From NCBI GenBank assembly GCA_030390025.1, contig CM059427.1:65968001-66032000 (forward strand): 64,000 bases of DNA, read 5' to 3'. This DNA is from Squalus acanthias (taxonomy: Eukaryota). Positions 1-64,000 of this stretch are shown here, one piece after another. How positions within the stretch are numbered: position 1 is the stretch's first letter; every line of letters starts with the position of its first letter. The translations under genes and the position numbers were made by a program. The notes beneath the pieces were generated by a model. It ran no database searches. It was not told where the DNA came from and saw only the letters and a list, made by a program, of their open reading frames with translations.

Positions 1-589
1 CTCTAGTTTTTAATTACTGACTGTGGAAATTACAATGGGCTTGTTGCTGCCAGCTCCAGAAAGATGAAGTGGGCTGTGGTCACCATAAAGGTTGTGCTGA
101 CAGCAATTTTGTTGTTGATATTTTCGACATTAAAATACTTACTTTCTTCATGTAATCAATCCTCATTATGCAGCTAAAGTTAGCACAAATTATTGCTACT
201 ACATACTACAAACATACAAACAGATGGACAGGAAAAGACGGGCTGGTTCACCAAGTCTGTCCCAGTCACAATGCAACTTAGCATCATGACCCACAGTTCC
301 CTCCCACCAGCAGACACGTAGACCGCGATTTTATCAATGGAGGCAGGTTGGGTGCGGGTCTGATGTTCGGCAGGTTCCGCTCCCGCCTCCGCTTTTAGCC
401 GCCCATAAACTGCAATTTTAACTTAAGTGGCCTACTTAATGAGTCCGTGCGTGCGACCCAGCCCAATTAATGGTTCAGGTCTGCTGCTCGCCTCTGCTGA
501 CGTCTGTCAGCCAGCTGTATTTAAGGGGCCCATGCCGCATTGTTTCAAATTCATTCTTTCCTGCTGCTTCTCTTTTTGAAATTATTGCC

Positions 590-2482
590 ATGACTGCTGC
601 AAGAGCTAAGGCCTCTCCCTGCTTTGATGACTCCCCCCTCCATGCTCTTGTGGAGGGAGTGAGAGGTTGTCAGGAGGTACTCTTTCCCTCATCCGGATGG
701 AGGAAGCCTCCCCAGCAAAGCAAAGCAGCCTGGCTGCAAATTGCTGAGGTGAGCTGCAGATCTGTGTGCTCACTCCTGGGTGCAGTGCAGGAAAAGGTTC
801 AACGACCTGGTACGCTCAGCAAAAGTGAGTATAACATCACACTTACCTTCAATCTGCTCCCCATCTCCTCTCATCACCAGCCCTCTGCATTGCCAACCTA
901 CTCCTGCACATCCAACTTGACCCTTACATCCCTTGCACCCTTAACCATCCCTCTATTTCTATGTACAGAATCACTTCACTATTCTACTATGCACCCCTCA
1001 CACTCGCTATCACTGTTATGCAATGCCAACAACTAACAACGCACAGGGAGGGCCCTCGGTGTTGGCACTTCAATCCATCTTTGTCTCCTTCTAAGCATCT
1101 ATGCTGTGGAGTCTCTACACTCACTCCAACATTCTCACTCCAACTCCACAGTGTCCCTCATTGCAGGAAAAGAGAGCCCACAACAAGAGGGAGAGGGCCA
1201 GGACAGGAGGAGGACCATCTTCCATTGCCCAGCTGACTACCGCTGAGGAGGCTGCTCTGGAGATCATAGGAGGTGCTGAGGATCTGGAAGTGGGGGACGG
1301 TCAGATGGGCGCAGTAGAGCAAGCTGGTGACAGATTAGATTTGCAGCCCTCTCAGTTACATTGCATGAGTGACTGATATGGCATCTGATGCTCATACAGA
1401 TTGAGTTATGATCATCTGCACAATTCGATGTGCATACTACGTTAATATCACATGTCTAACTCATGCCTTTACTCCCCCACAGGACCATCAAGAGCCCCCC
1501 CTCTCCACTGTCCAGGAGGAAGAGCCAGAAGACTCCTCAGAGGAACTCCAACCTCTGAGGGCGCAGCGTCAGCAGAATTAAGCGCACCCAGCACCAACGC
1601 AGAGACGTACACCTCGGTGGGACCTTCGAGATAGAGTAGTGTTGTCCCCTGGTGTATCACAGCTCACAAGTGAGCATCAGCAGATGGTGGAGACGGGGAC
1701 AGCAGTGGAGAGTCCTCGTCTGAGGCCGCAGGGCACTCCTAGTTCTGCTCAGCTGCATGTGGATGCTGTGCCTCTGGGGCCATCCAGAAAGAGAGCTGGA
1801 ACTCCAGGAACAAGTGCAGGAGTCTCTGGCAGGTTTTGCATCCAGGGTAACTGCGAGTGTGGAGAGAATGGAGGAGTCCATCTCTAACATGAGCACTGCC
1901 TTTTTGGAGGCAATGGAGCGTGAGCGCACCACCATGGATAGGATGGCTACGGTCATGGAGGAAATAAGTCGCCAGAGCCAGGAAAACATGGTGAATGTTC
2001 AGAATAGAATGACGTCTCTGGAGGAGCGATGGGCAGCTATTGAGCAGAGAGACCAGAGCTTTATGTACGTCCTTTTGAGGAGGACTGCCAGAGCAGATAC
2101 AGGTCCTCATGGCCCCCCTGATGTGCAGCAAGGTGCTGTCCAGCCACATGCTAGCTCTGAAGTGCGGCTGACCCATGAGAGGGATGTTGGTGGCAGGCAA
2201 CAAGGAAGTGTGGGCTCCTCTCCAAGTGCGCTCGCTCCCATGCTACTCGGTCAGAGCCTCACCAGAGTCCTCACCCGACTGAGATGGCCGTCTCAGCTCC
2301 TGCACAGCCGCAGGAGGAGCAGACTGTTGCCGAGCCCTCCCAGGCTCGCAAACCCAGAGGACGCCCGCCAAAGGTGTCGAAGCAGGAGCAGCATGAAAGT
2401 GAGCAAGGCGCCTCCACATCTGCTGAAGCTACAGGGGAAGCACCACGTAGAAGCACGCGTAAGAGAAAGATTAAACACCTAG
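590..2482 (+). pseudogene. Harbinger Myb/SANT-like DNA-binding protein gene, 3 exons (590-824, 1167-1326, 1483-~2482), frameshifted
   Basis: Exon 1 MTAARAKASPCFDDSPLHALVEGV...WLQIAE...WVQCRKRFNDLVRSAK then GTGAGT donor. Exon 2 EKRAHNKRERARTGGG (160 nt, same length as in copy 2). Exon 3 has a coiled coil and RKPRGRPPK, with frameshifts relative to the intact copy at 51660-53580. Confidence 0.8.
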
Positions 2483-2737
2483 TCACAAGGGTAGTCACTT
2501 GGGTGTTTTAATGTCATGCATATTTAATATAATCATCGCCATTTCAATTGCAATAAAGAAATGCGATTGCAAACATTCAAAGAGCTGGCCTATGTGTGCC
2601 CAGAAATGGAAGTGTCACAATGAGGTGTCAGGGTGCCTTTCATCTGTAATGATGGTGAGAGTGATAGGAACCCACAGTTTATTGTACATTGTGTATGGTG
2701 TGTTAAGGTGGCAGCCACATGTGTTTGCTTCATTAAC

Positions 2738-3897
2738 TTAAGCGAATCTGGCATAGATTAGTGCACCCCTCGCATCACGGGCAGCAATGTGCTCGCATGC
2801 TGGTGGAACTGGTGCATCCACCTCCACAAGGTGGTCGTCCTCCTCCTCCGAGGAGACTGTGCGCTGAGCCACTTGTTCCTCAGGCAGTGGGAAGCCGCGA
2901 TGTTGTGCAGTGCACAGCAGACCGCGATGATTCTGGAGACCCTGGCTGGTGAGTACTATAGGGCTCCACCTGATCTGTCGAGGCATCTGAATCGCATTTT
3001 GAGCAAGCCGATGGTTTGCTCGATGATTGCTCTGGTGAAAATGTGGCTCGCATTGTAGCGCTCCTCAGCTTCGGTTGATGGCCTCCTCAACGGCGTCATC
3101 AGCCACGTCTTCAGGGGATAGCCCTTGTCTCCAAGTAGCCATCCGGAAAGTTGAGTTGGCGGATTGAAGAGCTGAGGCACAGTAGACTGCCGCAGGATGA
3201 ACGAGTCATGGCAACTGCCAGGGTACTTTGCGCAAACATGCATAATGTCCTTCCTGTGGTTACAAACCAGCTGGACGTTAAGGGAGTGGAAGCCCTTGCG
3301 GTTGACAAATACAGCTGGGTTGTGATGGGGTGCCCTAATGGCCACATGTGTGCAGTCTACGACGCCCTGCACCCTTGGCAAGCCTGCCATATTTGCAAAG
3401 CCAACCGCACGCGCAGTTACACTTGCTTCATCTGTGGAGAAGTGTATGTAATTGTGCACCTTTGCAAAGAGGGCATCGGTAACCTGCGTGATGCAAGTGT
3501 GTGCAGCCGACTGGGAGATTCTGCTGATGATCCCTGGAAGGACCCTGAAGCAAAAAAATTGAGGGCGGTGGTGAGGGGTGCCCACCTGCTCCTCTGGGCT
3601 CCAGGTGTTGCTCCAGCATTGCACAGATGTCAGCGACTACCTCTCGCGAAAGTCTCCGCCTCCTTTGGCACTGCTGCTCAGTCATGTTGAGGAAGCTCAA
3701 CTTTGGCCTGTAAACCCTGTGTTGGGGGTATCTCCTGCGGCGCGGTGCAGCCTTGTGCTGATGCCCTCTGCCACATCAGGTGGGTGAGGAGGAGGTTGGT
3801 GCTCCTGTTGCTGCTGTTGTGCCTGGTTCTGCTGCTGCCGCGGCTGTTCTTCCTCCAAATCTGAGGACCAGGATGACAGGGTATAAATGGTTCCCAT
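2738..3897 (-). pseudogene. Harbinger (HARBI1-family) DDE transposase, disrupted
   Basis: Motifs [68 protein letters not shown]. Split by deletions and a TAG stop near 2956. Confidence 0.9.
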
Positions 3898-4784
3898 GCT
3901 GCTGTTATATATCTCAGTTGAGGACTAGAAGTTGTAAGCGCTGAGTCAATGTGGGGAGAGGGTTTTCCCAGGAGGTCACAGTGCCAATAATCTCAGCTTC
4001 ACCAACTATAAGCTCAATAGACCTGCAAACAGTGTGCCAACACCTGAAAAAACACAATTCTGTGATCTGTAATTCAGCCATGTTAGAGCTCTGTTTTTAT
4101 GCTGCAGCTGTCAAGAAGTCGGGCACTTGCTGAACCCGGCACAATCAGCTGGAGTGGTTTGCAAACGGCGTGGAACACGCTGAAATGGTTATAAAATTGA
4201 AATACCCTGTTAAAATCGGCTTATCCAGGCAGTTAACAAGCTGTTATCTCTGCCTTAAGTACCTCTGGCAGGACTGATCGGGACTCCCAGAGCCGGCACT
4301 TGGTAAAGTAGCATGGAGGCAGGTTGACGGCGGGATCGTAACAAGCCGTCACTCAAAGATTTTTAACCTCTGACCCACCTCCAAACCTGTCCTCTGAGCG
4401 CCGGCAAAATCGCGGCCGTAATGTCCTGGGAAAGGCGACAAATATAGTTCAAATTTAAAAAAAAAAAAACCTGAGGTCAATTCAGGGGGAAAAAATCTAG
4501 GAAATTCCACTATGACTCCTTAAGGGGATCACATCAAGTTCAGGAGATTACAGTGACCATGGGGTATATACCCAACATCCTACCTACCTTTTGTACACAG
4601 TGATATTAGCCATAGAAATGAACTTATCCAGCTCCTTTTAGAAATGTTGCAGCCTCCTCACAATGTTGTACTCCTCACCAAAAGCTGGTAACTTATTCCA
4701 AGTATTGCCAACTCTTGCGAATAGTGACATTTTGAAATAGGGATAATAGGACACGGAGCATCTAAAATGTATCCTTCCTCCTGA

Positions 4785-7700
4785 AGAACATAACGTAAGA
4801 ACTAGGAGCTGGAGAAGGCCATTTGGCCCTTCAAGCCTACTCCGCCATTCAACAAGATCATGGCTGATCTTCTACCTCAACTGTTCCAGTACAGCTATAA
4901 CGCTGGCATCTATCCGACAATGTGGAAAACTGCCCAGGTATGTCCTGTCCACAAAAAGCAGGACAAATCCAATCCAGCCAATTACCGCCCCATTAGTCTA
5001 CTCTCAATCATCAGTAAAGTGATGGAAGGTGTCGTCGACAGTGCTATCAAGCAGCACTTACTCACCAATAACCTGCTTACTGATGCCCAGTTTGGGTTCC
5101 ACCAGGACCACTCTGCTCCCGACCTCATTACAGCCTTGGCCCAAACATGGACAAAAGAGCTGAATTGCAGAGGTGAGGTGAGAGTTACTGCCCTTGACAT
5201 CAAGGCAGCATTTGACCGAGTGTCGAGGAGTCCTAGTAAAACTGAAGTCAGTGGGAATCGGGGTGGACTCTCTGCTGTTTGGAGTCATACCTAGCACAAA
5301 GGAAGATGGTTGTGGTGGTTGGCGGTCAATTATCACAGCCCCAGGACATTGCTGCAGGAGTTCCTCAGGGCAGTGTCCTCGACCCAACCATCTTCAGCTG
5401 CTTCGTCATCAATGACCTTCCCTCAGTCATAAGGTCAGAAGTGGGGATGTTCGCTGATGACTGCACAGTGTTCAGTGCCATTCGCAACTCCTCAGATAAT
5501 GAAGCAGTCCATGCCTGCATGCAGCAAGACCTAGGCGACATTCAGGCTTGGGCTGATAAGTGGCAGGTAACATTCGTGCCACACAAGTACCAGGCAATGA
5601 CTATCTCCAACAAGTGAGTCTCTAACCACCGCCCCTTGACATTCAATGGCATTACCATCGCCAAAACCCCCACCATCAATATTCTGGGGGTCACCATTGA
5701 CCAGAAACTTAACTGGACCAGCCACATAAATACTGTGGCAACAAGAGCAGGTCAGAGGCTGGATATTCTCCTGACTCCCCAAAGCCTTTCCACCATCTAC
5801 AAGGCACAAGTCAAGAGTGTGATGGTATGCTCTCCACTTGCCTGGATGAGTGCAGCTCCAGCAACACCCAAGAAGCTCGACAGCATCCAAGACAAAGCAG
5901 CCCGTTTGATTGGCACCCCATCCACCACCTTAAACATTCACTCCCTCCTCCACCGGTATACTGTGGCTGTAGTGTGTACCATCTACAAGATGCACTGCAG
6001 CAACTCACCAAGTCGTCTTCGACGGCACCTCCCAAACCTCTACCACCTAGAAGGACAAGGGCAGCAGGCGCATGGGAACACCATCACCTCCAAGTTCCCC
6101 TCCAAGTCACACACCATCCTGACTTGGACGGATATCACCGTTCCTTCATCGCCGCTGGGTCAAAATCATGGAACTCCCTCCTTAACAGCACTGTGGGAGT
6201 ACCATCACCACACGGACTGCAGCAGTTCAAGAAGGTGGCTCACAACCACCTTCTCAAGGGCAACTAGAGATGAGCAATAAATGCTGGCCTTGCCAGCGAC
6301 GCCCACATCCTATGAATGAATTTAAAAAAAACTCCACCTTCCCACACTATTCCCATATATCTTAATTCCTTTCGTTCCCAAAAATTTGTCAACCTGTGTC
6401 CTGAATATACTCGATCACTGAGCATCCACAACTCTCTGGGGTAAAGAATTCCAAAGATTCACAACCCTTTGAGTGAAGAAATGTTTCCTCATCTCAGTCA
6501 TAAATGGCCGACCCCATATTCTGAGACTGTGATCCCATGTTCTAGATTCCCCAGCCAGGGGAAACATTTTCTCGGCATTAACCAGATCAAGCCCCTTAAG
6601 AATTTTATATGTTTCAATTCGATCACTTCTCATTCTTCTAAACTCTAGGGAATATAGGCCTAGTCTACTCAATCTCTCCTCACAGGGCAATCCCCTCATC
6701 CCAGGAACCAGTCTAGTGAACCTTCATTGCACTCCCTCAAAGGCAAGTATGTCTTTCCTTAGGTAAGGAGACCAGAACTGTACACAGTACTCCAGGTGTG
6801 GCCTCACCAATGTCCTGTATAATTGTAGTAAGACTTCTTTACTCTTCTACTCTAATCCCTTTGTAACAAAAGCTAACATACCATTTGCTTCCCTAATTGC
6901 TTGCTGTACCTGCAATGTGATTCATGTAAAGGACACCCAGGTCCCTCTGAATGCCAACATTTCCCAGTCTCTCACCATTCAAAAAATATTCTGCTTTTTT
7001 GTTTTTCCTGCCAAAGTGGATAACTTCACACTTCCCCACATTGTATTCCATTTGCCATGTTCTTGCCCACTCAGTCAACCTGTCTATATCTCTCTGCAGC
7101 CTCTTTGTGACCTCCTCACAGCTTACTTTACCACCAAACTTTGTATCAGCAAACTGGGATACGTTACACTCAGTCCCTTCATCTAAGTCATTAATATAGA
7201 TTGTAAATAGCTGAGGGCCAAGCACTGATCCTTGCGGTACCCCGCTAGTTACAGCCTGCCAACCTTAAGTCCCGTTTATTCCTACTCTCTCTTTTCTGTC
7301 CATTAACCAATCCTCAGTTCATGCTAATATATTGCCTCCAATCCCATGAGTCTTAATTTTATGTAATAACCTTATGGAATGCTTTTTGAAAATCCAAATA
7401 CACTACATCCACTGGTTCCCCCTTATTTACTTCTTCAAAACACTCAAGAGATTTGTCAAACACGATTTCCCTTTCATAAAACCATGCTGACTCTGCCTAA
7501 TCATATTATGATTTTCTAAGTGCCCTGTTACCATGTCCCTAATAATAGATTCTAACATTTTGCCTACTACTGATGTGAGGCGAACTGGCCTATAGTTCCC
7601 TGTTTTTTCTCTTCCTCCTTTCTTAAATAGCGGGGTTATGTTTGCTACCTTCCAATCCGTGGGAACCGTTTTAGAATCTAGGGAATTCTGGAAGATTAAT

Positions 7701-7962
7701 ACCAGTGCATCCACTATCTCTGCAGGTACCTCTTTTAAAACCCTAGGAGGCAGGTCGTCCGGTCCCGGGGATTTATCGGCTTTCAGTCCCATTCATTTCT
7801 CCAGTACTATTTTTTTACTAATACTAATTTCTTTCAGTTCTTCATTCTCCACTATTTCCGGGAAGTTTTTTGCATCTTCTACAGTGAAGACAGATACAAA
7901 GTATTTGTTTAACGTCTCTGCCAATTCCTTATTCCCCATTATAATTTCTCCTGTCTCAGCCT
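4785..7962 (-). mobile_element. CR1 LINE 3' part (RT and 3' UTR), interrupted at ~4883-6330 by another LINE
   Basis: Minus-strand ORF pieces KSPGPD...NYRPV..TSVVGK, LGPQLFTIYINDLD, RLGLYSLEFRRMR. The 3' UTR ends at ~4785-4882 and resumes at 6331 (tacctcaact...ccaccttccc). Confidence 0.85.
4883..6330 (+). mobile_element. 5'-truncated LINE (CR1/L2 superclade), same family as 39156-42367
   Basis: RT motifs NYRPISLLS, AQFGF, LDIKAAFDRV, GVPQGSVL, MFADD. 3' tail GCAATAAATGCTGGCCTTGCCAGCGACGCCCACATCC...ATGAATGAATTTAAAAAAA. Confidence 0.85.
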
Positions 7963-8065
7963 GATTGCTTGTCCTGTTTTATCAGACGATGCTTCTAAAG
8001 TGCTGATGTGTGGAGTATTTTTAATTCGATATTGCAACTTGTTGTAATGAAGGTTGTGTTATAAG

Positions 8066-8219
8066 CAATGTTCCCATTAAGCTGCGTGGCTGCGCAGTGG
8101 TCTGGAGATCCCGCGCAGGCCGCTCGCTGACTTTTAAATGGAAAAAACGCACATGTGTGAAAATTTGATTGGGCCACGCAGCCACTTAAAGGGGTCGCGA
8201 ACCCATAGAGGTAATATTG
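8066..8219. mobile_element. Non-autonomous hAT MITE (154 bp)
   Basis: Perfect 8-bp TSD GTTATAAG (8058-8065, 8220-8227). Termini CAATGTTCC / GGTAATATTG. Confidence 0.8.
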
Positions 8220-8628
8220 GTTATAAGCAGTGCATATGACAATCTTGTTTTGTTTGAATTGAGTAAACTTTCATTTAAAGATAAGTGATGCAAGAATGAC
8301 CCTTTTACCCATTGGTGACTGACTGCACTTGATGTGTTGGCTGAAATAAATTCCCTTTTTGACATAGCTGAAGTCAGGCAAGGCCAGAAAGAATTACAAG
8401 ATATATAAGAGAGACTAACCAAGAATAACAGCTTGTATCTTATGGTCTGTCAGCAAAGTTTGGTTTGCTTACAGTTGTCAACTTATTTTACTGTCTGAAT
8501 ATTGTTGGGCTGTGTAATCATATTCTGCTTTTTTTTTTGTATTGGTATATGCTGAAAGTGCTTTTAGCAATAATGTAGTTAAAATGTATACTAAATCGCA
8601 TACACTCACAGTACTTTGAGTATTCTAT

Positions 8629-11069
8629 TAGGGTTGCAAAATTCCGTGAATTTTTAAGAGGAAACTTTCCATGGGAATTTTTGGGAATTTAGGGAAATTT
8701 GGTAATTTATGGGAATTTTGAGTTTTTTGCACACTGATGGTTTTTGTCTCTGACCCTTATATTATTTTTGTCATCAAAATAGACATACTGTTCCATACAA
8801 ATAAAAACAGCTTATTTAGCCTGTAATTTGTCCTTATTTTGTCCCTTTGAGTCTTCTACGCATCATTGCTCCTCCTGATTCTCTGACTCTGGCTCTGACG
8901 TGTCCATTTCCTCCTCTGTGTCACTGTCTAGCTGTGTGGTGGACACTTCTGTATCTGGCTCAATAAGTTGTAGGTTCGCCCGGATAGCCACCAGTTTCTC
9001 CACTCTCTTGTTAGTCAGCCTGTTGCGCACCTTTTGTATGCGTATTCCCAAAAAGTGACCAGTTTCGTTCAGAGGCTGCTGATGAAGGTGGGATTTGGAG
9101 TATCACCGATGCAATGGGTGACAGGGCCTCAGATGCACAAAGTCCCTTCCACCAGGTATGTGCACTGATATGCTTGCATGATTCCCATATCCTGTCCCCA
9201 TTCCAAAGACCTTGCTTGGTAGAGAACTTTGCCAGACTTCCCAGAACTTTGGCCACGTCCAGATTGAGGTGGCGTGAGAGGGTAGAAATCACACTAAGCG
9301 CTGTTGATCTGTTCTCCAGAAAGTATTGGTTTCCCAACATGCTTTGGGTCCAGCATGTATGCTGCAGCATGAATCGGCTTGACACAATTCTTGACGCGTC
9401 TGTATGAATTGAACAATTGCCTTCTCCTCTGCTTTGAGCAGCAGGGATGTGGGTATCTCCTTCAATCTGAGCAATTGCAGATGCTACTGGTAAGAGTAGT
9501 TTAAGGCTGCTAACCACTCTCTCCCAAAACACATCATCCAGCAGTATTTTCTTGATGGTGGTTTCCATATCCCCAGACTGGGATATTGCCATTTCTTGCA
9601 GCGACTCCTTACCCTCCAGAAGGCTGTTGTACCTTATGACAATGCCACCCCATCTAGTGTTGCTGGGCAGCTTCAGTGTGGTGTTCTTGTTCTTTGTCAT
9701 TTGCTTGGAGTTGCAGGTTGCTGCAACTACCTGTTTTCCCCTGACATACTTAACAACTTGCTTGGCTCTCTTGTACAGTGTTTCCATGGTTCTCAAACCC
9801 ATGATGTCCTTTGAGGAGCAGGTTGAGCCCATGAGCTGCGCACCCAATAGACGTAATATGAGGGTAGGCCTCCTCCACTTGAGCCCAAGCAGCCTTCATA
9901 TTTGCAGCATTGTCAGTAATTACTGCAAAGACCTTTTGTGATCCAAGATCGTTGATGACCGCTTTCAGCTCATCAGCAATGTATGTGCCTGTGTGTCTGT
10001 TGTCCTTCGTGTCTGTGCTCTTGAACACTGGGAGAGGAGTGGAGACGATGTAGTTTATGATGCCCTCCCCTCGTACATTTGACCACCCATCTGGGATAAC
10101 TGCAACACAGTCTGCCATCTCTATTGTTTCTTTGAGCTTTCCTTGGACTCTGTTATACTCAGCCTCCAGCAAATAACTAGACAAAGCATGTCTGGTGGGA
10201 GGACAGTATGCAGGGCGAATAACATTGAAAAATCTCTTCCAGTACACATTGGCTGTGAGCATGAGGGGTGAGCCTGTCGCATATACAGCTCGAGCAAGGC
10301 ACTCATCTGCATTCTTCTGGCTATGGTTATCCATTGTATCAAAGAACCTTCCAAGTGGGCCAGGAGTTGCTGATGATAAGGAGCCTGATGCTGAATGTGA
10401 ACCATCATCTTCTTGAATGGAAGCAGAGGAACTCTGGGCTGACTGCTGTGAGCTTTGAGTGAAGTTGTTACATTTGGATAAATGCTGCTGCATCTTTGTG
10501 GCATTCTTTACATATGGCTTTGTACAGTGTTTGCACATGTACACAGTCTTTCCATCTTTAATGCCTGGGGTAAAATGCTTCCACACATCCAGCGGTAAAC
10601 GTGGCATTGTTCTATGCAGAGAAATAAAGGGCATTCGTCTCTGTGTCGAACTGCGGTCGATCAGCATGATTGCAACAGGCCAGGGTGAGTAAATTTTTTC
10701 CTGATGCTCCATGTGATGGAAGCATGACCTGTGCACGCACGACGCTACATCACCAATAGAGGGAGCTAATCGCTCATCCAGCCAATCAGGACACATTTGT
10801 TCACAGTCACACACAAAACTTGTAATTATTAAAACAAGCCAAGTAAGAAGATAAACATATATTGATTAAGAAATTCCTTAATAATTAAGATTCCATCTCT
10901 GTTAGTAATTTTAAGAGAGGACCTGTGGGGGGGAAAAAAAAGAAAGAAATACAAAAAAAAAACAATATTATGCTAGCATGTGATTTTTTTGGGCAAAATT
11001 CCCAAGCTAAACTTCTCGTGGAAAATTTCCAGAAATTTACTGGAAACCTTCCACCCCTTCGCAATCCTA
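8629..11069 (-). mobile_element. Full-length hAT DNA transposon
   Basis: Perfect 8-bp TSD TATTCTAT (8621-8628, 11070-11077). TIRs TAGGGTTGCAAA / TTCGCAATCCTA. Subterminal GGAAATTT-type repeats at both ends. Confidence 0.9.
8863..10607 (-). pseudogene. hAT transposase with BED zinc finger, DUF659-like core and C-terminal dimerisation domain, frameshifted
   Basis: VWKHF...CKHC...HLSKC (BED finger); DGWSNVRGEGIINY, ITDNAANMKAAW, CAAHGLNLL; WWKG...LQIPPSSAASERNWS...RNRLTNKRVEKLV. Spread over ORFs 9750-10814, 9011-9847 and 8863-9051. Confidence 0.88.
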
Positions 11070-11189
11070 TATTCTATAGAGATAATGGTAAAAATGAAGC
11101 AATGTGCAGGAAAAAAATGTGATCACTCGAACATGATTCTTGCATCAATGTAGTTTCCCATTCTTGTTCAGTAATTTAATATGATGTAT

Positions 11190-11600
11190 TGCATGGTACT
11201 AGCCTATACATAGATGAGGAAGCTCCTAGGTTTGATTCTTAAAATATACTGAGCTACCCGACTCTCAGCCAAGTCAATGATGAGGTCACCATATTTGGCA
11301 TTAGTATTTTTAGGGCTGGGACAGAAAGTCAGCCAGGGTTCTCACTTCTAGTCATGAATCAGTGGCATCTGGAAGTTGCATGTTATACAATGTCCGATGG
11401 AAGCCAGGATTAGGTTTGGCTGGAATGCCTTCTGTGTTGAATAAACCATTGATAGTGACGTGTCTAAGCTTGCACATGATACCCAGATGGCTGCTGGTGT
11501 ATGTGGAACTGCAACCTACCATCAGCCACACATTCATGAAAGGCAGAAAATTAAAAAAAAAAAAATTGCACCCAAATACAGAATGGGGGGTGGGGATGTT
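11190..11600 (+). repeat. AmnSINE2-like SINE, decayed
   Basis: GAGCTACCCGACTCTCAGCC...GTCAGCCAGGGTTC body shared with copies at 53920 and 59545. Family recognised from memory. Confidence 0.5.
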
Positions 11601-12274
11601 TGGCTTGGTGGGAGGGGGTGGGGACGACTGCCTGACTTCTACGTGCTCCAAAGCAGGAAACATAAAGTTGGGAATGCAGCAGAGTGGATTTATTGAAATA
11701 ACATCACATTGTGTGTTGCTGCTACAACACATGGCCCCACTATGTTTCCCTTCAATAAAGATTTCTACTGCTGTCAAGTCTTCAAGCAGTAAACTGTATC
11801 TGACTCATGGCCTAAGTAATGCAGCACATTTGTATCTTGTGATAATGCACTTAAAAATGATCATGTATTTATTTTTAGTCCTGGGCAGTATGAAAGTATT
11901 TTTAAATTACTTCACTGCTGCCATTTTAAGTACCAATTGTGCTTCACTAAACTCTTACTGTGATAATGGAATTACTGTTTTTCAGATTTGAGACAGTTGA
12001 AACAAAGTGCTGCATGACAAATTATGTCCTGAAACACTTGTGTTGCATTTAACCAGATACTGAATTTTGAACTCTTTCTAATATATTTTCAATCTGTGGT
12101 ACTTTTGATAAAGAAATATTATTAGTGCCCTGTTCACATAGATTTCCCTGTTAAAATATTGAATGATTTTTGTCAAAACTTTCCACAAATTATAAGCTTT
12201 AAAGAATCACAACTTCCTGAAAGATGAAACTATCCATCTGATTCAGCAAATATTGTAATACCACAGACATTGCA

Positions 12275-12895
12275 ACAACAGTAACTTGCATTTATATAGC
12301 ACCTTTTAATGAAGAAGGTCCCAAGGCTCTTCACAGGTGTAATCAAAAATAAATGGCTGAGCTAAATTTAGAAAGACATATTAGGAAGTGGGTTTTGAAG
12401 AGGGTTATGGAGGTAGAGGGGCTTAGGCAGGGAATTCCAAGCATGGTGTTTAGGCAGCTGAAGGCATGGCAGCCAATTCAGGTGGGAGGAAGGGATGCAC
12501 AAAAGGCCAGAGTTGGAAGAGTTTGGAGTGGGTTGTTGGGCTGGAGGAGGTTACAGATGAGGGGGCAAGCCCATGAAGCAATTTAAACTCCGAGATGAGA
12601 ATTTTACATTGGCGGCGCTGGGGGACTTGGAGCAAATGTAGGTCAGCAAGGATGGGGCTGATTGGTGTGTGTAACTTGGTGCAGGATAGGATATGGGCAG
12701 CAGTTTTGGACGAGCTAAAGTTTACGAAGAATGGGAAAGCATTGGATTAATCAAATCTGGAGGTGATAAAGGCATGGCTGAGAGTTTCAGCAGCAGATGG
12801 GCTGAGGTAGGGGTGGCAGTGGGTGGTGTTTGTAATGGAGAGGATATGGAGTTGGAAGCATAGCTTGGCATTGAGTCGGAAACTGAAGTTGCAAA
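12275..12895 (-). mobile_element. L2-type LINE 3' remnant
   Basis: L2/DeuSINE-type tail (TTGCATTTATATAGCACC) followed by decayed coding-like sequence similar to 61890-62620. Confidence 0.5.
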
Positions 12896-13860
12896 CTGAA
12901 AGCATCATGGTTAATAAATGTAATACTTATTTGAAAACTATGTATCTAGAGGGAAAAGTCTAACTGAGAAGTTTTAGCAGTGCTTATTTGGTAGGTAGTT
13001 GCATTGTGATATAATGCCTTATTGTATGATATCCAGTCAGCTATATTTTAAATTGCTGGCCCCAAAAATTTGCTGCACGAAAATAAACATTTTGTCCGAA
13101 TGGTATGATTGATTTTGTGCAATTATAATGTAGTGCAATGGTAAATGAACACAGGTAATACTGTAACAGGAAGCTGAAGAATTAATTTCATTTGTAAGAT
13201 TCCAGTATGATGAGATATCCTTTTAGGGAAGGTTCAGCTGTCTTGTTCTTGAGCTGCAACAAAGGTCACCAGAGCAATGTGTTCATCCAAAAGAAGTTAG
13301 AAATCATTGCATGACCTAGAGAGAAACCATCTAATGAGCTCCCTATCATCCGTAAGTTGGCCACGCCATAAAATCTGATATGCATATTGCACATATGTCT
13401 ATTTGTGATCTTGTCTGTAGTTCAACAATTCATGAAAACGCTTGAACGTTTGAGAAATGATTCCTTTTATGTAAACCACAGCTGAAGATTTCAGCTTGCT
13501 CCGCTTTGGTCAGCAGTTTACTTCAGTCTTCTGTAATGCATAGAAATACCCAATAGAAAGCTTTAGTAAAACAGCAATCATAAATCATACTGTTACAAAA
13601 CATGCCATTTAACCCATGGAATCTGCTGTTGTTTTCTACATGAGCCAACTGGCCTAATCCCACTTTCTGTTTGCTCCTCATTCTTTTAATATTTTTTAAT
13701 CAAATATCTATGAATTTAAAAGAATTCATAGACTATGTGACAACAATGGTTGTGGCACAGAATTTCAAACATCCTTTCCATAATGGTTTTTTCTAATTTC
13801 TCCATGTGGAGAAAGAAATTGATGCACAGAAATAACTCATACACAGTATTTTGCAGCATT

Positions 13861-14621
13861 GGGCCAGAAATTCAGCTTTCCGGCTTCCTGCGGGTGCAAG
13901 CATCGCGCGCGTACTTGCGTACCGCGCCTGCTATTGTGCTTTGGGCCCACGAGGACTTCGGCTCCTGGGCCTCCTGCAGCTGCCGGTGTGCAGTGCTTGC
14001 GCATCCCAGGGGCGCAGTTAGTTCGAAGCGTCCCCATGGATCACGTGGGCCATGGAGAGCCAATCCTAACAGCATTTTCATTCATAGATTTGACAGGAAG
14101 ACCTGTCAAATCTATGAATAGAGATCGGCCCCAAAACCACACTTAAACTTCAAAAAAAAATTTTTTAATCACATTTTTAAAATAACTAAGTTACATAAAT
14201 TAACTACTTTAAACAAAAATTAAAATTTTTGAAAAAATTAATTATACTTTTTAACGGTGCTAAAAATAAACTTACCTTTCTTCAAAGTATGTAGAAAAGA
14301 TAAACCTGTTGAAAAAATGTTTAAATTGTAATTAATTAACTAACCACTTACCTTGTTAAAAACAAGCCTTGCGCCGCCTCTTTAAAAGTGCAGCTTTTCC
14401 ATACTTACCCTCACGGAGAAACCTGAAAAAAAACCTGAAGTTCGCTGCGTGCGCGCAGCCTCTCCCGCGCACGCGTTCGACTTCTGAACCCCTCCCTTCA
14501 GGGGAACGGAAGTTCCGGTTTCCTGCGCATGCGCAGTGCATGCAGGAAACCGGCACTTCAGGTGGCCTTACGGGTGAGTACACAGCGCGTACTCACCCGA
14601 CAAGAGCCGAATTTCTGGCCC
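13861..14621. mobile_element. Non-autonomous Harbinger-type MITE (761 bp)
   Basis: Perfect 13-bp TIR GGGCCAGAAATTC / GAATTTCTGGCCC resembling the Harbinger termini. CpG-rich arms and AT-rich core. TSD is not clean (ATT/TTA). Confidence 0.75.
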
Positions 14622-16689
14622 TTATGTTTAATTTCTTAACTTGGAGACAGATTCTGTGAAGGCATGTTCAAAGATTATTTTGCAAATGTTCTTGTTCATG
14701 TGTATGTGCACCGAGTCTCTTGTATGAAGTACTGGTGACTCAGGAATGTGTACCGTAGTACTTCAAGATGTTGCAGAGGTACACTTCTCCATCACTCAAA
14801 AATACATACTGTAATTAAAAGCCTGTGAAGATGTTTGGCTTTTGAAAAATAAATGTGTAATTAAAACATGGTGCAGTTTGGGGTAGCTGTACAAGGAGAG
14901 ATGATGGAATTGACCTTGATTATTGCTAAGAACACAAAGACTTTAGTGTGTGACCCAACAACCCTGTCAGGAGGTGATGTGACGCTTCATTTGAACTTTT
15001 GTATACAAGGAACAGAGTTCCAGGGAATGACACTGGCCAGTACACAGTATCTGCGAGACAGTATCACAGGCAGGAAGAGTGTGTCTAAAATCTGGACTGA
15101 TACTAAATGTTTTGGTTTGATACGAAATGCGGAGATGCAGCTCCAGTACCTGGCTCATCCTTCAAACTTTTTTTTGCCAGCCGGGGGCTGCTTTATTTTC
15201 TACGTCTTTGTGAAAAATGCACATAACAGCTTTAAATATTTAATCTGGATATCTTCATAAATGTTAATTACACATTTGTCCAATTTAAACACACAGCACC
15301 CAATCCTATTATTTGCATAAAATGTTTTCTGGTTATTGTTCACTAATTATAGATGAGGAAGGCCAATTTGCCCCATCTTAAACCATTCACCCAGAAAGAT
15401 CCTGCAGTTTCTCCCTCCCCCATCCTTCAGGATCTTAAATGATGGCAAGGTTTTTGGCTCCACCACACAATTTCGAAATTTGTTCCATGTATTGATCACT
15501 TTGAAGGGCGAACGTTTTGATACCGGTCTTAATTTATCTTTTACTAGCTCGAACCTGTATCCCCTTCTTCCTAACAAATACATTTTCTTTCAGGTGAGCG
15601 GACTCGAGAGTTTCGGTTTGTTTTCCATGTGGATTCTTCACCATATCACCATTCTGTTTTCTTTCATTCAAATGAACACTTTCACAGCTCATTCTTTAAA
15701 TTCTCCTAAGGCATCTGATCAACCCAAAGCCAAACGAGTGTGTGCCTAATATTATAGGGTCGAACTACATTAAAGCCTCATTGTACTTGATTGACTGTCA
15801 GTGTTCTGATAAGAATTTATATTGTCTTATTAGTGATGATAATGTTAAGTAGTGGCAATTTACTTTGGCGTCCCTATTCATTACAATTGAGGTTCCCAGG
15901 TGCCATGGCACACTTGTGTGTACCTGGCTTCTTTGAGAAGGAAGTAAGGATTATTTGCAACGTGATCATAACACAACTTCAGGATTTCAATCATCTGTCC
16001 TGACTACATATAAATAAATTTTATCTATATCAGGCAGTGTGATCCTTGAGTGTAAGTTGCAGTATCCAATATAACAGTTTCAATTGTGCATTCTTTACCT
16101 CCATGAATTAAACATGAATGCTTAAAAAATGTGTTTTTAAAGAACTGTACAGCGTTTAAATATTTATAATTTAAGATTCAAAGCAAAGTTTGAATCCATA
16201 GTGTAATGTGCAAAATTATATGGATTATCCAGATATACTGTACTTGTGGCGGCAGTGTGCTGATGAGGTTTATTCTTCAGGGCACATTAAGAATGAATTG
16301 AGCAAGTCCATCACAGTTGGCAGTACTGTGAAATCCTTCTGCATGCAGTGTATAGAAAGTGATAATGACTTTTGAGCATGAAATGTAATGTACAGCTTCA
16401 AAGATTGATTTGAATATGCTGTAGGTATAGTGCACTAGAATTATAAAATAGCTATTACTGCTAGCTTTATGGCTGGTAAGTGAACAGGTGTAATCAGTTT
16501 CCTTCAACTGTACCATGAAATTTTCATAACATTTGTCAAGAGTCTGCTTTATAGTAGCAGAACAAGGTTGCATTTTCCACTTTTTCATAATATTAAAAAG
16601 ACTCGGTACTAACATTATATAGTGCCAAGGAGATCCAACCAACTGCCTGAAACCTTTTTTTTAAACTGAGCTTTAGATCAGTTAGTGCA

Positions 16690-17330
16690 GGGATATGGGT
16701 CAAGCAAACTGCTCTGTCCTGATGGAATTGAGATTCTGGAGTGTTGTGGCTGTATCCATCCAGGTAAGTAGTGAGAGTTCCATCACACTCCTGATGAGAC
16801 TTGTAGATGGGGGTGAGGCTTTAAGGGGTCAGGAGGTGAGCCCCCCATCGCAGATTACTCCGCATCTGCCCTGCTGTTGCAGCCACATTGTTGATGTAGC
16901 TGATCCAGTTAAAGCTCTGGACAGTGGTAACACCAAGATGTTAATTTGGTGGGGGGGGGGAGGAATCGATTAATGGTGGTGCTGTTGATGGTCATGGGGA
17001 AATGGTTGGGCTTTCTCTTTGGAGATAGCCATTACCCAGCGCTGAAGTGGTACAAATTACGTGCGACTTATCCCAAGCCTGGACGTTATCCAGGTCCTCC
17101 TGTAGTCTGTAGATGATGTGAATGTAGTTGGACATGGTGTAATTGTCAGTTGACCGCCATCTTTCTGACTTTATGATGGCGGGCGGTCGTTGATAAAGCA
17201 GCTGAAGATGGTTGGGCTGAGAACCTTTCCCTGAACTCCTGCAGTGATACCCTGGGGTTACGATGACTAGCCTCCAACAAACATAGCCATCTTCCTTTTT
17301 GTTGGGTATAACTCCAGGCACAGAGAGGAA
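16690..17330 (-). mobile_element. Decayed RT fragment of the 39156-42367 LINE family
   Basis: Similar to 5280-5900 (CCAACCATCTTCAGCTGC, GGAAGATGG). Confidence 0.65.
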
Positions 17331-17567
17331 TCAACCCAAATAGACAGACTGGACCTTGGTTTAACGTCTTTAATTGGACTTGAACGTACTATCGTCTAAC
17401 TTGGAGGTGAGAGTGCTGCCACTGAGCCAAACTTACTAATTTTATTTGGGATGAAACAGTCACTCAATTCAGCAATCTGCTTGAGAATCAAATACATCAT
17501 ACATGTAAAGTGATGCTTTATAAATGTATTTCTGTAAGCTCATTGCAGGTCTATGTTACCCTCTTAA

Positions 17568-18012
17568 GAACATAAGAAATAAGAGCAGAAGTAGGCCATA
17601 CGGCCCCTCGAGCCTGCTCCGCCATTCAATAAGATCATGGCTGATCATCGACCTCAACTCCACTTTCCCGCCCGATCTCCATAGCCCTTGATTCCCCTCG
17701 AGTCCAAAAATCTATCTATCTCAGCCTTGAATATACTCTCGGACTCAGCATTCACAGCCCTCTGGGGCAGAGAATTCCAAAGATTCACAACCCTCTGAGT
17801 GACGAAATTCCTCCTCATCTTAAATGGCCTACCCCTTATCCTGAGACTATGCCCCCTAGTTCTAGACACTCCAGCCAGGGGAAACAACCTCTCAGCATCT
17901 ACCCTGTCAATCCCCCTCAGAATCGTGTATGTTTCAATGAGATCACCTCTCATTCTTCTAAACTCCAGAGAGTATAGGCCCATTCTACACAATCTCTCAT
18001 CATAGGACAGCT
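17568..18012 (-). mobile_element. CR1 LINE 3' end
   Basis: ORF 17654-17992 GLYSLEFRRMRGDLIETY...WNSLP...GIKGYG plus CR1 3' UTR. Confidence 0.85.
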
Positions 18013-19536
18013 CATAGTCATAGAGTTATACAGCACAGAAAGAGGCCCATCGTGTCCGCGCCGGCCATCAAACCCTATCTATTCTAATCCCATTTTCCAG
18101 CACTTGGTCCGTAGCCTTGTATGCTATGGCGTTTCAAGTGCTCATATAAATGCTTCTTGAATGTTGTGAGGGTTCCTGCCTCTACTACCCTTTCAGGCAG
18201 AGTTACAGATTTCAACCACCCTCTGGGTGAAAAAGTTTTTCCTCAAATCCCCTCTAAACCTCCTGCCCCTTACCTTGAAACTATGCCCCCTGGTTATTGA
18301 CCCCTCTACTAAGGGGAAAAGTTCCTTTCTATCTGCCCTATCTATGCCCCTCATAATTTTGTACACCTCAATCAGGTCCCCCCTCAGCCTTCTCTGCTCG
18401 AAGGAAAAGAACCCCAGCCTGTCCAGTCTCTCTTCATAGCTGAAGCGCTCCAGCCCAGGTAACATCCTGGTGAATCTCCTCTGCACCCTCTCCAATGCAA
18501 TCACATTCTTCCTATAGTGTGGCGACCAGAACTGCACACAGTATTCCAGCTGTGGCCTAACTAGCGTTTTGTACAGCTCCATCATAACCTCCCTGCTCTT
18601 GCCTTCATTAGCCGAGGCATAGAATATAAGTCTCCCATATGCCTTTTTAACCACCTTCTCTACCTGTCCTGCTGCCTTCAGGGATCTATGTACATGCACA
18701 CCAAGGTCCCTCTGATCCTCTGTCCTTCCGAGGGTCCTACCATTTATTGTGTATTCCCTTGCCTTGTTAGTCCTCCTAAAATGCATCACCTCACACTTTT
18801 TAGGGTTAAATTCCATTTGCCACTGTTCTGCCCATCTGACCAATCCGTCTATCGTCCTGTAGCCTGAGGCTTCCCTCCTCGCTATTTACCATTCCACCAA
18901 TTTTCGTGTCATCTGCGAACTTACTGATCATGCCTCCTACATTCATATCGAAATCATTAATGTACACTACAAACAGCAAAGGACCCAGCACCGATCCCTG
19001 CGGTACACCACTGGACACAGGCTTCCAGTCACAAAAACAACCTTTGATCATCACCCTCTGCCTCCTCTCACTAAGCCAATTTTGGATCCAATGTGCCAAA
19101 TTGCCCTGGATCCCATGGGCTTTTACCTTCTTGACCAGTCTCCCATGCAGGACTTTGTCAAAAGCCTTACTGAAGTCCATGTAGACTATATCAACTGCAC
19201 TACCCTCATACACCAAGTCACCCCCTCTCAAAATTCAATCAGATTGGTTAGACATGATCTCCCCCTGACAAAGCCATGCTGACTATCCTTGATTAATCCT
19301 TGCCTCTCCAAGTGGAGACTAATTCTGTCCCTCAGAATTTTTTCCAATAATTTCCCTCCCACTGATGTTCGGCTCACTGGCCTGTAATTCCCTGGTTTAT
19401 CCCTACTACCCTTCTTGAATAATGGTACTACATTAGCTGTCCTCTGGTACCTTCCCTGTGGCCAGAGAGGTTCTGAAAATTTGTGTCGGAGCCCCTGCAA
19501 TCTCCTCCCTTGCCTCACACAGCAGCCTGGGATACA

Positions 19537-22500
19537 ATAAGGATAAAAGCTAAAGACAGGAAGGAGAAAAACAAAAGTAGAAGGCAAAGAACTCAACGGT
19601 TTAAATCAAACATGGTCACAGTAAATAATAATTCATATAGGTCTGAGAGCGTTAAAAAAACAAGCCTGAAGGCTTTGTGTCTTAATGCAAGGAGCATTCG
19701 GAACAAGGTGGATGAATTAGCTGCGCAAATAGAGGTAAATGAATACGATTTGAATGGGATTACAGAAACATGGCTCCAGGGTGGCCAAGGCTGGGAACTC
19801 AACATCCAGGGTTATTCAATATTTAGGAAAGATAGGCAAAAAAGAAAGGGAGGTCGGGTAGCATTGCTGGTTAAAGAGGGGATTAACACAATTGAAAGGA
19901 AGGATATTAGCTCTGATGATGCGGAATCTGTATGGGTAGAACTGAAAAATAACAAGGGGCAGAAAACGTTAGTGGGAGTGGTATATAGACCTCCAAACAG
20001 TAATACGGAGGTTGGGGACGGCATTAAAAGGGAAATTAGAGAAGCATGCAGTAAGGGCACAGCAGTCATCATGGGTGACTTTAATTTACATATAGATTGG
20101 GCTAACCAAATTAGTAAAAATACTGTGAAGGAGGAATTCCTAGAATGTTTACGAGATGGTTTTCTGGAACAATATGTCGAGGAACCAACCAGAGATCAGG
20201 CCATCTTAGACTGGGTATTAGGCAACGAGAAAGGATTAATTAGCAATCTTGTTGTACGAGGCCCCTTGGGTCAGAGTGATCATAATATGATAGAATTCTT
20301 CATTAGGATGGAGAGTGAAGTAGTTGAATCAGAGACTAGGGTCCTGAATTTAAATAAAGGAAACTACTATGGTATGAGGCGCGAATTGGGTAGGATTGAT
20401 TGGGGAATGTCACTCAAGGGGTTGACGGTGGATAGGCAATGGCAAACATTCAAAGACTGCATGGATGAACTACAGAATTTGTACATCCCAGTGTGGCATA
20501 AGAATAAAACAAAAAGGGTGACTCAACCGTGGCTAACAAGGGAAATTAGGGATAGCATAAGATCCAAGGAGAGGGCATATAAATTGGCCAGAAAAAGCAG
20601 TAGCCCTGAGGATTGGGAGCAGTTTAGGATTCAACAAAGGAGGACAAAGGGATTAATTAAGAAGGGGGAAAATAGAATATGAAAGTAAGCTTGCTGGGAA
20701 CATAAAAACTGACTGCAAGAGCTTTTATAGATATGTGAAGAGAAAAAGATTAGTGAAATCAAGTGTAGGTCCCTTGCAGTCAGAAGCGGGGGAAGTTATA
20801 ATGGGGAACAAAGAAATGGCAGCCCAATTAAATGCATATTTTGGTTCTGTCTTCACAAAGGAGGACACAAATAACCTCCCAGAGATGTTGGAGAACATAG
20901 GGTCTGATGAAAGGGAGGAACTGAAAGAAATCAGTATTTGCAGGGAAATGGTGTTAGGGAAATTGACGGTATTGAAGGCCGATAAATCCCCAGGGCCTGA
21001 TAATCTACATCCTAGGGAAGTGGCCCTAGAAATAGTAGATGCATTGCTGATCATCATCCAACATTCGATGGAATCTGGAACTGTACCCATGGATTGGAGG
21101 GTAGCTAATGTTACCCCACTATTCAAAAAGGGTGGTAGAGAGAAAGCGGGGAATTACAGACCGGTAAGCCTGACATCGGTAGTGGGGAAAATGCTAGAGT
21201 CCATTATAAAGGATGTAATAGCTGAGCATTTGAAAAACAGTGACCGGATCGGACAAAGTCAACATGGATTTACAAAAGGTAAATCGTGCTTGACTAATCT
21301 ACTGGAATTTTTTGAGGATGTAACTGGGAAAATAGATAAGGGAGAACCAGTAGATGTGGTGTATTTGGACTTTCAAAAGGCTTTCGATAAGGTCCCGCAT
21401 AAGAGATTAGCGGGTAAAGTTAAGGCACATGGGATTGGGGGCAAGGTATTGACTTGGATAGAGAACTGGTTGGCGGACAGAAAGCAGAGAGTAGGAATTA
21501 ATGGGTCTTTTTCCGAGTGGCAAGTAGTGACTAGTGGGGTACCGCAGGGATCGGTCCTTGGACCCCAGCTATTCACAATATACATTAATGATCTAGATAA
21601 GGGAATTAAATGTAATATCTCCAAGTTTGCAGATGAGACAAAGCTGGGTGGGAGTGTGTGCAGCGAGGAGGATAGCGAGAAACTCCAGGATGATCTGGAC
21701 AGGTTGGGTGAGTGGGTAGAAGCGTGGCAGATGCAATATAATGTGGATAAGTGCGAGGTTATCCACTTTGGTGTCAAAAACAGAAAGGCAGACTATTCTC
21801 TGAATGGCAATAGATTGGGAGAAGGGGAAGTGCAACGAGACCTGGGTGTCCTTGTGCACCAGTCGCTGAAAGTAAGCATGCAGGTGCAGCAGGCGGTGAA
21901 GAAGGCAAATGGTATGTTGGCCTTCATAGCGAAAGGGTTTGAGTATAGGAACAGGGATGTCCTGCTGCAGTTGTACAGGGCCTTGGTGAGACCACACCTT
22001 GAGTACTGTGTGCAGTTTTGGTCGCCTTATCTGAGGAAGGATGTTCTTGCCATGGAAGGAGTTCAGCGAAGATTCACAAGGCTGATACCTGGGATGGCAG
22101 GAATGACATATGAGGAGAGATTGGGTCGATTGGGCTTATACTCGCTGGAGTATAGAAGAATGAGAGGGGATCTCATCGAAACATATAAAATTCTGACCGG
22201 TCTGGACAAACTAGATGCAGGAAGAATGTTCCCGATGGTCGGAGGGTCCAGAACCAGGGGTCATAATCTACGGATAACGGGTAAACCATTTAGGACAGAA
22301 ATGAGGAAGAATTTCTTCACCCAGAGAGTGGTGAACCTGTGGAATTCTCTACCACAGAAGGTAGTTGAGGCGAAGTCATTAAATATATTCAAGGATGAGT
22401 TAGATATATTTCTTAAAGCTAAAGGTATCAAGGGATATGGGGAGAAGGCAGGTACAGGGTACTGAGTTTAGATGATCAGCCATGATCTCATCGAATGGCG

Positions 22501-22555
22501 GAGCAGGCTCGAGGGACCGAATGGCCTACTCCTGCTCCTATCTTCTATGTTTCTA
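19537..22555 (+). mobile_element. Young 5'-truncated CR1 LINE nested in an opposite-strand CR1
   Basis: Contains a near-complete ORF2 and 3' UTR ending in TTCTATGTTTCTA. The flanks join into continuous host CR1 sequence. Confidence 0.9.
19612..22465 (+). pseudogene. CR1 ORF2 (APE endonuclease + reverse transcriptase) with one frameshift
   Basis: LNARSIRNK, ITETW, YRPP, GDFN, SDHN; then SPGPD, QHGF, DFQKAFDKV, GVPQGSVLGP, FADE. ORFs 19483-20682 and 20735-22465 are offset at a G5 run (20664-20668). Confidence 0.9.
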
Positions 22556-25238
22556 TCTCGTCTGGGCCTGGGGGTTTATCCACTTTTAAGCCCGCTAAAA
22601 CCGCTAGTACCTCCTCCCTCAATGGTAATTTGTTCAAGTATATCGCAATCCCCCTGTCTGATTTCTATGCCTACATCATCCTTCTCCATAGTGAACACAG
22701 ATGCAAAATATTCATTTAAAACCTCACCTACGTCTTCCGGCTCTACACCCAGATTGCCACGTTGGTCCCTAATGGGCCCTACTCTTTCCCTGGTTATCCT
22801 CTTGCCCTTAATATATTTATAAAACACCTTGGGATTTTCCTTTATTTTGCCCGCCAGTGCCCTCTTCGCTCTCCTAATTTCTTTAAGTACCCCCCCTGCA
22901 CTTTCTATACTCCTCCTAGGGCTTCCACTGTTTTTAGTCATTTGTATCTGCCAAAAGCCTCCCTTTTTTTCCTAATCCATTCTTGTATATCCCTTGACAT
23001 CCAGGGTTCCCTGGACTTGTTGGTCCCACCCTTGACTTTTACGGGATCATGTTGGCGCTGTACTCTCCCTATTTCCTTTCTGAATGACTCCCACTGTTTT
23101 GATGTGGATTTTCCTACAAGTAGCTGATCCCAGTCCACTTTGGCCAGATCCTGCCTTATCATATTAAAATTGGCCTTCCCCCAATTTAGAACCTTTATTT
23201 CCAGTCCATCTTTGTCCCTTTCCATGACTACCTTAAATCTCACTGAATTATGGTCACTGTCACCAAAATGCTCTCCTACTGACACTTCTACCACTTGCCC
23301 GGCTACATTCCCTAGAATTAGGTCCAGTACCGCCCCCTCTCTTGTAGGACTTTCTACATGCTGGCTCAAAAAGCTCTCCTGGATGCACTTTAAGAATTCT
23401 GCACCCTCTAAGCCTTTCACACTCTGACTATCCCAGTTAATATTGGGGAAGTTGAAATCCCCTACTATTATTTCTACACTTCTGAGATTTGCCTACATAT
23501 CTGTTCCTCTATCTCCCCCTGACTGTTTGGGGGCCTATAGTACACTCCCAGCAAAGTGCTTGCCCCCTTTTTGTTTTTAAGTTCTACCCATATGGCCTCA
23601 TTAGAGGAACCTGCTAAGATATCATCCCTCCTTACAGCAGTAATTGACTCCTTGATTAATATTGCAACACCCCCTCCTCTTTTACACCCGCCTCTGTCTC
23701 GCCTGAAGATTCTATACCCCGGAATATTGAGCCGCCAGTCCTGTCCCTCCCTCAACCATGTCCCTGTGATAGCAATAATATCATACTCCCATGTGTTCAT
23801 CAACACCTTCAATTCATCTGCCTTACTCGCAAGACTCCTTGCATTAAAATAAATGCCATTCAGCCTTGCCATACTCCTTGTGCCGTTACATATTTGCTCT
23901 GCCTTCCAGACTGACTTGTTTTTTCCTCTATATTTGGCGGTGCATCACCCCCTACTATAGCTCCACTCCGTATCCCATCCCCCTGCCAAGTTAGTTTAAC
24001 CCCCCCCCCCCCAACAGCACTAGCAAACCTCCCCGCAAGGATGTTGGTCCCGTTCCAGTTCAGGCGCAACCCGTCCAACTTGTACAGGGTTCCACCTTCC
24101 CCAGGAACAGACCCAGTCATGCAGGAAACTAAAGCCCTCCCTGCTTTTTAATCTGCTACCTAGCTCCCTAAATTCTTGTTGCAGGAGCTCATCCCTCTTT
24201 CTACCTATGTTGTTGGTACCAATGTGAACCACAACCTCTGACTGTTCGCCCTCCCCCTTCAGAATGCCCTGCAGCCGTTCAGTGACATCCTTGACCCTGG
24301 CACCAGGGAGGCAACATACCATCCTGGAGTCACGTCTGTGGCTGCAGAAACTCCTGTCTGCACCCCTCACTATTGAGTCTCCGACCACTATTGCCCTTCC
24401 ATTCTTACTCCTCCCCCCCTTGTGCAGCTGAGCCACCCACAGTGCTGTGAACTTGGCTCTGGCTGCATTCCCCAGAGGAACAGTCACTTTCACCGTTTTC
24501 CAACACAGAAAAACGGTTGTTGAGTGAGATGCACTCTGGGGCTTACCGGAATGTGAAATTCTATCATATTATGATCACTCTGCCCCAGAGGATCCTTTAC
24601 TATGCTATTGCTAATTAACCCTGTCTCATTACACAATACAAGATCTAAAATAGCCTGTTCCCTGGTTGGTTCCATGACATATTGTTCAAGGAAACTGTCC
24701 CGAATGTTCTGTCACTGATGCATTTCACAGATATTTGCAAAAATAAGAATCATAATCTGCAATAGACATGAAATGTTGTCCTTTTCAACTTAAGGTGCCT
24801 GAAACTGTTGTAAATCCCATGAGACAGCTGGATCTAATTAACAACATAATATGTGTAATTTACGGTCAAATCACGGGAATTTTCATTTTAGATCTCAGTT
24901 GATTTTCCAGTTATGTGCAGTAGAAAGGATCCAAGCTGTTGAAAAATTGCAGCCTATTAAACAAAGGTAAAAGTTGTTGCAGTATTGATGACGCCACTTG
25001 ATCACTTGCACATTTAGTGCATAGTGTCTTGTATCCTATATACAATGTGCCATAGATATCCAGAGGCAGGGACATAATTACTGTCAACTATTTTGCTCTT
25101 TCACCTCTTGAATGTAAAATGAACTCCAGAAAATTAAATCTAGACTGAACAGTGCTAATTGATAATTTGGAAGTATTTAGCAAGAAATATGCATTTGATT
25201 AGTTTGCAACGTACATTTTTTCATAAAGTTTATTGTAC

Positions 25239-26182
25239 TGTAGGTAGGTGAACCCGCATCTTCCTCTTATATGCTAATTCCAGAATCCAACCTGAACCCG
25301 TCCGGGTGGGGTAAAATGGTCAAGGTTCACAACTCAGTACAACTCAGTATTCTTTTAACTGTTTATTGTATTATGGATAACATACAGACGTCAATGCACT
25401 GTTCGCTTTAACTTCAAAGAGCACTCACATACACTGTTCCCTTTAACTCTCTTTAATTTCAAACACCACTCACCCAGACGATCACTCGGAGGAGTACGTT
25501 TCCATCTGTACGGGTGATCAAATCTGTCTGCAGCTCCCTTGCAAGTTGCTGAAGTTTGTCCCTAAACGCACCCTTTTTATAATACCAAGATCATACCCGT
25601 GATAATTGATTGACTCAACCCCCACTTTGATTGTACAGTCTTAATCTTGTCTGTTTCTGCAAATCTATAGAGTACTTGATTTGATCACTTCTCCATCCTG
25701 GGTCAGTGAATAGTCCATTATCACACAGAGGTGTTTTGATGGGGAAAAGTTCCGGGCTTATCAGCATTCTGAAAGGTTGGCGAATGGGTTTTATTCCAGC
25801 ATCAATTTGATATTAACATCTCCAAAGGATGAGGGAACCGATCCAGACTCTGGAACTGTGGTCGTTACCTATCGTGTTGATTTGTAAGTCTTGTTAACAG
25901 TCTGACCACAGGAGTTCAATGGACAGGACAGTCAGTTAAATTTAAACAAACACTTACCATTGTGTGGTCTGATTACTCCAGCTACTTCCTTGGTTCGCAT
26001 ATTCATAAAGCCAATCAATTTTGTCTGTGTCTCTGTATGAATAATTTCCTCCTGCATTCCATTGAGCTCACAGCTTGTTTTAAAAAGTTCATTTAAAAGT
26101 CCCGTTGATTCCTCGAGGCATGCTGGGATATGAAGCTTGGTCAATTTCTTATGTTTAGTCAATTTACAAAACTGCCTGTACA
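25239..26182 (-). mobile_element. Probable solo LTR (944 bp)
   Basis: TGTA...TACA termini with 4-bp TSD GTAC (25235-25238, 26183-26186). Minus-strand TATAAAAA at 25574-25581 followed by AATAAA at 25362-25367. Confidence 0.6.
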
Positions 26183-26201
26183 GTACAGCTGCTTAAACCA
26201 C

Positions 26202-26626
26202 AGTGTCAGCTGTGGCTCAGTTGGTAGCACACTCGCCTCCAGGGACTTGAGCACATAAAGCTAGGCTGACGCTCCAGTGCAGTGCTGAGGGAGCGCTGCA
26301 CTGTCGGAGGTGCCGTCTTTCGGCTGAGACGTTAAACCGAGGCCCTGTCTGCTCTCAGGTGGACGTAAAAGATCCCATAGCACTATTTCAAAGAAGAGAA
26401 AGGGGAGTTATCCCTGGTGTCCTGGCCAATAGTTATTCCTCAACCAACATAACAAAAGCAGATTATCTGGTCATTATCACATTGCTGTTTGTGGGAGCTT
26501 GCTGTGTGCAAATTGGCTGCCGCGTTTCAACAGTGACTCCACTTCCAAAGTACTTCATTGGCTGTAAAGCGCTTTGAGACATCCGGTGGTCATGAAAACT
26601 GCTATATAAATGCAAGTCTTTCTTTA
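26202..26626 (+). repeat. tRNA-headed DeuSINE (SacSINE1/AmnSINE1-related)
   Basis: A-box TGGCTCAGTTGG. Deu domain GGAGGTGCCGTCTTTCGG...GTAAAAGATCCCAT...GGTGTCCTGGCCAA. Tail GCTATATAAATGCAAGTCTTTCTTT. Confidence 0.85.
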
Positions 26627-27654
26627 ATGTCGGTTTACTTTAAGTTAAATGCGTTCTTGCTGCAGGACTAGCTACAGTACCAATCGGTAAATTATATGCA
26701 AGTAAAATCTGATGAACTATTTGTAGAAGATTATTAGAGGAAGATATCTATTTATTGATATTTAGAATGAAATCATAAATGTGTCCATGAAGAATGTACA
26801 GACAATCTTGCAATAAATTAACAAAGATTCCTTGTGTCCAGGCTGAAAAAGGAAGACATTTTACCAAAATAAAATTATCTTTGATAGATTTAAATTGGAA
26901 TTCAAGCTCTGCAAGTCACCCTACAATACTGAAGTGTGTCAGCTACAGTCTGTAAACAAACTGCAGGCTAAATGTTGTTTTGCACTCACTGGAGAATCTA
27001 GGAGAACATATGTTGAAGTCATGCCTTATCCTTATCATTTTGAGATTCCCGAAAAATATAGCTGAGATTAGGTTGAGGTTACTGCCAATGTTCCCTCCAA
27101 TTTTTATTTTAGGTGCGCGGTCCCTTTAAATTTGCTGTGCAGTGCTGTGCAGCCTCTTTTCCAGCATTGCAGCTGGTGAGCGGCCTGCACAGGATCGCAA
27201 GGTGCCATTGAATTTCCAAATGAAGGCAGCTCATGTCCTTACAGTCTTGATCATCATTGAACACCACGGTAGATCCATTGTAAATGCACCGAGTGACAGA
27301 TCACACTAGAACTGTAGCATCAGTGCACAGCAGTTTACTGACACTGCAAATTGTATAAATGCAGACTGAATCCAGAGTCGGGTCCTGACCCGACCAGAGC
27401 AACACTTCATGGAGGAGAAAATTGCACTCCACATGGTCAATTCAGGCATTAACACCTGATTTATACCACACACGTTTGACATTGGGGCAAAGCCAAAGTT
27501 TGAGAGGTTTTGGGGATTTCCTTTCTCGATGCCCACTTCCTTAATTGGCTCTACTGGTGCAAAGATTTGTTTTCTCTATCTCTTAAAACCTTTTTAGATT
27601 TATGATTTTTACTTTCGTAAACTTGTTATATTTCCATTAATACTTCAGTTTACA

Positions 27655-28092
27655 AAGAAAGCGCTTGGCATTCATATAGCGCTGAATGTCCCAAAGCGCT
27701 CTACAGCCAATTAAGTAATTTTGAAGTGCAGTCACTGTTGTAATATAGGGAAATGCAGCAACCAATTTGCACACAGCAAGGTCCCACAAACAGCAGTGTG
27801 ATAATGATAACAATTTGTTTTAGTAATGTTGGTTGAGGGATAAATATTGGCCAGGACACCAGTGACCACTCTCCTCTTCGAAATACTGCCATAAAAATCT
27901 TTTATGTCTACCTGAGAGGACAGACAGGGTTTCGGTTTAATGTCTCATCTGAAATTCAGCAGCACTTAGTAAAAAGAAAGTACTGCAGTACTGCACTGGA
28001 GTGTCAGCCTAGATCTTGTGCTCAAGTCTCTGGGGTGGGATTTGAACCGTCTGACTCGGAGACCAGAATGCCATCACTGAGCCACGGCTGAG
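27655..28092 (-). repeat. DeuSINE, full length, inverted relative to the 26202 copy
   Basis: Reverse complement of the same Deu domain, with B-box (GGATTTGAACC) and A-box at ~28040-28090. Confidence 0.8.
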
Positions 28093-29339
28093 TATTCTAA
28101 GTACAAGCTTCAGAGCACTGATTTTTTGTATCAGTAAAGTCTGTTGCTAGATTTTAAAAGCATGCAGACATCCAGTCTGTCTAGAAATGGAGCCATTTGT
28201 TTATGGCATTGCTGATTCTCGGAGCCATAATAACTTTTGATTTAAAAACGTAGCACTACTGACAATTGTCATTGCAAAAGCCAGCTCATCAGCCTAAGTT
28301 CTTGTATGGAATTTATAACTGGACTGGATTTTAAAATGGCTGTGCACATTCTCCAGAGTGAAAGGATTGGATATGCTCACCATATCCATCAATAATAAAT
28401 TCAGTAAACTGTTCATCTTTGATTTTGGTTTTAAAAGCATATTTGCTTACTGATATCCCAGGTAATTAGTGTATTTGGAAGGTAGAGCCAACGTGACCCA
28501 AGAGAAAGGGCATTACTGTCAATTTTGACCAGAAGGATTGCACTAACCTATGACAGTACTTCACTGGTTTATTTACCATAGTATGTATATGAGAGACAGT
28601 ATTAACTTGTAAATAATGTAAAATTGTATTACACCTGTTTTTTTCTTTGATGCTTTTACTATTTTAATTTTCTAACCCTTTTAATTTTTATTATCTTGCT
28701 TTCCTTGTTTGGTTGTCTTTCCTTTTACTCTTATTTACCTTCCTTACTCCTTCACCTTTTAATTATTTCCTATTTATCCCATTCAATTTCTTACTTCAAT
28801 AATTCTTTGTTTTACTTTTTTCTCTAACCAAATATAAAATGGGTACAGCCCGTTGAGATGATCTGAATAGAGAACAGTCAAAAGGAAGGAAATAATCATT
28901 CATGTGAGGTGGCGTGATTACAATTGTGGAGTTTTCTGTTGGCAGGCAGAACAAATTATGTTCTGTTAACAATTCTCTAACACATTGGACCATATTTCTT
29001 TCAGGAACTTAAGATTTTTAAAAAATGGTAAAAAGGAAAGATCTCTGTGACTTAAATAGTGTAAATAAAATAATTGTATTTTTTCCCAATATTTAAATCT
29101 CTTTGAAAGATCTTTGCTTTCAAATTATGGGCTTTGTCCCACACAATCAGTTTTTAAAAAAAAAAACGTTTTTAACAATAAACAATGCAATTTAATTATT
29201 TGCTTTATTCTTGAGAAAAGAGAAAAGTCTAATCTTTAAGTACTTTAGATTGTTCAAGAATTATTGCTGTATTCTTGTTACTGTTGATGTAATATCTGAA
29301 TTGTGGCTGCTTACCCATAATAATATGTGACTCACTCCT

Positions 29340-29690
29340 TTTTATTTCTTCCCGCTCTCCCCATCCCCTGGGAGTACTAACTAGTGACTCGTGATATAGC
29401 AACCCTCCCACATGCTCATGTGGCCATTCTTCATGTATCAGCTTGGATAGTGAGCTTAGTCGACTGTAGGGGCATCACAGCTGGACCCTATCAAATCCAA
29501 ACGCTCCGGCCATGGTCATTTGTTTGCGATTCGGATAATTATTTTTCCCTTCCTCCACTCCGACATTGGGTCCAGTTGCAGTGCCCCCTCTAATACCTTT
29601 GCTGAGGTCAGCTAATTCAGCACAGACCAGGGATAAACTTGGAACTATTCCGATCTATTGCCAATGCATTTGCCCACAAAGCTACTGGGT
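29340..29690 (-). repeat. AmnSINE2-like SINE
   Basis: GTGGCCATTCTTCATGT...GGCATCACAGC...CAGCTAATTCAGCACAGACCAGGG, reverse of the 53920 copy. Confidence 0.6.
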
Positions 29691-31437
29691 GACCTCACAT
29701 TCAATTTCTGTTCCATTCTGCAATGCTAAAAGGAACCTATTTTTTAAAAAAAAAACTTGTTCAGTATTTAGGTATCATGTTTGAAAAAGTGGAGAATTGT
29801 GCAAATGATTGTCCAGTACAAATCTGTAGATATAATGCAGTGCAAAAATAATGGTTGGATTCCTCACTGCCTCCTCGCGTGGTTCTCTGCATCGATTCCA
29901 TTACTGCTTTATTGTTCGAGTTTCATTTTTAATGGCGATGTAATAGTGTTTGTTTTCCAATCGATATTCTTGCCGTACGGTTTTGATGCAGGGATGGAAG
30001 TGCTTTTTTTTCCCCTGTAATATTTGATGCAAACTGCTATCCGGGAGCTGTAGCTTCACTGCGGATTTAACTTTTTTAGTATCAAAGGGATGCCTTGTCT
30101 CATCGTCCGTGTGAGATGAGATTGGTGTTTATAGTGATAGGTGTAGACTGAGATGATCAAGAACTCCATGGGACACAATAATTCCTCTGCCTTTTGAGAC
30201 AGAGAGGACATTTTGGATGCCAGCAGGTCAGAGCTGAACAGCCGAGATAGGAGGATGGATAGGTATTCTGGGGGTTTTCTTGATTAGCTTGGAGTTAAGT
30301 TTATATTTAACGTACCTTTTCTTCAGAAAATCAAATATGTAGAGTAGAGAGTTGATTCCAAATGATCTGAGAAAGGAGTGCGTTTGATGGGCTGAATGAT
30401 CTTTCATCAGTTTATGCATTTTTTTGCAAGTTGTGTTTTTCAAGTTTGTTTTTGGAATGAAGATTCGGTTGATAGTTAAACTATTATTTCATGTTCTGAA
30501 TCCAGATTTTACGGTGTTACAGGGGAGTCCTATTCAAAAATGGAGAGTTGATTGCTCTTAAACCCATTAGCCCTCTTCCAAGTTTCTGAACCATGTGTCA
30601 CTGGGAAACTAAGCTTGTAATGATGCATTTTTCCCCTCGCCACTGGGGGAACCATTGCTGCTGTTTCCTGCATTTTGAAATGCACCGATTTATTAAGATA
30701 CCACCGATCATTTTAAAAATATGCTTTTTTAAATAAAATAAATTAAAGGTTGTGTGTGCCTTTTATGATGTAAAGAAGGTTCTTGACAGTAGATTGAAAA
30801 TGCATCTCCTGTGTTATCTACTATTGGTACTGGTGTTTAGATCCCTGCTGTAACTCCTTGGTGCATAATAAGGGTGTCTGGTCAAGTGTATGTTGAAAGA
30901 AATAGCACTTGTCTGTCTTAATTCACAAACATCATTCCATAAAAATCTTCTGAAATAGTGAAGAAGTAAAAAGTAGTCTGTACAAGATGCTGCTTACAAG
31001 CATGCAGCTCTTTAATATTGAGGTCAGAAGAGTTTAGAATAGATAATGAAGCCGACATTTTATTTGCCAAGGAAATTGATGACAGCTGTTCAAGCAGTCT
31101 TGCTAAAGCCTCCCATGAGATGCTAGAGGCAGAGTCTAGCAGTAGGGATTGTCTTTTTCTTCCCCTTTCCTTCTGATAGGTCTTTGCCATTAAAGACTTA
31201 AAAACTAAGTTACAATACCTTTCTACCTTTAAACTTGCAGCCATCCTGAACGTTGTTCTGTTTGGACTCGGTGCACATACCAGTGATGAATATGTTGGGG
31301 TCTATCTGTTATAATGCTCAGCGGACAGTGTGTGCTTAGTCCCATAGCACGTGAGAGCATGATTGATCATTGTCTGGATTGATTGCAAATAGAATCTGTT
31401 GAAGCAGAGGTGGTGACTGCGATTGTTAAAGCGAGGG

Positions 31438-31474
31438 ATGATGAGAAGACTAATCTGCAAAAAAATGTGTCCTT
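31438..31474 (+). CDS. CLASP1: Alternative first coding exon of a CLASP beta-type isoform (MMRRLICKKMCP-Y)
   Basis: ATG ATG AGA AGA CTA ATC TGC AAA AAA ATG TGT CCT T then perfect donor GTAAGT. Phase 1 joins exon 31757 to give Y-KNFDEDDSVDG. Matches the recalled CLASP2-beta N-terminus MRRLICKRICDYKSFD. Confidence 0.8.
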
Positions 31475-31756
31475 GTAAGTGAATGCTCAGTATTGTGAAC
31501 AGCAGAAATTGCAATGTTTTAAAGAGAATAGAATGTGTGATGGAGAAAAGCTCAGAATTTTGCAGTCTTCTCTGCTGATGTGTTTCAGATGTCATTTTGA
31601 AAAGAAATGGGGGTCACCAGATAATCGAGTAGTGGTGTGTAATGTTGAAATTGGCTCCATTAATTAGCACCTAGGGATAGGTGATAGCTTTATAATGAAG
31701 CATATTCTAGAACGCTGATTGAGGAAATGTTCTTAATATTTTTCCTTTTTATCTAG

Positions 31757-31909
31757 ATAAAAATTTTGATGAAGATGATTCTGTGGATGGAAACAGGCCG
31801 TCTTCTGCCAGCTCCACATCCTCAAAAGCTCCCAGTTCACGGCGTCCTGTCGGTGTTGGTACCAGTCGTAGACCAGGTTCGTCTGCGGTTGGCTCGAAGA
31901 GTTCATCAG
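31757..31909 (+). CDS. CLASP1: CLIP-associating protein 1 exon (DKNFDEDDSVDGNRPSSASSTSSKAPSSRRPVGVG...SKSSS)
   Basis: Polypyrimidine-TAG acceptor, GTGATA donor, phase 1-1. Near identical to human CLASP1 DKNFDDEDSVDGNRPSSASSTSSKAP. Confidence 0.93.
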
Positions 31910-32837
31910 GTGATAAATACATCCAGTGTCTGATTTGCTATATGTTTCTACATAATTTGCCCTGTGACCACCTTTTCAAACATAGAAATAGATAGAAGTT
32001 GGAACAGAAAAACAGGCCATTCCTCTCAATCAGTCCATGCGATCACATAGTTCTAATCACATTTACTTACCTTATTCCCATATTCTTTATCTTGTTTTCC
32101 ATCATCCACCTGTGGATGGTATTTCTATACATCAGGGATTTCTGGTCAGTCGTGACAGTTGAAAAAAATTTAAATTTTCCTTTTACACAGAATTCGTGCA
32201 TTTGCGCAAACCATTTTGTTCTACCAATTTTTCCACATAGAACAGATTTGCAAGAAACTTGATCCATTTTTAACCTGCCCCCTCCCCTCCCAAAAGGGGT
32301 CATATCCCACTTCTTGCCCTTAAAGGGGAGTGAAAATTCTGAATGTTTGCTCTCCTTGATGATGCTGATATTTTGTCATTTTGATATACTATGCAGCAGA
32401 TGCTGGCCTTTCAGAAGCGGGTAATACTTCTGGAATGCTGTAGACTGGAAGCATTGATCTGTTTTTTAAATGTGACTAGTTTTTCATCAGATGTCAGATA
32501 CTCTTCAAATTTCTGATGAAGCGTAAAAAGTTAAAGATGCTATCAGTAGACATCTTTGTAAAATTTGTCTCATTAACCTTTAAAAAGTGACCTTTATCTG
32601 AAAATTAAATAGCATAGGAGTTAATGCTAGTGAATTATATATTCTTTTTGGCTTGATAAATACTGTCATGTATAATCCTTCACTCCTATAGGCAAATACA
32701 AGTACATTATTTATCATTGTGTTTGAAATTAACATTGCAGATTAATTGTATGTAAAAACCTATGTAAAGAAAAGCTTGCATGTACGTAGCCTCAATTGTA
32801 TCTTCAAAACAATCAATAGAGTACTGGAAATGTAGAA

Positions 32838-33520
32838 AGAACATAAGAAATAGGAGCAGGAGTAGGCCATTTGGCCCCTCGATTTAATGAGATCATAGCT
32901 GATCTGATCTTGGGCTCCACTCCATTTCCCTGCCTGCTCGCCATAACCCATCACTCCCTTATTGTTCAAAAATCTGTCTATCTCCACCTTAAATATATTT
33001 AATGACCCAGCCTCCACAGCTCTCTGGGGCACAGAATTCCACAGATTTACGACCCTCAGAGGAGAAATTCCTCCTCCATCTCAGTTTTAAATGGGCGACC
33101 CCTTATTCTGAAACTATTCCTCCATGAGGCGAAACTTCTTCTCTGCATCTACCTTGTCGAGCCCCCTCGGTATCTTATGTTTCAATAAGATCACCTCTCA
33201 TTCTTCTAAACTCCAATGATTATAGGCCCAACCTGCTCAACCTTTCTTCATAAATCAACCCCTTCATCTCAGGAATCAACCTCGTGAACCTTCTCTGAAC
33301 TGCCTCCAATGCAAGTGTATCCCTCCTTAAATAAGGAGACCAAAACTGTACGCAGTACTCCAGGTGTGGTCTCACCAATACCCTGTACAGTTGTAGCAGG
33401 ACTTCCCTGCTTTTATACTCCAACCCCTTGCAATAAAGGCCAACATTCCATTTTCCTTCCTGATTACTTGCTGTACCTGCATGCTAACTTTTTGTGTTTC
33501 ATGCACAAGGACCCCCAGTG
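32838..33520 (-). mobile_element. CR1 LINE 3' fragment
   Basis: [19 protein letters not shown] motif and CR1 3' UTR. Confidence 0.85.
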
Positions 33521-33999
33521 ACTGTTATGTAAGCAAATATGTCACCTATTTTGCATATAGCAATGTGATGAATAACCAGTTGAGAGGTCTGTTGCCCAGG
33601 ATTCGTGAGATCCCTCTGCTTTTCTTTGAATAGTCATGGGATAGTTAATATTTCTGAACCACCACAACAGGCAGACAATTACTTAGTTTAATGTTTCAGT
33701 TGAAAAAAGCCACCTTTGACCTCTCAGTACTACACTGAAGTTTCTGATTAGATTGAGTTCAAACTGCTTGTATGGATCTACTGGAAACTTGGTGTGCACC
33801 TCAAGATATATGAGTCAATCTTTTCTTTTCAGCCTATGTTCAAAAGATGTGGGTGTAGATTGGGAACAGCTAAGGCGTGGAGCCCTCTAAGTCTGCGAAA
33901 GGGTCGTGCTGGAGTTTAACTGGTTAAAGGCATGAGGTTTATCAGCACAGAGCTTCCAATTATTTGTCCAGCTAAGGCCACACTACTCATTAGTGTATT

Positions 34000-34140
34000 T
34001 AAACAAAAGCAAAATACTGCAGATGCTGGAAATCTGAAATAAAAACATAGAAGTGCTGGAAACACTCGGGTCAGGCAGCATCTGTGGAGAGAGAAACAGA
34101 GTTAACATTTTAGGTTAGTGACCTTTCATTTGAACTTGGA
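34000..34140. repeat. Short Penelope-derived repeat, decayed
   Basis: AAATACTGCAGATGCTGGAAATCTGAAATAAAAACA...GCAGCATCTGTGGAGAGAGAAACAGAGTTAAC, a pattern recalled from fish Penelope termini. Confidence 0.45.
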
Positions 34141-34589
34141 AATCTGAAATAAAAAGTTTTATACACCATACCCTAATAAAAATGAGTGTATTTGCTTGTA
34201 GGGATCAGCTACCAGAACACAGACCAGGATCTAACTTGAGATCTTGCTGATTTGTAATAATCAGTTACTCGCCGCCTTGAAGAGCTGAGCCCTGGCGGAG
34301 GGGGGAGTTCTTGTATAATCTAGAACTTCCTGGTGGCTATGTAATCGTTGGTCAGCTGGAGTGTTGGGCTGTAACGGTTAAAGTATAGCTCATTAGTTTA
34401 TTTTTCCCCAATTCATTATCCTTAATGCATGCATTTGGTTGGTGGAACTGCCTAACCAGCAGAGTCACCAGCTATTGGAATGAGTCTTCGCTCTTTTATT
34501 CATTCATTTTAGGAAATCCCAGTCTCCAATAGAAAAATCATTTGGCTTGAAAGATTTGAAGAGAATGGAATGCCATGTTTAGAACACCA

Positions 34590-34990
34590 ATCTTTTCACT
34601 CCCCTTTTTCCCACATTTACACCCTTTATCCCCATTTCCCTGAAGATAACTTATGCGGGGGTGTGATTGCATACGTACCGACAGGCCTCACTTAAGTGGC
34701 CATTTATAAAGTGGCCTAGGTGATGAGCACTAGCAGGTTATTCACCATGCAGGGATATCACAGCTGAGTTCAGTTCTTCCCTCACCCAATATCAAGACAC
34801 TTGTATTTTCGAACAGCAGTCCTTGGATACCAGTCAGGAGGAGAGGACCCTTGTTAAATTTTTCAATTCTTGGTCTGGAATACTGAGGTCAATAATCCTC
34901 CATCACTGCACTAGCTGAGGTCAGTTAAGTGAGCAAAGACCAGGGATTCTGTTCTGTGAAACTTTGGACCACACCAGATGACTAAATTAC
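34590..34990 (-). repeat. AmnSINE2-like SINE
   Basis: AAGTGGCCATTT...ATCACAGCTGAG...CTCACCC...GAGCAAAGACCAGGG, similar to the 29340 copy. Confidence 0.5.
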
Positions 34991-35549
34991 TCATCCCAGA
35001 CCAGAAACTAACTTTAACAATGCACAGCAATTATTCTCTTCGAATAATAGGATTTTGGGCGGCTAATGTTTGCATAAGTCATTAGAAAACCTCCTTCCAA
35101 GTATATTATAGAATGGTTACAACTTTTTCAAGTGCTTTTGATTACTGAAGCAGTAAATCCACTCCCTGAAATTGAACTTGTGCTGCAGCTGATAAGACTG
35201 CTTATTCTGGAGTGCTTACACAGTATTTTCAGATTACTCACACATGTGATTTTCCCACAATATCCCATGGTTACTGTGTTGAGAGATTCTGATGTCTCTT
35301 AACAAATAATGACACATGTCAAATCTGGAGCATTTTTTCATATAGCAGAGGCTAAGTCCAATGAAATTTGCTCTGTCACCTACTTGAAAACGAATTTCAG
35401 ATTAGAGTTGTGGATCAATTTTTTTTTTTGCTCTGGTCTGGACTTAACAATGCAGCAAATGGTAAATCGACCAGTTATGAACTTTGCCCTGTTATTTGTG
35501 GAAGGAAAACACTGTGACTCAGTTTCATTGAAGGCCCATGAGTGTGAAT

Positions 35550-37140
35550 AAAAGCAGTTTATTCTTGCACAGAATCTACAGCATGGAAACCGGCTGTTCA
35601 GTCCTACTGGTGTATGTCTGTTTTTATACTCCAATTGAACCTCCTCCCACTCCAATGACCTCTTCTCACCCTTTCCCTGTGTTCCTCCATCCCCCTTAAA
35701 TGCATTATGCTATCTGCTTCAACCACTCCATGTCGCAGCGAGTTCCATATTCGCACCACTCTTATGTAAAGAAATTCCTCCTAAATTTTTTATTTGTTAG
35801 TGGATATCTAATATTTATGCACATTTGTTCTTGACTCACCCACAAGTGCAACATGGGAACAGGAGTAGTCCTTTCAGTCTCTTGAACTTGTTCCACCATT
35901 CATTTAGATGGTGGCTGATCTGTACCTCACTCCATTTACCCATTTTTGCTCCATATCCCTTGATGCCCTTACCTACCAAAAATCTAGTGATCCCAGTCTT
36001 GAAAGTTTCAATTGACCCAGCATCCACAGCATTTTGGGGGAAGACCGTTCTAGATTTCTACTGACCTTTTGTGTGAAGAAATGTTTCCTGATTTCACTCC
36101 TGAATGACCTGGCTCTAATTTTAAAATTACGTATCCTTGCTCTGGATTTCTCCACCAGAGGAAATGGTTTCTCCACATCTACCTAAATTGAATCCTTTTC
36201 ATCATTTTAAATACCTCGATTAGATCATCCCACAGTCTTCTATATGCAAGGGAATACAAACTAAAGTTTTCCTCCACATCTGTACCAGGTTTGTCTAGTG
36301 TCTTCCTTCTTGTCTCCCTCCCTTCCTCCCCCTCTCCTTCCCTGCCTCCTGCAATATCCCTCCCTCCCTCCCTCCTGTAATATCCCTCCCTCCCTCCTGT
36401 AATATCCCTCCCTCCCTCACACTCCTGCAGTATCCCTCTTGACTTTTTCTACTGTTGTCATTTCCTATTTGTTTGCCTCAGTTTTTGAGGCGAAGTATCT
36501 AATCAATATCCCTGTCATTTTGTTATCCTCTCCTGTGAGCTTCATATTGCTCTTCACTTAATGGCCCTATCCCTATTGTAATTCTCCTTTGTTACTTATC
36601 TGCCTATAGAATTGTTTACTATTTCTTTTAATATTCTTTGATAATTTCATTTCATATTTCCTCTTTGCCATCCTAATTGTCTTTTTAACCTCTTTCCTAA
36701 GCTTTTCATATTCCCTTTTTGTCATCCTTTCCTATATTGATGATGTGCTTTGTATATGCCTTTTTCTTTATATTCAATTTATCATCACCTCTGTATCCAT
36801 GACATCTCATTATCGGCTAGCTTATTTTTTAGTGGAATGTACTTCTCCTGAACTCTCTTGATCTCCCTTTAACTATTGCCCACTGTTCTACTTCTTTATC
36901 AATATTTTTCTCCAGTTTACTTTCCTTGGCTCCATCCTCATTCCCTCAAAGCTTTTTACCGATCTATTACCTTGGTCTTTGTGCTATCTGTTTCTCTCCC
37001 ATCATTATTTTAAGCTTCCTCCTTTTTTGGTTTCTTACATTTTGGGTCAGTCTTGTACACACTGTAAAACTTCAACCTCCTTCTCCCCTTTCACTCCCTT
37101 TCGATGCCAGTTTATTTCGGGGTAGTTCAAATTGCCCTTG
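35550..37140 (-). mobile_element. Stack of decayed CR1 fragments
   Basis: ORF remnants FTQKV, GKGIKGYG and CR1 3' UTR pieces, followed by pyrimidine-rich decayed ORF2. Confidence 0.6.
36345..36438. repeat. Minisatellite, ~4 copies of CTCCTGTAATATCCCTCCCTCC
   Basis: Directly visible tandem units with a variable number of CCCT. Confidence 0.85.
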
Positions 37141-37189
37141 AATATGATTGTGTATTTTTTTTTACTCCTTTCTATTTTCCTACATAGTG

Positions 37190-37607
37190 TTTGTTTCATT
37201 CTTGGAATGTGGGCGTCGCTGGCAAGGATGGCATTTATTGCTCATCCCTAGTTGCCCTGAGAAGGTAGTGGAACCGCTGCACTCCATGTGGTCTTATTAT
37301 TCTTTGTAGCGGTTTGATACAACTGACAGACTTGCTAGGCTATTTGAGAGGGCAGTTAAGAGTCAACCACGTTGATGTGGAACTGGAGTCAGACCAGATA
37401 AGGACGGCAGGTTTCCTTCCCTAAAGGAAATTGGTGAATCAGTTGGGTTTGTATGACAATCAGATAGCTTCATAAGTCACTATTTTTAATTATACCAGCT
37501 TTTTAAACATTTGTTTGATTTTTAAATGTAATTCAAATTCTCAAACTGTCATGCTCATGCTCTCTGAATTACTAGTCTAGTAACATAAACACTACACTAC
37601 AGTACCC
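37190..37607 (-). repeat. tRNA-headed MetaSINE-like element / internally deleted derivative of the 39156-42367 LINE
   Basis: Same head and body as 42040-42367 (TTTAGGGAAGGAAACCTGCCGTCCTT, TGGTTGACTCTTAACTGCCCTCT) joined to the LINE ORF end and 3' tail. Confidence 0.8.
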
Positions 37608-39155
37608 ATCTAATTTCTCCCATTTCCTTTCTGCTACCTGGTGGTTTGTAGTATACCACTAATCGTGTGACCAATCCCATCCCTTCCTATCCTTTATCTC
37701 AATCTATATGGAATCTGTTTCTATCTCTGTTGTTAGTTACGTCCTTTCTGTTGTGTTGTTTCTGGTCTTGCCCTCTGACATCAGTCTGGTTTTTCAGTTA
37801 GAAGTGGAAAAGAATCTCAGAATTGATATTGTAAGCAGTGACTGCGCAACAAATTTAAAGGGACTGCGCATGGAAAAAAAATTAGAGGAAACTTTGATTG
37901 TGGCCATGCAATATAAAGTAATATTTCCATGGTTTCATAACTATGTTCATTTTAAAACCTTAAATGTTTATATTCAAGTCTCAATGCTAATAGTCACGAA
38001 GTGAGACCTCGGCAAGAAGGTACCATTTTTCTTTGTGTTAGTGCAATTTCTGAACAAAGGAAAACCCAACTGAGGCATCTCACCTGCTTTTGTGGGGGTG
38101 GGGAAACAGCTTGTGAATAGAAGGGTAACACATTACTCAGGGAGCATCTAGGAAAAAATCCATGTAACAGGTGGTTGAATTTTCCTGATGACATTGACAG
38201 TCCTGCAGACTACGATTATTTGGAATGCTGACAGAGCGAGTATATAGTATTCAGAGATTGTTGACAGATGAGCCATACTGGGCATAATGTGCCAGCAAAA
38301 CAGCACGGTGGGGGGAGATAAAATGTGATTCAAGTGTCATGAAGTGTCTTGGTTGTTAATTAGTTTGTAGACATTTTTCGTCCCGTCATTCAGTGTGGGG
38401 TTTAGAGAAATGTTCTCTCCCCCCCCCCCCCCTGCTGGTGTAACCAGCATTTAACAAAAAAAGAGAAGTGCATTAGCTTTTTACTGCTTCATGAAATATG
38501 GTAGAAAGTCCGTGTTTGTTGTACTTACTGTAGTTTCCCCTATTTATAAAAAGAATATGTAGGTGAGGTGTAGGAAAAATAAGCCTGGTATTTTAACATT
38601 TTAATAGACGATACAGTTTTATTTGCTTTTATTGTTGTGGAATGTTTTCAACAAGATTAAGTGACACACATTGGATAATATGAACAATGATGGGAAAAGA
38701 CCTTCTGTTGCATCTAGATTGTCTCACACAACTGCAATGCCTTGTGCAGCACAATATGTACACTCTCCAATCCCACCGGAACGCCATGTAATCTCGTGGG
38801 AAAGGCCAAAAACCCAGGCCAATTAGGGGAAACAAAATCTGGGAAATTCCTCTCTGACCCCCTTCGGCGATCAGAGCTAGTCCAGGAGACCATTCTGGCT
38901 CTGATTCATCTTATACAGTACCTACCTTTTTGTGCAGGGTGATCTCCGCCCCAGCAAGAAACTGGTCCAGCTCTCACTTGGGAGTGTTCAGCGAATCAGC
39001 ATTCACCGCACAAGCATTAGCTATGTTCCATATGGCCACTGTTCTCATAGGGGGAGCGGGGAGGTGGTGGGGAAACCATCTTCTAATACGTAATCTAGCT
39101 TCTGGCCTTGCATACCTTGAGGTTGTGACCCCCAGTCCTCCCAAATTTACTTTTT

Positions 39156-42100
39156 TTTAAATTCGTTTATGGGATGTGGGCGTCGCTGGCAATTTATTGC
39201 CCATCCCTAATTGCCCTTGTGGTGAGCTGCCTTCTTGAACTGCTGCAGTCCGTGTGGTGAAGATACTCCCACAGTGCTGTCAGGTAGGGAGTTCCAGGAT
39301 TTTGACCCAGCGACGATGAAGGATCGGCAATATACTTCTAAGTCAGGATGGTGTGTGACTTGGAGGAGAACTTGGAGGTGGTGGTGTTCCCCATGCGCCT
39401 GCTGCCCTTGTCCTTCTAGATGGGAGAGGTCGTGAGTTTGGGAGGTGCTGCCGAAGAAGCCTTGGTGAGTTGCTGCAGTGCGTCTTGTAGATGGTACACA
39501 CTGTAGCCACGGTATGCTGGTGGTGGAGGGGGTGAATGATTAAGGTGGTGGATGGGGTGTCAATCAAGTGGGCTGCTTTGTCCTGGATGGTGTCGAGCTT
39601 CTTGAGTGTTGTTGGAGCTGCACTCATCCAGGCAAGTGGAGAGTATTCCATCACACTCCTTACTTGTGCCTTGTAGATGGTAGAAAGGCCTTGGGGAGTC
39701 AGGAGGTGAGACACTCGCCGCAGAATACCCAGCCTCTGACCTGCTCTTGTTGCCACAGTATTTGTGTGGCTGGTCCAGTTAAGTTTCTGGTCAATGGTGA
39801 CCCCCTGGATGTTGGTGGGAGATTTGGCGATGGTAATGCCGTTAAATGTCATGGGGCAGTGGTTAGACTCTCGCTTGTTGGAGATAGTCATTGCCTGGCA
39901 CTTCTGTGGTGCGAATGTTACCTGCCACTTATCAGCCCAAGCCTGATTGTCGTCCAGTTCTTGTTGCATGTGGGCATGGACTGCTTCATTATCTGAGGAG
40001 TTGTGAATGGCGCTGGACACTGTGCAGTCATCAGCGAACATCCCCATTTCTGACTATGTTGGAGGGAAGGTCATTGATGAAGCAGCTGAAGGTGGTTGGG
40101 CTTAGGACACTGCCCTGAGGAACTCCTGCAGCGATGTCCTGGGGCTGTGATGATTGACCTTCAACCACCACAACCATCTTCCTTTGTGCTAGGTATGACT
40201 CCAGCCAGTGGAGAGTCCACCCCCCCCCCCGATTCCCATTGACTTCAGTTTTACTTGTGCTCCTTCATGCCACACTCGGTCAAATGCTGCCTTGATGTCA
40301 AGGGCAGTCACTCTCTCCTCACCTCTGGAATTCAGCTCCTTTGTTCATGTTTGGACCAAGGCTGTAATGAGGTTGGGAGCCGAGTGGTCTTGGCGGAACC
40401 CAAACTGGGCATCAGTGAGCAGGTTATTGGTCATGATGTGGAGATGCCGGCGTTGGACTGGGGTGGACAAAAGTGAGAAGTCGCACAAGGTTATTGGTGA
40501 GTAAGTGCCGCTTGATAGCACTGTTGATGACACCTTCCATCACTTTGATGATTGAGAGTAGAATGATGGGGCAGTAATTGGCTGGATTGGATTTGTCCTG
40601 CTTTTTGTGGACAAGACATACCTGGAAAGTTTGCCACATTGTCGGATAGATGCCAGTCTTGTAGCTGTACAGGAACAGCTTGGCTCGAGGCGCGGCTAGT
40701 TCTGCAGCACAAGTCTTCAGCACGATAGCTGTGATGTTGTCGGGGCCCAAAGCCTTTGCTGTATCCAGTGCGCTCAACCGTTCTTGATATCACGTGGAGT
40801 GAATCAAATTGGCTGAAGACTGGCTTCTGTGATGGTGGGGACCTCAGAAGTTGGCCGATATAGATCATCCACTCGGCACTTCTGGCTGAAGGTGGTTGCA
40901 AACACTTCAGCCTTGTCTTTTGCACTCACCTGCTGGGCTCCACCGTCATTGAAGATGGGGATATTTATGGAGCCGCCTCCTCCTCCCATTAATTGTTCAA
41001 TGGTCCACCAGCATTCACGACTGGATGTGGCAGGACTGCAGAGCTTTGATCTGATCGTTTGATTGTGGGATCGCTTACCCCTGTCTATAGCATGCAGCTT
41101 CCCCAGGTTGGCACCTCATTTTTAGGTACGCCTGGTGTTGCTTCTGGCATGCTCTTCTACACTCCTCATTGAACCAGGGTTGGTCCCCTAGCTTGAATGC
41201 AATGGGTAGAGTGAGGGATATGCCAGGCCATGAGGTTACAGATTGTGGTGGAATACAATTCTGTTGCTGCTGCTGATGGCCCACAGCACCTCATGGATGC
41301 CCAGTTTTGAGCTGCTAGAACTGTTCTGAATCTATCCCATTTAGCACGGTGGTAGTGCCACGCAACACGATGGAGAGTGTCCTCAGTGTGAAGACGGGAC
41401 TTCGTCTCCACAATTACTGTGCAGTGGTCACTGCTACCAATACTATCATGGACAGATGCATCAGCGACAGGTATGTTGGTGAGGACGAGGTCCAGTCGGT
41501 TTTTCCCTCTTGTTGGTTCTCTCACCACCTGTCGCAGGCCCAGACTGGCAGCTATGTCCTTCAGGACTCGGCCAGCTTGGTCAGTAGTGGTGCTACCGAG
41601 CCACTCTTGTCGATGGACATTGAAGTCCCCCACCCAGAGTACATTCTGTGCCCTTGCTACTCTCAGTGCTTCTTCCAAGTGGTGTTCAACATGGAGGAGT
41701 ACTGATTCATCAGCTGAGGGAGGGCGGTCGGTGGCAATCAGCAGGAGGTTTCATTGCCCATGCTTGGCCTGAAGTTAATGTTGAGGACTCCCAGGGCCAC
41801 TCCTTCCCGCCAGTATACCACTGTGCCGCCACTCCAGGGATGCTGATGGCGGAGTTTGGGACATTGGCTGAAAGGTATGATTTTGTGAGTGTGACTATGT
41901 CAGGCTGTTGCTTAACTAGTCTGTGGGACAGCTCTCCCAATTTTGGCAGAAGTCCCCAGATGTTGGTGAGGAGGACTTTGCAGGGTCGACTGAGCTGGGT
42001 GTGCCATTGCCGTGGTCGATCCGCTTTTATTATTATGTTATGTTACAACTGAGTGGCTTGCTAGGCCATTTCAGAGGGTAGTTAAGAGTCAACCACATTG

Positions 42101-42367
42101 CTGTGGGTCTGGAGTCACATACAGGCCAGACCAGGTAAGGACGGCAGATTTCCTTCCCTAAAGGATATTAGTGAACCAGATGGATTTTTGCAACAATCCA
42201 ATAGTTTCATGGTTACCATTACTGATACTAGCTTTTTAATTCCAGATTTAGTTAATTAACTGAATTTAAATTCCCTAGCTGGTGGGATTTGAACTCACGT
42301 CTCCAGATCATTAGTCCAGGCCTCTGGATTACTAGCCCAGTGACATTACCACTGTGCTACTGTTCCC
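39156..42367 (-). mobile_element. Full-length single-ORF LINE (APE + RT, decayed) with tRNA-derived SINE-like 5' head
   Basis: A-box TAGCACAGTGG (42359-42349) and B-box GAGTTCAAATCCC (42296-42284). APE start KVLLTNIWGL...QPDIVTLT at ~41980, then VGDFNVH, LDLVLT, SDH, RT MFADD. 3' tail as in 6270-6330. Confidence 0.85.
40432..40487 (-). repeat. 56-bp 5'-truncated retroposed insertion (same family as 63451-63586)
   Basis: 11-bp TSD AGGTTATTGGT (40421-40431, 40488-40498). Sequence matches 63451-63506. Confidence 0.85.
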
Positions 42368-42554
42368 ATGAAGCACACTTGTCTGCACATTCACAATGTA
42401 ATCCCCTCATCATATAAACATAACTCAACAAAAAAATGGAAATTTTTGCCACTGGAAAATTACATTCAGGGAATGATAACATCACTGTGGTTGGCTTGTG
42501 CTTTGTTCTGTAACTGACAGAATTATGGCTCATTTTTTTTCATTGGAAAAAGAA

Positions 42555-42770
42555 CTAAGTTGCATTTATATTGTGCCTTTCACAACCTCAGGACATCCAA
42601 AGCACTTCACAGACAATGAACGACTTATTAAAGTGTAATTGTTGTTGTAATGTGGGGTAATGCAGCTGCTAATTTGCACACAGCAAGATCCCACAAATAG
42701 CAACAAATAAATAACCAATTAAACTGCTTTATTGATGTTGATTTAGTGATAATTATTAACTAGGACACTA
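42555..42770 (-). repeat. DeuSINE 3' half
   Basis: TTGCATTTATA...AATTTGCACACAGCAAGATCCCACAAA. Confidence 0.65.
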
Positions 42771-43567
42771 AATGAGCCTAAATTTGGCATATTTGCACTG
42801 CTAGCTCAAGTGATGTAATTCTTTCCATACATGTAATCACCAATGATGTGACCCTTGTGGTTGGAAAAAATTGTTGCTTGTAAGCTGGACTTTTCCACAG
42901 TGCAGTGACCGAAAACCTTTTTGGTTTTGGTTTGGGAGCAAATGTGAAGAATAAGAGTCGTCTCTGGCATTCAGATAAGGGACACACCATGAATTTGATG
43001 GTGGCATTCACGGAGAGTTTGAAGGATTCTCCTCTATTCAGGTAGGCTAATATCTCTCAAAATGCATTTCCATTGTATGGACTTGGGGAATATACCTTGG
43101 GCTCTCAACACAGGAGCCTCCATACACAAAACAACACCCTCACCATGAATAGTTTTGAATTTCCGATGACCCACTGTAGTGGAATGCATATTGAGTTTAT
43201 AAGTCACAGAAATACAAAATGGAGGTGGTTTGTTTTATAAATGTTAATGATTTGAAAACTCTCGTAATTTTATTTAACATGCCTGTGGATAAATAACGGT
43301 AGAGATAAAATCCGATTAACTAGAGTGTCATGTTAAAAAATTACATATTAAGTTTTAGGAGTAGTGGGTCACGGCTCACAGGCATGTGTTAATGGTTCCA
43401 GTGATTCCCCCACGTAGAAAAGTTGGAAAACCACTCTTCATGTGATAAAATTGCTTCAGGTTCAGTTTGTATATAAACTTTTTGGTGTCATCTAATATAT
43501 GTAGTGTGTTTTCTGCTTGTAAGAGAGTATTGCATTACAGAGTTCAGTTTCAGAATTGTTGGGAACA

Positions 43568-43905
43568 GGGGGTGCAATGGCTCGGACACTGGCCCTACAG
43601 CTCTTGGCTCTGGGTTTGAATCCAGACCAGAACAAAGGTATGAATTCATCCTCTGTTGGTTGTAAGGGTCTTATGTGAAATGAATTTGAGCATTGCCCAG
43701 ATCACCAAAGTTGGTTGCTAATTGGACAAAAGGAGCATTCTCAGTCGAAGAGGCCACGGGTATAGGAAATGGAAGGATGAAGTCCAGTGTGCTGTAATGG
43801 ATGTGTTTGAGGGGTTGGGGCCCAAGCGTTTGGTTAGAGCCTGAAACAGAATGTGTTCCATTTCTCACGGTCAACATTTCTCACCTTGAGCACAAAATTC
43901 ACAGA
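43568..43905 (+). repeat. LF-SINE-like element
   Basis: tRNA-like head (GGGTTTGAATCCAG), TATGTGAAATGA, CTAATTGG, TCTCAG..GAGGCCA, and 3' GAGCACAAAATTCAC, as in the recalled LF-SINE consensus. Confidence 0.6.
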
Positions 43906-44062
43906 ACAAAAAGTCGTCAACAAATGTTAAAATCATAAATACAGTTTGGTATCTTTGAGTACCTGAATAAAGAGACCCTTTTCCAAAGTTTACAGATCAA
44001 ACAAAGATTTTTTTGGTCAAATACAACTTTTATTTATTAATTTGTTTCTCATTTCTCAACAG

Positions 44063-44133
44063 TCAAAGAAGGTGCAGGTGCTGTCGATGAGGCTGATTTT
44101 ATCCGTGCATTTGAGGAAGTTCCAACAGTGCAG
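44063..44133 (+). CDS. CLASP1: CLASP1 exon (VKEGAGAVDEADFIRAFEEVPTVQ)
   Basis: CAG acceptor, GTAATC donor, phase 1-0. Matches KEGAGAVDEEDFIKAFDDVPVVQ. Confidence 0.93.
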
Positions 44134-45371
44134 GTAATCTTAGAATCAGAGAAAGTTATAGCAGATTCGTCCTTTATCTTCAGTTCCTCACGAAGCTGTG
44201 TTTTATCTGAGAACCAGAAATCTGTTATTTGGAAGGTTTAGATGTGTGTTAATTGTGCTGTTGAAAAGAATCTAGTTTGCGTTTTGAGTGTCTTGGAATA
44301 TTTTGTAATGAAGGCTAAGGTTAAAAGTGAGCAGTATTGTACCTATGTAACTCGAGACTTAGACTTGGAGGAACATCCCTAACATAGGCAAAACTTCCAT
44401 TAAGCAGTTTAAAAGACCATGATCATTATTTATTGAATCTGCTGGAACTCATTTTACATGTAACCTCCAACAACCATCGTGAAAAGTTCACCTATTATGT
44501 TTATGGTACTGCTGTAATCAACAGTGCAGCCTATCCTTTGTTACGATAAAAATGAAATGCCCTCAGTTTACCTTGAAAACGACAGTTAATTAAGATTAAT
44601 TCCATGTAAGTGTAAAATCAGGAACTTTTATAGCTGAAAGGAATGAACTTTTGGCTCCTATGTTACATGTTCTGCTTACATGTACTATATACAACTTAAA
44701 TGGGCTAAACCATGATGTGCTCTCCCTTGTCCTCCTTTACCTCTAACAAGGCATTTGACCATGTCATCCTCCTCCACCTCCACTCCGCCATGAAGTGACT
44801 TGGGATGCTTTTTTAAGTCAAAGGCATTATATAAATGCAATCTGTTATAATGTACAATGTCACTGAGTGATCAGCATTGGAGGTTAATTTGTGTTTTTTA
44901 AACTATTTTCTTTAATAGGCACCAATTGTGCAATACTTTGTTTTATGAGTGCAACTTGAAGTTTCACTTAGCCGAGTAAAGATGTTGTACAATGTATGTA
45001 GGTTCCAACTGTGGTCACCTTTAATAGAGGTTGCATAAATTATTTTATTTTTAATGTTAATTTTATATAAGCAAGCATATTTGCTAGAAAGTTGAAATAG
45101 TTAATAAATATCTAAAATGTTATATCTGTTGATTAGTATTTTGTACATTCATGACCTACAATTATTTCAGGATCACAAATGCAATAAGTTATTGGTATTA
45201 CTTTTTTAAATTATTATTTTAATCACATGTTCTTGCTGCACAGCTCAGTTTTGTTTCTTCTCTACAGTGAATGAATGTAATAAAACAAGGAAAATTATTT
45301 TTGTGTAAAAAGCCAAAAAATTGATGCAACACACTAACTTGAGTTCTGTCTTCTATTTATTTTTTTATTAG

Positions 45372-45464
45372 ATATTTTCCAATAGAGACCTCGAAGAATC
45401 CATCAACAAAATTAGAGAAATTTTATCAGATGATAAGCACGACTGGGAGCAGCGAGTAACTGCT
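45372..45464 (+). CDS. CLASP1: CLASP1 exon (IFSNRDLEESINKIREILSDDKHDWEQRVTA), TOG2 start
   Basis: TAG acceptor, GTAAGT donor, 93 nt, phase 0-0. Confidence 0.95.
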
Positions 45465-45724
45465 GTAAGTCTTTGACCCTTTGGATCTGGCGTTCTTGTC
45501 AACTGTTCCATGTTTTCTTTTAAATCTGGTTGCTTTTGAACTTTCAATGTTTTTATCTTGACTCTGGCACTGAATAATATTACTTTTTTTTAATACAATG
45601 AAAATGTAACTTTTATTGGAAGATGTTTCTATACAAATCTTGACAATGGTGTGCAATAATGTAAGAATATCAATCACTGGATGGGGAAGAATTCAGCATT
45701 TACTTTACAATACAACTGAAAACG

Positions 45725-46085
45725 AGGAATTTTTCTCCCCTATTCTATTGTTCTTTCCCACGGCCTCTTAAGACATTTTCTCCTTGCTGGTTCCATGGTA
45801 GCCAGTTTCACTGTAGTACCTCATCCTTATGGTCATTCTTCATTTGTAAGCCCAGACGATAAGTATCAGCAGGCTATTCAACTTTGGATTCTTTCCTCAC
45901 TTGGTGATCAGGAGCAAGAACCTTGTCCTGCTTTCCTTTCCCTAACCCAGGGTACTGAGGCCAATCGTAGCTCCTGCTGCTGAGATTAGCAACTGAGCAC
46001 ATACCGAGGTGAAACTTAAGATCTTCCTGATCTGTATCTGTCGGCTACTTACTGACCTTAAATAGCTGAGCCTTTGGAGGAGCAC
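45725..46085 (-). repeat. AmnSINE2-like SINE
   Basis: TGGTCATTCTTCATTTG...CCCTAACCCAGGGTACTGAGGCCAATCGTAGC. Confidence 0.55.
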
Positions 46086-46723
46086 CTTTTTTAAATAAAA
46101 GAAACTAACTTTATCCAGTTATTTGAAATGCTAAAGGACAGGGTATGGATGCTAATGGGCTGTTTGATTCGTACTATGAACTAGAAAGTGCAGGTTCAGG
46201 AAGAGCAAGCCTCAATGAGGACTAGAGATTAGAAGGTTTATTTTCCTTTGCAAATTTGTGGCTGTATGGAACAGGCTACTTGCAAAAGCTGTTGGTGCTA
46301 TGTTCTTTAAAGCCTTCAAAAACAAACTAGATCAAATCTTATTGGGAACAGGGCTGACCGTTATACGGGTAATTAAGGATGTACATAACAAACAACACTT
46401 GGGACACAATGGTGCTTCCACTGCTGGGCGGAGAGGGCGCGCTGTCTTCTGTGGAGGGCAGCTGAGCGTGGTTGAATAATGGAAATACGAGGATGGATAG
46501 ATGGTCTGAAGTTTAGCTGCGAGTATTTATGCAGAATTTTTCTGAAGGAGATTCATGTGAACAGAAGAGTCCAGAATAGGCTATATTTGTTGTACACTTA
46601 TGGAAAGCTTAGAAATCCAGGGTTAAATGAGCTCCTCTCATTCCAAGTTTTCTTGTGTTAACTTCATTTCAATAAAATACTGATAGTTTAGTTTACATAT
46701 AAAACAACTTTTCTTGTTTACAG

Positions 46724-46869
46724 CTTAAAAAGGTTAGATCTCTAATCCTGGGTGGAGCAGCAGAATATGAATCTTTCTTTCAACATCTGCGGCTTTTAGA
46801 TGGAGCATTCAAATTATCAGCAAAAGACCTGCGATCTCAAGTTGTGCGTGAAGCTTGTATAACATTGGG
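46724..46869 (+). CDS. CLASP1: CLASP1 exon (LKKVRSLILGGAAEYESFFQHLRLLDGAFKLSAKDLRSQVVREACITLG)
   Basis: CAG acceptor, GTAAGA donor, phase 0-2. Confidence 0.96.
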
Positions 46870-47099
46870 GTAAGAAATGAAATAGGTTGTGAAATGAACA
46901 TGATCAACTGGATGGTAAACCTTGCCAATTGCAATAAGTATTAGAGATTTGATAACCATGTAATCTGAATTTTAATTGCTGCTGTTGTACTTTTGTTTAT
47001 TTTAAGATCTAGTTTGTGGCAAACAAGGCAGCTATGGTTTTCAACCTGCATGTTAGATTTGCAAATCATAGTTTATTTCTCACCTCATTTGTGTTCGCT

Positions 47100-48070
47100 G
47101 CCCCTCCTGATATGTTCCCTCAGCCTTTGTATTAATTGAAACCCCATCATTTATCCATTTCACTCTCCATCTTGGCTCCTTTTACTCTCTCTCCTCTGAA
47201 TTCATTGTATACCTGTCATCTTAAAGCTCTCCGACCATTATTCAGGCACCCACTCGACCAAGCCACCTCCTGTGGCCTCTGTATTCCTGTGGTCTCGATC
47301 ACTGACAAGGCCATCTCCAACCACTTCTTTGTATCACTCATCAGTCAACTCCATACCCCCTTCCAACCCAAATTTTGTCTGCGTCTGCCCCTGGAAAGAG
47401 CACTTCCTCTCTCTTTGGGGCCCCCCACAACCCCAACCCGAACTTGTTTGCAACTGCAGTTTCAAATTCCCAACTGCCTAGTCTTTGGTCCTCCATTTGC
47501 CATGATACTTCTGCAGCAGTTGATTTGCTCAGCCACTCCCTCAACTTCAAATGTTTCTCTGTCGCTAGCAAAACCTTCACTGTCTCCCTTCCCTGTTGTT
47601 CGTTTCCCGCCTCCCCACCAGTGCAGCCACCATCTTTGCTCCCCAAGACTAACAGGACAGTGTTGAGCTTATCTGGTGCACAACTAGCTTAGTCATCCAT
47701 CACCAGATCTAACTAGATCACATCAAGCTCTATCAGACTTCACTCTCCTCAGCAAAAATTACCCGCTACTCTAGGATCATCTTCGAGAGCAAAGATGACT
47801 CCAGCTTTTTTTCCTCCACTACCAGCAGCTTCTTTAAACCACTTCCCTACCACTCCTACCCTCACCACTAACATCAGGTGTAAAGAGCTTGTGAATTTCT
47901 TGGTCACCGAGGGCGAACACTATCCATTCAGCTGCCTCTGCTGCTTCCGCCTCTTCTGCCTCCCATCTCCCCCAACGTCCTCTCCGTCGTCATCTCATCC
48001 GAGACCCACCTCCTGCTCTCTTGACCCCATTCCTACAAAACTGCTGACCACCCAGCTTCCCTTCCTCATG
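47100..48070 (+). mobile_element. Decayed L2-type LINE fragment
   Basis: Residual PTSCSLDPIPTKLL motif typical of L2 ORF2. Pyrimidine-rich. Confidence 0.55.
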
Positions 48071-48358
48071 ATGTCCCGCGAAGGAAATTGCTTGTACTTT
48101 GGTTCACACAAACCAAAATGTTACTGTTGCATCTTGTGGGGATTGGCATCCTTCTACTCCTGGATGTTGATGCTAGTGTTCCAGTGCAACTTTGAAGTTC
48201 AGGAATTGCGGGAATTAGTAATACTGTCAACATTATGATGGCTGAATGAACATTGATCCATTAAATAAAATCACCTGAGTGGTTCTCTTTCAGATGGGAA
48301 GTCTCTTGTAGGCTGCTTTTTCACTAGGAGAGCTAGGAATACCTTCTCTTTAGTTTAG

Positions 48359-48600
48359 TGTGTCCGCCTTGGCTCACTGGTAGCACTCTCGCCTTTAAGT
48401 CAAAAGGTCATGCGTTTAAGCCCTACTCAAATGAGACCTGAGTGTATAATCTAGGCTGACACTTCAGTGCAGCAACTGAGGGAGCATTGCATTGTCAGAA
48501 GTGCTGTCTTGTGGATGAGTGAGCTGAGGCACCGTCTGCCTCTGCAGATGAATGTAAAAGACTCCATGGCACTATTTGAGAAAGAATGGGTTATTTCTCC
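48359..48600 (+). repeat. DeuSINE 5' part
   Basis: TGGCTCACTGGTAGCACTCTCGCC head and Deu domain start. Confidence 0.7.
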
Positions 48601-48859
48601 CAATGCCCATTTTCTGTATGTATATCACTGTGAAGTGAATTGGGATGTGTTTTTAGGTTATGACTCTTTCAACAAGTTTAATTTATAAAGACAGACACAA
48701 TCTCTTATTTGCAATGCAATAATTTTTTTTTTAAAGTGATGTTTTCAATGTTTTGCTTTTGTGGGAACCTTTATTTTTATTCATAGTTTGAGATCTATTG
48801 CTAAAGTCTCTTCAAATGCTTGATAACCCTAAAGCCTACTTGTCTACCTTTTTCTCTAG

Positions 48860-48995
48860 GTATCTCTCATTTATTCTGGGAAACCGTTTTGATCATGGTG
48901 CAGAATCCATTATGCCAGCACTATTCAATCTTGTTCCTAATAGTGCCAAAATCATAGCCACATCTGGTATAGCAGCTATAAGATTAATTATTCGA
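48860..48995 (+). CDS. CLASP1: CLASP1 exon (YLSFILGNRFDHGAESIMPALFNLVPNSAKIIATSGIAAIRLIIR)
   Basis: TAG acceptor, GTAAGT donor, phase 2-0. Confidence 0.95.
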
Positions 48996-49394
48996 GTAAG
49001 TACACAAAATACTTCTTTCTGTATCATTACTTGATTTTTTTTTTCTCTCAAAAATACACAATTTCAAGGAGGCATTTCTTTCAAACAGCTAAAGTGTACT
49101 TTTAGTGAAAGAAGCAAATTGCCCCAGTAACACATTTTGGGTGCAAAACTCAGTTTCTTGCTACTCCAAACTACACGGGAAACTTCCCATCCAGTGTTTG
49201 TGTTTGTTTATTTTGCCTTTTTTTTGAGACAACATCCCCTCATGATAGGTCAGTTGCACTAGTATAGTCATAAATTGCACCCACAGGTTTCTATCTGTCC
49301 TTGGGACCTTCTGGTTTGCCATTATTCTTGCTCAGCAGCAACTCTGTGATCAGCTGCATCCTAGGGGTTAATTTCTTTCAAGCTAACTAATTTT

Positions 49395-49478
49395 AGAGAA
49401 TTAACTGTGGCTACAATACCATTTATTCAATGCAGTGACACATTAAATAAGTGGTATTGTAGCCACAGTTAATTCTCT
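49395..49478. repeat. Inverted repeat with perfect 27-bp arms
   Basis: AGAGAATTAACTGTGGCTACAATACCA (49395-49421) and its exact reverse complement (49452-49478). Confidence 0.9.
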
Positions 49479-50191
49479 CATTTTAGGGGTTTTTTCCAGT
49501 CATGTTTGGAAAAACAAATTACCTGCTTTTTAAGTAAGCAGTTGTGTTCTGAATTCCAATTATGCATTAGTAGGTAGTTTGCTTTTTGCCGGGAATTAAA
49601 TCGGGAACTATTGAAATTGTGCATAAGCCATTTAAAATTGCTTGGTGAAAAAGATGTTTGTTTTTGACACCATGGGCTGGATTTTCAATGACCTGTGGAG
49701 TCGGGTTTGGAGGTGTGTGGGGGGTTAAAGTTGCAGATTCGGGGGTCCCGACCCCATCCCGCCTCCACGCAATTTTGACAAAATCGGTCGCAGGGTTCTC
49801 GACTCCGTCCCGCCTCCAAGAGGCGGGAGAGGCCATTAAAGCCCTTAACAATCCCTAAATTGGCTCAGTAATGCCATTTTGAAGCATTTTAGGTAGTTTA
49901 ACCCTTTTCTCACGTGAAGCACACCTGATGTGAAACATGCCAGTGAAACCTGGCGGAGCACAAGTGGATTGCTGACTCTCAGCTGCAGCTCAACCTTTAA
50001 ATAGGAGATTTGATCAGCCATCAATTGCAGGTGGCAGGACTTTGTCGTCACAGGTCTGGGGGAACTTTTAGAAGGCATAACCACAGCTCTGGAAGTTTGG
50101 AGCCTGACCCCCATCTGCAGAGTGACCTCCTGGGAAACCCCTCTCGCCACCCTCATTGAGCACTTCCTCAACTGAGACATATACCAGAGGC

Positions 50192-51404
50192 ATGGGAGCC
50201 ATTTATTTCTTTCCCTCCTGGGCATCCGATGAGGACGGACAACAGCCGCGGCACCAGCAGAACCATGAACAACAGCAGCAGCAACAGCAGGAGCGCCAAG
50301 CTGCTGCACACCCACCTGAAGCTGCACAGGACAGAAGGGGCCAGCGCATGGAAGGCCGTCGGTGCAGGAGATACCCCCCAAACAGGGTCTACAGACAGAG
50401 GGTCAGCTACCTCAACATGTCTGAGCAGCAGTGCCAATGGCGGCTCCGACTTTCGCGAGAGGTAGTGGGTGACATCTGCGCAATGCTGCAACAAGACCTG
50501 GAGCCCAGAGGACCAGGTGGACGCCCCTTACCAGTGGCCGTCAAAGTCACCACCGCACTCAACTTTTTTGCCTCAGGCTCATTCCAGGGATCATCAGCAG
50601 CATCTCCCAGGCGGCCGCACACACCTGCATCACGCAGGTAACCGATGCCCTCTTTGCCATCGCGCACAATCACATCCATTTCACCAAGGATCGAGCAAGT
50701 GTCACGGTGCATGCGGTTGGATTAGCTAATCTGGCAGGCTTTCCAAAGGTGCAGGGCGTCATTGACTGCACACATGTGGCCCTTAAGGCACCCCATCGCA
50801 ATCCAGGTATTTTTGTCAACCGCAAGGGCTTCCACTCCCTCAACGTTCAGCTGGTGTGTGACCACAACAAGGAAGTGCTGCATGTTTGTGCCAAGTACCC
50901 TGGCAGTTGCCATGACTCCTTCATACTGCGCCAGTCTAGTGTGCCTCTGCTATTCAGTCCGCCAGACCAACTTCACAGATGGCTACTTGGAGACAAGGGC
51001 TATCCCCTGAAGACATGGCTAATGACGCCGTTGAGGAGCCCATCCAACGCAGCTGAGGAGAGCTACAACTCCAGCCACATTTCCACCAGAGCCATAATCG
51101 AGCAAACCATCGGTATGCTGAAGATGCGCTTCAGATGCCTGGATAGATCAGGTGGAGCCCTGCAATACTCAGCAGCCAGGGTCCCAGAATCGTCGTGGTT
51201 TGCTGTGCACTTCACAACATGGCACAGCGTCGTGGCTTACAGATGCCGGAGGACCAAGTGGCTCCTCACATAGCCTCCTCAGATGAGGAGGAGGAGAGAG
51301 AGAACGAACAACTTGCAGAGGCCCCTCAACCAGCGGCAGCATTATGCGAGACCATAGCTGCCCGGAATGCAAGGAACGCACTCATCTTGGCCAGATTTGC
51401 TTAG
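50192..51404 (+). pseudogene. Harbinger DDE transposase with two frameshifts
   Basis: MGAIYF...[11 protein letters not shown] / [10 protein letters not shown]...VIDCTHV...HDS...GDKGYP...[16 protein letters not shown] / CCALHN. Breaks at ~50595 and ~51185. Confidence 0.9.
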
Positions 51405-51659
51405 CCTAGACAAGAAAGCACTTTTGCCTCGCAGCTTCTTACCAGAGCTACGACAATGGCCCAGACCCAGCGGATCCCTAACAATGTGACCACCATACTG
51501 ACAATTGCAAGTTATCCTAAGGCCTCATTGTGGAAGTCCCATTAGCGAAATGACAGACGCCACAACTGCAGCTGTAGCCATCAGTTTTTATTTACACTTT
51601 ACACCTGATGGCTTTTTCACATTAAACATCAAAATTCACCCAAGTGACTACCCTTGTGA

Positions 51660-53580
51660 CTATTTGTGCAGTTTCTTTCTCTTACACGTGCTCCTACGTG
51701 GTGCTTCCCCTGTGGCTTCAGCAGAAGTGGAGGCCCCCTGCTCAGTTTGTTGCTGCTCCTGTCTCGACTCCTTTGGCGGGCGTCCTCTGGGGTTGCGAAC
51801 CTGCGAGGGCTCGGCAACAGTCTGCTGCTCCTGCGGCTGGGCAGGGGTTGAGACGCCGATCTCACTTGGGTGCGGACTCTGGTGGGGCTCTGAACGAGGA
51901 CCTGTCAGTGGCATGGAAGTGTGAGCGCTTGGAGAGGAGCCCCCACCTCCTTGTTGTGTGCCACCAACATCCCTCTCATGGGTCAGGTCCACCTCAGCGC
52001 TTGCAAGTGGCTTGAGAGCACCTTGCTGGCCATGGGGACCCGTATCTGCACTGGAAGTCCTACTCCGAAGGACTTCCATGAAGGTCTGGTTTCTCTGTTC
52101 AATAGATGACCATCGCTCCTCAAGAGATGCCAGTCTATTCTGAACAATGACCATGTTTTCTGCACTCTGGCGACTTATCTCCTCCATAGCCGTAGTCATC
52201 CTTTCCACGGAGGTTGCCATCCTTTCCGTGGTGATGTGTTCATGCGCCAATGACTCCACAAAGGCTCTGCTGATGTTCGCTATGGACTCCTCCATTCGCT
52301 CCACACTCGCAGCGACCCTGGAGACAAAACCTGTCAGAGACTCCTGCATCTGTTCCTGGAGTCCCAGCACCGCTGATCTTATGGATGGACCCAGAGGCAG
52401 AGGGTCGACATGCAGCTGAGCCGAGCTAGGACAGTCCTGCGCCCTCCGACTAGGACTCTCCATTGCTGTCCCTGTCTCCACCATCTGCTGATGCTCACTT
52501 GTGAGCTGTGATACACCAGGTGACAACACTACTCTATGTCCCGAGGGTCCCACCGAGGTGTGAGTGTCTGCGCTGGTGCTGGGTGCGCTGAGTTCTGCTG
52601 ACGCTGCGCCCTCAGAGGTTGCAGCTTCCTCTGAGGAGTCTGTCTGCTCAGGCTCTTCCTCCTGGCTAGTGGGGACGGGTGCTTGCGATGGTCCTGTGGG
52701 GGAGTAAAGGAAAGAGTCAGAGATGTGATGCTAAGGTTACATGCACATTGCATATTGCAGTTGATCATAAATCCATCTGTTAGAGCTTCAGATTCATTAT
52801 CAGCGACTCATGCAATGTCAGTGAGAGAGATGGAACACTATTCAGTCACCAGCTTGCTCTGATGCACCCATCTGTCCGTCCCCCACTTGCGTATCCTCCT
52901 CTACGCCCACGATCTCCAGGACCGCATCCTCCCAGGGGGTGAGCTGGGCTAATGAGGGTAGCCCTCGTCCTGTCCTGGCTCTTTCCCTTTTATTGTGAGC
53001 TCTCTTTTCCTGCAATGAGGGAGACAAGTGGAGTTTGAGTGAGATTGAAGGAGTGAGTGTAGAGAATCCATAGCATAGATGCTTAGAAGGAGACAAAGAT
53101 GGATTGAGGTGGCGAGACTAAGGGCCCTCCCTGTGTGTTGTAAGTTGTTTTCAAAGCATGACTGTGATAGGTAGTGTGAGGGCTGCATAGTCGAATAGTA
53201 AGGGGAATGTGACCATAGAGGGAGAGGGAATGGGTAAGGGTGCATGGATGTCAGTGTCAAGTGGGATATGGAGGAAGAGGTTGCTAAAGCTGAGTGCTGG
53301 TGAGGAGAGGCAATGGGGATCAGATTGAGGGTGAAGGGAAAGTCATACTCACTTTAGCAGTACGTAGAAGGTCATGAAACCTCTTCCTGCACTGGATCCA
53401 GGTTCTGCAGGTGAATGATAAGGAGGTGACCTCCTGGGCGATCTGGACCCACACAGCCTTGGTCTGCTGGGGAAGCTTCTTCCTCCCTGAGGAGGGGAAG
53501 AGCACCTCCCTGTTGGCTCTTGCTCCATCCACCAAAGCCTGCAGGACAACATCATGGAACCTGGGCCGTTGGCTGGCCAT
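51660..53580 (-). CDS. Intact Harbinger Myb/SANT-like protein, 3 exons (53580-53353, 53009-52850, 52693-51660), 473 aa
   Basis: 228+160+1034 nt = 1422 nt in frame with GT-AG sites. Myb-like WVQIA...TWIQCRKRFHDL, coiled coil, AT-hook PRGRPPK, basic C-terminus. Confidence 0.8.
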
Positions 53581-53919
53581 TCCTGCTGCAGGTGCCTTTA
53601 GAATAGAGGTCCAAAAGCTTGGCAGCCTGCAGAGGAAGCAAGGCTTGTTGCAGACCTTAAATGCAGCAGCAATGATGACATCATCGGAGGCGACTTTCAG
53701 ACTGGAATAACTCATTGGCCATGGGTTCCCACATGTTGGAACTCAATTGGCCAATTAAGTTAAAATCACATCATTCATCCACATAAATCTGGAGTCTGGT
53801 GGGCAACACAAAATGCGGGTAACACGACCCCAACCCGCCCCAGTATCAAAATCCAGGCCCATGTACCTGAAATGTTAATCATCCAAAATAAATTCAGTTA
53901 AAGATAGGTGTCAGAATGC

Positions 53920-54280
53920 TTCTCTGATGACTAAGTTAATTAAGAAAGTGAGCAGCAGATCAAAGTTCTGAATTCTGGTCTGCTAAGTTAGCTGATCTCT
54001 GGAGGGAAAGGCATGGGGATCGCTACAATTGTGCTCCACATTCTTAGATTAGGGAGGGAAAATCAGCTGGAGCCCAGTGCTGATCAACAAGAAACCCTGT
54101 CAAGTGAAGGGTGGATTAGGCTTGACTGTTGTGCCCTCAGAGTTGAGTAGCTCACAGAAACTTCTTGCCAACACATGAAGAATGGCAACCTGGGCAAGGT
54201 TTTGGAGACTGACTGGACCCTATAGGAGTCATACCCTGTTAAGGAATTCAGGAAAGAAGGAGATGGAAATAAAATTGGGG
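53920..54280 (+). repeat. AmnSINE2-like SINE
   Basis: AGTTAGCTGATCTC...GCTACAATTG...TTAGGGAGGGAAAATCAGC...CACATGAAGAATGGCAACCTGGGCAAGG. Confidence 0.65.
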
Positions 54281-54957
54281 CGCAGAAGGGGAATTGGGTC
54301 AAACTGATTTTTATATTGAGAAGGGAGGCCATAGATTCAGAAGATTAAAAATTTACAAATACAGTAATATGGCATCATTTTTTTTCCGTCTGCATAATAT
54401 ATTCTCGCTGGGCCAAATTTAAGTATTGTTGTAGTATTCTTAATCTGTGTTTTAAAAAAACTGATGGCCTGTTAATGCTGACTCCAGCTGGCATAAGCCA
54501 GATTCAGTATTAAATGTGCTGCATGTCAGTGAAGATGTGGTGAGTTACATGCTGTGGTTTTTTTTTTAAAGAATGTCTTGTACACATTTACTATTTTAAA
54601 ATAAGTTTGTTTTTGATACTGCTGCCTCCTGTTCCTAAAGGGAGATGGGATGGTGGTCAACAGCATTCAAATTAGCAAGTGGATGAGCCCTACATTGAGG
54701 CAGGTGCCATTTTGAAGCCAGGGCTTTCAAGTAACTTCACTGGAGTCTGATTTGGGGACAACTTTGATCTTTGCCACTGTAAATCAAGCAGATCATAATT
54801 ATTTACATGATTAACCTTTTAGTAGAAGAGAGGAAACCATTTTGATTGGGGGAAGGGAGGGTCAGCCAAAATTAATAATAAATATATGTAGCCCAAACTA
54901 CCACCTGAGGAGTAATTATAATGCTTGGATCTAATCTTAGAAAATATTCTTTTTCAG

Positions 54958-55028
54958 AATACCCACTTCCATAGATTAATACCCGTTATCTCGAGCAACT
55001 GTGCATCAAAGTCTGTGGCAGTTCGGAG
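54958..55028 (+). CDS. CLASP1: CLASP1 exon (NTHFHRLIPVISSNCASKSVAVRR)
   Basis: CAG acceptor, GTAGGT donor, phase 0-2. Confidence 0.93.
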
Positions 55029-57147
55029 GTAGGTTCAAATCTGTTTGTCACATTGGTATATTACTTCATTCATGTGGTATTGATGGGATGGAAAATTCAA
55101 CATCGTTTCGCCCATTTTTTGGGGGGCGAAATGTGAAGGATAGGGAATTAAATTTGGGTTGCGATCTCGTGCTCCAATCTCCTCGGAGGTGCACCAGTTG
55201 CCAAATTTGAAGCCGGCGACTTCTAGGTGTGCAGGGCGACTGCCTGATTTAGACATTGGGTGCCTTACAGATGCAAATCGGCATCCTTCGCTGGCTGTTG
55301 GACCTCTATTGAAATTTGTCTACAAATGGGCGGAGCTTGCTCCATCCAGTTGTTTCGGGTCTTGAGCAGCCTTAGCAGCGGACTGTGAAGGGACTGCTGA
55401 ATAAAATTGCCACATGTCTGGCGCCTCTTGACTCAACAAAAATACTACAGGCCGTTACTGGCCCAGTCTCAACCCCCTTTCCTTTACCTCCCCCTCCCTA
55501 TCAACCTACCTGTGGGCCAGCTCGGCATCGGAGGCAGCTAGAATTGGTCAGTCTCTGATCGGTGAGCTCCATTGGGGCTCCCTGTTGGTGCCTGCAGCTT
55601 GCTTGTTTAATGCAAATGAGATCCGAGCCCAATCTCAATCTGGCCTCAGGCTGCCGGGGACTGGCATGCAAAGAAATTGCTTAGCTGACTTGCCGCCAGT
55701 TTTGGCACAAGTCCAATTTTTCAGCCCGTGTTATGTGATCATTCACTAGTTAAGTTTGATGAACAATTCCAGATTAAAAATATATATTAGCTGTGCTTCT
55801 AAGGCTGAAAATACAGCAAGTAACTGTTCCAAGCAGAAAGTAGTTGCTTGGATAAGAAAAGGCCGAGCCTAACATTGGCTGGCTGAGTAAGGATCAGCAG
55901 CCTTCCTGGATACCAGTTTCGTTTCAGAATTGGCTGGAGCTTGAATTTCCAGCAGACTGCTTTCTGACTCTGGATTTGGATTTTTTTTTGTTGCTTTTTT
56001 TGAGGTGAAGGAAATTGGTCAATTCTTTCTTGTTTTCAATAGAGTTGATGTAAGTACTTTAGATTGAAAGTGCTTTCCTTTTGACTATTCTCTATTAAAC
56101 CTCCTTAAAATTTAGCAAAACTCAAATCTTCTGGTAATAGCTAAAATAAAAAAATGTGTAAATTCTTCCAATTTTACTATTTTTATTTCTGTTCAAACCT
56201 GCATTGACATTGATTTTTTTTTCTTTTTCCCTTTGTATAATTTATTTCATCCTGTGATTAGATTCAGATGCATAACCACTATGATTTGTAGTTAATGTTG
56301 ACTAGTTATCATTATTGATCTTTAAGGCTTTGTCCAAATTTGTTAATTCTTTGTAATTATTCAGGCATATATAATGGCTGTGTATTTGCCAGGGAAATAT
56401 CATCCATTGTACAAAAAGAAATTGTAAGCATGTAATGCTAAATGCATCAATCTAGTCCTGTAGTTAATGAGGGAAAATGGTAACATTTACATTTTGTTGA
56501 ATTATATTAACATGGTATTGCCATGGGATTCTTAACAGTGGGAAACATTTCCTATGTCATTATGTTTGTTTTCTCTTGTAACAGCGAATACAGAACTATA
56601 AATTTTGCCATTTCTGCACTAGTATTATTTCATCTGTTCTTAAAATATGAAAAATATTTTCTCCCAATGTATTTCCAGATTCTGACCTTTATACTTGACT
56701 ATCTGAAGCATTAAAATAAAGACTTGGATCTAATCTTTTTGATCAGAGCTGGATTTTGTTTCATAAACAAAAGGGTTCACATCAGTTCACATTATTGTAA
56801 CACTAGCTGTTTGATTCAGGAGGTCAGCGCAGGGAAGACCTATACTGCAGGGCTTAAAAATAGAGTTGACTTTATTGTATAACTGTCAGGTCATACACAT
56901 AATAATTTCACCCTTAGGACATGCCAGCAACTGTTCTGCCACTTGCCCTCTAGACTGGCAACACCAGACTTTTTTTTTAAAAACCTAAAGAAATTTTCAG
57001 AATTTAGTTACAGGTGCAAACATGGCCATGTCACACGAACTATTATGAACATATGTATAATGACAGACAGAAAAAGACCCATCGTTCCATCCACCCTGTC
57101 CCTCACAGTTGCGGCATCCTGTGCTTCACAATACATATACTTGCCAC

Positions 57148-57236
57148 TAATGTTCCCTTTAATTATTTTTTTTGGGTGCACGGTTTTTCCGATTGTAAAT
57201 TCGGCAAGCGGGCCGCGCAGCTTAAAGGGAACATTG
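57148..57236. mobile_element. 89-bp hAT MITE
   Basis: TIR TAATGTTCCCTTTAA / TTAAAGGGAACATTG. 8-bp TSD CTTGCCAC / CTTTCCAC (7/8). Inserted in an older CR1 3' UTR. Confidence 0.8.
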
Positions 57237-57956
57237 CTTTCCACCTCGCCCGAAAGCCATGCATAGGAGAGGCGAAAAAACAGATTAAAAACCCAGGCCA
57301 ATCCGGGGGGTGGGGGGGGGGGGGCGGTGGGAAGAAATCTGGATTATTTCTCCCTGCACACAACCCCCCCCCCTGCCAAACACCATTATCGAAGATACTT
57401 CAAACTGGGAATCAATTTTATGGCTCTCCTCTCTACCCTTTCCAAACTATCACCCAGCATGTGAGGAGACCAAAGGGACATGATACTCTAACTGAGGCCT
57501 CACCAAGGTCTTGTACAGCAACAAAATTATTCTTCTTCTTGGGAAGTCCATACTTGTTTACTAGAACTTTCAGAACACGACATAAGTAATTAACTTATGT
57601 TTTCCCCCAATGCAACTAAACAGTGCTTCCACCTGTCAATATAACGCTATGACTTGATCTAGTTAGTTTGCATTTAATAATGCTTAGTTGATATATTCAT
57701 GAAACAAATTTGAAGTTGTAAATGCTCTTGCATTTGCTGCAAGTATGAAATTTGAATGTAGCATTCCTATTCCATAAACAAGCTGCTTCAGGCATAATCT
57801 GTTGACAAATTGTGCAACTAAATAATGGATAGAAGATGGATGTGTATAATTAAACTGTAGATATTTGAAATGTTGACTCTCTTCTATTAACGTAATACCT
57901 TTTATTACAGATAAAATGGTGCTTTTATCAACAAAATTAAGCTTTTTTTTTGACAG

Positions 57957-58016
57957 GCGTTCATTTGAATTTCTCGATCGGCTGCTACTGGAATGGCAAA
58001 CACACTCACTAGAAAA
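57957..58016 (+). CDS. CLASP1: CLASP1 exon (RSFEFLDRLLLEWQTHSLEK)
   Basis: CAG acceptor, GTAAGT donor, phase 2-2. Confidence 0.93.
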
Positions 58017-58558
58017 GTAAGTAAACAACCAAGGAACCTTCCCAGTGAATAGGCTGTAGATTTATTTTTTGGTTGCAAATAAGCATAGTTTAAAATGGAA
58101 ACTTAAGTGTCAACCTTTTGAACAGCATCATACAGCAAAACAAATGATAACTGAACTGAGTAAATGGGGGGAGACATTGCGGATGAATACAATTGTAAAT
58201 ACTTGAATTTAATAGTCAGACAAATAGGTTATTGAAAAAATATGTTCTTTAGAATAATGAGGAACTTGGGGATTTAAATATTTAAATAACACGACTGGCA
58301 AGAGCATTGAATGTGGTAGCTGTGCTGTTTCCATAGTAATGAAAGGAAGGCCTTTGAAAATGCATTCTGAGGCTTTTTTCCCCCTTTTTGTTTTCAAAAG
58401 GCCGTGTGACATAAAGCTGAAGTTGGGAGGGATTATGCTGCTTGTTGTGCTTAAATGTAATAGCGGTTATCCTGGATAATATTTCTATCTAATGTACAGA
58501 TGAGATGTTAGTTTTGAGATGAGATTCTGGTTATAGTAATGCTATCCTCTCTTGTTAG

Positions 58559-58636
58559 ACATGCAGCTCTGTTGGTAGAAACGATAAAGAAGGGTCTCCA
58601 TGACGCAGATTCAGAAGTAAGACTGGAAGCTCGAAA
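58559..58636 (+). CDS. CLASP1: CLASP1 exon (HAALLVETIKKGLHDADSEVRLEARK)
   Basis: TAG acceptor, GTAAGT donor, phase 2-2. Confidence 0.94.
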
Positions 58637-59169
58637 GTAAGTTCTTTTTCTCTACCTGACATTACTGTAATGCTTCCAAAATTCATTTTGATTTGCATGC
58701 CATTAGCCTCTTAAAATCCAAACATGCAACTAACTATTTATTAAATGATGATTTGTAACAAAATTGGTCTCTTCATTTTGTATTTTGTGCAGATTAATCA
58801 TTTCTTACTTTATGTTGTCTTTGCCTTAGTTTACAAAACATTTTTTAAATCCCTGGACATAGGGCAGGGACAGAGAGATTGACATTTTGATGCTGTAAGG
58901 CCAATTGTCAGTGCAAACAGCTCAAAAGTATCAGTTTTGGCCAAACTTTGGATCTTTACTCATTAGAAATGATAAGCATGCTGAGAATTGCATGTGTTTC
59001 CTTTGTCAGTAAGAAGTGTTTTAACTAAAACCTTTCTGTTCCTCCCTTTCCCTTTTTAAAGTTCAAAGGTAACTTTTCTCATTGTCATGCCAGTTCCTTT
59101 AACTGTTCCTTGGATGCCGTTGTATTTTGTTTAAATTGTGCTGGGTAAAATGCCTGTCAAAAATGTATT

Positions 59170-59900
59170 TGTTTTATTCTTGGGATGTGTTCAATACTGA
59201 CAAGACTGCATTTATTGCCCATCCCTAGTTTTTCTCAGAGGTGGTTGTGGGCCTTCTCCTTGAACCGCTGCAGTTCTTGTGGTGATGGTGCTTCCATATT
59301 GGCGTTATTTAGGGATTCACTGATTCTGACCCGGTGACTATGAAGGAATGGTGATATGTGGCTAAATTAGGATAGCGTATGACTCGGAGGAAAACTTGGA
59401 GGTGATGGTGTTCCCACAACATTTCTGCTCCTCTTCTTCATCATGTCAGAGATCACGGGAGGGAGGTGCTGTTGAAGTACCGTTAGTGAGTTGCTGCATT
59501 GCATCCTGTAGGCTGTGCACACAGCAGCCACAGTGCTGGGGTGAATTTGTAGCTTCTCTAATGGCTCAATTGGTTAACGAGAATGGTTCCAAGTTTGATC
59601 CTGTATGTGGTGAGTTAGCTGACCGCCACTTGGGTAGTTGGAGAACTACTACAGTTGGCTTCGGCCCATGAGTCAGGAAGGGGAAAAATCAGGTGAAGTT
59701 CTTGTTTCTGATCTCTGTCCAGCCACCCCTGCTGTAATTGGCCATGTGTGGACATTTGATGAGAAAAGGAACAGTATTTGCTCTGTTCGCTCCTGTGATT
59801 GATAAGCTAGTACTCAATGTCCAAGCTTTAACGAGTGAGGTAGAGGCAAGGAAATGTTTTCTTAGCAAGAAACCAGTGAAATAGATACCATTAAGGTCCT
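59170..59900. repeat. Decayed LINE 3' fragment (minus, 59170-59540) followed by AmnSINE2-like SINE (plus, 59545-59900)
   Basis: GCATTTATTGCCCATCCCTAG tail, then GGTGAGTTAGCTGACC...GGGGAAAAATCAG. Confidence 0.55.
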
Positions 59901-61107
59901 GTGTATACAATTCTTGGTCTTTTTAAAAAAAAAATAATTGGGGAAAAATAAACAGATTTCCCAATAAGGGAGGCAGCTTTATTTTAATATTCAAACAGGA
60001 AACTCTGACGTGAGAAGGATGATGCCTTTAATTGAAAGTGATTGTATTCATTACTGCCATGTACAGCTCTAAGTTGCTGCTAAGGTTACATGTATGTGTG
60101 CTCTCAGCTTATTTAAAATGCATTAATATTAATTTTCTGTTCCCTGATATCCAGAGAGTAAATTTACATCTATGCGGATGTAAATTGATGGCTGCACCAA
60201 ACTTTAGCTACATTTTTGAACTTGTGACTGGGGGAGGGGTGTGTGTAGGAGGAGGGATGAAGCCTTGTTTTTTGGATCAGCAGTTGAACCTTTGAAATGC
60301 GACATCAGGATAAAGTGTTTTCATTTCCTTTTGCTATCCTAATCTGATGAGTGAGTTTGCCTAATGCATAATAGTGATCTGTTACATGAAGTTGGAGAGG
60401 TTGTGTGTGGGGTGGGGGCGGGGGGGAAAGAGAATTTTTGTTGTTTTAAGTTGCATCTTAATGTTTTGCACATTTTTAGTTGAGCATCATTTGTGTTGCA
60501 TTGCAGTCTGAAAAGCAGTAAATGTCATTCAGCAGTTTGATTGGAATTTAAAACTGTCTATTGAAACTTATTCTGAATTGATTTATACATTTCCCATGGT
60601 TTTGCTCACTATTTAAAAATGTATTTCTCCTCTTCTTAGCAGTCTTTTGGTGGCATACACCATTACCCAGCCAAGAGAGCAGGCAGGTGGCAATCTCCCT
60701 ACCTCTGGCAATGTGATGGTTGTTGGCTGTGGGGAGTGTGCAGGAGTGTTCTAGATGACTCATCTGCTAAAAATTCCCTCCTTTCCTTTGTTGAAGAGCC
60801 TAGATTTGGTGTAGTGAATTGCTTGTGGCAGCACCGGCAACTTGAACGCTCATTATTTGGTGAATAACGGGTGTGGTTATGCGTCTTGCCAAGGGGAAGC
60901 TCATGTCAAAAAGCCAGGATACTCCATAGTGAGAAAAGTTGTTTGTAAACCAACCTTCTCTTTGGCTCCTATTTGTTGGTCAACAAATTTCTTGCTGTAT
61001 GATCATTTGCTGGTTTGATGTTTCATTCAGGATGTAATTAGTACTAAGCTATGTAGCCAAACTACAGTATGTGCTGATTCAGTATTCATTTGTCTTTCAC
61101 TTTTTAG

Positions 61108-61275
61108 AGTGTATTGGAATTTTCACAGTCACTTTAGTAGAGAAGCCGAAGTCTTGTTTAACTCATTGGAACCATCCTACCAGAAACCCCTACAGTCCCA
61201 TTTAAAAAATTCAGACAGCATTGTTTCGTTGCCACAGTCTGATCGCTCATCATCCAGTTCACAAGAAAGCCTAAA
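61108..61275 (+). CDS. CLASP1: CLASP1 exon (VYWNFHSHFSREAEVLFNSLEPSYQKPLQSHLKNSDSIVSLPQSDRSSSSSQESLN)
   Basis: TAG acceptor, GTAAGA donor, phase 2-2. HSHFSREAE and SHLKNSDSIVSLPQ are CLASP1-diagnostic. Confidence 0.95.
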
Positions 61276-61619
61276 GTAAGAACTATGGTATACTATTCTA
61301 AGCTTAAAAACTGTGTAATATAATAGCCATTCCTGCAATTTATTTACTTTCAACTGTTGGTTATTGGGTACCATTATAAATTGTACTGACTGGTTTTGAT
61401 TTAAAAGTATAATTACTATATTATTTACATCATCATCATATACAAGTAATATAATACGTTGTCAACTCGGATTGTGCGCCTCACCTGGAGTGGAATTTTA
61501 ACTCTGCACCTTCTGAGTCAGGACAAGAGCTATATATTTTATAACGTATGTATAAAATGTATGTTGTCTGCAGACTTGATGAACAGAATTTGATCATATG
61601 TATCTGGCTCTTATTTTAG

Positions 61620-61669
61620 CCGCCCCCTGTCTACAAAGCGAAGTCCTACTGGAAGCACTGTACCGCGAG
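61620..61669 (+). CDS. CLASP1: CLASP1 exon (RPLSTKRSPTGSTVPR)
   Basis: TAG acceptor, GTAAGA donor, phase 2-1. Matches human RPLSAKRSPTGSTTSR. Confidence 0.92.
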
Positions 61670-61791
61670 GTAAGAGGTTACCTTTGTTTTGGTTTTGTTA
61701 TCAACCAACGTAAAATGAACTGGCACAGTAGCTCAAGCAGCTGAGCTGTTCATTCTAAACCTCAAGTTGTTTTCCTCCGCGTGCCTCCCTT

Positions 61792-61884
61792 CCTCCCCCT
61801 CCCCCTCCCCCTCCCCCTCCCCCTCCCCCTCCCCCTCCCCCTCCCCCTCCCCCTCCCCCTCCCCCTCCCCCTCCCCCTCCCCTC
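61792..61884. repeat. (CCCCCT)n microsatellite, ~15 units
   Basis: Directly visible pure repeat. Confidence 0.95.
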
Positions 61885-61889
61885 AACAC

Positions 61890-64000
61890 TTCTCTTCACG
61901 GATTGCCTGACTGACAATTTGTGTGAGCAAGAATTTCCTCCAGTTGAACATCAGGATGTTTTCAACCCCTGCCAAAAACTCCACTATCTATTCCATTCCC
62001 CTCCCTGGTGGCTTGCTCTCACTGAACCAGACTGCAAGCAACTGAGTTTAGAACCCCATGTACCATCCATTGTCCAAGCTAGTACCAAAACTGTTTATTT
62101 CCACCTCCGTAACATTTCCCACCTCTGTCCACACCGTAACGCTACTCATGCCTGTCATTATCCATGGTTTTGTCATTTCTGGACTTTACTTCTGCCATGT
62201 CCTTCTTGGTAGCCTACTGACCTCCACCCTCTCCCCAAATCATCTGCAACGCCACTGCCTATATCCTGTTCCACACACAACCAAATTTGCTCAGCATCAT
62301 CACTGATCTACACTGGCTTCCAATCCTCCAACAGAGAATTTTAAATCCTTCACCTCACCTCCAAAACTCTATGGCCTCGCCTCGCCCTACCTGTGCAACT
62401 TTGTGTTACCTCCAAGCTTCTGATGTACATTTTCCCTCCACTTTGGTAGCATAACCTTCAGCCACTCTGTCCTGCTCTTTGGAACTCTCTGTCTAAAGCC
62501 TGAGGTTATCTGCCTCCCTCTTTACCTTTTAAAGCCTCACTTCAACTAAGACTTTGGTCACCTCTCCTAATCCTCCTGCAAAGGCTCAATGTCCACTCCT
62601 TTTCTCTTCTGTGAATGCCTGAGGTCAGACCTGTCAATCATCCATGGAAACTATTGTATAGAATGAATGTGCACCCACTTCATCTGGTCTCTGATGCTTC
62701 AATAATACAGTGGCCATACACAATTTAATTTGCATGTACAACACTCACCTTTATATCCTAATGTCCAGATCAATTAACCTGGTCTGGTCCTGTAGACAAT
62801 TTGTCTTGAGGTCTCCATTTTGGTATTGGTTAAGGAAAGACATCTTTAATTTTAATTCTTTACTGTTTCAGAGCTGTATGAGATTACACACAGAAATCAA
62901 GAATGTTAGTGACCTTCCAAATTTCATGGGGAAAATCCTTTGATATAGTGTACTAGACTAACAAAAGACTTTTGATAAAGTACCATATGAGAGATTCCTT
63001 TACAAACTAAGGGTATCAAAAGTACAAACTATGAACTTGAATAACTAGCTAAAGAGGAGGATGTAGAGAATAGTGTAAAGAGAGTACGGCTGAAATGTGG
63101 GAAGGTATTGAGTTAAGTGTCCGTGAATCCATGTTGTGAACCTTCCTACTGTGGTATGTGTAAGTGACCTGGATTTTCATCATAAAACTTGCAGATGAAA
63201 CTAAGTTAGAGGATCTGTGAACTCAGTAGACAGACAAGATCTTACAAAGTAGGCTAGACAGGATTTGAACTTGGTCGACCAGGTGTTGAATGGAGTTCAA
63301 TGCTGACAAATGAAAGATGACGCATATTGAAAGAAAAAAATAGGCGTTTCTACTCCATGGATGGGTTTGAACTTGCTAAAGGGGAGTTGGGGGCATTGTT
63401 TGACTTGTTGCATGTCATGTCCAAGCAATGTAAGGTGGAAATAAAGTGCTCATGATGCGGAGATGCCGGTGTTGGACTGGGGTGGACAAAATTGAGAGGT
63501 CGCACAACACCAGGTTATAGTCCAACAGTTTTATTTGAAATCACAAGCTTTCGGAGCTATCGATTTGCTCCTTCCTCAGGTGAAGTAAATAAAGTGAACA
63601 TGATGCTGAAATATGTTGCTTAATTAATTTAATTAATCTAGTTAGCATAACAAAGAGGTCATTCAAGCCTCAGGAATGGTGCAGAGGAGAGCAACGAGGC
63701 TCATCCTCATTGTACAGGGGATGAGCTATGAGGGGATAGATAACTGAGATTCTTCAACCTTGATGAGAGATATCTGAGGTATTTAAAATACTTAACCTGA
63801 TAGAGAAAATAAACCTACAACAAAACTTGGGTAGCAGGACAGTGGTGACAGATTCAAGGTTGTTGACAAGTGCCAGGTAGTATTTCTTCACACAGAATGT
63901 GATTAACAGCTGGAATGTGTTGCCAGGAACGAGGTCAGAACATGACTCGTTTTCAGAAGTAGTTTGATTATGTAATGAGATGCCAGGGTTGGTATCCTGG
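61890..64000 (+). mobile_element. Old L2 (to ~62620) and CR1 (from ~62640) remnants
   Basis: Residual motifs YFHLRNI, CTACACTGGCTTCC, TTTGATAAAGTACCA, TTGCAGATGA, TTCTTCACACAG. Confidence 0.55.
63451..63586 (-). mobile_element. Short Penelope-like retroelement terminus carrying a minimal hammerhead ribozyme
   Basis: Minus strand reads UCAC-CUGAGGA-A-GGAGC-loop-GCUCC-GAAA-GCUU-GUGA (63583-63541). AAATAAAGTG is duplicated on both flanks. Confidence 0.7.

Follow-up and report, generated by a model that had tools for sequence, protein, structure and literature searches.

RNA polymerase III (Pol III) is thought to make only short non-coding RNAs, and in vertebrates it terminates at four or more T residues. 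A locus of Squalus acanthias (assembly GCA_030390025.1, contig CM059427.1) raises the question of whether a retrotransposon encoding its own enzymes may be transcribed by this polymerase. The original prediction concerned the minus strand of positions 39156-42367 of the window, the 64,000-nucleotide stretch of DNA that was analysed, and described a LINE headed by a tRNA-like promoter that enters its APE endonuclease (APE) and reverse transcriptase (RT) with no room for an ORF1, and whose coding strand is free of Pol III terminators. Such an element would cross the textbook split by which LINEs code and use Pol II, and SINEs are non-coding and use Pol III, as laid out in the available part of PMC10886601. 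The element proves to be one copy of an abundant, ~3.3-kb LINE family with a single ORF (APE and RT) and a tRNA-derived head. The family is real, genome-wide and old, its architecture can be read directly from many copies, and its sequence points to Pol III as the probable polymerase.

The element in the window

A full-length but decayed LINE copy occupies 39151..42367 of the minus strand (95% identity to the family column-majority), with its first base at 42367 and the end of its poly(A) tail at 39151, and homology to sister copies stops at both of these termini. The copy opens with a tRNA-derived head (42281..42367, minus) bearing an A-box TAGCACAGTGG (42359-42349), a B-box GAGTTCAAATCCC (42296-42284), an AGU anticodon-like loop and a long variable arm; motifs and coordinates are as first described. 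The head body that follows (42042..42280, minus), common to the LINE and a companion SINE and likened in the original prediction to MetaSINE/SlmI-type SINEs, includes an AUG-led upstream ORF of 31 codons (42115..42210, minus; MKLLDCCKNP...GLACM in the window copy), a candidate translated leader. A linker (41980..42041, minus), which in intact copies is Arg-rich, in the APE frame and devoid of AUG, is partly deleted here, leaving the distance from head to APE about 45 nt shorter than in intact copies (134 versus 176-182 nt from the same anchor).

The APE domain (41409..41979, minus) is broken by deletions and begins with KVLLTNIWGL at 41979, 63 nt past the end of the body at 42042, close to the 70 bp claimed; on the sister copies L033 and L039 it matches PF14529 and PF03372. 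The remainder of the ORF, comprising the RT and a C-terminal region (39207..41408, minus; PF00078 on sister copies), is frameshifted, contains the FADD motif of the RT at 40038-40027 and ends with a stop at 39209-39207. QPDIVTLT, GDFN, SDH and FADD are all present, with indels scattering the motifs over the frames, and no in-frame ATG precedes the APE of this copy, as had been noticed from the start. A short 3' UTR with an AATAAA (39198-39193) and an A-rich tail (39151..39206, minus), common to LINE and SINE, complete the element. As in LINEs generally, LTRs are absent, and an A-rich 3' tail and 5'-truncated copies are present; a convincing target-site duplication was not found for this LINE copy. 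A later 56-bp insertion (40432..40487), a piece of another repeat flanked by an 11-bp duplication (40421-40431 / 40488-40498), matches window positions 63447-63507 at 92% and is skipped in sister copies and in contigs of all four sequencing runs from other organisms.

The window also contains a second, 5'-truncated copy of the same LINE (4881..6331, plus; 87-91% identity) and a companion SINE of the old head type, composed of LINE head and LINE tail (37185..37607, minus). ARAGORN called no tRNA in the 64-kb window and the Rfam tRNA match at 42360-42281 is weak (21.3 bits, E 0.76, under the gathering score), a degree of tRNA likeness that is expected of a SINE-type head. Folding of one leader gave a stability that is not unusual (z = 0.20).

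A genome-wide family with a single ORF

A query composed of head plus junction was run against the 3.7-Gb genome and the best 40 of 11,131 candidate places were scored. All 39 copies other than that of the window continue into the APE, and 28 of the 39 reach the tail within the 5 kb fetched. For an unbiased check, a query of the APE only, which does not select for the head, was used and 29 of the 39 other places were read: 24 carry the head back to the A-box, five are 5'-truncated inside the head or linker, and none shows any other 5' sequence. In agreement with the original prediction, none of these 29 copies extends into an ORF1; their upstream flanks are unrelated, except for one 146-bp pair and one MITE pair. 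An exact two-motif pattern laid over the head-ORF junction has 1,864 matches in the genome and its reversed control has none, and the junction is thus a property of the family and not of this locus. Cover from head to tail is continuous in contigs of all four sequencing runs, where the SINE head-to-tail joint is found as well (these contigs show presence only), and depth drops from tail to APE in each of the four.

The family core spans 3,276 columns and places APE and RT in one frame, the column-majority giving 931 codons from N-I-W to the stop. Between the majorities of the old and young subfamilies, the ORF differs by 82 synonymous and 68 replacement changes in frame, compared with 27/127 and 23/130 out of frame; it has stayed under purifying selection across subfamilies. 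Close protein relatives come from Heptranchias, Heterodontus, Cetorhinus, Mobula and Pristiophorus, and from these names the family is taken to span sharks and rays.

In two copies (L077, L090) the head and the APE are separated by an 820-bp segment that was considered as a lost ORF1 or a T-rich retrotransposed variant and was rejected as both, being a MITE. This MITE occurs free in the window and at one site of the LINE linker, in both orientations and in several subtypes, and the linker is a hotspot for its insertion. The LINE bodies that bear it share variants no more often than random pairs do (1-9, median 4); the insertions are therefore independent and uninformative on the polymerase.

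The head and its companion SINE

The companion SINE, found in the window (37185-37607) and genome-wide, consists of the first 340 and the last 110-130 bases of the LINE, its copies aligning to reference positions 5-344 before jumping to the LINE tail. It has two head types, old and young. A pattern search for the old-type head motif joined to the start of the APE found 64 loci (control, 0). Forty of these loci were fetched on account of their old appearance; most align to the young reference at 65-85%, and a third type, in which the tRNA part is shorter, is among them. Since the head is paired with the ORF in old, young and third types, it has been carried along with the ORF through at least three subfamilies or generations.

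Agreement among copies sets the 5' boundary 7 nt ahead of the A-box motif, both in LINEs (young, 38 and 21 copies; old, 10) and in SINEs (17); LINE and SINE share the same starting base. Within the LINE lineage the boxes themselves have changed less than the sequence around them, with 0/13 positions of the B-box and 1/11 of the A-box differing between the old and young LINE majorities, compared to 7/52 between the boxes and 13/77 after them. The pair of A- and B-boxes is present in 35 of 40 family heads and in one of 60 full 5' ends of relatives. The head is in this respect that of a tRNA-derived SINE, although the LINE form is not short and non-coding, but codes.

A tree of the heads brings SINEs and LINEs together by age, young with young and old with old, and resolves little beyond that. 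The prediction that a LINE had captured the promoter of a SINE is not established by this tree, because with heads pairing by age it is just as possible that the SINEs arose from the LINE by deletion. Built of head plus tail, the SINEs belong to the same module as the LINE and would use its enzyme.

Scarcity of T tracts on the coding strand

The sole sense-strand T4 of 39156-42367 sits in the 56-bp insert at 40432-40487, the opposite strand of this interval has 12 runs of T4 or longer, and the neighbouring CR1 has six sense-strand runs in 3.0 kb, all in line with the initial scan; asymmetry of the strands and comparison with CR1 are weak controls, since the sense strand of the element is T-poor (20%) and A-rich. 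Across the family, 60 candidate copies were reduced to 46 by dropping four segmental duplicates and ten short copies, and in the 136,232 bases kept there are 33 T4+ runs, versus 648 for A, 393 for C and 354 for G. The tail accounts for five of the 33, and an internal run is never found at one site in more than four copies. As copies are not independent of one another, the column-majority is the fair counting unit, and over 3.3 kb the young majority contains no T4+ run, seven T3 and one interrupted T tract.

When these counts are compared with synonymous shuffling, the idea of terminator avoidance survives in a modified form. The absence of T4 on which it had been built is within chance when taken alone (0 in the majority ORF versus 1.9 expected, p=0.11, not significant), but T3+ runs are scarce (5 versus 11.3 expected, p=0.004), as are T-rich clusters in both the young (1 versus 5.7, p=0.011) and old (3 versus 6.7, p=0.047) majorities. 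Interrupted tracts with T at four of five positions occur once in the young majority, compared to 11.8 expected by composition, while the same tracts of the other bases are observed and expected at 39/44, 72/50 and 22/22. Silent C/T sites at which a T would make a tract carry T in 2/22 cases, versus 176/480 elsewhere (p=0.005, ratio 0.25), and the lowest such ratio among 125 related ORFs is 0.75. In the old subfamily the silent-site test is not significant (5/23, p=0.13); its majority is noisy (3 stops) and agrees with the young one in 93% of columns. Across 148 related ORFs (160 loci), tracts number 6,014 with 6,054 expected and the lowest ratio is 0.76, versus 0.18 for the family, a comparison in which most relatives are poor controls because they are 25-43% identical and T-rich. 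The signal beyond chance thus consists of T3 runs and interrupted T tracts, not of the absence of T4, and is to be read with the knowledge that the tract measures were chosen after the first counts had been seen and that the copies all descend from few masters.

The genome also contains a T-poor RTE element (17% T; 20 copies), in which 3.2 kb include a single T4+ run, at the 3' end, and T3 runs (12 versus 13.7) and T-rich clusters (8 versus 9.3) are at expectation; no tRNA head was seen by eye at the fetched RTE 5' ends. Low T4 counts are also found in two relatives with no known head, L360 (1 versus 3.6) and L438 (1 versus 8.3). T clusters in CR1 number 19 versus 24 (p=0.054), and runs of A and G are avoided in several elements (p=0.006-0.04), showing that part of the T effect is general. 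Degenerate and interrupted T tracts do terminate human Pol III (PMC3141230), and it is likely, from the pattern of T3 runs and interrupted tracts, that the coding strand has been kept clear of T-rich terminators by selection.

The leader and the start of translation

In the column-majority the frame stays open over 972 codons, with a 5' limit that depends on the variable linker, and its first ATG comes at codon 285. No AUG stands in the APE frame of intact linkers, whether young or old, and the changes between young and old linkers are six synonymous and four replacement in this frame, versus 0/8 and 4/5 in the others. The Arg-rich stretch ahead of the APE appears to be coding, and this extension resembles the N-terminus of the relative P0019. 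Of 40 young copies, 25 retain the upstream ORF at full length, and its old and young versions are separated by four synonymous changes and one conservative replacement (0 and 5 in each other frame), a weak coding signal (hand binomial with a 0.3 synonymous share, ~p=0.03) drawn post hoc from five changes only. One candidate start, an ATG towards the end of the head body, was rejected: where the linker is intact this ATG is not in the APE frame, and old copies often have ACG or ACA in its place. Copies with it in frame owe this to deletions, and inspection by eye showed no canonical -1 slippery site in its frame.

Translation of L1 ORF2 is AUG-independent, R2 is not known to have a conserved AUG, and functional mRNA has been made by Pol III. 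For the shark family, ribosomes might load cap-free and, having translated the leader of 31 codons, start again at a non-AUG codon ~30 codons before the APE, a route that is the most speculative part of the proposal and one that we hold to be doubtful.

Which polymerase transcribes the family

We lean, without great confidence, towards the reading that this coding LINE is transcribed by Pol III from its tRNA-derived head and through all 3.3 kb. TFIIIC and Pol III would start at the first G, Pol III would read through to the tail because terminators are missing, and termination would fall in flanking DNA; the encoded APE-RT would then copy the RNA from its tail by target-primed reverse transcription. 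The larger picture of an autonomous shark and ray LINE that uses Pol III end to end, has been purged of terminators throughout its 3.3-kb coding strand, needs neither cap nor in-frame AUG for translation and has repeatedly given birth to tRNA-SINEs by internal deletion is tentative, and we rate its chances at slightly under even.

The best surviving alternative, less probable but a serious contender, places an internal Pol II promoter in this 5' region, with the A- and B-boxes serving the SINE form or acting as a chromatin element, and T scarcity following from a C-rich, T-poor strand together with selection against U-rich splice and polyadenylation signals. Non-LTR elements are held to be Pol II transcripts in the available parts of PMC10886601 and PMC5786205, and the AUG-led upstream ORF is what a capped, scanned mRNA might be expected to carry. 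It is harder to see under Pol II why LINE and SINE should share a first base whose distance to the A-box is Pol III-like, or why the boxes should be more conserved within the LINE lineage than the sequence around them, and the two AATAAA hexamers within the first 130 nt of the young majority would be awkward for a Pol II mRNA. The T counts speak to both sides: the RTE control is also without internal T4, the absence of T4 alone is not significant and avoidance of runs extends to other elements, but neither RTE nor CR1 nor the 148 relatives display a comparable depletion of interrupted T tracts.

A mixed route, in which the RNA to be copied is made by Pol III and the protein is translated from capped Pol II read-through of copies within host genes, with the enzyme acting in trans as it would on the SINE, would explain the precise 5' end and the scarcity of T tracts without cap-independent translation, and family pieces do sit inside annotated shark gene models. 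It is nevertheless improbable, for a non-AUG start is still needed and purifying selection on the ORF would be easier to understand if the RNA served as template for the protein it encodes. That a SINE landed by chance next to a truncated LINE, or that a non-coding chimera spread passively, has only the decay of the window copy in its favour and is scarcely credible, being refuted by the APE-selected copies and the 1,864 junction matches and at odds with three subfamily generations, an open majority frame of 972 codons and continuous cover in all four sequencing runs.

Novelty and implications

No description of a tRNA-headed coding LINE in sharks was found in the papers searched, and the family may already be in Repbase or Dfam. 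Nor was a LINE and SINE sharing a whole head over several generations found in that literature, a point that holds even if Pol II is the polymerase. If Pol III transcription from the head is true, the family would provide a natural Pol III mRNA from a coding element ten times the length of a SINE, and cap-independent, non-AUG translation in a vertebrate would become directly testable on a defined 450-nt leader. The family also suggests how SINEs could be born by deletion within a single LINE that supplies both head and tail, instead of by the joining of a tRNA to a LINE tail.

Relation to known elements

In an RT tree with weak joining nodes and no named Zenon sequence (one row was dropped for short cover), the family falls among relatives of 850-980 aa and is separate from shark CR1 and RTE, its neighbour being a clade that includes a butterfly (Colias) protein; the closest proteins are P0007, P0008 and P0019 (38-45%). 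Neither an ORF1 before the APE (0/29 copies) nor an RT within the CR1 clade, as in vertebrate CR1, is found. The head profile matched none of 160 related loci, and no tRNA was called by Rfam in 15 such loci; the empty ARAGORN result for 59 related loci is uninformative because ARAGORN misses the family head too. Plasmid and viral collections yielded no relatives and the protein atlas gave generic RT clusters only.

The nearest likeness in organization is with the CR1-Zenon elements of Lepidoptera and bivalves, which lack ORF1 and have a single ORF in ~3.3 kb (PMC6740152). The ORF1-less state is already known from them and is not new, and with a single-ORF, 3.3-kb Zenon known, the missing ORF1 is probably a trait of the clade; a 'CR1-Zenon like LINE' is given for the whale shark (bioRxiv 10.1101/443036). 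CR1-Zenon, with its internally deleted Persaeus SIDEs, shares with the shark family a length of ~3.3 kb, one APE+RT ORF, an A-rich tail and a short derivative that joins the two ends of the element, but Persaeus, whose 5' end is that of Zenon, is described in the available part of PMC6740152 as showing neither tRNA homology nor a Pol III promoter, whereas the shark 5' end is a tRNA head. The shark family differs further from CR1-Zenon in having no in-frame AUG and depleted T tracts.

The companion SINE resembles SINE2 families (MetaSINEs, PMC4824008; SlmI/RSg-1 and HE1/HER1, PMC3747384; SacSINE1/L2-2_CM, PMC5499810) in its A/B-box head, body and LINE-type tail. Its AGU loop agrees with the tRNA-Thr likeness of MetaSINE heads (PMC4824008), and SlmI is listed as tRNA-Leu-derived (PMC3747384). 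Compared by eye, unaligned, with the 66-bp Meta domain of two bivalve families in the available text, the sequence shows no clear match after the head and one short likeness further on. Known pairs of SINE and LINE, as far as the available part of PMC5786205 describes them, share the tail only or have pieces of the LINE UTR in the SINE body, whereas here the coding LINE has the whole head. A possible precedent is RTE-1_DAn of Repbase, which like its relatives is described as an autonomous-type LINE with tRNA-like sequence matching many SINE2 (PMC5786205); unlike the shark family it belongs to the RTE clade, and the available text makes no claim of Pol III transcription.

Like R2, the shark family is a single-ORF non-LTR element, and R2 RNA is an uncapped coding LINE RNA in nature (PMC12222951), the shark RNA being uncapped only by proposal. 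In contrast to the shark family, R2 relies on rRNA co-transcription, ribozyme release and a different endonuclease, and has no tRNA promoter. The Cassandra, Helenus and Ajax TRIMs provide the parallel for Pol III promoters in retroelements that are not SINEs (PMC10886601), and they differ from the shark family, for which use of Pol III is our proposal, in being LTR-type, short and non-coding.

Insertions within the LINE and other DNA transposons

The linker between the head body and the endonuclease domain of the tRNA-headed LINE has been hit at the same single site by a MITE, in both orientations and by several subtypes (copies L120-L128, L131, L133, L134 and L139). These insertions are independent events, and their recurrence at one site reflects a strong target preference. 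The MITE, represented in the window at 13858-14632, is ~770 bp long with terminal inverted repeats, and its insertions display an apparent 3-bp duplication. Two related DNA transposons of the window (637-3979 and 50122-53545; 77% alike), each with two ORFs and motifs that we take to be PIF/Harbinger-like, are possible partners of this MITE. Elsewhere in the window, at 9011-10865 on the minus strand, two overlapping frames of 371 and 294 aa resemble a zinc-finger-containing transposase of the hAT type.

The 56-bp insert of the window copy (40432-40487) derives from the terminus of a different, likewise abundant repeat, presumably Penelope-like, which is also found at 63447-63507 and which sister copies L086, L089 and L310 carry at other positions.

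Related sequences and other LINEs

Pieces of the LINE frame are included in five annotated shark gene models (proteins P0028, P0075, P0168, P0175 and P0224), reflecting either exonisation or annotation error. Old fragments of this LINE's lineage (67-73%) lie at 16709-17320 and 59165-59543. The CR1 that served as control (19477-22555) retains a nearly intact ORF2 of 401 + 602 codons, with a single frameshift. An RTE family (L340-L359) is young, its copies being 93-96% alike, and has an AUG-initiated frame of 1,047 codons; its 5' UTR holds GC-rich tandem repeats and its tail is (GAA)n.

Contigs filed as prokaryote genomes contain dozens of animal-type LINE ORFs that are intact (L360-L439), most likely as host DNA in the bins. 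In two of these related ORFs, T4 runs are scarce relative to expectation (1 vs 8.3 in L438; 4 vs 11.3 in L435), but interrupted T tracts are present in both at normal counts.
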